Virus record (IMG/VR): IMGVR_UViG_2684623059_000001
Strand: one strand, 5' to 3'
DNA: 35,640 nucleotides
Source of the DNA: a virus
Taxonomy: Duplodnaviria > Heunggongvirae > Uroviricota > Caudoviricetes
Below the pieces are notes generated by a model, which was not told where the DNA came from, did no database searches, and was given only the letters and a program-made list of their open reading frames with translations. This document shows positions 1 through 35,640 of this stretch, one piece after another (positions within the stretch are counted from its first letter, which is position 1; every line of letters starts with the position of its first letter). A program made the translations under genes and the position numbers.

Positions 1-1074
1 TCATTTGTTGATTTCAATTTTGTCCCATTCTCTCCCTCGGCTGTCCCTATACCGCGCCGCCATTGAATCTGATTTATGCCCGAGAAGACGTTGAGCAAAC
101 TTATCGCCAATCTGATTCCGGTATAGCCTCGCCGACAGGCTACGCAGTTCATGGAATGTTGGCGGGTCTCCATCAAATGAGAGTCCAGATGCATTTCTCG
201 CCTTTGTAAAATACTTAGATACTGTTTTCGGGGAAAGCGGTTCGTGATGCGTTGATGCAATTATTGTTTCACTGCCGCTGGCCTCCCTGCATTTCTGTAG
301 TGTATCAGCCAATGAAATATTGAGCGCGTCAATCGTTAGCGTCAGCGGAATGGCGAGCTTAGCCCCTGTTTTACCCTGTTCAATGTGAAGATGGTTGTCG
401 TTTATGTCTGACCATTTCATTTTGCACAAATCGCCGACTCTCTGACCTGTAACGACGGCCAAATCCATCGCAAGCCTCAGCCAGATTGGGAGAGGTTCGG
501 CTGCATGGTGAATTGCGACATACTCATTAGCTGTCAGCCTTGAGCGCCTTACTTCTGACTTTGCTGTGCGGGTTGCTGTTACCGGATTCGTAGCCACATG
601 CCCCTCGGCTATTGCCTCACGAAAAACGTCAACAAGGGTTGACCTGATTAATTTTGCGGAAGCCGCTTTACCTTCTGCTACGTAGGTGTTTAGCATTGCT
701 GCCACCTCTTTCGTTGATATGTCTGCGAGCGGTTTGTCCGGCAATTTTCTTCGGATTGCCCTGATTTTGCTGGCGTAGTCGAGTAGAGTTTTCGGCCTGA
801 TACCCCTCTCGCTGAGGATTGTTTCATATCGGTCAAGCCACGCATGAAGAGTGATTGCGTCAGCGCCTTTAATTCTGTCTATCAGTGACTCACGCCTGTT
901 CCCGGATAGCAACTCAATATTGGCCTGTATAGCTTCAGTGATTGCTATACGTCTGTCTCGGCCTAATCCGAACTCTTTACCCGTCCTTGGGTCCCTGTAG
1001 CAGTAATATCCATTGTTTCTTATATAAAGATTAGGGGGTAAATCCCGGCGCTCATGACTTCGCCTTCTTCCCAT
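1..1074 (-). CDS. int: Phage integrase, tyrosine recombinase, lambda Int type
   Basis: 357-aa translation starts MGRRRSHERRDLPPNLYIRNNGYYCYRDPRTGKEFGLGRDRR and ends ...RGREWDKIEINK, collinear with lambda Int as I remember it; overlaps xis as in lambda. Confidence 0.95.
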   Translation of the reverse strand: MGRRRSHERRDLPPNLYIRNNGYYCYRDPRTGKEFGLGRDRRIAITEAIQANIELLSGNRRESLIDRIKGADAITLHAWLDRYETILSERGIRPKTLLDYASKIRAIRRKLPDKPLADISTKEVAAMLNTYVAEGKAASAKLIRSTLVDVFREAIAEGHVATNPVTATRTAKSEVRRSRLTANEYVAIHHAAEPLPIWLRLAMDLAVVTGQRVGDLCKMKWSDINDNHLHIEQGKTGAKLAIPLTLTIDALNISLADTLQKCREASGSETIIASTHHEPLSPKTVSKYFTKARNASGLSFDGDPPTFHELRSLSARLYRNQIGDKFAQRLLGHKSDSMAARYRDSRGREWDKIEINK

Positions 1075-1270
1075 TTCTGATCCTCTTCAAAAGGCTACCT
1101 GTTACTGGTCGATTTAAGTCAACCTTTACCGCTGATTCGTGGAACAGATACTCTCTTCCATCCTTAACCGGAGGAGGGAATATCCTGCACTCGCGTACCC
1201 ATCGACGAACTGTTTCAAGGCTTCTTGGGCGTCGCTGGCGTGCGTTCCACTCCTGAAGTGTCAAGTACAT
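1052..1270 (-). CDS. xis: Excisionase
   Basis: 72-aa translation MYLTLQEWNARQRRPRSLETVRRWVRECRIFPPPVKDGREYLFHES... matches lambda Xis almost residue for residue (from memory); 3' end overlaps int start. Confidence 0.93.
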   Translation of the reverse strand: MYLTLQEWNARQRRPRSLETVRRWVRECRIFPPPVKDGREYLFHESAVKVDLNRPVTGSLLKRIRNGKKAKS

Positions 1271-1375
1271 CGCAAAGTCTCCGCAATTACACGCAAGAAA
1301 AGCCGCATTGATGCGGCAATGGTAGGTCTGGATATCTTGAGAAATGAACAGGCCTCATCGAGTGTGAGGCTGTGG

Positions 1376-1720
1376 TTAGTCCTTGCGTAACTCACTAATT
1401 CTTCTGTAAGTCTCTGGTGCTTTGTTTCCGTGTATCTTCATTTCAGACTTCAACAGAGCAACGAGGGAATCCCATTCGTTGAGGATGCCTTTGAATGCCG
1501 GAACGCGCTTTGCAACCTTGTCGAATGAATCTCTGATTTCTGGAATCTGCTCAACAAGTGCAACGCATCGCCGGAAGTCTGCTGCGTCATGTGGAGCGCC
1601 GAAGTGATGACCATAGATATTCTTTTTCAGTCCACATGCGATTGAGGCAAGAGTTGCGCTACTAATGCCAACATCGCCAGTCGATTGCCATTTCAAAACC
1701 TTCATAGCCAAATCTGACAT
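1376..1720 (-). CDS. Hypothetical phage early-region protein (114 aa), function unknown
   Basis: Intact ORF co-oriented with xis and int immediately upstream of xis; I do not recognise a family. Confidence 0.55.
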   Translation of the reverse strand: MSDLAMKVLKWQSTGDVGISSATLASIACGLKKNIYGHHFGAPHDAADFRRCVALVEQIPEIRDSFDKVAKRVPAFKGILNEWDSLVALLKSEMKIHGNKAPETYRRISELRKD

Positions 1721-1820
1721 TTCTTGTCTCCATAAAACAAAACCCGCCGTAGCGAGTTCAGATAAAAGAAATCCCCGCGAGTGCGAGGATTGTTATTCAC
1801 CTTTAACGGCAAGTTGCAGG

Positions 1821-2057
1821 TTAGCCACGGTTTACCTCCTGCGGCGGTTCCGGTAGCGGCATCCAGTGAGTTGCTTGCTCAATACCATTACCCGGCTTAA
1901 TCGTTGCATCTCCGCGCCGAAAGGTGCTTCCGGTATAGCGTGCGGAGCATATTAGCGGTTCAACCAGAGAGCTATCGAAATTCACCGAAATAAGCACGTT
2001 CTGGCCCTTTTCAGGCATTCGCTCACTACAGCTTATCCAACCATCCGGAGTTACCGG
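1821..2057 (-). pseudogene. 3' fragment of an unidentified early-left-operon gene, truncated by the IS911 junction
   Basis: The minus-strand frame of ORF 1821..2018 stays open upstream (PVTPDGWISCSER before the listed Met) right up to the IS911 end at 2058, so the listed Met is probably internal. Confidence 0.45.
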
Positions 2058-2129
2058 TGAAGTGGCACACTGAATTTGGCCACCTGAACAGAGGTGATAT
2101 GCTCACCTCAGAACAACACAGGTGCTCCA

Positions 2130-3298
<1,169 letters not shown>

Positions 3299-3306
3299 CC
3301 ACTTCA

Positions 3307-3396
3307 ATGCTGGAAGTTCACGTGTGTGAGCACTGCTGCGCAGAGCTGATGAGCGATTCGAATAGCTCGATGCACGAGGAAGAAGATGATGGCTAA
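3307..3396 (+). pseudogene. ninF: ninF 3' remnant (last ~29 codons) abutting the IS911 right end
   Basis: Frame reads (M)[28 protein letters not shown] then stop, matching the lambda NinF C-terminus as I remember it; the NinF N-terminus is not present left of the IS. Confidence 0.7.
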
Positions 3397-4009
3397 ACCA
3401 GCGCGAAGACGATGTAAAAACGATGAATGTCGGGAATGGTTTCACCCTGCATTCGCTAATCAGTGGTGGTGCTCTCCAGAGTGTGGAACCAAGATAGCAC
3501 TCGAACGACGAAGCAAAGAACGCGAAAAAGCGGAAAAGGCAGAAAAGGCAGCAGAGAAGAAACGACGACGAGAGGAGCAGAAACAGAAAGATAAACTTAA
3601 GATTCAAAAACTCGCCTTAAAGCCCCGCAGTTACTGGATTAAACAAGCCCAACAAGCCGTAAACGCCTTCATCAGAGAAAGAGACCGCGACTTACCATGT
3701 ATCTCATGCGGAACGCTCACGTCTGCTCAGTGGGATGCCGGACATTACCGGACAACTGCTGCGGCACCTCAACTCCGATTTGATGAACGCAATATTCACA
3801 AGCAATGCGTGGTGTGCAACCAGCACAAAAGCGGAAATCTCGTTCCGTATCGAGTCGAACTGATTAACCGCATCGGGCAGGAAGCAGTAGACGAAATCGA
3901 ATCAAACCATAGCCGCCATCGCTGGACTGTCGAAGAGTGCAAGGCGATCAAGGCAGAGTACCAACAGAAACTCAAAGACCTGCGAAATAGCAGAAGTGAG
4001 GCCGCATGA
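3386..4009 (+). CDS. ninG: NinG (Rap) recombination-associated protein
   Basis: Translation [36 protein letters not shown]...CISCGT...[11 protein letters not shown] is lambda NinG-like; the start may be the second ATG at 3389. Confidence 0.9.
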
Positions 4010-4212
4010 CGTTCTCAGTAAAAACCATTCCAGACATGCTCGTTGAAGCATACGGAAACCAGACAGAAGTAGCACGCAGACTGAAATGTAGTCGCGGTAC
4101 GGTCAGAAAATACGTTGATGATAAAGACGGGAAAATGCACGCCATCGTCAACGACGTTCTCATGGTTCATCGCGGATGGAGTGAAAGAGATGTGCTATTA
4201 CGAAAGAATTGA
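4006..4212 (+). CDS. ninH: NinH
   Basis: 68-aa translation [58 protein letters not shown] matches lambda NinH from memory; start overlaps ninG stop. Confidence 0.85.
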
Positions 4213-4855
4213 TGGCAGCAAATACCGAAATATTTGGGTAGCTGGCGACCTGCACGGATGCTACACGAACCTGATGAACAAACTGGATACGATTGGATTC
4301 GATAACAAAAAAGACCTGCTTATCTCGGTGGGCGATTTGGTTGATCGCGGTACAGAGAACGTTGAATGTCTGGAATTAATCACATTCCCCTGGTTCAGAG
4401 TTGTACGTGGAAACCATGAGCAAATGATGATTGATGGCTTATCAGAGCGTGGAAACGTCAATCACTGGCTGCTTAATGGCGGTGGCTGGTTCTTTAATCT
4501 CGATTACGACAAAGAAATTCTGGCTAAAGCTCTTGCCCATAAAGCAGAAGAACTTCCGTTAATCATCGAACTGGTGAGCAAAGGTAAAAAATATGTCATC
4601 TGCCACGCCGATTATCCTTGTGACGAATACGAATTTGGAAAGCCAGTTGATCATCAGCAGGTAATCTGGAACCGCGAACGAATCAGCAACTCACAAGACG
4701 GGATCGTGAAAGAAATTAAAGGCGCGGACACGTTCATCTTTGGTCATACGCCAGCAGTGAAACCACTCAAGTTTGCCAACCAGATGTATATCGATACTGG
4801 CGCAGTGTTCTGCGGAAACCTCACATTGATTCAGGTACAGGGAGAAGGCGCATGA
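4190..4855 (+). CDS. ninI: Lambda-type serine/threonine protein phosphatase (NinI)
   Basis: Metallophosphatase motifs GDLHG, GDLVDRG and GNHE in the translation; ATG at 4190 gives the 221-aa lambda length, the listed ORF start at 4115 overlaps ninH. Confidence 0.88.
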
Positions 4856-5475
4856 GACTCGAAAGCGTAGCTAAATTTCATTCGCCAAAAAGCCCGATGA
4901 TGAGCGACTCACCACGGGCTACGGCTTCTGACTCTCTTTCCGGTACTGATGTGATGGCTGCTATGGGGATGGCGCAATCACAAGCCGGATTCGGAATGGC
5001 TGCATTCTGCGGTAAGCACGAACTCAGCCAGAAAGACAAACAAAAGGCCATCAACTATCTGATGCAATTTGCACACAAGGTATCGGGGAAATACCGTGGT
5101 GTGGCAAAGCTTGAAGGAAATACTAAGGCAAAGGTGCTGCAAGTGCTCGCAACATTCGCTTATGCGGATTATTGCCGTAGTGCCGCGACGCCGGGCGCAA
5201 GATGCAGAGATTGCCACGGTACAGGCCGTGCGGTTGATATAGCCAAAACAGAGCAGTGGGGGAGAGTTGTCGAGAAAGAGTGCGGAAGATGCAAAGGCAT
5301 CGGCTATTCAAGGATGCCAGCAAGCGCCGCATATCGCGCTGTGACGATGCTAATCCCAAACCTTACCCAACCCACCTGGTCACGCACTGTTAAGCCGCTG
5401 TATGACGCTCTGGTGGTGCAATGCCACAAGGAAGAGTCAATTGCAGACAACATTTTGAATACGGTCACACGTTAG
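4852..5475 (+). CDS. Q: Late-gene antiterminator Q (lambda type)
   Basis: 207-aa translation [33 protein letters not shown]...[12 protein letters not shown]...CGRCKGIGY matches lambda Q with its zinc-binding cysteines; start overlaps ninI stop. Confidence 0.93.
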
Positions 5476-5517
5476 CAGCATGATTGCCACGGATGGCAAC
5501 GTATTAATGGCATAATA

Positions 5518-5546
5518 TTGACTTTTTGAATAACTTTGGGTAAATT
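5518..5546 (+). promoter_or_regulatory. Late promoter pR' (with overlapping qut region) for Q-dependent transcription
   Basis: ttgact (5518..5523), 17-bp spacer, taaatt (5541..5546), in the string ttgactttttgaataactttgggtaaatttgac, which closely resembles the lambda pR' region as I recall it; lies directly after Q. Confidence 0.6.
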
Positions 5547-5754
5547 TGACGCCAACAATGGGTGTTTTTTGCCTGCCATTGATGAATCTCAATAACCTGC
5601 CACCGAGTAGTTTTTATGCCCTGAATTGTATTTGTGTAGTAAACATGCTGACTGCAATGTAATAGAGTTTTTTTAGCCTGTAACCTCTTGACGGCATTGA
5701 ATTGCTTTTGTTATGAGTTGTAAGCCAATGTTATCATCTTGTATTGGGGTGGTT

Positions 5755-6471
5755 ATGAAGGATGGTGCGCTGCTCAGGAGTTCTTCACTTTTTATTGCCT
5801 ATATGGGATGCCTTGGATGGGGGAGTGCTTATTTCTATGGATGGGGTACTTCTTTTTACTACGGCTTCCCATGGTGGATTGTAGGTGCAGGTGTTGATGA
5901 TGTTGCCAGAAGTTTATTTTTTGCAGTTATCGTCATTGCTATATTTCTTATCGGTTGGGGTATTGGTGTTGTATTCTTTTTCGCAGTGAAAAGAAAACAT
6001 TCTATGCAAGAGCTAAATGTATTTCGCCTTTATTTTGCTGTGGAATTATTGTTTGTGCCGGCAATTATTGAGTTTTCTATATTGAGACAGAAGATTCAGG
6101 TACCTCTTTTGCTACTGTCAGCAGCGATTGCGCTGGCGGTTACAATTTCGATAAGATCTTATGGGCGATTTTTATCGGTATCATGCTTCTATGATAAGCC
6201 ATTTATAAAAAAACATTTTTTTGAGATTGTGATGATTGCTTTTGTGGCATATTTCTGGCTTTTTTCATTTCTGACAGGATATTACAAACCACAGTTTAAG
6301 AAAGAATATGAAATGATTAATTATAATGATGGTTGGTATTATGTTCTTGCTCGTTATGATAATTGTCTGGTTTTGTCTACTTCTTTCAATGCAGGTAGTA
6401 AAAGGTTTGTCATTTATCAATCAGCACAAGATAAGAATCTTCAGGTTGATATTGTAAGGACCAGAATTTAA
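5755..6471 (+). CDS. Hypothetical polytopic inner-membrane protein (about 238 aa), AT-rich insert downstream of Q
   Basis: Long open frame in visibly AT-rich DNA; about five hydrophobic segments (for example FFAVIVIAIFLIGWGIGVVFFFAV) then a ~60-aa hydrophilic C-terminal domain. ATG at 5755 is preceded by ggggtgg; an alternative ATG at 5713 is listed. Confidence 0.6.
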   Translation: MKDGALLRSSSLFIAYMGCLGWGSAYFYGWGTSFYYGFPWWIVGAGVDDVARSLFFAVIVIAIFLIGWGIGVVFFFAVKRKHSMQELNVFRLYFAVELLFVPAIIEFSILRQKIQVPLLLLSAAIALAVTISIRSYGRFLSVSCFYDKPFIKKHFFEIVMIAFVAYFWLFSFLTGYYKPQFKKEYEMINYNDGWYYVLARYDNCLVLSTSFNAGSKRFVIYQSAQDKNLQVDIVRTRI

Positions 6472-6930
6472 TTGGCTGCATAAATAATATTTTAAGTTGC
6501 AAGTTGGCTATTCGTAGGAATAGAACCTTAGACATGCAGAATGCGTTTTCTGAACATTGTTTTGTAAACCGTGTCTGCTTGCTGTTGTGATCCTGCTTTT
6601 AGTGATGGTGATAATGGATTTCACCAGCAGAATTATGTCGGTGCTGGCGGATGGCGTTCTGGTCTGCAGCATTATGGTATTGCTGTGGCCTATGATGAAA
6701 AAATAGACTGAATAATGCTTGATTTTTTTGTTTGCTGTTTATTAAAAACATTTCTGCATGGTGAATTCCCCTGTATGGGGGGGCGACTGGTGAATGTCGA
6801 ATACTTCGATTAATTGTCGATTGGCGGCTGACGCGGGTTCGGTTGCACCAGGCTGAACTCACCGGGAAGCTCCCGGTACCATGCGTATATCACAATTGTT
6901 ATTCCAGTTATCATTTTCCTTGTGAGTTTT

Positions 6931-6957
6931 GGCTGCGCATGGCGCGGCCTTTTTTTA
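6931..6957 (+). terminator. Candidate rho-independent terminator upstream of nanS-p
   Basis: ggctgcgc / atgg / gcgcggcc stem-loop (one G-U pair) followed by ttttttt. Confidence 0.4.
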
Positions 6958-7049
6958 CGGCCTGCTATTGGCAGATGTTCATCCTGTGATTTTCTTCTGT
7001 TCCTGCTCCGGCCTTTCCCTACTTTATTCCTGTGCATGAGAGAAATTTG

Positions 7050-8903
7050 ATGTCGATTAAACGTTATGATTTGGTCAGGGCTGCCTCGCCGTCAGATCTG
7101 GCGGAAAAACTGACACAAAAGCTGAAAGAGGGCTGGCAGCCATACGGCGGACCGGTTGCCATTACGCCGTACACACTGATGCAGGCGGTGGCTATTGAAG
7201 GAGATCCACAGGTCGGCCCTTCATCTGAGCCGGACTGGTTCTACGTGGTTGTGCTTGCCGGACAGTCCAACGGCATGGCCTACGGTGAAGGGCTTCCGTT
7301 GCCGGATTCTTACGATGCTCCGGATCCGCGCATTAAACAGCTGGCGCGCCGCAGCACGGTAACTCCGGGTGGAGAGAGTTGTACGTATAACGACATCATC
7401 CCGGCTGACCACTGTCTGCATGATGTGCAGGATATGAGTACGCTGAATCATCCGAGGGCTGACCTAAGCAAAGGTCAGTATGGCTGTGTGGGGCAGGGAC
7501 TTCATATTGCCAAAAAACTGCTCCCGTATATCCCGAATAATGCGGGGATCCTGCTGGTACCATGCTGTCGTGGTGGTTCGGCATTTACCCTGGGCGCGGA
7601 GGGGACATTCAGTGCGGACACGGGGGCCAGCCAGGATTCGGCGCGCTGGGGTGTGGGTAAACCGTTATATCAGGACCTGATTGTGCGCACCAAAGCTGCA
7701 TTACAGAAGAACCAGAAAAATGTGTTGCTGGCGGTGTGCTGGATGCAGGGAGAGTTTGACATGAGCGCCGCCACCTACGCACAGCAACCTGCGCTGTTTA
7801 CAGCCATGCTGAAGCAGTTTCGTGCTGACCTCACTGTGTTTAACGCGCAGTGTCATGGTGGCAGTGCTGTAAATGTGCCGTGGATTTGTGGTGACACGAC
7901 GTATTACTGGAAAAACACCTACGGCACGCAGTACAACACCATTTACGGGGCGTACAAAAACAGGGAGAGTGAGGGCGTTTATTTTGTGCCGTTCATGACA
8001 GACGGTAACGGCGTCAATACCGCCACTAATGCGCCGGCAGAAGATCCAGATATTCCGGCATCAGGATATTACGGTGCGGCATCGAGAACGAATGGAAACC
8101 AGGTATCATCAAACCGCCCGACACATTTTAGTTCATGGGCGCGCAGGAGCATTATTTCGGATCGCCTGGCAACCGCTATTCTGAACGCAGCCGGGCGCAC
8201 CTCAGCCTTCATCAGTGGTAAGGCACCGGAAATCAACCCCTCGCCCGGCGGCGATACGCCATCGGGGCCGTCTGATAGCGAAACATCCGTCCGCACAGTC
8301 TCCCTGCTGCCGGCAGACGGAGAGGCTGCTACGCAGGGCTGGACTATTAAAGATGGCGGAATTCAGCTGGCAGATGGTGTATTTAAGATCACCAAGCAGA
8401 GCAATAAAACCTGGTCCCTGGCGCATCCGGTGGATGACGCAATTACCCTGCTGACACAGGGCGGCAGGCTGACTTGTAAGTTCCGCCTGTCTGGAGCTCT
8501 GACTAATAATCAGTTCGGGCTGGGGATTTATCTGTATACGGACGCTCCCGTTCCTGATGGTGTGGCGATGACGGGTACCGGTAATCCGTTCCTGATGTCG
8601 TACTTCACTCAGACCACTGACGGTAGACTGAATCTGATGCATCACAGGAAAGCAGGAAACACGAAGCTGGGGGAATTTGGGGGCTACAGTAACGACTGGC
8701 AGACGCTGGAGCTGGTGTTCACCGCCGGCAGTGCCACGGTTACTCCGAAACTGAATGGAGTGGCTGGCCCGGCATTCCAGGTTATAAAAGACAGTCTGAC
8801 TCTGGGACTGAATGCGCTGACGCTGACGGATGTTACAAAAAATGCAGCGTATGGCGTTGAGATAGAAAGTCTGATGCTGGAGATAAATGCACCGGCATCA
8901 TAA
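7050..8903 (+). CDS. nanS-p: Prophage sialate O-acetylesterase (NanS-p type, N-terminal DUF1737 plus SGNH/SASA esterase domain)
   Basis: N-terminus MSIKRYDLVRA... and a GQSN motif near the start of the esterase domain; position after Q and before the lysis genes matches 933W-type phages. ATG at 7050 preferred over the GTG at 7032. Confidence 0.78.
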   Translation: MSIKRYDLVRAASPSDLAEKLTQKLKEGWQPYGGPVAITPYTLMQAVAIEGDPQVGPSSEPDWFYVVVLAGQSNGMAYGEGLPLPDSYDAPDPRIKQLARRSTVTPGGESCTYNDIIPADHCLHDVQDMSTLNHPRADLSKGQYGCVGQGLHIAKKLLPYIPNNAGILLVPCCRGGSAFTLGAEGTFSADTGASQDSARWGVGKPLYQDLIVRTKAALQKNQKNVLLAVCWMQGEFDMSAATYAQQPALFTAMLKQFRADLTVFNAQCHGGSAVNVPWICGDTTYYWKNTYGTQYNTIYGAYKNRESEGVYFVPFMTDGNGVNTATNAPAEDPDIPASGYYGAASRTNGNQVSSNRPTHFSSWARRSIISDRLATAILNAAGRTSAFISGKAPEINPSPGGDTPSGPSDSETSVRTVSLLPADGEAATQGWTIKDGGIQLADGVFKITKQSNKTWSLAHPVDDAITLLTQGGRLTCKFRLSGALTNNQFGLGIYLYTDAPVPDGVAMTGTGNPFLMSYFTQTTDGRLNLMHHRKAGNTKLGEFGGYSNDWQTLELVFTAGSATVTPKLNGVAGPAFQVIKDSLTLGLNALTLTDVTKNAAYGVEIESLMLEINAPAS

Positions 8904-9060
8904 TAAAAAAACGCCAGCGTAGTAGAAGAGAAGATTACGCTGGCGTAGGGATATACCCCGTGGAGAAATGATATGTAACACATATCGGGGATATTTCTAT
9001 ATAAACATTATAATTATTGTCAATCATAATGGTCAGGTATTATGACGTTTATGCATCAGA

Positions 9061-9089
9061 GCCATCAGTAATTAACTGGTGGCTTTTTT
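9061..9089 (+). terminator. Candidate rho-independent terminator between nanS-p and the holin gene
   Basis: gccatcag / taattaa / ctggtggc hairpin (one G-U pair) followed by tttttt. Confidence 0.4.
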
Positions 9090-9124
9090 ATTGTTGTCAG
9101 CTTCCGGATAACGGGAGACGGGGT

Positions 9125-9340
9125 ATGTACCAGATGGAAAAAATCACAACAGGTGTGTCATACACCACGTCAGCGGTGGGGACGGGATACTGGTTACTGC
9201 AGCTGCTGGACAAAGTCTCTCCATCCCAGTGGGTGGCGATAGGTGTGCTAGGGAGCTTGGTTTTTGGCCTGCTGACGTACCTGACAAACCTTTATTTCAA
9301 GATAAAAGAAGACAAGCGTAAGGCTGCGAGAGGTGAATAA
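9125..9340 (+). CDS. S: Holin, phage 21 S-type pinholin with dual-start motif
   Basis: 71-aa translation [45 protein letters not shown]...KRKAARGE resembles the S21 pinholin; two Met codons three residues apart suggest holin/antiholin starts. The listed ORF start at 9017 is an extension. Confidence 0.9.
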
Positions 9341-9837
9341 TGCCTCCATCATTACGAAAAGCTGTTGCAGCTGCTATTGGTGGCGGGGCTATTGCTATAG
9401 CATCTGTGTTAATTACTGGCCCAAGTGGTAACGATGGTCTGGAAGGTGTCAGCTACATACCATACAAAGATATTGTTGGTGTATGGACTGTATGTCACGG
9501 ACACACCGGAAAAGACATCATACTAGGTAAAACGTATACCGAAGTAGAATGCAAAGCCCTCCTGAATAAAGACCTTGCCACGGTCGCCAGACAAATTAAC
9601 CCGTACATCGAAGTCGATATACCGGAAACAACGCGCGGCGCTCTTTATTCGTTCGTTTACAACGTGGGCGCAGGCAATTTCAGAACATCGACTTTTCTTC
9701 GCAAAATAAACCAGGGTGATATCAAAGGCGCATGTGATCAGCTACGGCGTTGGACATACGCTGGCGGTAAGCAATGGAAAGGGCTGATGACTCGCCGCGA
9801 GATTGAGCGTGAAGTCTGTTTGTGGGGACAACAATGA
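9340..9837 (+). CDS. R: SAR endolysin (signal-anchor-release lysozyme, phage 21 R type)
   Basis: N-terminal hydrophobic Gly/Ala-rich SAR segment [20 protein letters not shown] followed by a T4-lysozyme-like domain; start overlaps the holin stop. Confidence 0.9.
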
Positions 9838-10298
9838 GCAGGGTAACCGCGATTATCTCCGCTCTGGTTATCTGCATCATCGTCTGCCTGTCATGGGCGG
9901 TTAACCATTACCGTGATAACGCCATGACCTACAAAGCCCAGCGCGACAAAAATGCCAGAGAACTGAAGCTGGCGAACGCGGCAATTACTGACATGCAGAT
10001 GCGTCAGCGTGATGTTGCTGCGCTCGATGCAAAATACACGAAGGAGTTAGCTGATGCGAAAGCTGAAAATGATGTTCTGCGTAATGATGTTGCCGTTGGT
10101 CGTCGTCGGTTGCACATCAAAGCAGTCTGTCAGTCAGTGCGTGAAGCCACCACCGCCTCCGGCGTGGATAATGCAGCCTCCCCCCGACTGGCAGACACCG
10201 CTGAACGGGATTATTTCATCCTCAGAGAACGGCTGATGACAATGCAGAAGCAACTGGAAGGAGCACAGGAATATATCCGTACCCAGTGTATACCGTGA
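9834..10298 (+). CDS. Rz: Inner-membrane spanin Rz
   Basis: Translation from [29 protein letters not shown]... is lambda Rz-like; listed ORF start at 9822. Confidence 0.9.
10054..10236 (+). CDS. Rz1: Outer-membrane lipoprotein spanin Rz1, embedded in the +1 frame of Rz
   Basis: 60 aa with lipobox LVVVGC and proline-rich tract [16 protein letters not shown]; located entirely inside Rz. Confidence 0.85.
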
Positions 10299-10761
10299 TG
10301 TTTTGTTATGAAGGTGTTACTGGTAACGTTAAGGTAATTTAACAAAAAGTCAGTTCCGGACTTTATAGTGTGCTCAGATCATGGCCAAAAACGATTTCTG
10401 TGATAAATATTTTGAATATTATTTACAGATAAATGAAGTGGGCGCATGGATGGAAATTTACAATAGAGTATGAAGTATATGTCCGTATTGTATGGGCAGA
10501 GAAGGCAAAAACACGGTAATTCCTTGTGTTGCCATGATACCTGATTGGCAGAATAGTTGTTTGGTTTTGAGTATATAGTCAGCGTTTTTTGTTCAGTAAT
10601 AGCTCTCTCAAAAAATAATAAAATAAGGTGATTATTTGGGTTTATTATTTAGTTTTTTTTGTGTGTTGCTTTGTTGTTTCTCTGTGATTTATTTTTTATT
10701 GTTATTTCATTAAAGGAAGGTAAATTCAGGATAGCAGTCTGTAGATAATCGGAGGTCACTT

Positions 10762-11076
10762 ATGCTACATGATCACCTGGCAGAATGTCTGGAGAAAAAA
10801 GGACTGTACCGGAGAGCAGCTGAACGATGGGCAAAAGTGATGGTACAGCTAAGTGATGACCAGAAAAGAAAAGTGGCGGCACAGAAACGAGCAGAGTGTT
10901 TGCGTAAGGCGCGCCGGACTCCGGTTTCACCGGTGAACCTGACAGAAATAAAACAAGCGGTCAACAGACTACATTCTGAGTTGGGAATGGGATTTGAAGA
11001 GCGGCGGGTATTCCGACGATATAAAGGGACAGGAGAACAGAATACGTCCGGAAACGCGCGGTCAAAAAAATGCTAA
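10762..11076 (+). CDS. Putative PerC-family (Pch-like) transcriptional regulator
   Basis: 104-aa basic protein MLHDHLAECLEKKGLYRRAAERWAKVMVQ...; the LE-KGL-RRAA-RW motif is what I recall for PerC/Pch regulators of the LEE. ggagg ribosome-binding site 8 nt upstream; preceded by ~460 bp of AT-rich non-coding DNA. Confidence 0.5.
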   Translation: MLHDHLAECLEKKGLYRRAAERWAKVMVQLSDDQKRKVAAQKRAECLRKARRTPVSPVNLTEIKQAVNRLHSELGMGFEERRVFRRYKGTGEQNTSGNARSKKC

Positions 11077-11112
11077 AAAATATCTGAGAGAGTTATTGCC
11101 TGTTACCATAAT

Positions 11113-11139
11113 AAAAAGCGACTTTAGTGGTCGCTTTTG
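11113..11139. terminator. Bidirectional rho-independent terminator between the convergent PerC-like and ylcI-like genes
   Basis: aaaaagcgac / tttagtg / gtcgcttttg: 6-bp stem flanked by an A-run on one side and a T-run on the other. Confidence 0.45.
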
Positions 11140-11156
11140 TGTCATATATAAGTCGT

Positions 11157-11381
11157 TTAAGTAAACCTGTCTGAACAGGTGCTCTGGTCGTGTTTGTCTT
11201 TGTTGGGTAAAAATTGAGAATATTTTTCATTAATTAATCTTCTTCTGCAGGCTTCAATAACCCACGCTGAAAAATTTTCTGAACCTTTCAGATCAAGAGC
11301 GATGTTAATTTGTTCAATCATCTGGTTTGGAAATCGGATGTTGCGGGTTGTTGTTCTGCGGGTTCTGTTCTTTGATGACAT
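11157..11381 (-). CDS. ylcI: YlcI-like small protein (DUF3950 family)
   Basis: 74-aa translation MSSKNRTRRTTTRNIRFPNQMIEQINIALDLKGSENFSAWVIEACRRRL... matches my memory of DLP12 YlcI, which likewise sits just upstream of the terminase small subunit gene. Confidence 0.6.
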   Translation of the reverse strand: MSSKNRTRRTTTRNIRFPNQMIEQINIALDLKGSENFSAWVIEACRRRLINEKYSQFLPNKDKHDQSTCSDRFT

Positions 11382-11578
11382 AATGTTGCCCCCATATTCA
11401 GTGTTGCTGATTTGTATTATCTGAAGTTGCTTTTACGTTAATTTGATGCAGATCAATTAATACGATACCTGCGTCATAATTGATTATTTGACGTGGTTTG
11501 ATGGCGTACACGCACGTTGTGACATGTAGATGATAATTATTATTTTGTGGGTCCTTTCCGGCGATCCGACAGGTTACG

Positions 11579-11590
11579 GGGCGGCGACCT
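11579..11590 (+). other. cosN cohesive-end site, lambda type
   Basis: gcgatccgacaggttacg followed by gggcggcgacct cgcgggttttcg reproduces the lambda right-end/left-end junction and the 12-nt cohesive end; the predicted Nu1 start lies about 190 bp downstream as in lambda. Confidence 0.8.
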
Positions 11591-12267
11591 CGCGGGTTTT
11601 CGTTATTTATGAGTTTTTTTGAGGTGGTGGTTGTTGTTTTATCGTTTGATATATCTACTTGATAAGTAATAAGAAAGAAAAACAAACACAACAACCTGAT
11701 GAGCTTTCTTATACGAAAAAGCATGTAAAATCAGAGGGTTTTACAAAAAGCGGGGTTGTTGTATTGCTTTTTTGCCGGTGGTTTATGGAGGAGCTGTGGC
11801 CTTTTTATTGAATAAAAGCGACATGGCCTCCTCCATCGGTATCTCAGTACAGGCATTTGATAAATGGGGTGTCCCTCCTGTTGAGCGCCGGGGGAGAGAG
11901 GTTTTCTATGACGTTAAAACTGTACTGGAGATAGATCGCGAGCGACGTCAGCAAAACCAGAAATCTTCAGATGGTGAAAATAACCTTGAGGAAAGGCTAC
12001 TTCAGGCCAGGGTTAATCTGACGGAAGAACAGGCTATTGCTCAGCGGTTAAAAAACCAGGTTGCAGAGCATAAAGTGATTGATACCGCTTTCTCTGTTTT
12101 TGCACTGTCCCGGTTATCCGGAGAACTGGCATCTGTTCTGGACAGTATTCCGCTTTCGATGCAAAGAAAATTCCCTGAGTTGACAGGCAGACAATTGGCT
12201 TATCTGAAAGAGCTTGTTGCGAAGGGAGCTAATAAATGCGTTGAATCTGCTGAAAAAATGAAGGAAT

Positions 12268-15980
<3,713 letters not shown>

Positions 15981-16000
<20 letters not shown>

Positions 16001-17300
16001 TCTCCCGCATATTGCCAGCATGGCCTTTAATGAGCCGCTGATGCTTGAACCCGCATATGCGCGGGTTTTCTTTTGTGCGCTTGCCGGCCAGCTTGGGATC
16101 AGCCGCCTGACGGATGCGGTGTCCGGCGACAGCCTGACTGCCGGAGAGGCACCTGCGACACTGGCGTTATCCGTTGATGATGACGGACCACGACAGGCCC
16201 GCAGTTATCAGGTCATGAACGGCATCGCCGTGCTGCCGGTGTCCGGCACGCTGGTCAGCCGGACGCGGGCGCTGCAGCCGTATTCGGGGATGACCGGTTA
16301 CAACGGCATTATCGCCCGTCTGCAACAGGCTGCCAGCGATCCGATGGTGGACGGCATTCTGCTGGATATGGACACGCCAGGCGGAATGGTGGCGGGGGCA
16401 TTTGACTGCGCTGACATCATCGCCCGTGTGCGTGACATAAAACCGGTATGGGCGCTGGCCAACGACATGAACTGCAGTGCAGGTCAGCTGCTTGCCAGTG
16501 CCGCCTCCCGGCGTCTGGTCACGCAGACCGCCCGGGCAGGCTCCATCGGCGTCATGATGGCTCACAGTAATTACGGTGCTGCGCTGGAGAAACAGGGCGT
16601 GGAAATCACTCTGATTTACAGCGGCAGCCATAAGGTGGATGGCAACCCCTACAGCCATCTTCCGGATGACGTCCGGGAAACACTGCAGTCCCGGATGGAT
16701 GCAACCCGCCGGATGTTTGCACAGAAGGTGTCGGCATATACCGGCCTGTCCGTGCAGGCCGTGCTGGATACCGAGGCTGCGGTGTACAGCGGTCATGAGG
16801 CCATTGATGCCGGACTGGCTGATGAACTTGTTAACAGCACCGATGCGATCACCGTCATGCGTGATGCACTGGATGCACGTAAATCCCGTCTCTCAGGAGG
16901 GCGAATGACCAAAGAGACTCAATCAACAACTGTTTCAGCCACTGCTTCGCAGGCTGACGTTACTGGCGTGGTGACAGCGACGGAGGGCGAAAACGCCAGC
17001 GCGGCGCAGCCGGACGTGAACGCGCAGATCACCGCAGCGGTTGCGGCAGAAAACAGTCGCATTATGGGGATCCTCAATTGTGAAGAGGCCCACGGACGTG
17101 AAGAACAGGCACGTGTGCTGGCCGAAACCCCCGGTATGACCGTGGAAACGGCCCGCCGCATTCTGGCCGCAGCACCACAGAGTGCACAGGCGCGCAGTGA
17201 CACTGCGCTGGATCGTCTGATGCAGGGTGCACCGGCACCGCTGGCTGCAGGTAACCCGGCACCTGATGCCGTTAACGATTTGCTGAACACACCAGTGTAA
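15981..17300 (+). CDS. C: Head maturation protease C
   Basis: GTG start at 15981 gives VTAELRNLPHIASMAFNEPLMLEPAYARVFFCALAGQ..., lambda gpC-like; 1320 bp as in lambda. Confidence 0.9.
16695..17300 (+). CDS. Nu3: Scaffolding protein Nu3, nested in-frame in the 3' part of C
   Basis: Internal in-frame ATG at 16695 (MDATRRMFAQKVS...) gives a 606-bp nested gene, the same length as lambda Nu3. Confidence 0.7.
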   Translation: MDATRRMFAQKVSAYTGLSVQAVLDTEAAVYSGHEAIDAGLADELVNSTDAITVMRDALDARKSRLSGGRMTKETQSTTVSATASQADVTGVVTATEGENASAAQPDVNAQITAAVAAENSRIMGILNCEEAHGREEQARVLAETPGMTVETARRILAAAPQSAQARSDTALDRLMQGAPAPLAAGNPAPDAVNDLLNTPV

Positions 17301-17309
17301 GGGATGTTT

Positions 17310-17642
17310 ATGACGAGCAAAGAAACCTTTACCCATTATCAGCCGCTGGGCAACAGTGACCCGGCTCATACCGCAACCGCGCCAGGCGGATTGAGTGCGA
17401 AAGCGCCTGCAATGACCCCGCTGATGCTGGACACCTCCACCCGTAAGCTGGTTGCGTGGGATGGCACCACCGACGGCGCTGCCGTTGGCATTCTGGCAGT
17501 TGCTGCTGACCAGACCAGCACCACGCTGACGTTCTACAAGTCCGGCACGTTCCGTTATGAGGATGTGCTCTGGCCGGATGCTGCCAGCGACGAGACGAAA
17601 AAACGGACCGCGTTTGCCGGAACGGCAATCAGCATCGTTTAA
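17310..17642 (+). CDS. D: Head decoration protein D
   Basis: [37 protein letters not shown]... matches lambda gpD; 333 bp. Confidence 0.93.
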
Positions 17643-17697
17643 CCTTACCCTTCATCACTAAAGGCCGCCTGAGCTGCTTTTTTTACGGGATTTTTTT

Positions 17698-18723
17698 ATG
17701 TCGATGTACACAACCGCCCAGCTGCTGGCGGCAAATGAGCAGAAATTTAAGTTTGATCCGCTGTTTCTGCGTCTCTTTTTCCGTGAGAGCTATCCCTTCA
17801 CCACGGAGAAAGTCTATCTCTCACAAATTCCGGGGCTGGTAAACATGGCGCTGTACGTTTCGCCGATTGTTTCCGGTGAAGTTATCCGCTCCCGTGGCGG
17901 CTCCACTTCTGAATTTACGCCGGGATATGTCAAGCCGAAGCATGAGGTGAATCCGCAGATGACCCTGCGTCGCCTGCCGGATGAAGATCCACAGAATCTG
18001 GCAGACCCGGCTTACCGCCGCCGTCGCATCATCATGCAGAACATGCGTGACGAAGAGCTGGCCATTGCTCAGGTCGAAGAGATGCAGGCCGTTTCTGCCG
18101 TGCTTAAGGGCAAATACACCATGACCGGTGAAGCCTTCGATCCGGTTGAGGTGGATATGGGCCGCAGTGCGGCGAACAACATCACGCAGTCCGGCGGCAC
18201 GGAGTGGAGCAAGCGTGACAAGTCCACGTATGACCCGACCGACGATATCGAAGCCTACGCGCTGAACGCCAGCGGTGTGGTGAATATCATCGTGTTCGAT
18301 CCGAAAGGCTGGGCGCTGTTCCGTTCCTTCAAAGCTGTCAGGGAGAAGCTGGATACCCGTCGTGGCTCTAATTCCGAGCTGGAGACAGCGGTGAAAGACC
18401 TGGGCAAAGCGGTGTCCTATAAGGGGATGTATGGCGATGTGGCCATCGTCGTGTATTCCGGACAGTACGTGGAAAACGGCGTCAAAAAGAACTTCCTGCC
18501 GGACAACACGATGGTGCTGGGGAACACTCAGGCACGCGGTCTGCGCACCTATGGCTGTATTCAGGATGCGGATGCATTGAGTGAGGGTATTAATGCGTCT
18601 CCCCGTTACCCGAAAAACTGGGTGACCACCGGCGATCCGGCGCGTGAGTTCACCATGATTCAGTCAGCACCGCTGATGCTGCTGGCTGACCCTGATGAGT
18701 TCGTGTCCGTACAACTGGCGTAA
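17698..18723 (+). CDS. E: Major capsid protein E
   Basis: 341-aa translation MSMYTTAQLLAANEQKFKFDPLFLRLFFRESYPFTTEKVYLSQIPG... matches lambda gpE. Confidence 0.95.
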   Translation: MSMYTTAQLLAANEQKFKFDPLFLRLFFRESYPFTTEKVYLSQIPGLVNMALYVSPIVSGEVIRSRGGSTSEFTPGYVKPKHEVNPQMTLRRLPDEDPQNLADPAYRRRRIIMQNMRDEELAIAQVEEMQAVSAVLKGKYTMTGEAFDPVEVDMGRSAANNITQSGGTEWSKRDKSTYDPTDDIEAYALNASGVVNIIVFDPKGWALFRSFKAVREKLDTRRGSNSELETAVKDLGKAVSYKGMYGDVAIVVYSGQYVENGVKKNFLPDNTMVLGNTQARGLRTYGCIQDADALSEGINASPRYPKNWVTTGDPAREFTMIQSAPLMLLADPDEFVSVQLA

Positions 18724-18764
18724 TCATGGCCCTTCGGGGCCATTGTTTCTCTGTGGAGGAGTCC

Positions 18765-19163
18765 ATGACGAAAGATGAACTGATTGCCCGTCTCCGCTCG
18801 CTGGGTGAACAACTGAACCGTGATGTCAGCCTGACGGGGACGAAAGAAGAACTGGCGCTCCGTGTGGCAGAGCTGGAAGAGGAGCTTGATGACACGGATG
18901 AAACTGCCGGTCAGGACACCCCTCTCAGCCGGGAAAATGTGCTGACCGGACATGAAAATGAGGTGGGATCAGCGCAGCCGGATACCGTGATTCTGGATAC
19001 GTCTGAACTGGTCACGGTCGTGGCACTGGTGAAGCTGCATACTGATGCACTTCACGCCACGCGGGATGAACCTGTGGCATTTGTGCTGCCGGGAACGGCG
19101 TTTCGTGTCTCTGCCGGTGTGGCAGCCGAAATGACAGAGCGCGGCCTGGCCAGAATGCAATAA
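18765..19163 (+). CDS. FI: DNA packaging protein FI
   Basis: From ATG 18765: MTKDELIARLRSLGEQLNRDVSLTGTKEELALRVAELEEEL..., lambda FI-like; 399 bp. Confidence 0.9.
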   Translation: MTKDELIARLRSLGEQLNRDVSLTGTKEELALRVAELEEELDDTDETAGQDTPLSRENVLTGHENEVGSAQPDTVILDTSELVTVVALVKLHTDALHATRDEPVAFVLPGTAFRVSAGVAAEMTERGLARMQ

Positions 19164-19174
19164 CGGGAGGCGCT

Positions 19175-19528
19175 GTGGCTGATTTCGATAACCTGTTCGA
19201 TGCTGCCATTGCCCGCGCCGATGAAACGATACGCGGGTACATGGGAACGTCAGCCACCATTACATCCGGTGAGCAGTCCGGCGCAGTGATACGTGGTGTT
19301 TTTGATGACCCTGAAAATATCAGCTATGCCGGACAGGGCGTACGCGTTGAAGGCTCCAGCCCGTCCCTGTTTGTCCGGACTGATGATGTGCGGCAGCTGC
19401 GGCGCGGCGACACGCTGACCATCGGTGAGGAAAACTTCTGGATAGACCGGATTTCGCCGGATGATGGCGGAAGCTGTCATCTCTGGCTCGGGCGTGGCGT
19501 GCCGCCTGCCGTTAACCGTCGCCGCTGA
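19175..19528 (+). CDS. FII: Head-tail connector FII
   Basis: MADFDNLFDAAIARADETIRGYMGTSATITSGEQSGAVIRG... matches lambda FII; 354 bp. Confidence 0.9.
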   Translation: MADFDNLFDAAIARADETIRGYMGTSATITSGEQSGAVIRGVFDDPENISYAGQGVRVEGSSPSLFVRTDDVRQLRRGDTLTIGEENFWIDRISPDDGGSCHLWLGRGVPPAVNRRR

Positions 19529-19539
19529 AAGGGGGATGT

Positions 19540-20073
19540 ATGGCTATAAAAGGTCTTGAGCAGGCCGTTGAAAACCTCAGCCGTATCAGCAAAACGGCGG
19601 TGCCCGGTGCCTCCGCAATGGCCATTAACCGCGTGGCCACAACGGCAATGAATCAGTCGGCGTCACAGGTTGCCCGTGAGACAAAGGTGCGGCGAAAACT
19701 GGTAAAGGAAAGGGCCAGACTGAAAAAGGCCACGGTCAAAAATCCGCACGTAAAAATCATTGTTAACCGCGGTGATTTACCTGTCATCAAACTGGGGATA
19801 CGGATCACCGGAAGTCGTCCCAACAGTACGCTACGGGCCGGTCAGCATCGTTATCAGCGGGCATTTATCCAGCGATTAAAAAATGGTCGCTGGCATGTCA
19901 TGCAGCGAGTGGCCGGGAAAAACCGCTACCCCATTGATGTGGTGAAAATCCCGATGGCGGCACCGCTGACCACGGCGTTTAAACAGAATATTGAACAGAT
20001 ACGGCGTGAACGTTTGCCGAAAGAACTGGAATACGCCCTGAAACAACAACTGAGGATTGCGATAAAGCGATGA
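19540..20073 (+). CDS. Z: Tail completion protein Z
   Basis: MAIKGLEQAVENLSRISKTAVPG... and C-terminus NGRWHVMQRVAGKNRYPIDVVKIPMA lambda-like; about 15 codons shorter than lambda Z in a central basic segment (from memory). Confidence 0.88.
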   Translation: MAIKGLEQAVENLSRISKTAVPGASAMAINRVATTAMNQSASQVARETKVRRKLVKERARLKKATVKNPHVKIIVNRGDLPVIKLGIRITGSRPNSTLRAGQHRYQRAFIQRLKNGRWHVMQRVAGKNRYPIDVVKIPMAAPLTTAFKQNIEQIRRERLPKELEYALKQQLRIAIKR

Positions 20074-20465
20074 AACATACGGATATCCGTGCAGCCGTAC
20101 TGGATGCACTGGAGAAGCATAACACCGGGGCGACGTTTTTTGATGGTCGCCCCGCTGTTTTTGATGAGGAGGATTTTCCGGCAGTTGCCGTTTATCTCAC
20201 CGGCGCTGAATACACGGGCGAAGAGCTGGACAGCGATACCTGGCAGGCAGAGCTGCATATCGAAGTTTTCCTGCCTGCTCAGGTGCCGGATTCAGAGCTT
20301 GATTCGTGGATGGAGTCCCGGATTTATCCGGTGATGAGCGATATCCCGGCACTGTCAGATTTGATCACCAGTATGGTGGCCAGTGGCTATGACTACCGGC
20401 GCGACGATGATGCGGGCCTGTGGAGTTCAGCCGATCTGACTTATGTCATTACCTATGAAATGTGA
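20070..20465 (+). CDS. U: Tail terminator U
   Basis: [58 protein letters not shown]... lambda gpU-like. Confidence 0.92.
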
Positions 20466-20472
20466 GGACGAT

Positions 20473-21213
20473 ATGCCTGTACCAAATCCTGTAATGCCGG
20501 TGAAAGGTGCCGGGACCACACTGTGGGTTTATAAGGGGAACGGTGACCCTTATGCGAACCCGCTTTCAGACGTTGACTGGTCGCGTCTGGCTAAAGTTAA
20601 AGACCTGACGCCCGGCGAACTGACCGCTGAGTCCTATGACGACAGTTATCTCGATGATGAAGATGCGGACTGGACCGCGACCGGACAGGGGCAGAAGTCA
20701 GCCGGAGATACCAGCTTCACGCTGGCGTGGATGCCCGGAGAGCAGGGGCAGCAGGCGCTGCTGGCGTGGTTTAATGAAGGGGATGTCCGGGCCTATAAAA
20801 TCCGCTTCCCGAACGGCACGGTCGATGTGTTCCGTGGCTGGGTCAGCAGTATCGGTAAGGCGGTGACGGCGAAGGAAGTGATCACCCGTACGGTGAAGGT
20901 CACCAATGTGGGCCGTCCGTCAATGGCAGAAGATCGCAGCACTGTGACGGCGGCAACCGGCATGACGGTAACGCCAGCCAGTGCTTCCGTAGTGAAAGGG
21001 CAGAGCACCACGCTGACCGTGGCATTTCAGCCGGAAGGTGCAACCGACAAGAGCTTCCGGGCGGTGTCTGCGGATAAAACAAAAGCCACCGTGTCGGTCA
21101 GTGGTATGACCATCACCGTGAAGGGGGTTGCTGCAGGTAAGGTCAACATTCCGGTTGTATCCGGTAATGGTGAGTTTGCTGCGGTTGCAGAAATCAACGT
21201 CACCGCCAGTTAA
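20473..21213 (+). CDS. V: Major tail protein V (with C-terminal Ig-like domain)
   Basis: From ATG 20473: [36 protein letters not shown]...; 741 bp as in lambda. Confidence 0.93.
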
Positions 21214-21228
21214 TCCGGAGAGTCAGCG

Positions 21229-21651
21229 ATGTTCCTGAAAACCGAATCATTTGAACATAACGGCGTGACCGTCACGCTTTCTGAACTGTCAGCCCTGCAG
21301 CGCATTGAGCATCTCGCCCTGATGAAACGGCAGGCAGAACAGGCGGAGTCAGACAGTAACCGGAAGTTTACTGTGGAAGACGTCATCAGAACCGGCGCTT
21401 TTGTGGTGGCGATGTCCCTGTGGCATAACCATCCGAAGAAGACGCAGATGCCGTCCATGAATGAAGCCGTTAAACAGATTGAGCAGGAAGTGCTCACCAC
21501 CTGGCCCACAGAGGCGATTTCTCATGCTGAAAACGTGGTGTACCGGCTGTCCGGTATGTATGAGTTTGTGGTGAATGATGCCCCTGAACAGGCGGAGGAC
21601 GCCGGGCCTGCAGAGCCTGTTTCTGCGGGAAAGTGTTCGACGGTGAGCTGA
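21229..21651 (+). CDS. G: Tail assembly chaperone G
   Basis: MFLKTESFEHNGVTVTLSELSALQRIEHLALMKRQAEQAESDSNRKF... lambda gpG-like. Confidence 0.9.
   Translation: MFLKTESFEHNGVTVTLSELSALQRIEHLALMKRQAEQAESDSNRKFTVEDVIRTGAFVVAMSLWHNHPKKTQMPSMNEAVKQIEQEVLTTWPTEAISHAENVVYRLSGMYEFVVNDAPEQAEDAGPAEPVSAGKCSTVS
21627..21633 (+). other. G-T programmed -1 frameshift slippery site G GGA AAG
   Basis: gggaaag at 21627..21633 lies 18 nt before the G stop codon, where the T frame opens; same geometry as lambda. Confidence 0.75.
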
Positions 21652-22058
21652 GTTTTGCCCTGAAACTGGCGCGTGAGATGGGGCGACCCGACTGGCGTGC
21701 CATGCTTGCCGGGATGTCATCCACGGAGTATGCCGACTGGCACCGCTTTTACAGTACCCATTATTTTCATGATGTTCTGCTGGATCTGCACTTTTCCGGG
21801 CTGACGTACACCGTGCTCAGCCTGTTTTTCAGCGATCCGGATATGCATCCGCTGGATTTCAGTCTGCTGAACCGGCGCGAGGCTGACGAAGAGCCTGAAG
21901 ATGATGTGCTGATGCAGAAAGCGGCAGGGCTTGCCGGAGGTGTTCGTTTTGGTCCGGACGGGAATGAAGTTATCCCCGCTTCCCCGGACATGACGGAGGA
22001 TGACGCAATGCTGATGACAGTATCAGAAGGGATCGCAGGAGGAGTCCGGTATGGCTGA
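21633..22058 (+). CDS. T: Tail assembly protein T frame (expressed as the G-T fusion)
   Basis: -1 frame ORF overlapping the G 3' end; translation ...LSFALKLAREMGRPDWRAMLAGMSSTEYADWHRFYSTHYF... lambda gpT-like. Confidence 0.85.
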   Translation: MFDGELSFALKLAREMGRPDWRAMLAGMSSTEYADWHRFYSTHYFHDVLLDLHFSGLTYTVLSLFFSDPDMHPLDFSLLNRREADEEPEDDVLMQKAAGLAGGVRFGPDGNEVIPASPDMTEDDAMLMTVSEGIAGGVRYG

Positions 22059-24630
22059 ACCGGTAGGCGATCTGGTCGTTGATTTAAGTCTGGATGCAGC
22101 CAGATTTGACGAGCAGATGGCCAGAGTCAGGCGTCATTTTTCCGGTACGGAAAGTGATGCGAAAAAAACAGCGGCAGTTGTTGAGCAGTCGATGAACCGA
22201 CAGGCGCTGGCTGCACAGAAAGCGGGTATCTCTGTAGGGCAGTATAAAGCTGCCATGCGTATGCTTCCTGCACAGTTCACCGACGTGGCCACGCAGCTTG
22301 CAGGGGGGCAGAACCCGTTTCTCATCCTGCTGCAACAGGGCGGCCAGGTAAAAGATTCCTTCGGTGGGTTGATCCCCATGTTCAGGGGGCTTGCCGGTGC
22401 AGTCACCCTGCCGATGGTGGGGCTCACTTCGCTGGCAGTTGCCACCGGAGCGCTGGCGTATGCCTGGTATCAGGGGGATTCAACCCTGTCCAGTTTCAAT
22501 AAAACGCTGGTCCTTTCCGGTAATCAGGCAGGACTGACGGCAGATCGTATGCTGGCCCTGTCCAGAGCCGGGCAGGCGGCAGGGCTGACGTTTAACCAGA
22601 CCAGCGAGTCACTGACGGCGCTGGTGAATGCCGGTGTGCGTGGTGGTGAGCAGTTTGAGGCGATCAGCCAGAGTGTGGCGCGTTTTTCCTCCGTATCCGG
22701 CGTGGAGGTGGACAAGGTCGCTGAAGCCTTCGGGAAGCTGACCACAGACCCGACGTCGGGGCTGACAGCGATGGCGCGCCAGTTCCATAACGTGACGGCG
22801 GAGCAGATTGCGTATGTTGCTCAGTTGCAGCGTTCCGGCGATGAAGCCGGGGCATTGCAGGCGGCGAACGAGGCCGCAACGAAAGGGTTTGATGATCAGA
22901 CCCGCCGCCTGAAAGATAACATGGGCACGCTGGAGACCTGGGCAGACAAGACAGCACGGGCATTTAAATCCATGTGGGATTCGGTGCTGGATATTGGTCG
23001 CCCGGACACTGCCCGGGAAATGCTGGAGAAAGCAGAAAAGGCTTTTGATGAAGCGGACAAGAAATGGCAGTGGTATCAGAGCCGGAGCCGCCGGCGTGGT
23101 AAAACCTCAGCATTTCTTGCCAATCTCCGTGGCGCATGGGAGGACAGGGCGAATGCGCAACTTGGTCTTTCAGCCGCCACATTGCAGGCAGATCTTGAAA
23201 AGGCCAGTGAGATGGCAGCAAAAGATCGTGCTGAGTCTGAGGCATCACGGCTGAAATATACCGAAGAGGCGCAGAAGGCTTACGAACGTCTGCAGACTCC
23301 GCTGGAGAAATATACCGCCCGTCAGGAAGAACTGAACAAGGCACTGAAAGACGGAAAAATCCTGCAGGCAGATTACAACACGCTGATGGCGGCAGCGAAA
23401 AAGGATTATGAAGCGACGCTGAAAAAGCCAAAGCAGTCCGGCGTGAAAGTGTCTGCAGGCTATCGCCAGGAAGACAGTGCTCATGCTGCCCTGCTGACGC
23501 TTCAGGCAGAGCTCCGGACGCTGGAGAAGCATGCCGGAGCGAATGAGAAAATCAGCCAGCAGCGCCGGGATTTGTGGAAGGCGGAGAGTCAGTTCGCTGT
23601 ACTGGAGGAAGCGGCACAACGTCGCCAGCTGTCCGCACAGGAGAAATCCCTGCTGGTACATAAAGAGGAGACGCTGGAGTACAAACGACAACTGGCAGAG
23701 CTAGGCGATAAGGTCGAACATCAGAAACGCCTGAATACACTGGCGCAGCAGGCGGATAAATTCGCACAGCAACAACGGGCAAAACGGGCTGCCATTGATG
23801 CGAAAAACCGCGGGATGACAGACCGGCAGGCAGCGCGGGAAGCCACTGAACAGCGCCTGAAGGAACAGTATGGTGATAATACGCTGGCGCTGAATAACGT
23901 CCTGTCAGAGCAGAAAAAGACCTGGGCGGCTGAAGACCAGCTTAACGGGAGCTGGATGGCTGGCCTGAAGTCCGGCTGGAGCGAGTGGAAAGAGAGTGCC
24001 ACGGACAGTATGTCGCAGGTTAAAAGTGTTGCCACGCAGACCTTTGATGGTATTGCGCAGAATATGGCGGCGATGCTGACCGGCAGTGAGCAGAACTGGC
24101 GCAGCTTCACCCGTTCCGTGCTGTCCATGCTGACAGAAATTCTGCTTAAGCAGGCAATGGTGGGGATTGTCGGGAGTATCGGCAGCGCCATTGGCGGAGC
24201 TGTTGGTGGCGGTGCATCAGCGTCAGGCGGTACAGCCATTCAGGCTGCTGCGGCGAAATTCCATTTTGCGACCGGAGGTTTTACGGGGACCGGCGGCAAA
24301 TATGAGCCAGCGGGGATTGTTCACCGTGGTGAATTTGTCTTCACGAAGGAGGCAACCAGCCGGATTGGCGTGGGAAATCTCTACCGGCTGATGCGCGGCT
24401 ATGCCACCGGTGGTTATGTCGGTACACCGGGCAGTCTGGCGGACAGCCGGTCGCAGGCGTCCGGGAAGTTTGAGCAGAATAACCATGTGGTGATTAACAA
24501 CGACGGCACGAACGGGCAGATAGGTCCGGCTGCTCTGAAGGCGGTGTATGACATGGCCCGCAAGGGTGCCCGTGATGAAATTCAGACACAGATGCGTGAT
24601 GGTGGCCTGTTCTCCGGAGGTGGACGATGA
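22051..24630 (+). CDS. H: Tail tape measure protein H
   Basis: 859 aa, MAEPVGDLVVDLSLDAARFDEQMARVRRHFSG... with long coiled-coil-like Ala/Gln/Lys-rich middle and Gly-rich C-terminus; lambda gpH-like. Confidence 0.95.
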   Translation: MAEPVGDLVVDLSLDAARFDEQMARVRRHFSGTESDAKKTAAVVEQSMNRQALAAQKAGISVGQYKAAMRMLPAQFTDVATQLAGGQNPFLILLQQGGQVKDSFGGLIPMFRGLAGAVTLPMVGLTSLAVATGALAYAWYQGDSTLSSFNKTLVLSGNQAGLTADRMLALSRAGQAAGLTFNQTSESLTALVNAGVRGGEQFEAISQSVARFSSVSGVEVDKVAEAFGKLTTDPTSGLTAMARQFHNVTAEQIAYVAQLQRSGDEAGALQAANEAATKGFDDQTRRLKDNMGTLETWADKTARAFKSMWDSVLDIGRPDTAREMLEKAEKAFDEADKKWQWYQSRSRRRGKTSAFLANLRGAWEDRANAQLGLSAATLQADLEKASEMAAKDRAESEASRLKYTEEAQKAYERLQTPLEKYTARQEELNKALKDGKILQADYNTLMAAAKKDYEATLKKPKQSGVKVSAGYRQEDSAHAALLTLQAELRTLEKHAGANEKISQQRRDLWKAESQFAVLEEAAQRRQLSAQEKSLLVHKEETLEYKRQLAELGDKVEHQKRLNTLAQQADKFAQQQRAKRAAIDAKNRGMTDRQAAREATEQRLKEQYGDNTLALNNVLSEQKKTWAAEDQLNGSWMAGLKSGWSEWKESATDSMSQVKSVATQTFDGIAQNMAAMLTGSEQNWRSFTRSVLSMLTEILLKQAMVGIVGSIGSAIGGAVGGGASASGGTAIQAAAAKFHFATGGFTGTGGKYEPAGIVHRGEFVFTKEATSRIGVGNLYRLMRGYATGGYVGTPGSLADSRSQASGKFEQNNHVVINNDGTNGQIGPAALKAVYDMARKGARDEIQTQMRDGGLFSGGGR

Positions 24631-24956
24631 AAACCTTCCGCTGGAAAGTGAAACCCGGTATGGATGTGGCTTCGGCCCCTTCCGTAAGAAAGGTGCGCTT
24701 TGGTGATGGCTATTCCCAGCGAGCGCCTGCCGGGCTGAATTCCAACCTGAAAACGTACAGCGTGACGTTTTCTGTTCCCCGTTGGGAGGCCACGGCGCTG
24801 GAGTCGTTTCTGGCTGAGCATGGGGGCTGGAAAGCCTTTCTGTGGACGCCGCCTTATGAGTGGCGGCAGATAAAGGTGACCTGCGCAAAATGGTCGTCGC
24901 GGGTCAGTATGCTGCGTGTTGAGTTCAGCGCAGAGTTTGAACAGGTGGTGAACTGA
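24627..24956 (+). CDS. M: Tail tip protein M
   Basis: MKTFRWKVKPGMDVASAPSVRKVRFGDGYSQRAPAGLNSNLKTYSVTF... lambda gpM-like. Confidence 0.92.
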   Translation: MKTFRWKVKPGMDVASAPSVRKVRFGDGYSQRAPAGLNSNLKTYSVTFSVPRWEATALESFLAEHGGWKAFLWTPPYEWRQIKVTCAKWSSRVSMLRVEFSAEFEQVVN

Positions 24957-25654
24957 TGCAGGATATCCGGCAGGAAACACTGAATGAATGCACCCGTGCG
25001 GAGCAGTCGGCCAGCGTGGTGCTCTGGGAAATCGACCTGACAGAGGTCGGTGGAGAACGTTATTTTTTCTGCAATGAGCAGAACGAAAAAGGTGAGCCGG
25101 TCACCTGGCAGGGGCGACAGTATCAGCCGTATCCCATTCAGGGGAGTGGTTTTGAACTGAATGGCAAAGGCACCAGTACGCGCCCCACGCTGACGGTTTC
25201 TAACCTGTACGGTATGGTCACCGGCATGGTGGAAGATATGCAGAGTCTGGTCGGCGGAACGGTGGTTCGGCGTAAGGTTTACGCCCGTTTTCTGGATGCG
25301 GTGAACTTCGTCAACGGAAACATCGAGGCAGACCCGGAGCAGGAGGTGATCAGCCGCTGGCGCATCGAGCAGTGCAGCGAACTGAGCGCGGTGAGTGCCT
25401 CCTTTGTACTGTCCACGCCGACAGAAACGGATGGCGCTGTTTTTCCGGGGCGTATCATGCTGGCCAACACCTGCACCTGGACCTATCGCGGTGATGAGTG
25501 CGGTTATCACGGTCCGGCGGTCGCGGATGAATATGACCAGCCGACGTCCGATATCACGAAGGATAAATGCAGCAAATGCCTGAGTGGCTGTAAGTTTCGC
25601 AATAACGTCGGCAACTTTGGCGGCTTCCTTTCCATTAACAAACTTTCGCAGTAA
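24956..25654 (+). CDS. L: Tail tip protein L
   Basis: MQDIRQETLNECTRAEQSASVVLWEIDLTEVGGERYFFCNEQNEKGEPV... lambda gpL-like, including the C-terminal cysteine cluster CSKCLSGC. Confidence 0.92.
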   Translation: MQDIRQETLNECTRAEQSASVVLWEIDLTEVGGERYFFCNEQNEKGEPVTWQGRQYQPYPIQGSGFELNGKGTSTRPTLTVSNLYGMVTGMVEDMQSLVGGTVVRRKVYARFLDAVNFVNGNIEADPEQEVISRWRIEQCSELSAVSASFVLSTPTETDGAVFPGRIMLANTCTWTYRGDECGYHGPAVADEYDQPTSDITKDKCSKCLSGCKFRNNVGNFGGFLSINKLSQ

Positions 25655-25659
25655 ATCCC

Positions 25660-26403
25660 ATGACAGAGACAGAATCAGCGATTCTGGCGCACGCCCGGCG
25701 ATGTGCGCCAGCGGAGTCGTGCGGCTTCGTGGTGAGAACGCCGGAGGGGGAAAGATATTTTCCCTGTGTGAATATCTCCGGTGAGCCGGAAGCATATTTC
25801 CGGATGTCGCCGGAGGACTGGCTGCAGGCCAAAATGCAGGGTGAGATTGTGGCGCTGGTCCACAGTCATCCCGGTGGTCTGCCCTGGCTGAGTGAGGCTG
25901 ACCGGCGGCTGCAGGTGCAGAGTGATTTGCCGTGGTGGCTGGTCTGCCGGGGGGCGATTCACAAGTTCCGCTGTGTGCCACATCTTACCGGGCGGCGCTT
26001 TGAGCACGGGGTGACGGACTGTTACACGCTGTTCCGGGACGCTTACCATCTGGCGGGGATTGAGATGCCGGATTTTCATCGTGAGGATGACTGGTGGCGT
26101 AACGGCCAGAATCTCTATCTGGATAATCTGGAGGCCACAGGGCTGTATCAGGTGCCGTTGTCATCAGCACAACCGGGTGATGTGCTGCTGTGCTGTTTTG
26201 GTTCATCGGTGCCGAATCATGCCGCCATTTACTGTGGTGACGGCGAGCTGCTGCACCATATTCCTGAACAACTGAGCAAACGAGAGAGGTATACCGACAA
26301 ATGGCAGCGACGCACACACTCCCTCTGGCGTCACCGGGCATGGCGCGAATCTGCCTTTACGGGGATTTACAACGATTTGGCCGCCGCATCGACCTTCGTG
26401 TGA
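25660..26403 (+). CDS. K: Tail tip assembly protein K (JAMM/MPN plus NlpC/P60-like domains)
   Basis: Contains JAMM motif HSHPGGLPWLSEAD; the long ORF from 25660 adds ~48 residues upstream of the classical lambda K start (equivalent ATG at 25804); 3' end overlaps I by ~100 bp as in lambda. Confidence 0.88.
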   Translation: MTETESAILAHARRCAPAESCGFVVRTPEGERYFPCVNISGEPEAYFRMSPEDWLQAKMQGEIVALVHSHPGGLPWLSEADRRLQVQSDLPWWLVCRGAIHKFRCVPHLTGRRFEHGVTDCYTLFRDAYHLAGIEMPDFHREDDWWRNGQNLYLDNLEATGLYQVPLSSAQPGDVLLCCFGSSVPNHAAIYCGDGELLHHIPEQLSKRERYTDKWQRRTHSLWRHRAWRESAFTGIYNDLAAASTFV

Positions 26404-26972
26404 AAACGGGGGCTGAAGCCATCCGGGCACTGGCCACACAGCTCCCGGCGTTTCGTCAGAAACTGAGCGACGGCTGGTATCAGGTACGGATTGCCGGGCG
26501 GGACGTCAGCACGTCCGGGTTAACGGCGCAGTTACATGAGACTCTGCCTGATGGCGCTGTGATTCATATTGTTCCCAGAGTCGCCGGGGCCAAGTCAGGT
26601 GGCGTATTCCAGATTGTCCTGGGGGCTGCCGCCATTGCCGGATCATTCTTTACTGCCGGAGCCACTCTTGCAGCATGGGGGGCAGCCATTGGGGCCGGTG
26701 GTATGACCGGCATCCTGTTTTCTCTCGGTGCCAGTATGGTGCTTGGCGGTGTGGCCCAGATGCTGGCCCCTGAACCCAGAACTCCCCGCACACAAACAAC
26801 GGATAACGGTAAGCAGAACACGTATTTCTCGTCACTGGACAATATGGTTGCCCAGGGCAATGTTCTGCCTGTTCTGTACGGTGAAATGCGCGTGGGGTCA
26901 CGTGTTGTCTCTCAGGAGATCAGCACGGCAGACGAGGGGGACGGTGGTCAGGTTGTGGTGATTGGTCGTTGA
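26301..26972 (+). CDS. I: Tail tip assembly protein I
   Basis: MAATHTLPLASPGMARICLYGDLQRFGRRIDLRVKTGAEAIRALATQLPAF... lambda gpI-like. Confidence 0.9.
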   Translation: MAATHTLPLASPGMARICLYGDLQRFGRRIDLRVKTGAEAIRALATQLPAFRQKLSDGWYQVRIAGRDVSTSGLTAQLHETLPDGAVIHIVPRVAGAKSGGVFQIVLGAAAIAGSFFTAGATLAAWGAAIGAGGMTGILFSLGASMVLGGVAQMLAPEPRTPRTQTTDNGKQNTYFSSLDNMVAQGNVLPVLYGEMRVGSRVVSQEISTADEGDGGQVVVIGR

Positions 26973-27032
26973 TGAAAAACGTTTTATGTGAAACCGCCTC
27001 AGGGCGGTTTTGTCATTTCTGGAGCGAGAGGA

Positions 27033-30000
27033 ATGGGTAAAGGCAGCAGTAAGGGGCATACCCCGCGCGAAGCGAAGGACAACCTGAAATCATCCCAGCT
27101 GCTGAGCGTGATAGACGCCATCAGTGAAGGGCCGATTGAAGGTCCGGTGGACGGATTAAAAAGTGTGCTGCTGAACAGTACGCCGGTGCTGGACAGTGAG
27201 GGGAATACCAATATCTCCGGTGTCACGGTGGTGTTCCGTGCCGGTGAGCAGGAGCAGACACCGCCGGAGGGATTTGAATCCTCCGGTTCAGAAACCGTTA
27301 TCGGTGCAGAATTAAAATATGACAATCCGCTCACCCGGACCATCACGTCGGCAAACATCGACCGTCTGCGCCTGACCTTCGGTGTGCAGGCACTGGTGGA
27401 AACCACTTCAAAGGGGGACCGGAATCCGTCGGAAGTCCGCCTGCTGGTTCAGATACAACGTAACGGTGGCTGGGTGACGGAAAAAGACATCACCATTAAG
27501 GGCAAAACCACCTCACAGTATCTGGCCTCGGTGGTGGTGGGTAATCTGCCGCCGCGCCCGTTCAATATCCGGCTGCGCAGGATGACGCCGGACAGCACCA
27601 CAGACCAGCTGCAGAACAAAACGCTCTGGTCGTCATACACCGAAATTATCGATGTGAAACAGTGCTACCCGAACACGGCACTGGTCGGCGTGCAGGTGGA
27701 CTCGGAACAGTTCGGCAGTCAGCAGGTGAGCCGTAATTATCATCTTCGCGGGCGCATTCTGCAGGTGCCGTCGAACTATAACCCGCAGACGCGGCAATAC
27801 AGCGGTATCTGGGACGGAACGTTTAAGCCAGCATACAGCAACAATATGGCCTGGTGTCTGTGGGATATGCTGACCCATCCGCGCTACGGCATGGGGAAGC
27901 GTCTCGGTGCGGCGGATGTGGACAAATGGGCGCTGTATGTCATCGGCCAGAATTGCGACCAGTCGGTGCCGGACGGCTTTGGCGGCACGGAGCCGCGCAT
28001 CACCTGTAACGCTTACCTGACCACACAGCGCAAGGCGTGGGATGTGCTCAGTGATTTCTGCTCGGCGATGCGCTGTATGCCGGTATGGAACGGGCAGACG
28101 CTGACGTTCGTGCAGGACCGACAGTCGGATAAGGTGTGGACCTATAACCGCAGTAATGTGGTGATGCCGGATGATGGCGCGCCGTTCCGCTACAGCTTCA
28201 GCGCCCTGAAGGACCGCCATAACGCCGTTGAGGTGAACTGGATTGACCCGGACAACGGCTGGGAGACGGCGACAGAGCTGGTTGAAGACACGCAGGCCAT
28301 TGCCCGTTACGGTCGTAACGTCACGAAGATGGATGCCTTTGGCTGTACCAGCCGGGGGCAGGCGCACCGCGCCGGGCTGTGGCTGATTAAAACGGAACTG
28401 CTGGAAACGCAGACCGTGGACTTCAGCGTGGGTGCAGAAGGGCTTCGCCATGTGCCGGGAGACGTCATTGAAATCTGCGATGATGACTATGCGGGTATCA
28501 GCATCGGTGGTCGCGTGCTGGCGGTGAACAGCCAGACCCGGACGCTGACGCTCGACCGTGAAATCACGCTGCCAGCCTCCGGCACCACACTGATAAGCCT
28601 GGTCGACGGGACGGGGAGTCCGGTCAGCGTGGAGGTCCAGTCCGTCACCGACGGCGTGCAGGTGAAAGTGAACCGTATCCCTGACGGCGTTGCCGGATAC
28701 AGCGTGTGGGGGCTGAAGCTGCCGACGCTGCGCCAGCGCCTGTTCCGCTGTGTGAGTATCCGTGAGAACGATGACGGCACGTATGCCATCACTGCCGTGC
28801 AGCATGTACCGGAAAAAGAAGCCATCGTGGATAACGGGGCGCACTTTGACGGCGACCAGAGCGGCACGGTGAACGGTGTCACGCCGCCAGCGGTGCAGCA
28901 CCTGACCGCCGAAGTTTCGGCAGACAGCGGGGAATATCAGGTACTGGCGCGCTGGGACACGCCGAAGGTGGTGAAGGGGGTGAGCTTTATGCTTCGCCTG
29001 ACTGTGGCAGCAGACGACGGCAGTGAGCGGCTGGTCAGCACGGCCAGGACGACGGAAACCACATACCGCTTCACGCAACTGGCGCCAGGGAACTACAGGC
29101 TGACAGTCCGGGCGGTAAATGCGTGGGGACAGCAGGGCGACCCGGCGTCGGTATCGTTCAGGATTGCCGCACCGGCAGCGCCGTCACAGATTGAGCTGAC
29201 GCCGGGCTATTTTCAGATAACCGCCACGCCGCATCTTGCGGTTTATGACCCGACGGTACAGTTTGAGTTCTGGTTTTCGGAAAAGCGGATTACCGATATC
29301 AGGCAGGTTGAAACCACAGCCCGCTATCTTGGCACGGGGATGTACTGGATAGCCGCCAGTATCAATATCAAACCGGGCCATGATTATTACTTTTATATCC
29401 GCAGCGTGAACACCGTTGGCAAATCGGCATTCGTGGAGGCCGTCGGTCGGGCGAGCGATGATGCGGAAGGTTACCTGGATTTTTTCAAAGGCAAGATAAC
29501 CGAATCCCATCTCGGCAAGGAGCTGCTGGAAAAAGTCGAGCTGACGGAGGATAACGCCAGCAGACTGGAGGAGTTTTCGAAAGAGTGGCAGGACGCCAAC
29601 GATAAGTGGAATGCCATGTGGGCTGTCAAAATTGAGCAGACCAAAGACGGCAAACATTATGTCGCGGGACTTGGCCTCAGCATGGAGGACACGCCGGAAG
29701 GCAAACTGAGCCAGTTTCTGGTCGCCGCTAACCGTATTGCGTTTATTGATCCGTCTAATGGCAACACACGACCAATGTTTGTTGGTCAGGGCGATCAGAT
29801 ATTCATGAACGACGTGTTCCTGAAGCGTCTGACGGCCCCTACCATCACCAGCGGCGGCAATCCTCCGGCATTTTCCCTGACACCGGACGGGCGGCTGACG
29901 GCGAAAAACGCTGATATCAGCGGTAACGTGAATGCGAACTCAGGAACGCTCAACAATGTCACGATAAGTGAGAACTGTACGATTAAGGGCATGCTGGAGG

Positions 30001-30446
30001 CGACCCAGGTCAGAGGGGATTTCGTTAAAGCTGTATCAAAAGCCTTCCCGAAAAAAGTCGGTACGTGGGGTAACACGGAAACGCCAGACGGGACGGTTAC
30101 CGTCACCATCAGCGATGATCATAACTTTGACCGTCAGATTATTATCCCGCCCATTATTTTTAACGGTATAGCGTATACCGATCCGGGAAGTGGTAATAAT
30201 CCGGGAGGTACAAGGTACACGGGTTATGGATTTGAAGTTCGCAAAAACGGCGTATTAATCGCATCCAGAGAAACTAAAGGGGCCATTCCCGGTAGTTACA
30301 GTGCGGTTATTGATATGCCGAGTGGGCGAGGTAGCGTCACTCTGGAGTTTAAGATTTACCAGAAAGGCAATCAGGGGGCAGGCAATATCACCGACTGTAC
30401 GGTGATTGTGACCAAAAAAGCGGCTTCCGGCATCAGTATTCGTTGA
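27033..30446 (+). CDS. J: Central tail fibre / host-specificity protein J
   Basis: From ATG 27033: [41 protein letters not shown]..., lambda gpJ-like over most of its length; C-terminal region looks different from lambda J by recall. Listed ORF begins at an upstream GTG (26988). Confidence 0.93.
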
Positions 30447-30466
30447 AATTGTTATAACCCATATAA

Positions 30467-30491
30467 GGGCACCAGAAATGGTGCCTTTTTT
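30467..30491 (+). terminator. Rho-independent terminator after J
   Basis: ggcacca / gaaa / tggtgcc hairpin followed by tttttt. Confidence 0.55.
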
Positions 30492-30515
30492 ATTGCAGAA
30501 AAGCGAGAGGTAATT

Positions 30516-31115
30516 ATGCGTAAATTATGTGCTGTTATTCTGTCCGCAGTAGTCTGGCTGGTTGCCGCTGGTACGCCAGCGAGCGCAGCAGAGCATCAGT
30601 CCACACTAAGCGCCGGGTATCTTCAGACCCATACTGATATGCCAGGCAGTGATGACCTGAAGGGCATTAACGTGAAATACCGTTATGAGTTTACGGACAC
30701 GCTGGGGCTGGTGACGTCATTCAGCTATGCAGGAGACAAGAATCGCCAGCTGACCCATTACAGCGATACCCGCTGGCACGAAGATTCCGTGCGTAACCGC
30801 TGGTTCAGCGTAATGGCGGGGCCATCTGTGCGCGTGAATGAATGGTTCAGCGCGTATGCGATGGCGGGTGTGGCTTACAGCCGTGTGTCGGCTTTTTCCG
30901 GGGATTATCTCCGCGTAACTGACAACAAGGGGAAAACGCACGACGTGCTGACCGGAAGTGATGACGCTCGCCACAGCAATACCTCTCTGGCGTGGGGAGC
31001 TGGCGTGCAGTTTAACCCGACCGAATCCGTGGCCGTTGATGTCGCTTATGAAGGCTCCGGCAGCGGTGACTGGCGTACCAACAGTTTCATCGTTGGTGTC
31101 GGTTATAAATTCTGA
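30516..31115 (+). CDS. lom: Lom outer-membrane protein (Ail/Lom/PagC family beta-barrel)
   Basis: Signal peptide MRKLCAVILSAVVWLVAAGTPASA, beta-barrel character and C-terminal ...GVGYKF; lambda Lom-like; own ribosome-binding site gagagg. Confidence 0.9.
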   Translation: MRKLCAVILSAVVWLVAAGTPASAAEHQSTLSAGYLQTHTDMPGSDDLKGINVKYRYEFTDTLGLVTSFSYAGDKNRQLTHYSDTRWHEDSVRNRWFSVMAGPSVRVNEWFSAYAMAGVAYSRVSAFSGDYLRVTDNKGKTHDVLTGSDDARHSNTSLAWGAGVQFNPTESVAVDVAYEGSGSGDWRTNSFIVGVGYKF

Positions 31116-31142
31116 TTAGCCAGGTAACACAGTGTTATGACA

Positions 31143-31168
31143 GCCCGCCGGTTCAGGCGGGCTTTTTT
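31143..31168 (+). terminator. Rho-independent terminator after lom
   Basis: gcccgcc / ggttca / ggcgggc hairpin followed by tttttt. Confidence 0.6.
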
Positions 31169-31179
31169 GTGGGGTGAGT

Positions 31180-32493
31180 ATGGCAGTAAAGATTTCAGGT
31201 GTACTGAAAGATGGTGCAGGTAAGCCGATACAAAACTGTACCATTCAGCTAAAGGCCAGGCGCAACAGCACCACGGTGGTGGTGAACACAGTGGCCTCAG
31301 AAAACCCGGATGAAGCCGGGCGTTACACAATGGACGTTGAGTACGGTCAGTACAGCGTCATTCTGTTGGTGGAGGGATTCCCGCCGTCACATGCCGGGAC
31401 CATCACAGTGTATGAAGATTCTCAGCCGGGTACGCTGAATGATTTTCTCGGTGCCATGACGGAGGATGATGTCCGGCCGGAGGCACTGCGTCGTTTTGAA
31501 CAGATGGTGGAAGAGGCAGCGCGTCACGCTGAGGAGGCGAAGAAGAATGCCGGAGAGGCAGAGACGTCAGCGAGGAATGCGGGTATATCAGCCGGCCAGG
31601 CGGAAAAGAGTGCAGTAAATGCTGAGACTTCTGCAGGGGATGCATCGGAGTCAGCCCGGCAGGCGACGGAAAGTGCAGCCTCAGCAAAGCAGTCAGAGGA
31701 TGCGTCCTCGTCCTCGGCTTCTGCGGCCGCTCAAAAAGCCAGTGAGTCATCACAAAGTGCAGCAGAAGCTGAATTGTCAAGAAAGACGGCAGAAAGTGCA
31801 GCCGATAATGCATCCAGGGATGCAACGACCGCAGCAGAAAAAGCCCGGGAGTCAGCAGAAAGCGCACAGTCAGCGGAACAAAGCAGGATAGCGGCGGAAG
31901 AGGCCGTAAACCGAATCCCCACCGTGGTGGGACCTCCCGGGCCAAAGGGGGAACAGGGGCCCGCTGGCCCTCAGGGGCCGAAGGGTGATAAGGGAGAGCG
32001 TGGTGACACCGGCCCTGTCGGGGCAACCGGCGAACGGGGACCGGGAGGAGATACAGGTCCGGCAGGCCCGCAGGGGCCGAAAGGCGACAGGGGGGAACGG
32101 GGAGAGACCGGTCTGACGGGAAGTACAGGTCCACAGGGGCCAAAGGGAGATACCGGTGCAGCAGGCCCGGCAGGCCCACAGGGACCGAAAGGAGAAACAG
32201 GAGCGGCAGGTCCGGTGGGGGCTACCGGACCTCAGGGGCCGAAGGGAGACCCGGGCGAGACACAAATCCGTTTTCGTCTGGGGCCGATGAGCATTATTGA
32301 GACAAACAGCTATGGCTGGTTCCCGGATACAGATGGTGCGCTCATCACCGGACTGACCTTTCTTGACCCCAAAGATGCCACACAGGTTCAGGGGATGTTT
32401 CAGCATTTGCAGGTCAGATTTGGTGACGGGCCGTGGCAGGATGTTAAGGGGCTGGATGAAGTGGGCAGTGATACAGGCAGAACAGGAGAATGA
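31180..32493 (+). CDS. stf: Side tail fibre protein with collagen-like Gly-X-Y repeat domain
   Basis: N-terminus [38 protein letters not shown]... lambda Stf-like; middle is Ala/Ser/Glu-rich; then about 35 uninterrupted G-X-Y triplets ([29 protein letters not shown]...) and a ~75-aa C-terminal globular domain. Confidence 0.85.
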
Positions 32494-32494
32494 C

Positions 32495-32764
32495 ATGAAC
32501 ATACTAAAAAAACTTATGCAGCGTCTGTGTGGTTGCGGAAAGCATGATGGCCGTGAACACGGGCAGTCACTTACAGCACAACTGCGACTGGGGCCGGCAG
32601 ACATCCTGGAGTCAGATGAGAATGGTATTATCCCGGAGCAGGCCAGGGTAATCACTCAGGTGGTGATACTGGATGCGGATAAAAAGCAGATACAGTGCGT
32701 GGTAAGACCGCTGCAAATTCTGCGTGCTGACGGGACGTGGGAAAATATTGGCTGGATGAAGTAA
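32495..32764 (+). CDS. Hypothetical small protein (89 aa) immediately downstream of stf
   Basis: ATG 2 nt after the stf stop, preceded by aggagaa; followed by a terminator; no family recognised. It sits where a tail fibre assembly gene would be in lambda, but is much shorter than lambda Tfa. Confidence 0.45.
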   Translation: MNILKKLMQRLCGCGKHDGREHGQSLTAQLRLGPADILESDENGIIPEQARVITQVVILDADKKQIQCVVRPLQILRADGTWENIGWMK

Positions 32765-32782
32765 CCCGACAGCTTCACAAAA

Positions 32783-32805
32783 CCGGAGTCTGGCTCCGGT
32801 TTTTT
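32783..32805 (+). terminator. Rho-independent terminator closing the tail fibre operon
   Basis: ccggag / tctgg / ctccgg hairpin followed by tttttt. Confidence 0.55.
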
Positions 32806-32973
32806 GTTGTCATGTCATGGTGATGTTTGTTAATGAAGTTAAATTTATTTTGGCTTGATAATGGAGTCTTATCTTTTGCAAGACTGATAATGGTGTGTGA
32901 AAGCATTGTGATAAGTAAGATGCTTCAACAGGAAATCAAGTAAAATGTTAATGAAGTTAATGGGGGTTTTATT

Positions 32974-35640: not shown

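Follow-up and report, generated by a model that had tools for sequence, protein, structure and literature searches.

A mobile cargo cassette at the Shiga toxin gene position of a lambdoid phage encodes a TfpB/STM1630-family membrane protein

We analysed a 35,640-nucleotide stretch of viral DNA (IMG/VR record IMGVR_UViG_2684623059_000001; hereafter the window) and found that the AT-rich block behind its antiterminator gene Q is a mobile cargo cassette. The cassette occupies the lambdoid slot that runs from the late promoter pR' to the STnc100, nanS-p and lysis genes, which is the slot where Shiga-toxin phages hold stx. We have high confidence in both conclusions, and equally high confidence that the membrane protein encoded by the cassette is already catalogued, as Pfam PF27470 "TfpB" and as the RefSeq "STM1630 family", a named family without an assigned function. 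The reading we favour, with a probability of roughly 45%, is that the gene is a self-contained moron with its own promoter-like motif, and that its inner-membrane product most likely serves the bacterial envelope and not phage growth.

Results

The AT-rich block occupies the stx slot

GC content is 0.31-0.42 over positions ~5400-6750 as against 0.48-0.57 in the flanks, and is 0.36 in the membrane gene. The block has mosaic junctions at ~5611 on the left and ~6770 on the right, and the 3' end of Q, its left neighbour, is ~93% identical in DNA sequence to lambda Q. The order of features in the window is Q, pR', membrane gene, DUF3927, STnc100, nanS-p, S (Table 1). We found the equivalent order in phage 933W, namely Q, pR', tRNAs, stx2AB, STnc100, nanS-p, S, where stx2AB lies downstream of Q/pR' and terminators and directly upstream of STnc100 and nanS-p. 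The two cargoes differ in kind, since stx2AB encodes a secreted AB5 toxin, has tRNA genes ahead of it and shows no sequence kinship with the membrane protein. As expected of a moron, the gene is present in phage 434, 2B8 and many prophages and missing from lambda and 933W, and the base composition of the block is unlike that of its flanks.

These results bear out much of a preliminary description made from the sequence alone. It had placed an AT-rich block between Q with a lambda-like pR' and nanS-p with the lysis genes, an arrangement on which Pfam and the lambda alignment agree, had equated this place with the stx slot and had seen in the protein no lambda or 933W product. It had also proposed independent acquisition; the mosaic junctions, the occurrence of the cassette independently of Q type, its absence from lambda and 933W and the low GC of the family gene in every host (36-40%) fit that proposal. 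The term "single-gene insert" has to be given up, as the DUF3927 ORF and the STnc100 small RNA also lie in the block.

Table 1. Features of the cassette and its surroundings (positions in the window).
Feature	Position	Strand	Evidence or remark
Antiterminator Q (lambda type)	4852..5475	+	Pfam PF03589 Antiterm, E 2e-56; left neighbour of block
Lambda-type late promoter pR' (TTGACT-17-TAAATT)	5518..5546	+	promoter scan
Degenerate tR'-type terminator remnant	5597..5615	+	at left mosaic junction
Promoter-like motif, CTTGACG then TTTGTTATG (TG-extended -10-like TATGAG)	5687..5717	+	
TfpB/STM1630-family inner-membrane protein, 238 aa	5755..6471	+	phrog_1521, E 2e-154
DUF3927 / "TciB-like" two-helix membrane ORF, 49 aa, TTG start	6557..6706	+	
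STnc100-family small RNA with strong intrinsic terminator	6727..6960	+	Rfam RF02076
nanS-p type sialate O-acetylesterase	7032..8903	+	Pfam DUF1737 + SASA + DUF6645; right neighbour of block
Class II (S21-type) holin	9125..9340	+	Pfam PF04971, E 5e-32; lysis cassette start
Lysozyme	9340-9837		downstream of holin
Rz	9822-10298		downstream of holin
Rz1	10054-10236		downstream of holin

Phage 434 carries the same cassette behind a different Q

The "putative membrane protein" CPT_434_68 of phage 434 (OL657226.1) is 100% identical to the window protein. Its gene lies, together with TciB, in the classical "434B non-homology" region, and the order there is as in the window: membrane gene, DUF3927/TciB, small-RNA/terminator region, SASA esterase, class II holin. 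However, 434 combines the cassette with a Q82-like antiterminator and an intact terminator, while the window has a lambda-type Q/pR' and a decayed terminator. The small-RNA region of 434 scores below the STnc100 gathering score and that of the window above it. Since 434 has the identical gene, a classical and easily handled phage is at hand for tests of exclusion, lysis and lysogen fitness.

The DUF3927 ORF and the STnc100 small RNA share the block

We found that the DUF3927 ORF matches Pfam PF13064 at 51.6 bits against a cut-off of 25 (E 9e-14) and phrog_1470 (E 5e-18), and that RefSeq genomes and phage 434 have it annotated at the corresponding position. It was considered as an obligate partner of the membrane protein and rejected in that role, being missing from the Salmonella locus and from the prophage of strain 05-3629. 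The wording "colicin resistance" met in annotations is only a name, and belongs to this neighbouring DUF3927 gene.

The STnc100 match is full length (model coverage 1-206, 95.8 bits against a gathering score of 47, E 1e-20) and ends in a terminator with its stem at 6931-6949, a hairpin of -19 kcal/mol and a following U run. STnc100 is also found downstream of stx2B in 933W and downstream of the cassette in the O157 prophage CP-933M. A megablast of positions 6700-7100 against the phage collection gave no match. In EDL933, STnc100 copies are expressed without induction (PMC5331693).

The gene is preceded by a conserved promoter-like motif

Window positions 5400-5563 are 92.7% identical to lambda (J02459, 44434-44596). 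This homology stops at ~5563, and therefore lambda's own tR' is missing here. We rejected a hairpin at 5548-5566 as tR' because it overlaps the start of the pR' transcript as expected from the promoter position. Homology with 434 begins at the terminator remnant. The folding energy of the aligned site in 434, which precedes U8, is -13.3 kcal/mol (z -4.3), as against -2.2 kcal/mol (z -0.25) for the site in the window.

Nearer the gene, the bases of the promoter-like motif are invariant upstream of paralogues of ~57% protein identity in prophages and on an ETEC plasmid, and DNA similarity to these paralogues begins ~70 nt upstream of the ATG. This suggests that the motif travels with the gene, for which it may act as a promoter. 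Its -10-like element does not end in the usual T, and the motif was missed by the consensus scan. Another promoter candidate, at 5708-5737, is conserved less well and was set aside. The regions upstream of the E. coli and Salmonella family genes gave no alignment with each other.

Downstream, the gene has a strong terminator (6931-6957) in common with the small RNA. Expression would probably come in two parts, a baseline and then a strong rise after induction. The baseline would arise from the gene-borne motif and, in this window, perhaps also from pR' transcripts that pass the decayed terminator and run up to the STnc100 terminator. After induction, readthrough by Q-modified polymerase would strongly raise expression. 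A Rho-dependent stop between pR' and the membrane gene is possible.

The protein has five predicted helices and a small beta domain

As the preliminary description had it, the protein of 238 residues has five predicted membrane helices, found both by hydropathy and in an AlphaFold2 model, and a small C-terminal domain, which the model forms from five beta strands. The model was built with 56 diverse relatives and is of medium confidence (pLDDT 79.4, pTM 0.73); with 27 close relatives as input the pLDDT reached only 58.8. Alignments show that the start codon at 5755 is common to the whole family. A 252-residue reading from the ATG at 5713 was rejected, that ATG lying inside the conserved non-coding motif, as was a lipoprotein signal, whose cysteine at position 20 is unconserved.

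The family alignment contains a conserved aromatic/glycine loop, A-Y-x-Y-G-W-G...Y-Y-G-F-P-W-W followed by A-R-S-L, and no conserved set of catalytic-type residues. From the positive-inside rule and the medium-confidence model, we would place the N-terminus in the cytoplasm and the conserved loop and beta domain in the periplasm, with low confidence. With similarly low confidence the beta domain may be SH3-like, as non-significant Foldseek matches hint.

We found no match pointing to a function in fold, Pfam, PDB or PADLOC searches. Foldseek against PDB and BFVD returned nothing at E <= 0.001, a sequence-profile search of PDB with the protein found none, and hmmscan against Pfam and NCBIfam model sets without PF27470 gave nothing relevant. 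PADLOC did not match the protein. Among the 56 relatives, Pfam gave stray single matches only and PADLOC stray matches only, to 2 and 1 members at E ~0.01. PHROGs labels phrog_1521 "unknown function".

The protein belongs to a widespread named family

The PF27470 label is precomputed for a 100%-identical cluster representative and for every one of the 108 matches, and RefSeq names near-identical proteins "STM1630 family". A profile search collected 76 cluster representatives. Alignments and AlphaFold2 show that the architecture of ~240 residues, with an N-terminal aromatic/glycine motif, multiple membrane helices and a C-terminal beta domain, is common to the protein and its family. The protein is thus less novel than the word "unrecognised" in the preliminary description implied: phage 434, CP-933M, a Pfam family and an NCBI family already have it, and its gene adds one more to the uncharacterised cargo genes of lambdoid phages. 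No match to a well-characterised family of known function emerged. Literature searches on TciB/DUF3927, TfpB and tfpQ/tfpI returned mostly unrelated work.

Among records of complete E. coli genomes, 679 contain an identical or near-identical copy (at least 99% DNA identity); most of these are STEC, EDL933 among them. Matches over 80% or more of the gene were present in 767 genomes. Some family member is present in 1198 of the 5426 complete E. coli genomes (~22%), often as two copies in STEC. The gene was found in only 3 of 50,697 phage records. One copy lies in CP-933M, and strain 05-3629 has a diverged paralogue downstream of yet another, third type of Q. In pathogenic E. coli the gene is common, and its place is the toxin position of Stx phages. 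On ETEC plasmids relatives adjoin eltAB, the genes of the LT toxin, and in Salmonella a relative adjoins sseJ.

The family as a whole is patchy, horizontally spread and restricted to animal-associated Proteobacteria, and many of its host taxa are piliated, naturally competent groups. In Pasteurellaceae and Neisseriaceae the chromosomal copies stand alone. In Aggregatibacter, Neisseria animaloris and Mannheimia the genes around the family gene are not conserved, and the surroundings of the Pasteurellaceae and Neisseria copies are housekeeping genes, not defence islands.

The more distant homologues include TfpB of Moraxella bovis, which is 27% identical over its full length (E 5e-23). TfpB of M. 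bovis and M. lacunata keeps the AY.YGWG...GYPWW...ARSL motif and a C-terminal YY.L beta domain. The Moraxella protein has 261 residues, and its gene lies inside the invertible pilin segment adjoining the piv recombinase. To our knowledge it has no known function.

The family gene is under purifying selection, also outside prophages

We found dN/dS values of 0.05-0.08 for the family gene. Between the window and E. albertii copies dN/dS is 0.05 at a dS of 0.24, and the window, 434 and CP-933M copies differ by no non-synonymous change at all. STM1630 of Salmonella Typhimurium is 46% identical to the window protein, with the same length, architecture and low GC. In contrast to the gene of the window, it is chromosomal, lies beside sseJ outside any prophage and has no DUF3927 partner. 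S. enterica subspecies arizonae and diarizonae have the same gene order, sseJ-STM1630-frmR. More generally, orthologues are under selection in chromosomes and plasmids without nearby phage genes. Such stable orthologues outside prophages argue against a purely phage-directed role.

STM1630 is transcribed from a promoter of its own, is regulated together with the SPI-2 virulence genes and shows induction inside macrophages (PMC2639726; bioRxiv 10.1101/689075 and 10.1101/450098). Its deletion left macrophage replication unchanged and gave no infection phenotype (10.1101/689075). Hypermotility was seen in one screen (PMC4219756) and is not among the phenotypes highlighted by the follow-up (PMC4534456).

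Discussion

Our data are best explained by a protein that would sit in the inner membrane through five helices with its N-terminus in the cytoplasm. Its most conserved part, the aromatic/glycine loop, would lie on the periplasmic side next to the small, possibly SH3-like beta domain. Because no catalytic-type residues are conserved, we read it as a binding or scaffolding protein, whose target would be some conserved component of the envelope on the outer side of the inner membrane. Since it has no conserved neighbours and DUF3927 is missing beside some copies, the gene appears to act alone. The benefit would go to the bacterium in its animal hosts, with the phage as a mere carrier. This mechanism is proposed with low confidence, and the repeated position directly behind Q could instead mean a role in lytic growth.

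A broader suggestion, which we regard as doubtful, is that of a single-gene envelope factor spread by mobile elements among mucosal pathogens that has repeatedly come to lie next to genes for toxins or effectors (the stx slot, eltAB, sseJ). Such a factor would be either a new inner-membrane block to phage entry or a host-adaptation factor of the periplasmic face, and may be made constitutively through a Q-independent pR' leader that runs to the STnc100 terminator.

The likeliest of the alternatives, though still unlikely, is that the protein is a superinfection-exclusion or abortive-infection factor, blocking the entry of incoming phage DNA at the inner membrane or killing infected cells and so protecting the lysogen. 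It is prophage cargo at the classic moron site, a single autonomous inner-membrane protein whose conserved surface is predicted to be periplasmic, and its distribution is patchy and horizontally spread. The known entry blockers P22 SieA, T4 Imm and HK97 gp15 have the same layout, being phage- or prophage-encoded inner-membrane proteins that act alone. However, PHROGs, PADLOC and Pfam revealed no homology between these three and the window protein, and we know of no protein of their type that is a conserved chromosomal gene across bacterial families. The preliminary description had suggested exclusion or a late host-interaction function; neither gained direct support, in view of the PHROGs label and of PADLOC, which matched neither the protein nor, consistently, its 56 relatives. 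A setting among housekeeping genes in Pasteurellaceae and Neisseria is not that of a defence island, and a locus fixed across subspecies under strong purifying selection, as in Salmonella, is uncommon among defence genes, which turn over quickly. The copy in Salmonella is moreover regulated together with virulence genes (PMC2639726).

It is improbable that the protein is a lytic-cycle accessory which, as the first Q-dependent late product, readies the envelope for lysis or release, for example through holin timing. Lambda and 933W manage without the gene, very few phage records contain it, and its orthologues are selected where no phage genes are near. The protein has no match to a holin or antiholin family in Pfam and combines five helices with an extra domain, and the window has its own separate S21-type holin. 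What speaks for such a role is placement: with three unrelated types of Q the gene directly follows pR'/Q and shortly precedes the lysis cassette, and the intact terminator ahead of it in 434 would make pR'-driven expression there Q-dependent.

Somewhat less probable again is an orphan immunity protein, directed against a membrane-targeting bacteriocin or contact-dependent toxin of mucosal competitors. Pore-forming colicins have immunity proteins that are small, polytopic and located in the inner membrane, and a solitary, horizontally spread polytopic gene confined to animal-associated Proteobacteria, with no catalytic-type conserved residues, would suit this role. Against it we count that no toxin gene adjoins any copy examined. 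Pfam also gave no match to colicin immunity families, and the "colicin resistance" label is that of the DUF3927 neighbour.

We give a shade less weight to a type IV pilus accessory, in which the family would modulate pilus assembly and phage copies would alter host piliation. The homologue of M. bovis and M. lacunata lies between two pilin segments beside piv, and piliated, competent hosts are frequent in the family. The layout of TfpY, TfpZ and FimB is also broadly alike, with ~235-245 residues, N-terminal membrane helices, a periplasmic C-terminal domain and, as for Moraxella tfpB, a pilin-adjacent gene (PMC11841053). That paper mentions neither TfpB nor Moraxella. Compared by description only, however, TfpY/FimB-type proteins differ in having three helices and a larger domain of mixed alpha/beta structure, against five helices and an all-beta domain here. 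The window has no pilin gene, and none lies near the enterobacterial, Pasteurellaceae or Neisseria copies examined, so that pilin adjacency is seen in the Moraxella homologues only.

Decaying passenger DNA without function in E. coli is the least probable reading, and although there are pseudogene copies (UTI89; a truncated ORF in M. lacunata) and many host prophages are defective, it is already contradicted by the selection signal, from the low dN/dS against E. albertii to the absence of amino acid changes among the window, 434 and CP-933M copies, and stands against largely complete copies of the gene in hundreds of genomes.

The cassette behind antiterminator Q holds three elements

We found that the GC content of the window falls from ~0.5 to 0.31-0.42 over ~5400-6750 and is back up by ~6900, which confirms an AT-rich block behind Q. 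The gene order bears out its placement between Q and the lambda-type promoter pR' on one side and nanS-p and the lysis genes on the other. However, the preliminary description took the block for a single-gene insert, and it contains the membrane gene, a DUF3927 ORF and an STnc100 small RNA. Lambda and the window are 92.7% identical over 5400-5563, and no identity was found beyond. The 3' end of STnc100 forms the only strong terminator in the region (stem 6931-6949, -19 kcal/mol).

Features of the window and of extracted comparison loci (L-numbers)
Feature	Sequence	Position	Strand	Evidence or remark
NinG, NinH, serine/threonine phosphatase	window			left of block, along with Q
Antiterminator Q	window	4852-5475		Pfam Antiterm, E 2e-56
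Late promoter pR', lambda type	window	5518-5546		TTGACT-17-TAAATT; promoter scan
tR'-type terminator	window	5597-5615	+
tR'-type terminator	phage 434, L003	3338-3363
Membrane gene	window	5755-6471		238 aa
DUF3927 ORF	window	6557-6706	+	49 aa, two-helix, TTG start; Pfam E 9e-14; between membrane gene and small RNA
STnc100-family small RNA, divergent	window	6727-6960	+	95.8 bits; gathering score 47
nanS-p type esterase	window	7032-8903		Pfam DUF1737 + SASA + DUF6645; right of block
Esr41-like match, sub-threshold	window	8903-8984	-	47.5 bits; gathering score 102
S21-type holin, lysozyme, Rz, Rz1	window			right of block, past nanS-p
STnc100 copies	E. coli 05-3629, L014	9301-9513, 11273-11468, 11532-11731, 11793-11982
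tfpB	M. bovis, L016	491-1276		261 aa
tfpB	M. lacunata NCTC10359, L018	5001-5588		195 aa
TfpB-family pseudogene	UTI89, L012	6003-6634		frameshifted
TfpB-family paralogue	ETEC plasmids, L013; L041, L042	5995-6708; 3501-4214		intact

STnc100, already known as a small RNA of prophages, has 11 copies in EDL933, with expression in RNA-seq (PMC5331693), and is related to PasD (bioRxiv 10.64898/2026.05.13.724894). The PHROGs family of the DUF3927 ORF is named 'TciB-like inhibition of cell division or resistance to colicin'. We traced this name to tci genes of P1-type phage-plasmids, among whose matches no experimental test of the function was found. Outside the STEC/434 cassette, the membrane gene occurs without the DUF3927 gene.

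The preliminary description read the membrane gene as a moron in the slot that Stx phages use for stx, and direct gene-order comparison with 933W and CP-933M supports this. 933W has, in order, Q, pR', terminators, three tRNAs, stx2AB, STnc100 (beginning 75 nt after stx2B), antisense AsxR, nanS-p and S (also PMC12370729). The EDL933 prophage CP-933M has Q, the membrane gene, DUF3927, STnc100, antisense AgvB and nanS-p. The window has the CP-933M order without AgvB; neither AgvB nor AsxR was matched between its STnc100 and nanS-p. Four STnc100 copies occur in the prophage of E. coli 05-3629, and three of these form a tandem array immediately before the esterase gene.

Elsewhere in the window, the Esr41-like match lies just past the 3' end of nanS-p, and a second AT-rich stretch (~10350-10800, GC ~0.33) follows Rz/Rz1; no ORF of at least 50 aa lies in ~10350-10760, and the first ORFs start at 10760. 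No complete E. coli genome matches the whole Q-to-holin segment (4800-9400) at >95%; the best match, which is fragmented, reaches 94.6% over 93%. The window is thus a mosaic without an exact counterpart among complete E. coli genomes.

The membrane protein belongs to the TfpB/STM1630 family

Although first described as unrecognised, the protein is already catalogued. It is 100% identical to CPT_434_68, 'putative membrane protein', of classical phage 434, which carries the same cassette in its '434B non-homology' region downstream of a Q82-like antiterminator. PHROGs places it in phrog_1521, 'unknown function' (E 2e-154); the precomputed Pfam label on identical and related proteins is PF27470 (TfpB), and RefSeq names near-identical proteins 'STM1630 family protein'. 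A family member was present in 1198 of 5426 complete E. coli genomes, with a median of two copy sites per genome; copies with at least 99% DNA identity occurred in 679 complete E. coli records, mostly O157, O145, O103 and O111 STEC. Only 3 of 50,697 phage records carried the gene (one of phage 434, two of phage 2B8).

Of 1.84 billion cluster representatives searched with a profile, only 76 matched the family; the named members are from Enterobacteriaceae, Pasteurellaceae, Neisseriaceae and Moraxella, all animal-associated. The M. bovis protein and the window protein align end to end (27% identity, E 5e-23). The homologue of M. bovis and M. lacunata is located inside the invertible pilin segment, where two pilin gene segments flank it and piv adjoins it, hence the name TfpB. 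The M. lacunata NCTC10359 ORF is shorter than that of M. bovis, and M. lacunata has a second copy on a separate contig (L017).

The Salmonella orthologue, STM1630, adjoins sseJ. Subspecies enterica, arizonae and diarizonae (L004, L024, L027) share the order sseJ-STM1630-frmR, and STM1630 identity among them is 89-91%, between that of SseJ (78-86%) and that of frmR and the ADH gene (98-100%). The gene is solitary amid housekeeping genes, with no neighbours in common, in Aggregatibacter, Neisseria animaloris and Mannheimia. One diverged E. coli paralogue is located downstream of a third Q type and upstream of phage tRNA genes. Another, intact and divergently oriented to eltA at a distance of 866 bp, is on 23 ETEC enterotoxin plasmids in PLSDB (e.g. 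pUMNK88_Ent), in an eltAB / IS481 / astA / stb toxin island. The UTI89 pseudogene lies by the iro island, beside the iroBC salmochelin genes and adjoining a phage-type tRNA-Arg and IS4 remnants.

The gene is under selection and its conserved residues cluster on one side

dN/dS was 0.05 for the window copy against that of E. albertii (dS 0.24) and 0.07 for S. enterica against the arizonae and diarizonae orthologues, and only synonymous differences separate the copies of the window, 434 and CP-933M. This pattern indicates that the membrane gene is a working gene. Its GC content is 36-40% in every host compared.

Hydropathy and an AlphaFold2 model built from an alignment of 56 diverse relatives (pLDDT 79.4, pTM 0.73) agree with the earlier reading of ~238 aa with about five transmembrane segments and a small C-terminal domain. 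The five predicted helices span residues 3-36, 47-79, 88-111, 116-137 and 155-181, and a five-stranded beta domain spans 187-232. Positive charge suggests that loops 80-87 and 138-154 are cytoplasmic, which would give an N-in, C-out topology. The invariant or nearly invariant residues (Y26, Y28, G29, W30, G31, G37, P39, W40, W41, A51, R52, S53, L54 and G175, with Y195, Y196, L198 and F218 in the beta-domain core) are concentrated on the predicted periplasmic side. The family alignment conserves no enzyme-type histidine/aspartate/serine set.

A candidate promoter travels with the gene

Among paralogues with coding sequences diverged to saturation, the 70 nt upstream retain CTTGAC(G) (5687-5693) and TTTGTTATG (5707-5715), spaced like -35 and TG-extended -10 elements. 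This fits a candidate promoter travelling with the gene. A longer reading from ATG 5713 was ruled out, since all relatives have the 5755-equivalent start and the 5713 ATG lies within a conserved non-coding motif.

Homology between the window and 434 starts inside a tR'-type terminator, at a mosaic junction. 434 has a strong form of it (-13.3 kcal/mol, z -4.3, then U8), the window and CP-933M a decayed one (-2.2 kcal/mol), and the window is without lambda's own tR'. With the one decayed and the other absent, pR' transcripts in the window lineage may continue across the cassette as far as the STnc100 terminator without Q, which would be required only past that point.

Proposed function

A PDB sequence-profile search with the protein gave no match, Foldseek with its predicted model gave none against PDB and BFVD at E <= 0.001, and Pfam scans of 56 relatives gave stray matches only. 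STM1630 groups with SPI-2 co-regulated genes (PMC2639726), and its expression during macrophage infection is lower in D23580 than in 4/74 (10.1101/450098). STM1630 carries a -10 box of its own, mutated in ST313 strains, and its deletion left macrophage replication unchanged (10.1101/689075). The deletion was hypermotile in one screen (PMC4219756); a follow-up study rebuilt the mutant, which is absent from its highlighted phenotypes (PMC4534456).

Since the family has a predicted periplasmic cluster of conserved residues and no conserved enzyme-type set, we favour a non-enzymatic role in which the protein would bind or scaffold some component of the envelope on the inner membrane's outer face. 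In this reading the protein would work by itself, to the advantage of the bacterium in animal hosts, with the phage merely transporting the gene. We prefer a host-directed over a phage-directed role mainly because the chromosomal copies are solitary, syntenic and selected. Phage exclusion is unlikely, as PADLOC found no defence-family match for the protein and no consistent one for 56 relatives, and the chromosomal orthologues are stable. An accessory role in lysis would suit the position behind three Q types, but does not fit the copies outside phages and is distinctly improbable. Genomic context alone provides the leads for an orphan immunity protein, for which the chance is slim, and for a pilus accessory, slimmer still. 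Decay is scarcely credible, being contradicted by the selection signal.

What the first reader, a model, noticed from the sequence alone, without database searches (positions are those of the whole stretch)
6605..6706. Unlisted 33-codon hydrophobic mini-ORF between the membrane-protein gene and nanS-p
On the plus strand, atg at 6605 opens a 33-codon frame encoding MVIMDFTSRIMSVLADGVLVCSIMVLLWPMMKK: one predicted transmembrane helix ending in a Lys-Lys tail, a shape reminiscent of type I toxin peptides (Ldr/TisB/Hok-like) and of small phage membrane modulators. It is too short for the ORF track, which instead lists an antisense 87-aa frame over the same DNA, and a terminator-like hairpin follows at 6931..6957. 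I could not see a convincing Shine-Dalgarno sequence, so this is speculative.
Basis: inference. Interest (0 to 1): 0.4.

Follow-up and report, generated by a model that had tools for sequence, protein, structure and literature searches.

The report
Annotated TciB-like small phage membrane protein
The 33-codon frame is real, but it is the back two-thirds of an already annotated 49-codon prophage gene for a small membrane protein of unknown function (family DUF3927, "TciB-like"), and nothing supports calling it a toxin of a toxin-antitoxin pair.

Summary
ATG 6605 does open a 33-codon frame ending at TAG 6704-6706. The same frame is open from TTG 6557, giving 49 codons. That 49-aa protein is an exact RefSeq entry (WP_071852679.1, "DUF3927 family protein", Escherichia albertii) and is a called gene in the source genome AP014857.1.

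It scores 52 bits against Pfam PF13064 (cut-off 25) and matches PHROG 1470 ("TciB-like"). Phage 434 and PGAP (682 of 5426 complete E. coli genomes) annotate the homolog from the same TTG.

The family normally sits directly behind, and is translationally coupled to, a TerB-domain gene, as in P1 tciA-tciB. Here that partner is missing. An STM1630/TfpB-family membrane-protein gene and an 85-nt spacer lie upstream instead. The start is TTG with no Shine-Dalgarno sequence, while an internal ATG at 6614 has a good one.

The core (codons 21-45) is under purifying selection (pN/pS 0.23-0.35), and the frame is intact in 88 of 88 related loci.

Four checks gave no support for a type I toxin:
- no match to Hok, Ldr or TisB families;
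- no antisense promoter;
- an mRNA that is not unusually structured;
- the terminator at 6931-6957 belongs to a known same-strand sRNA (STnc100/PasD).

The result is ordinary: a known family whose function is untested.

The parts
6557..6706 (+). Gene for a 49-aa DUF3927/TciB-like small membrane protein: TTG start, TAG stop at 6704-6706.
   Evidence: ORF list. Pfam PF13064 51.6 bits against cut-off 25. PHROG 1470 E 5e-18. Exact protein is RefSeq WP_071852679.1. Called gene in AP014857.1. Homologs annotated from the same TTG in phage 434 and by PGAP.
6617..6691 (+). Conserved core, codons 21-45 (DFTSRIMSVLADGVLVCSIMVLLWP). D21, F22 and T23 are invariant; D32, G33 and P45 are conserved.
   Evidence: Alignment A2. 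pN/pS 0.23-0.35, with differences concentrated at third codon positions. The same motif appears in distant family members and in P1 TciB.
6557..6616 (+). N-terminal 20 codons: basic K4 followed by hydrophobic segment 1. DNA homology to the TerB-coupled relatives starts at about codon 4 (6566).
   Evidence: DNA comparison. Residues 7-20 stay fully hydrophobic despite 21-23 of 57 nt differences, P about 0.0002-0.001 in simulation. There is no third-position excess here.
6607..6616 (+). Internal Shine-Dalgarno-like GGTGAT (6607-6612) followed by ATG 6614 (Met20). This is a possible alternative start that would give a 30-aa peptide.
   Evidence: Anti-SD duplex -9.2 kcal/mol, with the same geometry as the endolysin gene's SD at 9340. 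TTG 6557 gives only -1.1. Not conserved in distant relatives (L010, L017).
6472..6556 (+). 85-nt spacer between the upstream membrane-protein gene and the TTG. It has no homolog in TerB-context loci and varies at only 3 of 85 columns among relatives.
5728..6471 (+). Upstream gene for an STM1630/TfpB-family polytopic membrane protein. The ORF opens at 5713, the source annotation starts at 5728, and the best SD precedes ATG 5755. In this lineage it takes the place of the TerB-domain gene.
   Evidence: PHROG 1521 E 2e-154. PGAP name 'STM1630 family'. Precomputed Pfam PF27470 TfpB. SD energies. Linked to the TTG-type ORF in 9 of 9 and 88 of 88 loci.
6727..6960 (+).
   Evidence: Rfam RF02076 95.8 bits against gathering score 47. 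Terminator scan. The same sRNA follows the DUF3927 ORF in L004, L006 and L012. Literature: PMC5331693 and bioRxiv 10.64898/2026.05.13.724894.
4852..5475 (+). Late-gene antiterminator Q. It places the ORF in the late-region 'moron' slot between Q and the lysis genes.
   Evidence: Pfam PF03589 188.5 bits. Gene order.
7050..8903 (+). NanS-p-type sialate O-acetylesterase gene (DUF1737 + SASA + DUF6645), downstream of the sRNA.
   Evidence: Pfam. Start at 7050 in the source annotation.

Best explanation
Window 6605-6706 is the 3' two-thirds of a 49-codon gene (6557-6706). It encodes a small inner-membrane protein of the DUF3927 family (Pfam PF13064, PHROG 1470, 'TciB-like').

Shown:
- family membership;
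- exact identity to an annotated RefSeq protein;
- a frame that is conserved among relatives;
- purifying selection on the core;
- a position in the lambdoid late region: Q, then the STM1630/TfpB-family gene, then this ORF, then the STnc100/PasD sRNA, nanS-p, holin and endolysin.

Also shown: in most relatives the gene is the second cistron behind a TerB-domain gene (P1 tciA-tciB type), with start and stop overlapping as GTGA or TAATG. In this lineage the TerB cassette is absent. The homology break lies at about codon 1-4, and the start is TTG with no Shine-Dalgarno sequence.

Inferred:
- It is translated from TTG 6557 as a protein with two hydrophobic segments, a cytoplasmic basic N-terminus (K4) and a Lys-Lys C-terminus. 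An invariant polar face (D21, S24/R25, S28, D32) would mediate helix-helix contacts.
- It is made mainly from the Q-dependent late transcript.
- It acts as a membrane accessory or anchor subunit of the kind that serves TerB-type (TciA) proteins. Here it would work with a TerB protein from another prophage, with the neighbouring TfpB-family membrane protein, or at a reduced level.

It is not a type I toxin-antitoxin module. The biochemical role of the family has never been tested. [quoted passage not shown]
For: Identity.
- Pfam 51.6-52.7 bits against cut-off 25, and PHROG 1470 E 5e-18.
- Exact RefSeq protein WP_071852679.1, called as a gene in AP014857.1.
- Phage 434 'TciB' and PGAP 'DUF3927 family protein' occupy the homologous site. 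682 of 5426 complete E. coli genomes have a match, and all 40 sampled rows carry the annotation.

Coding.
- Codons 21-45 give pN/pS 0.31, 0.35 and 0.23, with a third-position excess.
- 88 of 88 loci are intact.

Full-length start.
- Every family member, including P1 TciB and members found only by the profile search of 50%-identity representatives, has the N-terminal basic and hydrophobic segment. Profile matches start at positions 1-5.
- Retention of an all-hydrophobic residue 7-20 after about 40% nucleotide divergence has P about 0.0002-0.001.

Operon logic.
- 82 of 94 ORFs are TerB-coupled.
- The GTGA or TAATG overlap is visible in the sequence.
- P1, N4-like Pollock and Pseudomonas phage nickie have the same pair.

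Orphan status.
- No TerB or TciC homolog is found in the 35.6-kb window.
- Homology to L006 begins at 6566.

Not a defence or toxin family: PADLOC gave no hit. P1 tciB is dispensable in a CRISPRi screen (PMC10695390).
Against: - The TTG has essentially no Shine-Dalgarno pairing (-1.1 kcal/mol) and no upstream cistron to couple to.
- Codons 2-20 show no coding signature between the two contexts. pN/pS is 1.26 and differences are spread evenly over codon positions. Within this context, all 4 variable sites are nonsynonymous.
- The hydrophobicity argument could reflect selection in a TerB-coupled ancestor rather than in the present context.
- Part of the core variation within this context may have been imported by recombination from TerB-coupled copies. 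The window's core differs from L021 at only 5 of 75 nt, so the 0.31 is not a clean measure of selection here.
- AlphaFold2 gives one continuous helix (residues 3-48, pLDDT 83) rather than a hairpin, so the topology is open.
- No experiment exists on any member of the family, and the proposed role with TerB rests on gene order only. The apparent fusion proteins turned out to be chimeric or frameshifted gene calls.
Confidence: 0.62

Rival explanations
1. Short-isoform reading. In this TerB-less context the full-length start is dead. The real product is a roughly 30-aa single-helix peptide (MDFTSRIMSVLADGVLVCSIMVLLWPMMKK) started at ATG 6614 from the internal GGTGAT Shine-Dalgarno sequence, or less likely the reader's 33-aa form from ATG 6605.
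For: - ATG 6614 has the strongest anti-SD pairing in the region (-9.2 kcal/mol), with the same spacing as the endolysin gene's SD. TTG 6557 gives -1.1.
- The SD plus ATG 6614 is kept in phage 434 and 2B8.
- One RefSeq entry (P0074, 33 aa) is annotated from this Met.
- Codons 2-20 lack a coding signature within and between contexts.
Against: - GTG-ATG-GTG-ATn-ATG is simply Val/Met/Ile coding for a hydrophobic helix. The motif is absent in L010, L017 and P1.
- The family domain always includes segment 1.
- ATG 6605 itself has its SD-like match 12 nt away.
- The hydrophobic segment left after Met20 is interrupted by D32.
Confidence: 0.2
2. Decaying remnant. The ORF was stranded when the TerB cassette and its coupled start were lost. 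It stays open only because too little time has passed and because gene conversion from functional TerB-coupled copies in other prophages keeps refreshing it. It is not expressed to any useful level.
For: - No SD and a TTG start.
- The homology break is right at the start codon.
- The window copy has a TAG where all relatives have CAG, shortening the tail by 3 aa.
- Identity among relatives falls from 100% in the upstream gene to 87% in codons 21-49, a mosaic junction running through the ORF.
- E. albertii relatives carry a (GGCTGGA)n array of up to 10 copies that rewrites the conserved core.
Against: - 88 of 88 copies are intact and the TTG is always kept.
- Core pN/pS is 0.31 within this context.
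- The arrangement is widespread and stable: 682 of 5426 complete E. coli genomes, phage 434 and phage 2B8.
- The C-terminal tail is variable across the family, so losing QTE is unlikely to matter.
Confidence: 0.12
3. Type I toxin. A small membrane-depolarising peptide is kept silent by an antisense or nearby sRNA.
For: Small, hydrophobic, basic C-terminus. A conserved Hfq-type sRNA gene (STnc100/PasD) lies 21 nt downstream in every context examined. Short complementarities exist between the sRNA 5' region and the ORF (11 nt at 91%, 9 nt at 100%).
Against: - No similarity to any type I toxin family in Pfam at E up to 1.
- No promoter-like site on the minus strand over the ORF.
- The sRNA is on the same strand and does not overlap.
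- By my estimate, complementarities of this length are expected about once by chance in 561 nt (listed).
- mRNA fold z = -0.85.
- The canonical context is a coupled two-gene operon with TerB, also present in virulent phages.
- P1 tciB knock-down has no fitness effect.
Confidence: 0.04
4. Not protein-coding. The conservation would reflect the promoter or 5' leader of the downstream STnc100/PasD sRNA.
For: The sRNA starts 5-66 nt after the ORF in all contexts. A possible promoter, TTGATT (6719)-15 nt-TATTAA (6740), sits just after the stop codon.
Against: - Third-position excess and pN/pS of 0.23-0.35 in the core.
- The protein motif is conserved in phages with unrelated DNA, including P1, N4-like phages and Pseudomonas phages.
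- No indels in the ORF across 88 loci, while the sRNA region has many.
Confidence: 0.02

Closest known systems
DUF3927 family (Pfam PF13064; PHROG 1470 'TciB-like inhibition of cell division or resistance to colicin'), e.g. RefSeq WP_071852679.1, WP_000499454.1, WP_000499458.1
   Same: Member. Scores twice the Pfam cut-off and has the same length class (49 aa against 46-67). It shares the layout: basic N-terminus, hydrophobic segment, DFTSR, a second hydrophobic segment with conserved D and G, WP, then a basic tail. The exact sequence is already in RefSeq.
   Different: The tail is 3 aa shorter than in all close relatives because CAG has become TAG. No function has been demonstrated for the family.
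Phage 434 TciB (CPT_434_69, UMO75333.1) and phage 2B8 gp59
   Same: Same locus and neighbours: Q, STM1630/TfpB-family membrane protein, 85-nt spacer, TTG-started DUF3927 ORF, structured sRNA region, SASA esterase, holin.
   Different: About 10% nucleotide divergence within the ORF: C3Y, P5L, I19M, S28L, A31T, V34A, S38G, M40V. These phages have the 52-aa form.
Phage P1 tciA-tciB-tciC operon
   Same: P1 TciB (54 aa, MVIKARLILALVFLVLSVLVDFTSTILSVLSDGALV...WPILK...) is a homolog: 57% identity over the core, tblastn E 8e-8 against the window.
   Different: In P1 the gene directly follows the TerB-domain gene tciA and precedes tciC. The window has neither. The P1 functional label is by homology of TciA only, and tciB is dispensable.
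TerB-DUF3927 pair in lambdoid prophages of E. coli (e.g. L006-L012)
   Same: Same late-region slot and the same downstream STnc100 sRNA. The DNA is homologous from codon 4 to the end.
   Different: Those copies start with GTG overlapping the TerB stop (GTGA) and have a GGAG upstream. The window copy has TTG, no SD and an unrelated 85-nt spacer.
Type I toxins (Hok/Gef, Ldr, TisB, Ibs, ShoB)
   Same: Size, hydrophobicity and a basic end only.
   Different: No sequence family match, no antisense RNA found, no unusually structured mRNA, and an operonic context in relatives.

Membership tests
DUF3927 (Pfam PF13064) / PHROG 1470 | Profile HMM score at or above the curated cut-off | tested here: met
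   51.6 bits (49 aa) and 52.7 bits (33 aa) against cut-off 25. PHROG 1470 E 5e-18.
DUF3927 (Pfam PF13064) / PHROG 1470 | Small protein of about 46-67 aa with a basic N-terminus and hydrophobic segment 1 before the D-F-T/A-S motif | tested here: met
   Met only if translation starts at TTG 6557: K4, then residues 5-20 with mean Kyte-Doolittle 3.21. Present in all relatives. The start itself has not been shown experimentally.
DUF3927 (Pfam PF13064) / PHROG 1470 | Conserved core DFTSR...S..L.DG......WP followed by a basic tail | tested here: met
   D21, F22, T23, L30 and L35 are invariant. S24, R25, G33 and P45 are at least 90% conserved in A2. The window has all of them and ends in KK.
P1-type TciA-TciB(-TciC) module | TerB-domain gene immediately upstream, with stop and start overlapping | tested here: not met
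   Upstream is an STM1630/TfpB-family gene followed by an 85-nt gap. No TerB homolog anywhere in the window. 82 of 94 relatives do have it.
P1-type TciA-TciB(-TciC) module | Small TciC-like gene downstream | tested here: not met
   No TciC match in the window. The downstream DNA is the STnc100 sRNA.
P1-type TciA-TciB(-TciC) module | [quoted passage not shown] | not testable with these tools
   The label in the P1 record is 'by homology'. No experimental paper was found.
Type I toxin-antitoxin system | Small hydrophobic peptide under 60 aa | tested here: met
   49 aa (or 30-33 aa), mean Kyte-Doolittle 1.73.
Type I toxin-antitoxin system | Antisense or overlapping sRNA antitoxin that pairs with the toxin mRNA | tested here: not met
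   No minus-strand promoter-like site over 6557-6706. The only sRNA is on the same strand and does not overlap. Complementarities of 9-11 nt are, by my estimate, at chance level. A consensus scan cannot exclude a weak promoter.
Type I toxin-antitoxin system | Homology to a known toxin family (Hok, Ldr, TisB, Ibs, ShoB etc.) | tested here: not met
   A Pfam scan at E up to 1 returns only DUF3927 for both the 49-aa and the 33-aa form.
Type I toxin-antitoxin system | Highly structured toxin mRNA that limits translation | tested here: not met
   For 6472-6720 the MFE is -65.7 against a shuffle mean of -62.0, z = -0.85.
Type I toxin-antitoxin system | Toxicity on overexpression | not testable with these tools
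   Needs an expression experiment. The only indirect datum is that P1 tciB knock-down is neutral.
Known anti-phage defence systems (PADLOC) | Match to a defence-system protein model | tested here: not met
   No hit for the ORF, its TerB-coupled homolog or the upstream gene. The TerB protein gets only a weak 14.8-bit hit.

The most novel reading that the evidence does not exclude
Losing the TerB partner and the coupled start has re-wired the gene. In the STM1630/TfpB context it would be expressed mainly from the internal SD plus ATG 6614, as a 30-aa single-helix peptide carrying only the invariant DFTSR...D..G core. That peptide would have an autonomous membrane activity, for example modulating the neighbouring TfpB-family protein or the lysis timing of the adjacent holin cassette, or being mildly toxic. 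The (GGCTGGA)n array seen in E. albertii relatives would then act as a slipped-strand on/off switch for it.
Probability: 0.08. Interest if true: 0.45.

Novelty: already known. Interest (0 to 1): 0.13.

Why it matters
It matters little for discovery. The gene is already annotated in the source genome, in RefSeq, in phage 434 and in Pfam and PHROGs.

The useful points are corrective:
- The gene is 49 codons, not 33.
- The terminator belongs to a known sRNA.
- The toxin analogy has no support.

A modest open question remains. DUF3927 is a small family (103 representatives at 50% identity among 1.84 billion proteins). It is nearly always coupled to a TerB-domain gene in temperate and virulent phages alike, and nobody has tested it. 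The TerB-less variant here, with its TTG start, absent SD and internal SD plus ATG, is a natural experiment on whether the small protein can act alone.

Tried and rejected
- A literature search for 'TciB' alone returned Trypanosoma and chemistry papers. With 'phage' added it returned only P1 gene tables. 'DUF3927' occurs in two papers, neither functional. The P1 genome paper is not held.
- NCBIfam and PADLOC gave no meaningful hits.
- I looked for a TerB-DUF3927 fusion as evidence of physical partnership. The long hits (P0140, P0192, P0176, P0211) are fragments of unrelated or frameshifted genes joined to the DUF3927 part, so they are not real fusions.
- AlphaFold2 predicts one continuous helix and does not settle the topology. 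No fold search was run, because a single helix is uninformative.
- Complementarity between the ORF and the downstream sRNA (11 nt at 91%, 9 nt at 100%) is, by my estimate, at the level expected by chance in 561 nt.
- A small overlapping upstream frame (6534-6590) has a TGA that overlaps GTG codon 11 as GTGA. I considered it as a coupling device. It would cut segment 1 in half, and the substitutions are nonsynonymous in both frames, so I dropped it as uninformative (sequence).
- The antisense 87-aa frame (6599-6862) has no family match, and relatives have indels of 3, 5, 7 and 15 nt across it.

Full report
**Observation.** The sequence shows ATG at 6605 and a frame that reads MVIMDFTSRIMSVLADGVLVCSIMVLLWPMMKK, ending with TAG at 6704-6706. 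The same frame is open from just after TGA 6551-6553. The ORF list gives 6557..6706, TTG start, 49 aa: MFCKPCLLAVVILLLVMVIMDFTSRIMSVLADGVLVCSIMVLLWPMMKK. An ORF of this size is not remarkable by itself, since 90 ORFs of at least 20 aa overlap 4500-9500. The hairpin plus T-run at 6931-6957 is there.

**Identity.**
- Both the 49-aa and the 33-aa forms match Pfam PF13064 (DUF3927) at 51.6 and 52.7 bits against a cut-off of 25. No other family appears, even at E = 1.
- PHROG 1470, labelled 'TciB-like inhibition of cell division or resistance to colicin', matches at E 5e-18.
- The exact 49-aa sequence is RefSeq WP_071852679.1, 'DUF3927 family protein [Escherichia albertii]'.
- It is a called gene on AP014857.1, with neighbours identical to the window: NinG, NinH, phosphatase, Q, TfpB-family protein, DUF3927, DUF1737/SASA/DUF6645 esterase, holin, lysozyme, Rz. 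The window is therefore an E. albertii lambdoid prophage, and the gene is already annotated.
- The homologous DNA is annotated 'TciB' in phage 434 and 'TciB-like' in phage 2B8.
- 682 of 5426 complete E. coli genomes have a match, and every one of the 40 sampled rows is annotated 'DUF3927 family protein'. Three inspected records start at the TTG equivalent to 6557.

**Origin of the name.** TciB comes from phage P1, where tciA (a TerB-domain protein), tciB and tciC form a tight cluster. [quoted passage not shown] A CRISPRi screen scored P1 tciA, tciB and tciC as nonessential (PMC10695390). I found no experimental paper on any DUF3927 protein.

**Family and canonical context.**
- A profile search of 1.84 billion 50%-identity representatives finds only 103 members. 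Nearly all are 45-65 aa, with matches starting at profile positions 1-5.
- Distant members share one plan: M-x-x-K/R-x-R/K, about 14 hydrophobic residues, D-F-T/A-S, a second hydrophobic stretch with a conserved D and G, W/F-P, and a basic tail. P1 TciB has the same plan.
- Of the 94 ORFs with the DFTSR motif in the loci fetched up to that point, 82 follow a TerB-domain gene and 9 follow the STM1630/TfpB-family gene.
- In the TerB-coupled copies the start is GTG overlapping the TerB stop (GTGA), or ATG as TAATG, with GGAG upstream.
- The same TerB-then-DUF3927 pair is present in P1, in the N4-like virulent phage Pollock and in Pseudomonas phage nickie.
- In lambdoid prophages the pair sits between Q (often after tRNA genes) and the holin. 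From my own knowledge, this is the slot that stx occupies in Shiga-toxin phages.

**What differs in the window.**
- The window has no TerB or TciC homolog.
- The upstream gene encodes a polytopic membrane protein (PHROG 1521; PGAP 'STM1630 family'; precomputed Pfam PF27470 TfpB), followed by an 85-nt spacer.
- DNA homology to TerB-context loci begins at 6566, about codon 4. A diverged copy of the TfpB-family gene lies about 2.5 kb further upstream in those loci. The window's layout therefore looks like the same region without the intervening methylase, tRNA and TerB cassette.
- The TTG type of N-terminus is perfectly linked to this context: 9 of 9 loci, then 88 of 88.

**Is it coding, and from where?**
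- Codons 21-45 give pN/pS 0.31 within this context, 0.35 within the TerB context and 0.23 between them. Differences sit mostly at third positions: 1-4, 0-2 and 4-9 at positions 1, 2 and 3.
- All 88 loci with the same upstream gene and enough downstream sequence have the ORF intact, at 49-55 aa. The window is unique in having TAG where the others have CAG.
- The N-terminal 20 codons are less clear. Between contexts pN/pS is 1.26 and differences are even across codon positions. Within this context, the 4 variable sites are all nonsynonymous.
- Against that, residues 7-20 are still entirely hydrophobic after 21-23 of 57 nucleotide differences. This happens in only 0.02-0.1% of unconstrained simulations. 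The caveat is that this selection may have acted in a TerB-coupled ancestor.
- Anti-Shine-Dalgarno pairing is -1.1 kcal/mol before TTG 6557. It is -7.7 before ATG 6605, but the duplex ends 12 nt upstream. It is -9.2 before ATG 6614 (GGTGAT at 6607-6612), with geometry like the endolysin gene's site. That internal site is not conserved in L010, L017 or P1.
- I conclude that the 49-aa product is the most likely one.

**Shape.** Residues 5-20 (mean Kyte-Doolittle 3.21) and 26-44 (2.25) flank DFTSR (-1.34). D21, S24, R25, S28 and D32 fall within a 100-degree arc of a helical wheel. AlphaFold2 with the 25-sequence alignment gives one helix from residue 3 to 48, with pLDDT 83.4 and pTM 0.43. That does not decide between a hairpin and a long helix.

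**Type I toxin reading.**
- There is no match to Hok, Ldr or TisB-type families.
- There is no promoter-like site on the minus strand over the ORF.
- The mRNA fold has z = -0.85.
- The only nearby RNA gene is on the same strand and downstream.
- Complementarities to that RNA are 9-11 nt, which by my estimate is what chance gives in 561 nt.
- Together with the operonic context in relatives, including virulent phages, the analogy is not supported. Toxicity itself was not testable here.

**Downstream element.** The same sRNA follows the DUF3927 ORF by 5-66 nt in L004, L006 and L012. STnc100 copies are transcribed in EHEC EDL933, and one was confirmed by Northern blot (PMC5331693). [quoted passage not shown]

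**Signs of relaxed constraint in relatives.** Identity among loci of this context drops from 100% in the upstream gene to 95% in codons 1-20, 87% in codons 21-49 and 74% in the sRNA. A mosaic junction zone therefore runs through the ORF. In other E. albertii prophages the conserved core is replaced by a perfect (GGCTGGA)n array: 10 copies in L180, fewer in L182. Proteins with one, two or three LEAGGWR units are annotated. The window has no such array.

**Verdict.** This is a real gene, already annotated. It belongs to a small, uncharacterised phage family whose usual partner, TerB, is missing here. Interest is low.

Noticed in passing
window 6727-6960 (+): STnc100/PasD-family prophage sRNA gene (Rfam RF02076, 95.8 bits against gathering score 47) ending in the terminator at 6931-6957. 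A possible promoter, TTGATT (6719)-15 nt-TATTAA (6740), lies just after the ORF's stop. The window and phage 434 differ by paired changes in the first hairpin (CCCCTG...GGGG against CCTCC...GGAGG). The same sRNA follows the DUF3927 ORF in both gene contexts.
   Followed up: partly
window 8903-8984 (-): Sub-threshold Esr41-like structured RNA (47.5 bits against gathering score 102) between the nanS-p stop and the holin gene, with its own terminator-like end. It may be a PasA/PasC-type prophage sRNA.
   Followed up: no
L180 1538-1607, also L181 and L182 (E. albertii prophages): A perfect heptanucleotide array (GGCTGGA) x10 lies inside the homologous DUF3927 ORF and replaces the conserved LADGVLV core. 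Relatives with fewer copies give annotated proteins with 1, 2 or 3 LEAGGWR units. This is either decay or a slipped-strand on/off switch. It is absent from the window.
   Followed up: partly
window 5713-6471 (+): The upstream membrane-protein gene (STM1630/TfpB family, PHROG 1521) has three in-frame ATGs at 5713, 5728 and 5755. Only 5755 has a strong Shine-Dalgarno sequence (GGGGTGGT, -10.7 kcal/mol). The source annotation uses 5728, and the PHROG profiles start at residue 15 or 31.
   Followed up: partly
window 7032-7052 (+): The nanS-p frame opens at GTG 7032, but the source annotation and the relatives start at ATG 7050 (MSIKRYD..., DUF1737 domain).
   Followed up: partly
window 6157-7036 compared with L001-L005, L016, L019, L020: Nucleotide identity falls stepwise from 100% (upstream gene) through 95% and 87% (the two halves of the small ORF) to about 74% (sRNA). 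The C-terminal tails (MMKKQTE, MMKEQNE, VIKRNSLHNA, VIKKKQPA) assort independently of the N-terminal type. Recombination junctions therefore lie inside this 150-nt gene.
   Followed up: partly
window 5518-5575 (+): A promoter-like site, TTGACT-17 nt-TAAATT (5518-5546), is followed immediately by a terminator-like hairpin with a T-run (5548-5575), 43-100 nt after the Q stop codon. These are candidates for the late promoter and early terminator on which Q acts. The spacing is very tight and was not examined further.
   Followed up: no
window 6534-6590 (+): A short overlapping frame (MQNAFSEHCFVNRVCLLL) has a TGA that overlaps GTG codon 11 of the DUF3927 frame as GTGA, the same overlap used for TerB coupling in relatives. 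It is conserved in phage 434 but is probably coincidental.
   Followed up: partly
L004 3452-3513 (-), EDL933 prophage: An AgvB (anti-GcvB) sRNA match (96.5 bits against gathering score 56) lies immediately after STnc100, on the opposite strand, in the EDL933 relative. No AgvB match was reported at the corresponding place in the window.
   Followed up: no

Follow-up and report, generated by a model that had tools for sequence, protein, structure and literature searches.

Organization of the late-gene cassette

The stretch of DNA analysed here, referred to as the window (35,640 nucleotides), derives from Escherichia albertii EC06-170 and contains a lambda-like prophage that adjoins mdtA. The late-gene cassette of this prophage, of which all features are located on the plus strand, is organized in the order lambda-type Q, the late promoter pR', a membrane-protein gene, a gene for a DUF3927 protein, an STnc100 sRNA with its terminator, the esterase gene that is the subject of this study, a second terminator, and the lysis genes. 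The antiterminator gene Q (positions 4852-5475; PF03589) encodes a protein that shares 204 of its 207 residues (98%) with lambda Q. The late promoter pR' (5518-5546; TTGACT-17-TAAATT) was aligned to that of lambda and is directly followed by a lambda-like Q-binding and pause region, after which the homology with lambda stops at position 5563. No equivalent of the lambda terminator tR' was found between pR' and the membrane-protein gene, the hairpin at 5548-5566 being indistinguishable from shuffled sequence (z 0.06), and no significant structure was found in the 184-nt leader downstream of pR'.

The region corresponding to the toxin slot of Stx phages (approximately 5564-6737 in the window) is occupied by a gene for a 247-aa membrane protein (5728-6471), as a sequence-only reading of this DNA had proposed, and no stx genes were found in the window. 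This protein is a homologue of the "putative membrane protein" CPT_434_68 of phage 434; it has a precomputed match to PF27470 and belongs to phrog_1521, and gave no match in the local Pfam, NCBIfam and PADLOC libraries. It is followed by a small membrane-protein ORF of the DUF3927 (TciB-like) type (6557-6706), which is 49 aa long instead of 52 aa as in close relatives, due to a T/C difference at position 6704; a literature search on TfpB, TciB and DUF3927 returned no relevant paper.

Directly upstream of the esterase gene lies an STnc100-family sRNA element (6727-6960), which scores 95.8 bits with RF02076 (gathering score 47) and is conserved 5' of the esterase in phage 434, a Stx1a phage and 933W. 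The element ends in an intrinsic terminator, composed of an 8-bp GC-rich stem (6931-6949) and a run of seven T (-19 kcal/mol, z -3.15), located 93 nt 5' of the esterase ATG. A second intrinsic-terminator-like hairpin (9058-9092; 12-bp stem and T run, -17 kcal/mol, z -4.5) separates the esterase from the holin gene, and an analogous terminator is annotated in phage 434. The order esterase-PasA/C-holin and its linkage to STnc100 have been described in published sRNA work, and by analogy a PasA/PasC-type sRNA may end at the hairpin at 9058-9092. These two structures (6931-6957 and 9058-9092) are the only strong terminators from pR' to the lysis genes. The lysis cassette (9125-10298) is composed of a P21-type holin (9125-9340), a lysozyme (9340-9837) and an Rz spanin gene (9834-10298).

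NanS-p genes typically lie in the late region of a lambdoid (pro)phage, after Q/pR' or stx and before the lysis genes. This position is found here, and the order is common to phage 434, the Stx1a phage and 933W. The proposal that the esterase occupies the same position as in Stx phages holds at the nucleotide level as well: homology with 933W and the Stx1a phage starts at approximately position 6738 of the window, which is right after their stxB, and continues into the esterase. A tRNA scan of the whole window gave no hit, so that ileZ, argN and argO, present in 933W, are lacking here.

The esterase gene and its product

The esterase ORF extends from 7032 to 8903 without internal stops. The ATG at position 7050 was chosen as start codon on the basis of homologue support, resulting in a gene (7050-8903) for a protein of 617 aa. 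The predicted product has the three-domain architecture of NanS-p (DUF1737, SASA and lectin-like C-terminal region), as identified with Pfam, PDB and PHROG: an N-terminal DUF1737 domain (7050-7214, aa 1-55; PF08410 at aa 4-49, E 5.7e-15), a SASA/SGNH catalytic domain (7227-8186, aa 60-379; PF03629, E 2.6e-11; PDB match 3PT5, E 2.9e-119), and a C-terminal lectin-like jelly-roll domain corresponding to DUF6645 and the NanS-p C-terminal region (8310-8891; PF20350 at aa 468-578, E 8.4e-19; NanS-p C-terminal domain 6YP6 at aa 421-614, E 1.8e-30). PHROG 143 is matched over the full length of the protein, and no match was obtained in the NCBIfam and PADLOC libraries. The N-terminus is hydrophilic and a signal peptide is absent. 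The G+C content of the gene is 54%, compared with 39-47% for the genes of the flanking slot and the lysis cassette. Across family comparisons the dN/dS ratio of the whole gene ranges from 0.14 to 0.19, which points to purifying selection at the level of the family; per domain, values of 0.09-0.19 (DUF1737), 0.10-0.14 (SASA) and 0.14-0.32 (C-terminal region) were obtained, with the DUF1737 domain at approximately 0.18-0.19 in most comparisons and at 0.09 versus 933W.

Four catalytic blocks were recognized in the esterase, GQSN (71-74), RGGSAF (174-179), MQGEFD (232-237) and R356-P-T-H359, which correspond to the block list given for 3PT5 (PMC10792757). In the multiple alignment of homologues Ser73 (codon 7266-7268), Gly175 and Gly176, Q233-G-E, Arg356 and His359 (codon 8124-8126) are invariant. 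On this basis Ser73 is the predicted nucleophile, the glycines of RGGSAF would form the oxyanion block, and His359 would act as the base, with Arg356 three residues upstream. The canonical SGNH block V, D-x-x-H with an Asp as catalytic acid, is not found: the esterase has R356-P-T-H359 and 3PT5 has R-x-S-H at this position. In the structure of NanS (3PT5) the catalytic His is contacted by a main-chain oxygen at the position of the catalytic acid, and not by an Asp side chain (PMC10792757). The NanS family therefore operates with a Ser-His pair, and the absent Asp is a trait of this family and no defect of this copy, which should not be scored as an inactivation. The test suggested in the sequence-only reading, presence of a Ser-Asp-His triad, was consequently mis-specified for this enzyme; its two other expectations, that the esterase is of the NanS-p type and that the gene is intact, were borne out by the domain matches and by the uninterrupted frame with conserved Ser73 and His359. 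The gene is thus predicted to encode an intact NanS-p-family sialate O-acetylesterase with all NanS active-site blocks.

Loss of the early region and retention of the esterase

The prophage was expected to lack an inducible early region, and this proved correct. From xis (1052-1270) to ninG (starting at 3386) the window contains only an ORF of 114 aa and an IS3-family element of 1250 bp (2058-3307, plus strand; transpos_IS3, E 4e-90), which replaces N, cI, cro, O, P and ninB-F. The boundaries of the element were set by its junctions versus related loci (L016, L001 and L003) and by reading of the sequence, its ends being read as TGAAGTGGCACAC... and ...GTTGACCACTTCA, while a search for inverted repeats at these ends gave none of at least 14 nt. 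By its ends the element resembles IS911. An outward hybrid promoter at its right end was considered and dropped, as the TTGACC in the terminal repeat is followed by no acceptable -10 box.

In such a defective prophage the esterase gene might be in decay and its product no longer active, the more so as the gene was lost by internal deletion in related cassettes, being cleanly removed from relatives that carry the same Q. We regard this as extremely improbable, given the full-length frame, the presence of all active-site blocks and the identity of the gene at the DNA level (100%) to that of an intact prophage (L003, CP117637.1), which possesses cI, cro, cII, O and P. Between the two prophages only five mismatches were counted over window positions 4000 (approximately) to 11467. 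The same identity bears on the idea that retention of the gene in a truncated prophage is a sign of selection, which is not supported: because a DNA-identical copy is present in a prophage with a full early region, intactness of the esterase reflects a recent truncation and not selection.

Expression of the esterase

A consensus scan of the region between the terminator and the ATG (6958-7049) revealed no promoter-like site, although a weak or non-sigma-70 promoter could escape detection by such a crude scan. With a strong terminator on each side and no promoter of its own, the gene is expected to depend on Q for late expression. The sequence-only reading had concluded that, without the early region, the gene has to be expressed independently of Q or through readthrough; this does not follow, considering the intact Q, the lambda-like pR' and the terminator at 93 nt upstream. 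The interpretation that we consider quite probable, judging from the gene order and regulatory sites, is that of a NanS-p-family esterase expressed as a Q-dependent late gene together with the lysis genes, and still intact because the truncation of the prophage is recent. RNA polymerase modified by Q at pR' would read through both terminators, and only then would the esterase be transcribed; as a cytoplasmic enzyme co-expressed with the lysis proteins it would be freed upon lysis of the producing cell, and would strip 7-, 8- and 9-O-acetyl groups from sialic acids, either free or mucin-bound. This would be of benefit to sibling lysogens and perhaps also to the phage set free. With pR, N and the repressor removed by the IS911-like element, Q and the esterase would be largely silent in this prophage, exceptions being weak readthrough from the IS element into Q, or a lambda-type Q provided in trans by a co-resident phage.

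The esterase could alternatively function as a Q-independent moron, expressed in the uninduced prophage from its own promoter or by readthrough, and allow the host to feed on O-acetylated sialic acids. The lambda promoter pR' is constitutive, and in the absence of a tR' equivalent its transcripts would reach the STnc100 terminator, where a fraction may leak; since terminators are never 100% efficient, basal readthrough could result in a Q-independent, lysogen-level expression. The gene also stands out as a moron-like compositional island by its G+C content and has a terminator at its 3' side, and according to reviews lysogens of EDL933 and O104:H4 grow on Neu5,9Ac2 via NanS-p without deliberate induction. 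Against this stand the lack of a promoter-like site between terminator and ATG (by the crude consensus scan), the 8-bp GC stem with its seven T just upstream, and the published expression, which tracks prophage induction: reviews describe an increase in nanS-p transcription together with stx after induction by mitomycin C or norfloxacin, and the position of the gene as suggestive of Q control. Moreover, as the enzyme has no signal peptide, either lysis or cytoplasmic uptake of its substrate would be needed for its action, and its deletion from the cassettes with the same Q implies that it is not indispensable to hosts with degraded copies. We therefore consider the moron function unlikely, and expression of this terminator-insulated, sRNA-associated esterase should be treated as Q-dependent.

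Substrate and possible association with the virion

One review considers it possible that the substrate is a polysaccharide of the bacterial surface, for instance an O-acetylated O-antigen or capsule. The enzyme would then assist the phage in adsorption or release, and not the host in its nutrition; the lectin-like C-terminal domain, suggestive of targeting to a polymeric glycan, is in line with this. The catalytic domain, however, shares 57% identity with NanS, for which esterase activity on Neu5,9Ac2 has been demonstrated, and according to a review both sialic acids and mucin glycans are de-O-acetylated by recombinant NanS-p, while an LPS substrate is without experimental support. A surface polysaccharide as the real substrate appears very unlikely.

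The DUF1737 domain raises the question whether the esterase is a virion component. Cryo-EM and proteomics (preprint 10.64898/2026.04.10.717836) have placed the N-terminal domain of gp84 of phi24B as hexamers on the capsid hexons, where the protein occupies the flat hexons at the face centres of the T=9 shell and no others. By the same anchoring, particles of the present prophage would carry a mucin- or sialoglycan-modifying enzyme. The domain is present, with the dN/dS values given above, Tyr41 is kept in the anchor loop, where gp84 has a Tyr "tooth", and as a late gene the esterase would be timed with the capsid proteins. The capsid itself argues otherwise: its major protein shows 98.2% identity with lambda gpE. 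Capsids of lambda gpE are T=7 shells, which lack the face-centre hexon to which gp84 binds. In addition, lambda, with a near-identical gpE and Q, has no esterase gene and is fully viable; the anchor loop is three residues shorter than that of 933W and phi24B; the SSP motifs proposed for processing are not retained; and the prophage is unable to replicate or to be induced by itself. Decoration of the capsid in the manner of gp84 is therefore unlikely.

A variant of this idea starts from the pairing of a short-loop DUF1737 with gpE, which among the matches listed was established in phage 434, 2B8 and this prophage. The short-loop domain might dock the esterase onto the T=7 hexons of gpE in phage 434 and in the intact relatives of this prophage, and the defective prophage, with a lambda-type Q supplied in trans by a co-resident phage, might donate esterase that decorates, or is released with, the particles of that phage. 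On the available comparisons this is a speculative scenario to which we attach little probability; if true, NanS-p proteins would be virion-borne mucus-targeting factors across capsid types, and not host metabolic morons.

Comparison with known NanS-p systems

Retention of a nanS-p gene without stx, to which the sequence-only reading drew attention, turned out to be common. The gene was counted in 1471 of 5426 complete E. coli genomes, and a single genome may hold as many as 11 copies. The same cassette context occurs in phage 434 and in numerous prophages of both E. albertii and E. coli; our own exact-peptide-word scan of genome contigs yielded seven loci and is too narrow to show the distribution over species. 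Published data indicate that the NanS-p enzymes of non-Stx prophages are active, and that less than 3% of the chromosomal PasA sRNA genes, which flank the NanS-p esterase, adjoin stx. The presence of NanS-p in non-Stx lambdoid prophages is thus both common and already published, to which the present copy adds an E. albertii example only. Its main value is a correct annotation, the occurrence of an intact copy in an IS-truncated prophage being no evidence of selection.

The chromosomal NanS (YjhS, 3PT5) shares with the catalytic domain of the phage esterase the Ser and His residues and the oxyanion blocks, and likewise has no catalytic Asp. Unlike the phage enzyme, NanS consists of a single domain, belongs to the nan regulon, and has neither DUF1737 nor lectin-like domain nor phage late-gene control. 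Among the phage enzymes, the best characterised is L0105/Z1466 of 933W, which is 56% identical to the esterase described here. L0105 and vb_24B_21 (gp84) of phi24B have the same architecture, are located downstream of an STnc100-like element and conserve the catalytic blocks, as is the case here, whereas the anchor loop of DUF1737 and the linkers of this Stx2a-type protein are longer. Both 933W and phi24B are podoviruses with T=9 capsids decorated by gp84, in contrast to the lambda-type capsid of the present prophage.

Closer homology was found with the NanS-p copies of Stx1 phages (including Stx1a) and of EDL933 (90-92% identity, with approximately 92% for the Stx1a-phage copies). The NanS-p proteins of EDL933 (O157:H7) and O104:H4, which belong to the same three-domain family and occupy the same late-operon position, were compared via reviews of the work of Saile et al. 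2016, 2018 and Feuerbaum et al. 2018, as were the EDL933-type alleles of approximately 90% identity. According to these reviews the EDL933 and O104:H4 enzymes are active esterases on Neu5,9Ac2 and mucin that confer growth on Neu5,9Ac2, and every allele tested from these strains was active, including those of non-Stx prophages.

The esterase CPT_434_71 of phage 434 (OL657226.1), a SASA-family carbohydrate esterase, shares 94% identity with the present enzyme across the entire protein. Phage 434 and the present prophage share the succession of membrane protein, DUF3927/TciB protein, upstream terminator and esterase, followed by pinholin, SAR endolysin and spanins, and both combine a lambda gpE capsid with the absence of stx. 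They differ in that phage 434 is viable, has a Q82-type antiterminator and infects E. coli, while the E. albertii prophage has a lambda-type Q and an IS element in place of its early region.

Prophage organization and gene content

Window positions 1-18903, the stretch compared, are 100% identical to the chromosome of Escherichia albertii EC06-170 (AP014857.1; strain name as given in PMC7550682). The lambda-like prophage in the window adjoins mdtA/mdtB and comprises, on the minus strand, int (1-1074), xis (1052-1270) and a 114-aa ORF (1376-1720), followed on the plus strand by an insertion sequence, a block of ninG, ninH and a Ser/Thr phosphatase gene (3386-4855), Q (4852-5475), the esterase gene, the holin, lysozyme and Rz genes (9125-10298), and a complete set of lambda-type head and tail genes (11772 to approximately 32500), each ORF of which has a length typical for lambda. 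Neither stx nor, by tRNA scan, any tRNA gene was found in the window. The defective prophage also carries genes for a PerC-family regulator (10762-11076, +), Lom (30516-31115, +) and an NleG-family type III effector (32974-33621, +), which are more plausible grounds than the esterase for its upkeep in eae-positive E. albertii.

An intact NanS-p-type esterase

The gene at 7050-8903 (+), which the sequence-only reading assigned to a NanS-p-type sialate O-acetylesterase, has an unbroken reading frame of 617 aa. It contains the Pfam domains DUF1737 (aa 4-49), the catalytic domain SASA and the lectin-like DUF6645 (aa 468-578), and a PHROG 143 match spans its whole length. In a PDB search, residues 60-379 matched NanS/YjhS (3PT5, E 2.9e-119) and residues 421-614 the NanS-p C-terminal lectin-like domain (6YP6, E 1.8e-30). 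In a protein alignment, identity to the window protein was 94% for the phage 434 esterase, 92% for an Stx1a-phage copy, 56% for 933W L0105/Z1466 and 57% for the NanS catalytic domain; an EDL933 (ATCC 43895) esterase fragment shared 91%. The N-terminus (MSIKRYDLVRAASPSDLAEKL...) is hydrophilic and thus has no signal peptide.

The active-site blocks described for 3PT5 in a structural survey (GQSNA, RGGSAF, MQGEFD and R-x-S-H-F-S; PMC10792757) correspond here to GQSNG (Ser73), RGGSAF (174-179), MQGEFD (232-237) and R356-P-T-H359-F-S, and all their columns are invariant in the alignment, from which the catalytic machinery is predicted to be intact. Neither the loss of catalytic residues nor the broken frame that would have spoken against an active enzyme was found. 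The Ser-Asp-His triad proposed earlier as a check was mis-specified and would wrongly flag a missing Asp, since the catalytic His of 3PT5 is contacted by a main-chain oxygen and not by an Asp side chain (PMC10792757). At codon 351 (8101-8103), eight positions before the catalytic His, the window, the CP117637.1 prophage, 434 and the Stx1a-phage copy encode Gln; 933W, NanS and four otherwise identical E. albertii copies have Trp, a change requiring two nucleotide substitutions.

The DUF1737 domain raises the alternative that the protein decorates the capsid, as the DUF1737 of phi24B gp84 forms hexamers on capsid hexons, but gp84 is restricted to the flat face-centre hexons of a T=9 shell (cryo-EM preprint 10.64898/2026.04.10.717836). 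The anchor-loop Tyr is kept in the window domain, but the loop is three residues shorter. The window major capsid protein shares 98.2% identity with lambda gpE, and lambda shells are T=7 without a face-centre hexon, a geometry that the lambda-type shell encoded here would share. Decoration, though possible, is unsupported here and we consider it improbable.

The toxin slot and late transcription

Q differs from lambda Q at three of 207 residues (204 identical), and a promoter-like site at 5518-5546 (TTGACT-17-TAAATT), together with the next approximately 20 nt, aligns to lambda pR' and its Q-loading/pause region. Lambda homology ends at 5563 and Stx-phage homology starts at approximately 6738, directly after stxB in 933W and the Stx1a phage, which delimits an exchangeable slot (approximately 5564-6737). 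As in phage 434, the slot holds a membrane-protein gene (5728-6471, +) and a DUF3927 (TciB) gene (6557-6706, +; 49 aa); the esterase indeed lies after the toxin slot and before the lysis genes. The 247-aa, multi-pass membrane protein is encoded by an AT-rich gene (39% GC) and belongs to phrog_1521 (precomputed Pfam PF27470 'TfpB'); local Pfam, NCBIfam and PADLOC searches gave no match. No equivalent of lambda tR' was found between pR' and the membrane-protein gene, so lysogens may produce both slot proteins constitutively.

The esterase gene is immediately preceded by a full-length STnc100 sRNA (6727-6960, +; Rfam RF02076, 95.8 bits, gathering score 47) that finishes in a strong intrinsic terminator (8-bp GC stem 6931-6949, then T7; -19 kcal/mol, z -3.15). 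The element is kept upstream of the esterase in phage 434 and also in 933W and the Stx1a phage, where it follows stxB. As no tR' intervenes, the sRNA could be made as the 3' end of a constitutive pR' transcript. A second strong terminator-like hairpin occupies the esterase-holin gap (9058-9092; -17 kcal/mol, z -4.5), preceded by promoter-like hexamers (TAAACA-17-CATAAT, 9002-9030) with a predicted RNA of approximately 55-60 nt. This candidate RNA (8990-9092, +) may be a prophage sRNA of the PasA/PasC type, for which no Rfam model exists; a common prophage order is STnc100/PasD, sialic-acid esterase, PasA/PasC, holin, lysozyme (10.64898/2026.05.13.724894). Directly past the esterase stop codon, an 11-bp perfect hairpin (ACGCCAGCGTA...TACGCTGGCGT; 8905-8950) preceded by A7 reads as a minus-strand intrinsic terminator, and the corresponding 434 site is so annotated.

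Given the lambda-like Q and pR', the earlier conclusion that the gene can be expressed only without Q or by readthrough is not warranted. Because terminators flank the esterase, no tR' equivalent exists and no promoter-like site was found in the 93 nt between the STnc100 terminator and the ATG, we infer that expression is Q-dependent: the esterase, like the lysis genes, would be transcribed by Q-modified polymerase only. Published nanS-p induction data, as reviewed, fit Q-dependent transcription. With pR and N replaced by the IS, Q could be supplied by weak readthrough of the transposase transcript or in trans. No convincing outward hybrid promoter was found at the IS end.

Early-region loss and selection on the esterase

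The missing inducible early region, already recognized in the sequence-only reading, is replaced by a 1250-bp IS3-family element (2058-3307, +), which we take to be IS911-like from its ends. The same or a related IS occurs at the same mdtA-adjoining prophage in E. albertii CP099877.1 (locus L016, 3037-4287) and in an E. coli strain (locus L001, 1800-3045); since the adjacent deletion end-points differ among the three, their sequences suggest repeated IS-adjacent deletions.

The esterase DNA is 100% identical to the copy in the CP117637.1 prophage, which retains cI, cro, cII, O and P and shows only five mismatches over window positions 4000-11467 (approximately). Together with the lambda-typical head and tail ORF lengths, this indicates a recent truncation, leaving too little time for decay. 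Across the esterase family, dN/dS is 0.14-0.19 for the whole gene (DUF1737 0.09-0.19, SASA 0.10-0.14, C-terminal domain 0.14-0.32), values that point to purifying selection.

Five E. coli-type prophages with an identical Q protein (L017, L018, L020, L021 and L022) have a clean internal deletion of window positions 7076-8831, recurrent in several genomes, that leaves the first 26 nt and last approximately 72 nt of the gene, and lambda, near-identical in Q and gpE, has no esterase gene. Both argue that the esterase is an accessory, dispensable component of the cassette.

Comparison with known NanS-p loci

The earlier observations stand, but their interpretation is supported only in part, and retention without stx is not unusual. 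Reviews and a 2023 study place NanS-p genes in non-Stx prophages and describe the EDL933 and O104:H4 alleles as active esterases that enable growth on Neu5,9Ac2. The gene occurs in 1471 of 5426 complete E. coli genomes (median 2, up to 11 places per genome), the non-Stx phage 434 has the same module, and fewer than 3% of chromosomal genes for PasA, an esterase-flanking sRNA, adjoin stx (10.64898/2026.05.13.724894). NanS-p genes are thus as a rule found without stx, and this was known before. Judged by its sequence, the window esterase is intact and belongs to an established enzyme family; the late-gene cassette that carries it, in a recently IS-truncated E. albertii prophage, is likewise known and conserved.

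Follow-up and report, generated by a model that had tools for sequence, protein, structure and literature searches.

A reading frame for a small basic protein, preceded by several hundred base pairs of very AT-rich DNA, lies between the lysis genes and the cos site of a lambdoid prophage and raises the question of whether it encodes a virulence regulator of the PerC/Pch type, as a preliminary description had proposed, and of how this locus relates to the pch genes known from enterohemorrhagic Escherichia coli (EHEC). The analysis covered a stretch of 35,640 nucleotides, hereafter the window, and the features that it contains at and around the locus are compiled in Table 1. With high confidence the locus can be regarded as a standard group-1 pch cassette, i.e., a PerC-family regulator gene (PchB allele) in the moron slot between Rz/Rz1 and cos; the earlier reading as a PerC/Pch-like virulence regulator is supported.

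Table 1. Features of the pch locus and effector genes of the same prophage (positions in the window)
Feature	Position	Strand	Evidence or remark
Phage endolysin gene (R)	9340..9837	+	PF00959 Phage_lysozyme, E=5e-44
Rz spanin (i-spanin) gene, last gene of the lysis cassette	9822..10298	+	PF03245 Phage_lysis, E=8e-53
Rz1 lipoprotein (o-spanin) gene, embedded in Rz in another frame	10054..10236	+	PF06085, E=3.8e-20
AT-rich pch upstream region	10299..10761	+	463 bp, GC 0.324; conserved distal block 10299-10599, variable promoter-proximal block 10600-10720
Imperfect palindrome TCTGTGATAAATATT-ttg-AATATTATTTACAGA	10397..10429		inverted repeat I6 with 15-nt arms (80 % complementary) around a 3-nt spacer
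Shine-Dalgarno sequence GGAGG of pch	10751..10755	+	read from sequence; 6 nt from ATG
pch (PerC-family, group 1 Pch transcriptional activator)	10762..11076	+	104 aa, ATG start; PF06069 and PchA/B/C identity
Anti-SD AGCUAAGUGAUGACC within the pch coding sequence and overlapping DicF-complementary seed ACCAGAAA (10859-10866)	10847..10866	+	MFE and centroid folds
Hairpin AAAAGCGAC-N7-GTCGCTTTT separating pch from the convergent ylcI-like gene	11114..11138		inverted repeat I12, 9-nt arms, 100 % complementary
YlcI/YnfO-family (DUF3950) gene, 74 aa	11157..11381	-	PF13132, E=7.9e-18; NF041551, E=1.5e-8
Lambda-type cosN core GGGCGGCGACCT	11579..11590	+	exact match, one occurrence in the window
Terminase small subunit gene (Nu1)	11772..12302	+	PF07471 Phage_Nu1, E=5e-21
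NleG-family type III effector gene	32974..33621	+	PF06416, E=4.4e-38; annotated matches
nleA type III effector gene, 441 aa, right end of the prophage	34315..35640	-	99.5 % identity to regions that carry the annotation 'type III secretion system effector NleA'

Identity of the gene product

The extent of the reading frame and the basic character of its product (25 K+R versus 12 D+E residues, pI 10.3) agree exactly with the preliminary description. Assignment to the PerC family, previously proposed from an N-terminal motif, is decisively borne out by the profile search proposed at the time, since PF06069 (PerC) matches with E=5.4e-44 and 148.8 bits over profile positions 1-89 of 90, the curated gathering cut-off of this family being 22.6 bits. 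The motif itself (LEKKGLYRRAAERW) proved to be the family signature in an alignment of 45 diverse relatives, in which R17, A19, A20 and W23 are invariant and A7, L10, E11, G14, R18, R22 and C46 are conserved in at least 90 % of the sequences. The protein displays the complete PerC-family core, i.e., A-E-x-L-E-x-x-G-L-Y-R-R-A-A-x-R-W followed by a cysteine about 23 residues further on, within a basic protein of the usual size (about 90-105 aa).

Alignment to the Pch proteins of E. coli O157:H7 Sakai, likewise suggested beforehand, allows a more precise placement. The protein is 100 % identical to PchB (ECs_2182) and shares 103 of 104 residues each with PchA (sole change L6V in PchA) and PchC (sole change V58M in PchC), both L6 and V58 being present in PchB. 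At the nucleotide level, 314 of the 315 positions of the coding sequence agree with pchB. The exact protein corresponds to WP_001302717.1 of the O157:H- strain 493/89, and an exact-sequence look-up found it on at least 1000 contigs under the names 'PerC family' or 'PchABC family transcriptional regulator'. The next-closest clusters retrieved are 77-79 % identical and the most distant family members retrieved 26-44 %. Near-identity to PchA/B/C therefore identifies the protein as a group-1 Pch, and the length of 104 aa likewise conforms to this group as opposed to the PchD and PchE groups. PerC of enteropathogenic E. coli (EPEC; pEAF perABC), the founder of PF06069, belongs to the same family and carries the N-terminal motif, a likeness drawn here from family membership. 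EPEC PerC, like Pch, activates the LEE1 promoter (PMC4456613, PMC4764244). It differs, however, in being plasmid-borne in an operon with perA and perB and conditionally dispensable for LEE expression, whereas Pch is a monocistronic prophage cargo required in EHEC (PMC4764244).

An AlphaFold model based on 45 diverse family members has a mean pLDDT of 85, with values above 90 for residues 1-50. Helices are modelled for residues 5-13, 16-29, 33-50 and 60-73, complemented by a four-residue helix (80-83) and a basic tail of low confidence. The predicted fold is a small, all-helical TPR/MIT-like hairpin devoid of a helix-turn-helix, which would fit a counter-silencer better than a classical activator. 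Residues 7-47 also show a sub-threshold resemblance (E=0.046, 13.6 bits versus a 32-bit cut-off) to the NCBIfam model of ANR (AraC negative regulator, Aar-like; NF033650). Pch and ANR are both small, helical, H-NS-linked virulence regulators, and the match is perhaps due to chance. Furthermore, a search of a library of 1.84 billion proteins yielded two proteins with several separate matches each to about residues 21-80 of Pch (P0046, 7614 aa, seven matches; P0081, 768 aa, five matches), suggesting either tandem repetition of PerC-like helical units in such proteins or a coiled-coil/low-complexity artefact.

Position between the lysis genes and cos

Rz/Rz1 are followed by the AT-rich region, pch, its putative terminator, the convergent YlcI/YnfO-like gene, cosN and Nu1, with the gene for the large terminase subunit downstream of the latter. 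Lysis genes and cos had been named as flanks before, together with the occupation of this position by bor in lambda, and Pfam matches, the exact cosN core and the detection of PF06291 in lambda agree with this: bor directly follows Rz there (lambda 46462-46752, minus strand). The convergent YlcI/YnfO-like gene between pch and cos was missing from the preliminary description. YlcI/YnfO-family genes are common cos-proximal genes of lambdoid phages. The hairpin separating it from pch is retained in pchA and in strain 493/89 and likely serves as a bidirectional intrinsic terminator.

From 10299 to about 11246 the window shares no megablast-level similarity with lambda-type phages; similarity resumes at 11247, corresponding to lambda 48169. 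The pch cassette thus behaves like a typical 'moron', an accessory cassette occupying the place of bor. Extra DNA of deviant composition, by which morons are recognized, is indeed found here, given the absence of lambda homology and a GC content of 0.32 versus 0.52 for the window. Lambda bor and other lambdoid morons share with pch the slot after Rz, the deviant base composition and probably a terminator of their own, and both represent lysogen-expressed cargo affecting host virulence. However, bor encodes an outer-membrane lipoprotein on the opposite strand, whereas pch encodes a cytoplasmic regulator on the strand of the late operon.

The same arrangement recurs in Sakai, where all group-1 pch genes follow Rz/Rz1 after the same AT-rich region of about 465 bp, and the 3' end of Rz in the window is 99 % identical to the Rz genes preceding pchA, pchB and pchC. 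Prophage Sp11, carrying pchB, displays the identical order of Rz, AT-rich region, pch, YlcI-like gene, cos and Nu1, and also has nleG genes at its end like the prophage in the window. PchC (ECs_2737, Sp14) and PchA (ECs_1091, Sp4) are encoded in the same post-Rz slot. In Sp11 and Sp14, terminase genes follow pch, and the YlcI-like gene and the cos region are present by alignment; Sp14 contains espJ/tccP instead of nleA/nleG. In Sp4, by contrast, IS629 truncates the homology just 3' of pch and cuts the cassette off from cos, the block of lysis genes and pch having the opposite orientation to the packaging genes. Strain 493/89 has the same gene order as the window. By comparison with these relatives, a position between Rz and cos is the normal one for pch genes, and the locus is no special insertion.

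The AT-rich upstream region

The preliminary description had noted about 460 bp of very AT-rich DNA between Rz/Rz1 and the regulator gene. Its GC content, set against 0.521 for the whole window, makes it the lowest-GC stretch of its length, only 0.1 % of all 463-bp windows being as AT-rich, and the reported homopolymer runs are present as well (T8, T6 twice, A6, A5 three times). Its base composition suggests that the region may be silenced by H-NS. Matches to the high-affinity H-NS motif TCGATAAATT with at most two mismatches numbered 21 in the window versus 27 expected, one of them in the upstream region (10336-10345). The 463 bp probably represent regulatory DNA of pch, while their status as a transcribed 5'-UTR 'leader' is putative. 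In a search for sigma-70 promoter hexamers upstream of pch, three (e.g., at 10529-10557) were found versus 4.1 expected from shuffles, so that no transcription start was placed. Likewise, a terminator consensus scan gave counts not above shuffled expectation, with nothing convincing inside the 463-bp stretch. Rfam models run over 9800-12000 at permissive thresholds returned a single chance-level match to a eukaryotic lncRNA and no known RNA family in the upstream region. The sole reading frame of at least 30 codons (10381-10473, 30 aa) is not regarded as coding, its frame being broken by 1-nt indels in pchA, pchB and pchC.

Over the entire region the window is 97.6 % identical to pchC, 97.8 % to strain 493/89, 94.6 % to pchA and 87.6 % to pchB, pchC thus being the closest of the Sakai upstream regions (88-98 % identical). 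The divergence from pchB is concentrated in the block 10600-10720 (67 % identical), whereas identity remains at 93-100 % in the 300 bp of the distal part and around the translation-initiation region. Given a protein identical to PchB and a promoter-proximal block so unlike that of pchB, the window therefore holds a PchB protein behind a proximal block of the pchC/pchA type. The palindrome in the distal part is near-invariant among the window, pchA, pchB, pchC and strain 493/89, a single position alternating between A and G (10429, where the right arm ends), and is a candidate binding site (operator) of a regulator.

A predicted cis-inhibitory fold of the pch mRNA

For pchA, the work of Melson & Kendall (2019), as related in PMC7769764, PMC9438474 and PMC7873438, describes an anti-SD sequence inside the coding sequence that sequesters the Shine-Dalgarno (SD) sequence, and pairing of the small RNA DicF with this anti-SD under low oxygen, which permits translation. 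Folding of the pch mRNA of the window from -60 to +150 predicts the same feature: in both the MFE and the centroid structure, the SD/AUG segment 10751-10766 pairs with 10847-10861, with predicted pair probabilities of 0.6-0.78 overall and about 0.77 for GGAGG. The identical SD:anti-SD fold is predicted for pchB and pchC, while the MFE structure of pchA uses a neighbouring AAGUGG repeat; such alternative anti-SD pairings account for 17 % of the ensemble in the window. The pch mRNA of the window thus appears to retain the cis-inhibitory feature published for pchA, the prediction agreeing with the reviews. The folded segment as a whole possesses no extra stability relative to shuffled sequences (z = -0.38). 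The motif AAGUGAU/AAGUGGC occurs three times in the coding sequence (10834-10843, 10850-10859 and 10870-10879; direct repeat D2 and anti-SD), each copy being complementary to GUCACUU of the translation-initiation region.

Complementarity to DicF was assessed with dicF of E. coli K-12. The 5' end of this RNA (UUUCUGGU) is exactly complementary to positions 10859-10866, forming an 8-nt seed, and the duplex energy of full-length DicF was not significant versus shuffled targets, about 10 % of which scored equally well. An Rfam scan at gathering threshold did not find dicF in the 35.6-kb window, so that DicF would have to act in trans from elsewhere in the genome; nor was dicF detected at gathering score next to dicB in Sakai Sp14.

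The prophage and its distribution

The prophage is organized in the order integrase, IS3-family transposase, ninG, Q, lysis, packaging, head and tail genes, followed by nleG and nleA. Co-occurrence of nleA and an nleG-like gene with the regulator had been pointed out before and holds. No repressor, cro or replication genes (immunity/replication region) are present in the prophage, the relevant part being the interval 1-3400. The early region of the prophage has therefore been lost, and the element is probably defective, making its earlier designation as such a reasonable one. An IS3-family element with an rve integrase core (PF00665) occupies positions 2094-3298 (+) between the integrase/excisionase end and ninG.

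Several further features were observed in the late region. The sole Rfam match at gathering threshold in the whole window is STnc100 (RF02076; 6727-6960, +), recognized over the full model length with 95.8 bits (gathering score 47, E=9.5e-20). It is located between the gene for the antiterminator Q (4852-5475) and a DUF1737/SASA esterase gene, i.e., in the leader region of the late promoter, where Stx phages have tRNAs and stx. The esterase gene (7032-8903, +) encodes a 623-aa protein composed of DUF1737, SASA (sialate O-acetylesterase-like) and DUF6645 domains, a NanS-p-type esterase typical of Stx-phage-like late regions. Just 3' of Q, a 252-aa reading frame (5713-6471, +) without Pfam match corresponds to PHROGs of unknown function only (phrog_1521, E=2e-154). 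It lies in the part of the window that ranks second in AT content (GC at most 0.36, windows starting at 5846-6314) and looks like a further accessory gene in a classical moron slot.

Of 5426 complete E. coli genomes, 673 (about 12 %) contain the 1.1-kb pch cassette at a coverage of at least 80 %. Among the phage genomes of INPHARED, no record comprises the whole cassette, the only matches being two short fragments from an EDL933-derived phage. Homologues in GTDB species representatives are confined to E. albertii (91 %) and Escherichia sp. (77 %). The homologue of E. albertii NBRC 107761 (L002 3930-4334) shares 91 % protein identity and has a deletion of five residues; as it has just about 70 bp of upstream sequence in common with the window, its context is other than the Rz-pch-cos slot. 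None of the complete RefSeq E. coli genomes contains the whole prophage, the best match having a coverage of 76 % and an identity of 95 %. For the pch cassette the closest sequences are those of O157:H-/O55:H7 strains (98.4 %), and the nleG-nleA end is 99.5 % identical to chicken E. coli isolates with the same effector genes; by these sequence affinities the element is a recombinant mosaic. Its host was likely LEE-positive, considering the presence of both nleA and nleG in the same prophage.

Weighing of alternative explanations

A match to PF06069 as such cannot separate the Pch groups, and of the five pch paralogues of EHEC only those of group 1 activate ler (PMC6265319). The gene could accordingly be a non-LEE-activating paralogue of group 2 (PchD) or group 3 (PchE, repressing csgD/curli and flagella) with a role in control of biofilm formation or motility. 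This option has next to no probability, being effectively refuted by the 100 % identity to PchB and 99 % to PchA and PchC, and the protein length, slot and upstream region are also those of group 1, the nearest other clusters being far more distant. Somewhat less remote, yet still very improbable, is that pch is a silent passenger that persists by hitch-hiking on a decaying prophage, either in a host devoid of the LEE or at a fully silenced locus. Loss of the prophage early region to an IS3-family element, an upstream region AT-rich enough to make silencing plausible and a 35.6-kb prophage window in which the LEE is not visible are compatible with this scenario. However, the locus preserves an intact reading frame, SD sequence, putative terminator and upstream region, each almost identical to its counterpart in functional copies, and the same prophage maintains intact nleA and nleG genes, useful only in conjunction with a type III secretion system, at an end that most closely resembles chicken E. 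coli isolates possessing the same effector genes.

We assign an equally slight probability to the presence of a separate element, i.e., a gene for a small RNA or a small protein, hidden in the 463-bp stretch beyond the regulatory DNA of pch. Late regions of EHEC prophages do harbour multicopy sRNAs such as HnrS (PMC13502914), and both the better conservation of the distal 300 bp among the paralogues compared to the proximal block and the near-invariant palindrome would be in line with such an element. The prophages from which HnrS was reported are, however, Sp9, Sp10 and Sp12 (PMC13502914), whereas pch resides in Sp4, Sp11 and Sp14, and neither an Rfam family, even at permissive thresholds, nor a convincing internal terminator was found in the stretch, the one reading frame of sufficient length being frame-broken in the paralogues. 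Two further readings, concerning regulation and mode of action, carry more weight and are nevertheless unlikely when taken jointly. The locus may be a natural chimera with the PchB protein behind a proximal block of the pchC/pchA type, and this block (10600-10720, about 120 bp), shuffled among prophages by recombination, may determine the published differential regulation of PchA versus PchB by LrhA. In addition, the confidently modelled helical hairpin without helix-turn-helix implies that Pch may act mainly via protein contacts, and PerC/Pch proteins may accordingly contact H-NS/Hha/StpA or RNA polymerase rather than bind DNA sequence-specifically.

Proposed function and significance

Returning to the preferred reading as a standard group-1 pch cassette, the locus is intact with respect to reading frame, a good SD sequence, the downstream hairpin and the conserved AT-rich upstream region. 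[quoted passage not shown] Activation of the LEE1 promoter by PchA takes place only if this promoter is repressed by H-NS and its paralogues; PchA reduces and remodels the binding of H-NS/StpA at LEE1 and, together with Ler, has the same effect at non-LEE effector loci such as nleA and the nleG clusters (PMC4764244). Known inputs to pch comprise LrhA, Lrp/LeuO with butyrate, NtrC/sigma-S, Fur and SOS (PMC4456613, PMC13012123, PMC10714755, PMC4090186, PMC6265319). By analogy, transcription from the upstream region would be set by the host regulators LrhA, Lrp/LeuO with butyrate and NtrC/sigma-S, and prophage induction (SOS) would also raise pch expression owing to the position of the gene at the late-operon end. 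Pairing of the SD/AUG segment with the anti-SD of the coding sequence would hold back translation until, under low oxygen, it is released by DicF acting in trans. The protein would then associate with AT-rich regions occupied by H-NS, among them the LEE1 promoter and the nleA and nleG loci, and loosen the H-NS/StpA/Hha nucleoprotein complex, leading to de-repression of ler and to expression of the LEE and of non-LEE effectors. Activation of LEE1/ler, experimentally established for the Sakai proteins (PMC6265319, PMC4456613, PMC4764244), would be expected in the present host from the sequence identity to them. The coupling of regulator and effectors envisaged in the preliminary description has backing in the literature, since both Pch and Ler bind to the nleA and nleG regions of Sakai, where they lower H-NS occupancy (PMC4764244).

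Protein, slot, upstream region, putative terminator, predicted mRNA lock and co-carriage of effectors are all already known from the description of pchA, pchB and pchC of O157:H7, and the discovery value of the locus is accordingly nil. Its sole local peculiarity, as far as the sequence comparison indicates, is the mosaic of a PchB coding sequence and a pchC-type proximal upstream block. Recognition of pch nevertheless annotates the prophage as carrying virulence-regulatory cargo beside nleA and nleG, the group-1 pch genes of prophages encoding small proteins that activate the LEE, the type III secretion island of EHEC/EPEC.

Follow-up and report, generated by a model that had tools for sequence, protein, structure and literature searches.

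Gene J of the prophage analysed here is an intact lambda-family gene, but its final 152 residues form a receptor-binding domain (RBD) of the phage 434 allele and not of the lambda one. The gene encodes the central tail fibre, or tip attachment, protein and occupies 27033..30446 on the + strand of the window, the 35,640-nucleotide stretch of DNA that was analysed as a whole. Its C-terminal allele is classical and named (h434). Judged by homology, the best-supported receptor of this domain is OmpC and not LamB, an assignment we regard as likely.

J is 1137 residues long from its ATG (MGKGSSKGH...), with an upstream extension of the frame to a GTG at 26988 in the open reading frame listing, and it ends in a TGA stop codon at 30444-30446, 30446 being the last base of the stop. 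It belongs to the NCBIfam family NF049904 (lambda_TipJ), which it matches over residues 1-1137 with 2270.7 bits against a cut-off of 1950. Its Pfam domains follow the lambda order: FNIII-A_GpJ, Phage-tail_3, Ig_J, Ig_J_second, Phage_Tail_Tip, and Ig_GpJ_C. The genomic context is that of a lambda-type tail module, with H, M, L, K, and I upstream and lom and stf downstream. Lambda gpJ (NP_040600; PDB 8iyk, 8xcj, and 8xck), whose receptor is LamB, is a member of the same family and shares the domain order and RBD fold, and F924, the HepS trigger residue of lambda J, is conserved in the window protein. In the terms of the lambda structure paper, the segment common to both proteins, residues 1-985 (27033..29987, + strand), comprises the hub domains, a pair of FNIII/Ig domains, the helical shaft, and the central straight fibre, a beta-prism (PMC11101478). 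By analogy with the lambda structures, J would form a trimer at the tail tip and trigger DNA ejection (PMC11101478).

Alignment with the lambda J reference (NC_001416 15505-18903) gives 87% identity over the whole protein, distributed very unevenly along its length. Over residues 1-985, 935 of 985 aligned columns are identical (94.9%), whereas residues 986-1137 are identical in only 58 of 158 columns (36.7%) and carry two indels (Fisher exact p = 1.2e-63 for the contrast). At the nucleotide level, identity to lambda falls from 0.82-1.00 to 0.47-0.55 between window positions 29932 and 30131. Against lambda, the window RBD is extended at 1050-1059 and shortened at 1111-1118. It shows none of the high identity to lambda J residues ~985-1132 that marks the LamB-binding allele.

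The break is sharp and real, and it lies where a sequence-only reading of this DNA had placed it. That reading held that J is collinear with lambda for most of its length and that the last ~150 residues are not the LamB-binding end of lambda J, and the alignment bears out both statements. Its start of 29990 falls within codon 986, and the two peptides that it quoted occur in the + strand translation of J, at residue 981 (window 29973) and residue 1105 (window 30345). The same reading called for a pairwise alignment with lambda J, which would refute it if the C-terminal domain proved essentially identical to that of lambda. The domain is far from identical to that of the NC_001416 protein, and we found no point in favour of an ordinary LamB-binding domain, an explanation that is refuted and retains practically no probability.

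The RBD, residues 986-1137 (29988..30443, + strand), is assigned by alignment, by Pfam, and by an AlphaFold2 (AF2) model, and is predicted to fold as an Ig-like beta sandwich. Pfam PF12421 (Ig_GpJ_C) matches residues 1001-1136 with 89.6 bits against a cut-off of 26.2, covering profile positions 1-134 of 135. The AF2 model, computed for residues 986-1137 from 47 sequences, is all-beta with a pLDDT of 81.9 and a pTM of 0.78. Its best Foldseek matches are 8xck and 8xcj, the lambda gpJ RBD in closed and LamB-bound states, together with 9wca and 9wcb, the A8 gpJ in its closed state and in complex with OmpC of E. coli EDL933. These four reach TM scores of 0.77-0.79 (E = 8e-13 to 7.5e-12) at 36-41% identity, and all remaining matches stay below a TM score of 0.47.

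Phage 434 provides a much closer counterpart. Its J protein (UMO75286, OL657226 15505-18918) has the same length of 1137 residues, and the two are 96% identical from end to end with zero gaps; of the 48 substitutions that separate them, only six fall in the RBD. The two RBDs are identical at 146 of 152 positions (96%) and differ by no indel, which places the window domain in the 434 allele class. The six differences, given as window residue, position, and 434 residue, are T1049D, R1099G, I1108V, Y1109F, Q1110H, and G1115R.

The 434 RBD class is discrete, and an identity gap sets it off both in protein clusters and in phage records. The last 190 residues of J were searched against 5.8 billion proteins, with identity scored on the 152-residue RBD; 29 clusters lie at 89.5% or above, a single one at 69%, and 54 at 36-45%. 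A megablast search of phage records with the 457 bases of the J 3′ end as query returns 74 records at 90-95% nucleotide identity. These include 434, 434B, the laboratory hybrid lambda h434 imm21, mEp460, cdtI, 2851, and many Stx1a, Stx2a, Stx2c, and Stx2d phages. Across the 243 phage records with a J-type RBD, these 74 are at least 90% identical, the other 169 fall below 60%, and none lies between.

The allele is common in E. coli. Of 5426 complete E. coli genomes, 2084 (~38%) contain the divergent 417 bases at a coverage of at least 80%, in up to 7 copies per genome. A scan of species-representative genomes for the RBD finds just three loci, in E. coli, in Escherichia sp. E1V33, and on a 1.35-kb contig of a Collinsella metagenome-assembled genome that is probably misbinned. 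The RBD segment of the window (~29850-30450) is 99-100% identical to prophages of a chicken E. coli and of O55:H7 CB9615, while identity drops to 85-97% in the flanks of the same prophages and to 77-79% at the 5′ end of lom.

This bimodal distribution of RBD identities indicates cassette exchange and not divergence in place. The 434 allele most likely entered this J by cassette recombination, with a left boundary in conserved sequence shortly before residue 985 and a right boundary where J ends. Diversifying selection is known to act on receptor-binding tips, and variation within the class clusters at a few positions, as might be expected if the end of J had instead diverged from a lambda-type RBD by rapid point mutation with no cassette replacement. 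Such in-place hypermutation is rejected as extremely improbable. Nucleotide identity to lambda is ~0.5 over the whole domain and is accompanied by indels; intermediates of 60%-89% are essentially missing from billions of proteins and from the phage records; and the same allele, 99-100% identical, sits inside differently diverged flanks.

The receptor assignment draws on the literature of phage 434 and related fibres. Lambda equipped with the tail-fibre gene of 434 binds OmpC, which is also the receptor used by 434 itself (PMC3509688). The 434 central fibre is likewise said to target OmpC, and an AF3 model docks its trimer onto the OmpC trimer (PMC12502783). Exchange of the gpJ C-terminus alone, after residue 964, for natural prophage variants redirects lambda particles from LamB to OmpC (PMC11338833). 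The reported receptor of the 434 class is thus OmpC where that of lambda is LamB. The sequence-only reading had proposed that this J probably targets a different outer-membrane receptor from lambda, and homology supports it, given 96% identity to the 434 RBD and the OmpC literature (PMC3509688, PMC12502783).

When the lambda h434 imm21 hybrid is set beside its two parents, lambda-type sequence runs to record position 17619 and 434-type sequence starts at 17637. The crossover therefore lies inside J, at about codon 705-711, and the h434 segment includes the RBD. The hybrid additionally carries lom, stf, and tfa of 434, so its sequence alone cannot pin host range to the RBD.

Other prophage-derived fibres reach OmpC with quite different domains. 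The A8 gpJ chimera (9wca, 9wcb) carries a natural prophage J C-terminus of the same fold (TM 0.78) and binds OmpC, but its RBD is only ~40% identical to the window RBD and represents a different allele class. The 1A2 gpJ chimera (Brodel et al. 2024) also carries a natural prophage J C-terminus that binds OmpC. Phi330, a long-tailed Stx2a phage, needs OmpC, as shown by knockout and complementation (PMC12502783). This EHEC siphophage has a lambda-like central fibre and shares the receptor predicted for the window J, but its RBD is 35-40% identical to those of 434 and lambda according to its authors and forms yet another class (PMC12502783). At least three RBD classes (434, A8, and phi330) thus target OmpC at a mutual identity of only ~35-41%, and class and receptor are therefore not related one to one. 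For other carriers of the 434 allele, literature searches turned up no usable receptor data: mEp460, mEp332, the PhiR phages, Kati, IdasGreatGrand, or Stx2c phage 2851.

By analogy with the lambda gpJ-LamB and A8 gpJ-OmpC complexes, the far end of the central tail fibre would carry three Ig-like RBD copies. The four bottom loops of the RBD trimer would reach into the outer opening of a porin trimer, as described for lambda (PMC11101478), and for the 434 allele this porin is most probably OmpC. Porin binding would then spread the three RBDs, and the movement would travel up the fibre and open the tail tip, from which DNA is ejected (PMC11101478).

Fine specificity within the class is a separate matter. 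In an alignment of 16 sequences (14 cluster representatives, phage 434, and the window), variation is concentrated at 1004, 1008-1009, 1019, 1049-1050, 1099, 1108-1110, and 1115. The stretches 1049-1050 and 1108-1115 border the two indel segments of the comparison with lambda. All six window differences from 434 fall at class-variable positions, and single J substitutions in phage 21 can add the use of OmpC or OmpF (PMC11336670), so fine specificity could differ from that of 434. The A8 and 1A2 gpJ proteins, moreover, tell OmpC variants apart (PMC11338833).

One alternative keeps the 434-class domain but makes it an E. albertii variant whose specificity is shifted or broadened by the six substitutions, so that it accepts certain OmpC variants only, or OmpF or LamB as well. 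It gains from the placement of T1049, R1099, I1108/Y1109/Q1110, and G1115 at polymorphic positions, from the indel-adjoining location of 1049 and 1108-1115, from Y1109, which is unique to the window among the 16 sequences, and from the phage 21 and A8/1A2 precedents for receptor expansion by single mutations and for discrimination between OmpC variants. The domain, however, is 96% identical, with zero indels, to an RBD of known receptor. Apart from Y1109, the window residues at the variable positions all recur in other members of the class, from E. coli phages, and the change from F to Y at 1109 is conservative. We consider this variant specificity unlikely.

The prophage belongs to E. albertii. 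Window positions 24033-33446 match AP014857.1 exactly, and the exact J protein occurs at two places in that record, which is the genome of Escherichia albertii EC06-170 (PMC7550682). Among complete E. coli genomes, even the best match reaches just ~95.7% identity over 26988-35640.

The genes around J are also those of phage 434, which has the same neighbours: K, I, lom, a 437-residue collagen-repeat stf, and an 89-residue tfa. J is followed by a terminator-like hairpin with a T run (30465..30498, + strand), found by a consensus scan, and the record of phage 434 has an annotated terminator in the corresponding position. The lom gene (30516..31115, + strand) encodes an Ail/Lom outer-membrane beta-barrel protein of 199 residues (Pfam Ail_Lom, E = 8.5e-124) and is collinear with 434 lom. 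The side tail fibre gene stf (31180..32493, + strand) encodes 437 residues with collagen-like repeats and is of the 434 type and not the Ur-lambda type (Pfam phage_tail_N, Collagen, and Phage_fiber_C). It is also 437 residues long in the source record and has 0.86-0.97 nucleotide identity to 434 stf. The 89-residue tail fibre assembly chaperone gene tfa (32495..32764, + strand; Pfam Phage_fiber_C) matches in size and position the gene annotated in 434 as 'tail fiber assembly chaperone'. The window and phage 434 are collinear between K and tfa (window 25990-32760), with nucleotide identities of 0.84-0.99, and the whole K-I-J-lom-stf-tfa block is 434-like.

Divergence from 434 lies in the cargo region. 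Both elements carry type III secretion system (T3SS) effector genes after tfa, but the window has NleG (32974-33621) and NleA (34315-35640, minus strand; name taken from E. coli annotation), together with a transposase remnant, where phage 434 has NleB/NleC/NleH fragments. Unlike phage 434, the window element resides in E. albertii and is a prophage without an early region. Its left end consists of int (1-1074, minus strand), an xis-like ORF, an IS3-type element (2094-3298), and NinG (3386), in that order. Genes N, cI, cro, O, and P are absent from the interval between int/xis and NinG in the window, whereas the Q, lysis, terminase, portal, capsid, and tail genes are full-length. The element probably cannot replicate by itself, though its particle genes look intact. 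The earlier remark that the receptor difference would matter if a helper phage mobilised the tail module is partly apt in this light, in that the early genes are missing and the late and morphogenesis genes are seemingly intact.

A prophage that retains only an IS3-type element between int/xis and NinG, with none of N, cI, cro, O, and P, could also be decaying, with J a mere passenger that has no present role in adsorption and an RBD allele that records inherited history. This possibility is doubtful, in view of the full-length ORFs and complete domain sets of J and all the late genes examined, namely Q, lysozyme, Rz, Nu1, terminase, portal, protease, capsid, Z, V, H, L, K, I, J, stf, and tfa, and of the 100% identity of K-I-J in two prophages. 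It bears, moreover, on the current use of J and not on the binding target of its domain, for which OmpC remains the likely candidate.

A block of 4,857 bp that comprises K-I-J and the J-lom spacer (25668..30524, + strand) aligns with no mismatch to a second prophage of the same chromosome. Two further readings are long shots. In the first, T1049, Y1109, and the other substitutions beside the two indel segments would adapt the RBD to the OmpC of E. albertii or to a further porin. In the second, the K-I-J block would be a product of selected gene conversion. Such conversion would keep the tail tips of the two prophages interchangeable, and parts or early functions of the neighbour could package and deliver the prophage that lacks an early region, spreading its NleA/NleG cargo.

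The h434 allele has been known genetically for decades, and the phage 434 genome was published in 2022. The sequence-only reading was right about the domain and, by homology, about the receptor but missed this classical allele, and its point is correct without being new. The 434-type tip swap is likewise real but ordinary and already known, and it leaves current understanding unchanged. What it illustrates is that E. coli and E. albertii prophages exchange the receptor-binding tip of J as a discrete cassette. In the gut, OmpC is abundant whereas lamB is frequently down-regulated (PMC11338833). For particles from an effector-carrying E. albertii prophage, OmpC as the likely receptor offers a first guess at the strains that may be open to the nleA/nleG cargo.

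The J protein (window 27033-30446) is a 1137-residue central tail fibre, and an identical copy is encoded by a second prophage in the same Escherichia albertii chromosome, at AP014857.1 4262693-4272106. Alignment of the two loci over 9.4 kb revealed a 4,857-bp block (window 25668-30524) with 0 mismatches that begins where K starts and extends into the spacer between J and lom, whereas the remainder of the comparison contains 828 differences. Both lom and the 5′ part of stf have diverged between these co-resident prophages, and their tape measure proteins differ in length (1024 vs. 859 aa). In sequence terms, the mismatch-free K-I-J block looks like the product of recent gene conversion between the two prophages.

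Within J, the segment encoding the receptor-binding domain (RBD; window ~29850-30450) shares 99-100% nucleotide identity with prophages of a chicken E. coli isolate (CP148409) and of O55:H7 CB9615. Against the same prophages, identity is 85-97% in J upstream of this segment and 77-79% at the 5′ end of lom, a contrast that places one recombination boundary shortly before the RBD and the other where J ends. Upstream of the segment, window J retains F924 (29802-29804) together with the QIFMNDVF motif around it. F924 of lambda J is the trigger for the Gifsy-1 abortive-infection nuclease HepS, and an isoleucine at this position is the escape route of Gifsy phages from HepS (PMC13043305). The RBD is also encoded at 96% identity on a 1350-bp contig, JAGZNZ010000056.1, which was assigned to a Collinsella sp. 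metagenome-assembled genome, most likely through misbinning of a fragment of an Escherichia phage.

The left end of the prophage contains int (window 1-1074), a xis-like ORF (1052-1270), and an unassigned 114-aa ORF (1376-1720), all on the minus strand, followed by IS3-type orfA/orfB (2094-3298) and, directly after these, NinG from 3386. No immunity or replication region is present in this left end (window 1-3400), so the prophage is probably defective despite a late region that appears intact. Further to the right, a plus-strand 252-aa ORF (5713-6471) with no match in Pfam or NCBIfam is flanked by the genes for the Q antiterminator (4852-5475) and for a nanS-like esterase (7032-8903), the location of stx in Stx phages. 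No tRNA genes are present in the window.

Terminator-like hairpins follow both J (window 30465-30498) and lom (31142-31173) and thus bracket lom as its own small unit, an arrangement likewise found in the annotation of phage 434. In the laboratory hybrid lambda h434 imm21 (OM418627), the crossover from lambda to 434 lies inside J at 17619-17637 of the record, around codons 705-711, and all sequence to its right is 434-derived, including the J C-terminus, lom, stf, tfa, and effector remnants. Just right of stf-tfa, at 21400-24700 of their records, phage 434 and lambda h434 imm21 both carry NleB-, NleC-, and NleH-like type III secretion effector genes or fragments, whereas the same cargo slot in the window holds NleG and NleA. 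Judged by the extent of 434-derived sequence in this hybrid, the classical 'h434' marker is a segment of several genes.

Follow-up and report, generated by a model that had tools for sequence, protein, structure and literature searches.

Background

Collagen-like fibres turn up repeatedly in the lambdoid prophages that pathogenic E. coli carry (Ghosh 2012, PMC3368898), as the original prediction for the locus studied here, made from its sequence, had also held. In the EPclA type the domains follow the order PfN-PCoil-Col-PfC, with a total length of 437 aa, a PCoil of about 116 aa and a collagen tract of 111 aa (Table 2, PMC3368898), and the copies share >90% amino-acid identity among themselves (PMC3368898). 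Recombinant ECs2717-type EPclA was found to be a trimer with a collagen triple helix by AUC, SEC-MALLS, CD and EM, and appeared dumbbell-shaped under EM (PMC3368898). [quoted passage not shown] Recombinant EPclA, Col-PfC and PfC all trimerise in laboratory E. coli and refold fast after melting (PMC3368898).

Two further fibre systems are close enough for comparison. Lambda has the gene order J-lom-stf-small gene, with tfa as the small gene, and EPclD fibres (loci L039, L054 and L064) combine a PfN-PCoil-collagen front with a C-terminus of the endosialidase-type intramolecular chaperone family Peptidase_S74 (E 1.1e-12), followed by a Gp38_N adhesin-like gene and a DUF4376 protein, with neither a PfC nor a stand-alone PfC gene. 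A small gene next to a PfC-ended fibre was mentioned in 2016 in phage Sp5, where ORF68 was reported as a non-essential late gene and the fibre ORF67 as essential (PMC5155283).

The window analysed here is a stretch of 35,640 nucleotides of a tailed virus (IMG/VR record IMGVR_UViG_2684623059_000001). It has the gene order of lambda, with a gene for an 89-aa protein in the tfa slot, and its fibre shares the front and the genomic position of the EPclD fibres but lacks their S74 end.

The fibre gene is an EPclA allele

The open reading frame of the fibre gene spans 31174/31180..32493 on the + strand in the ORF list, and its translation gives 437 aa counted from the ATG at 31180. The features of the gene and its upstream flank are as follows.

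31142..31163, + strand: terminator-like hairpin after lom, just upstream of stf (8-bp stem, 7 G-C pairs, then a T run; consensus scan)
31180..32493, + strand: stf, EPclA-type collagen-like side tail fibre (437 aa plus TGA stop; PF08400, PF01391 and PF06820)
31180..31578, + strand: PfN, lambda-Stf-like collar/tail-attachment domain, aa 1-133 (PF08400, E 1.6e-69)
31579..31929, + strand: PCoil, Ala/Ser-rich, predicted trimeric coiled coil, aa 134-250 (composition, Ala periodicity)
31930..32262, + strand: collagen domain, aa 251-361 (37 Gly-X-Y triplets by regular-expression scan; PF01391)
32266..32457, + strand: fibre PfC knob, aa 363-426 (PF06820, E 3.9e-34, profile positions 1-64 of 64)
32458..32490, + strand: 11-aa tail after the fibre PfC

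The stf product matched PHROG tail fibre families, and its expected resemblance to lambda Stf at the N-terminus was borne out by the PF08400 match and by the alignment of aa 1-94 with PDB chains 9e7m/9mgh ('Tail fiber protein', E 2.1e-52), which represent the Ur-lambda tail tip and side-fibre collar (PMC12617516). Among PDB sequences, the fibre matched only collagens and this Ur-lambda Stf N-terminus. The PCoil (117 aa) is composed of 30% A, 20.5% S and 6.8% L+V+I, and its Ala autocorrelation has maxima at lags 3, 4, 7, 10, 11 and 14, as fits a heptad periodicity. Where about 35 uninterrupted Gly-X-Y triplets had been predicted, the scan counted 37 in a single run of 111 aa with zero interruptions; Pro occupies the X position in 18 of the 37, the tract is 18% Pro and 21.6% charged residues, and it matched Pfam Collagen (PF01391) at E 4.7e-17. 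A Gly-X-Y run of 37 triplets cannot have arisen by chance. The part beyond the tract measures 76 aa, against the ~75 aa of the original prediction, whose view of the knob as a trimerisation module agrees with the published experiment on PfC (PMC3368898); the receptor-binding function that it also suggested for the knob is putative. A monomer model of the fibre PfC was all-beta at low confidence, and no C1q/TNF-like fold was detected. Unlike lambda Stf, to which the N-terminal collar domain is homologous, the fibre has no lambda-type distal domain and no Phage_fiber_2 repeats (no Pfam match to PF03406 in the stf product), its shaft consisting instead of coiled coil and collagen.

Given a domain order and domain sizes that coincide with those of EPclA, the stf region is almost certainly the EPclA side-tail-fibre module found in lambdoid prophages of the EHEC type, in intact form. 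The composition is also alike (~22% charged residues in the EPclA collagen tract; an Ala/Ser-rich PCoil with few L/V/I), as is the location after lom in a lambdoid prophage, and the differences from EPclA are allelic only. The 1.8-kb region had ~94% nucleotide identity to the best phage records, and the 5.2-kb stretch 30400..35640 had at most ~97% identity to any complete E. coli genome. From the matching architecture and the >90% identity among EPclA copies, we infer that the stf product forms a trimer with a triple helix. Judging from the close homologues, three chains would assemble into a dumbbell-shaped fibre in which the lambda-Stf-like collar domain would anchor the fibre to the tail, the shaft would be an Ala/Ser-rich three-stranded coiled coil followed by a 37-triplet collagen triple helix, and PfC would be the C-terminal knob, sufficient for trimerisation by itself and the site where the triple helix nucleates. 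The fibre is already known, and there is nothing new in the fibre itself.

The downstream gene encodes a stand-alone copy of the fibre knob

The next gene begins immediately behind stf, and the features of the junction and the gene are as follows.

32484..32488, + strand: Shine-Dalgarno AGGAG within the stf 3' end, 6 nt ahead of the ATG of the 89-aa gene
32495..32764, + strand: 89-aa stand-alone PfC paralogue (PF06820, phrog_576)
32495..32575, + strand: N-terminal 27 aa of the 89-aa protein, with a short helix and an L-C-G-C-G-K motif
32576..32761, + strand: PfC domain of the 89-aa protein, aa 28-89
32779..32803, + strand: terminator-like hairpin closing the stf and 89-aa gene pair (11-bp stem, then a T run; consensus scan)

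The original prediction called this gene unknown and not recognisable as a Tfa-type chaperone. The second point stood, since PF06820 was the sole Pfam match of the 89-aa protein at E<=0.01 and the Tfa family (Caudo_TAP, PF02413) was therefore not matched; in place of a lambda Tfa, the window has a copy of the fibre tip. The first point did not hold, as residues 28-89 of the protein matched the full length of PF06820 (Phage_fiber_C; E 3.6e-33; 114.2 bits, cut-off 25) and the protein is a paralogue of the fibre knob, with 34% identity between the two PfC domains. It also matched phrog_576 over 89/89 positions (E 3.7e-59), its family carries the RefSeq name 'phage tail fiber C-terminal domain-containing protein', and its Sp5 homologue was on record in 2016. 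An AF2 model gave six beta strands with pLDDT 80-84 in the PfC part. No match was found in NCBIfam, nor in a PDB sequence search at E<=1, and the window holds no PfC copy besides the fibre's own and this one. Peptidase_S74 (PF13884) had no Pfam match in either the stf product or the 89-aa protein. A lipoprotein reading of the L-C-G-C motif was ruled out, there being no hydrophobic signal region and, in the C. rodentium form, just 4 residues ahead of the first Cys.

The stop codon of stf (TGA, 32491..32493) lies 1 nt from the ATG of the 89-aa gene, whose translation is coupled to that of stf. Of 45 related loci, 42 have exactly the junction GGAGAATGAcATG, and the podovirus Min27 has it as well. 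No promoter-like site was seen upstream of the 89-aa gene, which is located in the late operon between terminators. Its reading frame stays open as far upstream as 32363 and overlaps the 3' end of the fibre gene, and versions of 115-135 aa are called in some annotations. Beyond the hairpin at 32779..32803 lies the effector cargo, nleG and nleA.

Homologues of the 89-aa protein ranged from 49 to 131 aa among the matches listed. Residue 87 is W in the window copy and G in most copies. A profile search of 1.84 billion representatives with the family returned 80 hits, mostly fragments; the family is very narrow and its alignment shallow. A species-wide genome scan gave two loci only, one in E. albertii and one on a 725-bp 'Xanthomonas pisi' contig that is probably contamination.

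The pair is conserved and under selection

The 89-aa protein was present in 296 phage records at 88-98% amino-acid identity, and 293 of these were nearly full length. It adjoined the fibre in 49 of the 49 IMG/VR loci whose fibre ends in PfC and whose sequence extends far enough downstream; most of these are closely related (PfN identity of 89% or more), and the independent cases are few (lambda-like prophages, Min27 and L081). In 42 of the 49 its ATG stood 2 nt after the fibre stop. Fibres with other C-termini had no such gene (3/3 loci). The original prediction had offered to fall if this ORF lacked conservation and synteny with collagen-like fibres; the gene is both conserved and syntenic, so it passed that test.

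Orthologues of 89 aa with 92-98% identity (Sp5 ORF68, phi24B 'gp59' and VT1-Sakai H0003) have the same fibre junction and terminator as the window, although in Sp5 and phi24B the gene follows a podoviral EPclB fibre and in the window a siphoviral EPclA fibre. Min27, a short-tailed Stx2 phage (Traversvirus), likewise has the gene pair, junction and terminator hairpin with an EPclB fibre, which carries PF03406, unlike stf. The hairpin also recurs in L081, where a divergent pair with a collagen-less 212-aa fibre was observed (small protein 62% identical, fibre PfC 41%) in a genome that does not belong to E. coli and that megablast matched to none of 5,426 complete E. coli genomes.

Identities among PfC domains were 61-97% within the small type, 39-92% within the fibre type and 28-36% between types. 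The paralogues group by type and not by locus; the duplication is therefore an old one, and neither copy has been lost. The dN/dS, estimated pairwise and pooled over related sequences, was 0.18 for the 89-aa gene overall and 0.07 for its PfC part, compared with 0.24 for the fibre PfC, and by these values the gene appears to be under strong purifying selection, stronger than that on the fibre's own tip. We are confident that its product is a genuine protein with a functional link to PfC-ended fibres.

Peptides of the 89-aa protein in the phi24B virion proteome

Two peptides unique to the 89-aa ORF, ADGTWENIGGMK and VITQVVILDADKK, are listed in the published proteome of gradient-purified phi24B virions. 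On these two peptides the protein is apparently present in virions, though a frameshift fusion or contamination may be their source. They go unmentioned in the text of the preprint, and in the authors' spreadsheet the entry carries the label 'Spike or just gp59?'.

Discussion

The synteny of the 89-aa gene with PfC-ended fibres, its absence behind fibres that end otherwise, its conserved ribosome-binding site and purifying selection, and the phi24B virion peptides are what is new here. On balance we favour an explanation of the whole locus as an EPclA fibre module with a separately kept PfC paralogue that serves as a dispensable fibre-tip accessory. For the 89-aa protein itself, a place at the virion tip is a putative role that we propose tentatively. 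The gene would fill the slot taken by tfa in lambda and by the gp38-like adhesin in EPclD fibres. Its product, in which a Cys-Gly-Cys linker and a short helix stand ahead of the knob, is predicted to trimerise via its own PfC domain and may be a virion-borne but dispensable fibre-tip accessory, whether a cap, a stabiliser or an auxiliary adhesin. Since phage Sp5 can do without its homologue on K-12, any tip function would be accessory or host-specific. It is conceivable, though we think it unlikely, that the protein stacks on the fibre PfC as a second trimeric knob and so acts as a putative distal adhesin or specificity modulator.

The original prediction had suggested a dedicated chaperone. 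As a non-structural, Tfa-like helper, the 89-aa protein would template or speed the folding of PfC and collagen and then be released; its gene occupies the tfa slot, translational coupling means that it is produced together with the fibre, and it shares the fold that would be templated and strictly co-occurs with PfC-ended fibres. Such a role is nonetheless doubtful. EPclA and PfC trimerise alone (recombinant EPclA, Col-PfC and PfC also refolding quickly without the 89-aa protein) and the Sp5 homologue is non-essential while its fibre is essential, so a dedicated chaperone is not required, and published data contradict an obligatory one. The presence of peptides in purified virions and the lack of a Caudo_TAP or Peptidase_S74 match also argue against a helper, and with no S74 domain detected the further suggestion of an intramolecular-chaperone-like partner was not upheld.

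We think it improbable that the protein is a soluble knob with no structural part in the virion, a free trimer of PfC that is released by lysis or made by the lysogen and binds the same or another surface ligand as a decoy, to keep phages off debris or shut out superinfection. A knob domain without a tail-attachment domain, conservation above that of the fibre knob and an L-C-G-C-G-K motif that is conserved and loosely lipobox-like would suit this role, but the protein lacks a hydrophobic signal sequence (the C. rodentium version is again too short ahead of its first Cys, at 4 residues), no promoter-like site lies upstream of its gene in the late operon, and its peptides were found in gradient-purified virions.

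Still less probable is a recombination reservoir, as proposed for Sp5 ORF68 (PMC5155283), in which the ORF would be a stored alternative C-terminal cassette for swapping the knob and varying specificity. Two chimeras are of the expected kind, P0069 (collagen with a small-type PfC) and P0121 (a small-type N-terminus with a fibre-type PfC tail); both are rare. P0069, however, is 95 aa long, has 4 members and lies where a contig begins, and no long fibre with a small-type PfC end was found among the best 120 of 175 homologues and 80/80 profile hits. A stored cassette is also at odds with the gene's own Shine-Dalgarno and ATG, kept in 42/45 loci, with a dN/dS of 0.07, below that of the fibre knob, and with the detection of its peptides; and PfC copies only 28-36% identical offer no substrate for homologous exchange.

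Programmed frameshifting or read-through, by which some ribosomes would fuse the fibre to the 89-aa ORF and yield a minor fibre with a second knob, accords with the frame open to 32363, the 115-135-aa annotations and the hypothetical 'Fusion_6159_FS1/FS2' entries in the phi24B authors' search database, but is hardly credible given that the Sp5 authors found no slippery sequence (PMC5155283), a shift within 32363..32493 would wreck the fibre PfC domain, the strong Shine-Dalgarno and ATG argue for independent initiation, and the phi24B proteome contains no MNILKK-containing or junction-spanning peptide. The 'fusion' entry exceeded gp61 (25 vs 24) only in EA1829, the third-last sample column, whereas the phi24B capsid, portal and fibre proteins reach their highest counts far earlier in the column order; these per-sample counts hint, weakly, at a free small protein.

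The EPclA family was biochemically characterised in 2012 and has many copies per EHEC genome, and stf is one more allele of it. The 89-aa gene is among the most conserved of the tail-fibre module in Stx-converting and related prophages. If the stacking of one knob on another is true, the PfC end, the small gene and the terminator would make up a two-component fibre tip that is a portable module, moving between siphoviral, podoviral and collagen-less fibres. In fibre engineering the 89-aa protein could be of use as a compact module for trimerisation or adhesion, and an influence of the protein on adsorption or host range, if there is one, would matter for the spread of Shiga-toxin- and effector-carrying phages between E. 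coli strains.

Genomic context of the fibre gene

The window has the look of a lambdoid prophage late region, its right end running in the order J, lom, fibre gene, small gene and type III effector cargo:

26988..30446, J
30516..31115, lom (Pfam Ail_Lom, E 8.5e-124)
31174/31180..32493, + strand, fibre ORF (437 aa from the ATG at 31180)
32495..32764, + strand, small ORF (89 aa)
32974..33621, + strand, nleG (PF06416)
33824..34099, - strand, Mutator-family transposase fragment
34315..35640, - strand, nleA-like 441-aa ORF, extending to the window edge (nleA in the RefSeq annotation of close relatives)

Read from the sequence, the small-gene ATG lies 1 nt past the fibre TGA and 6 nt past an AGGAG, and a consensus scan returned hairpins resembling terminators 3' of J, lom and the small ORF. 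Because of these hairpins and the tight junction, the fibre and small genes form a bounded pair closing the late operon. The effector cargo (32974..35640) begins directly beyond the fibre-module terminator. A 5.2-kb query (30400..35640) gave full or partial matches in 5,287 of the 5,426 complete E. coli genomes, with the best of these reaching only about 96-97% identity.

The fibre belongs to a known type

The collagen-like segment was confirmed, as a single run of 37 consecutive Gly-X-Y triplets, none interrupted (aa 251-361, nt 31930..32262), compared with the about 35 of the original prediction, and the 76 residues C-terminal of it agree with the ~75 proposed. Pro occupied the X position in 18 of the 37 triplets, while Y was mostly Thr, Lys or Gln. 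Pfam gave the domain order PF08400 (prophage tail fibre N-terminal; aa 1-133, E 1.6e-69), PF01391 Collagen and PF06820 (putative prophage tail fibre C-terminus, the PfC knob; aa 363-426, E 3.9e-34). The fibre had been said to start like lambda Stf, and this was correct, since a sequence search matched aa 1-94 to the 'Tail fiber protein' chain of PDB 9e7m/9mgh (E 2.1e-52), the Ur-lambda tail tip complex with the side-tail-fibre collar (PMC12617516); the N-terminal domain is thus the tail-attaching part. The 117 residues between the N-terminal collar domain (PfN) and the collagen tract, termed PCoil, contained 30% Ala and 20.5% Ser, with Leu, Val and Ile together only 6.8%, and showed a heptad-type Ala periodicity.

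Judged by these features, the architecture is exactly that of EPclA (Ghosh et al. 2012, PMC3368898), listed in Table 2 of that study with 437 aa, a 116-aa PCoil and a 111-aa collagen domain, and carried by prophages CP-933K, O, R, U, P and Sp3, Sp4, Sp9, Sp10, Sp14 and Sp15. Recombinant EPclA was a trimer by AUC and SEC-MALLS, showed a collagen triple helix by CD with a Tm of 42 C, and appeared by rotary-shadowing EM as a dumbbell with a fully extended length up to about 62 nm; PfC trimerised by itself and allowed fast refolding of the helix after melting (PMC3368898). The 1.8-kb fibre region matched 364 phage records, 324 of them at 90-95% nucleotide identity, and the matches include Stx1- and Stx2-converting phages, phage 2851, VT1-Sakai, cdtI and BP-4795. 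The finding, though real, is an ordinary one: the window fibre is an ordinary new allele of an already known and characterised protein type.

Among our 80 comparison loci (L001-L080), collagen lengths differed by whole triplets (8, 15, 32, 36, 37, 38). Many of these contigs stop inside the PCoil or collagen repeat, and the ends are probably assembly breaks at multi-copy prophage sequence. In 9 of 52 IMG/VR loci the fibre frame between PfN and PfC is broken by a stop or frameshift, with the small ORF usually intact.

The small gene is a stand-alone PfC knob

The downstream gene had been described as unknown and not Tfa-like. The second part stood, since Pfam, NCBIfam and PDB sequence searches of the small protein gave no match besides PF06820, but the first did not: aa 28-89 cover the whole PF06820 profile (E 3.6e-33), phrog_576 matches over 89 of 89 positions (E 3.7e-59), making the protein a complete PHROG, and its RefSeq name is 'phage tail fiber C-terminal domain-containing protein'. 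With 34% identity to the fibre C-terminus (E 1e-11), the small gene encodes, by homology, a second, free-standing version of the PfC knob that the fibre itself carries. The family is known and annotated; the Sp5 orthologue ORF68 was classed with non-essential late genes (Mondal et al., PMC5155283).

Public records disagree on where the small gene starts, Min27 giving it 129 aa, the phi24B search database 135 aa and several protein clusters 102-131 aa, because its reading frame stays open 5' of this start and on into the fibre gene (window 32363..32764; comparison locus L085 2481..2870). The conserved Shine-Dalgarno sequence and ATG speak for the 89-aa form, as does the 89-position PHROG. An L-C-G-C-G-K motif was observed at aa 11-16 (32525..32542), with L11, C12, G13, G15 and K16 invariant across 29 small-protein variants; it reads LCGCGK in C. 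rodentium and LFGCDK in the divergent orthologue of locus L081. It looks like a relaxed lipobox, a reading we rejected because no hydrophobic signal peptide precedes it; candidate roles are a metal site, a disulfide or acylation.

The small gene accompanies PfC-ended fibres

Searched with a profile, 1.84 billion representatives yielded only 80 matches, so the family is very narrow. The best 120 of 175 homologues in a 5.8-billion-protein collection were all 49-131 aa and derive from Escherichia coli, E. albertii and Citrobacter rodentium. With tblastn the gene was located in 296 phage records at 88-98% identity, close to its full length in 293 of them, and these span long-tailed as well as short-tailed Stx phages. 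The small ORF was also observed, at 92% amino-acid identity, in a 725-bp contig of a 'Xanthomonas pisi' assembly (NZ_JPLE01000138.1), most likely E. coli phage contamination.

Synteny was examined in 80 IMG/VR loci fetched by the PfN domain only. Of these, 49 have a fibre ending in PfC with 275 nt or more of sequence after it, and every one of the 49 carries the small gene next to the fibre, the ATG lying exactly 2 nt past the fibre stop in 42; the junction GGAGAATGAcATG was identical in 42 of 45 loci. Three EPclD-type loci (L054 4995..7446, L064, L039 4995..7122; fibres of 519 aa and 411 aa) share the PfN-PCoil-collagen fibre front, but at the fibre end a Peptidase_S74 intramolecular chaperone takes the place of PfC. 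All three lack the small gene and carry 3' of the fibre a 185-aa Gp38_N adhesin-like ORF and a 70-aa DUF4376 ORF. Each type of C-terminus thus has its own partner gene in the position behind the fibre.

As loci fetched by PfN are close relatives, we sought independent cases. Podovirus Min27 (Traversvirus) carries the 89-aa gene, with junction and terminator also the same, behind an EPclB fibre of 595 aa that has three Gly-X-Y runs, one Phage_fiber_2 repeat and PfC. In L081 (110..974; GCA_008387015.1, contig AAKHPG010000016.1), a 79-aa stand-alone PfC orthologue (62% identity in the PfC domain) has a 14-nt overlap with the end of the gene for a 212-aa fibre that contains no collagen, ends in PfC (PF06820, E 4.3e-16) and resembles Yersinia and Vibrio phage tail fibres in its N-terminal part. 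A terminator hairpin and then nleG-like and SopA-like effector genes follow; megablast of this assembly against complete E. coli genomes gave no match. Because the pairing persists behind this collagen-less fibre, the small gene pairs with the PfC knob and not with collagen.

Conservation and variants of the stand-alone knob

Stand-alone PfCs were 61-97% identical to one another, fibre-borne PfCs 39-92%, and the two types only 28-36%, so the duplication is older than the lineage split. The stand-alone PfC is the better conserved of the two. A pooled Nei-Gojobori estimate over 33 distinct alleles, which is crude since pairs are not independent, gave a dN/dS of 0.18 for the small gene as a whole, 0.07 for its PfC part, 0.39 for its first 27 codons and 0.24 for the fibre PfC, clearly indicating a translated, constrained protein.

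Partial extra copies (aa 58-80 or 37-85, 73-78% identical) were observed 0.7-0.8 kb downstream of the intact gene in four loci (L013 7363..7431, L026 3851..3919, L071 7362..7430, L059 5885..6031); no such remnant was found in the window. In protein P0144 (565 aa, representative search), four tandem repeats like the PfC C-terminal half ('...TKTVVVLDAD...GILQVRRADGTW.EIPA.KG') precede a collagen tract, which suggests that a PfC-like beta unit also occurs as a repeat in unrelated fibres. Two rare chimeras, P0069 (L082 4..291; collagen tract, 'GERGP', fused directly to a small-type PfC, 'ADILESD...') and P0121 (small-protein N-terminal 40 aa with a fibre-type PfC tail), could be real recombinants or assembly artefacts.

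Possible role of the small protein

As shown for close homologues, the fibre would be a homotrimer with three trimerising elements, PfC nucleating the collagen helix and the N-terminal domain docking on the tail. The small protein, having its own PfC, should trimerise too. In the supplementary proteome of purified phi24B virions, peptides ADGTWENIGGMK and VITQVVILDADKK map only to the small ORF, which the authors name gp59 and list in the row 'Spike or just gp59?'; neither these peptides nor the hypothetical gp61-gp59 fusions also searched ('Fusion_6159_FS1/FS2') appear in the preprint main text (bioRxiv 10.64898/2026.04.10.717836).

We favour a dispensable, virion-associated fibre-tip partner, which may act as a cap, stabiliser or auxiliary adhesin, because of co-translation with the fibre, retention behind PfC-ended fibres and apparent virion presence. 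The gp38-like adhesin gene filling this slot in EPclD offers a parallel. That the two proteins form a two-component 'knob-on-knob' tip serving as the distal adhesin seems to us rather unlikely. The small protein could possibly be a non-essential assembly helper, or a soluble decoy. A silent recombination reservoir, proposed for ORF68 as an 'intragenomic reservoir' for fibre variation (PMC5155283), has the rare chimeras in its favour but fits poorly with the conserved translation signals, low dN/dS, detected peptides and divergence of the two knobs. The dedicated chaperone originally suggested is contradicted as an obligatory one, since neither EPclA nor PfC needs the small protein to assemble and ORF68 belongs to the non-essential genes. 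A frameshift fusion of the two ORFs lacks a signal, which was looked for in Sp5 and not found (PMC5155283), and would wreck the fibre's own knob.

What is new is the pointer to unremarked phi24B proteomic evidence for the small protein, and the demonstration that the small gene is a partner gene under constraint and tied to the knob in three fibre architectures.
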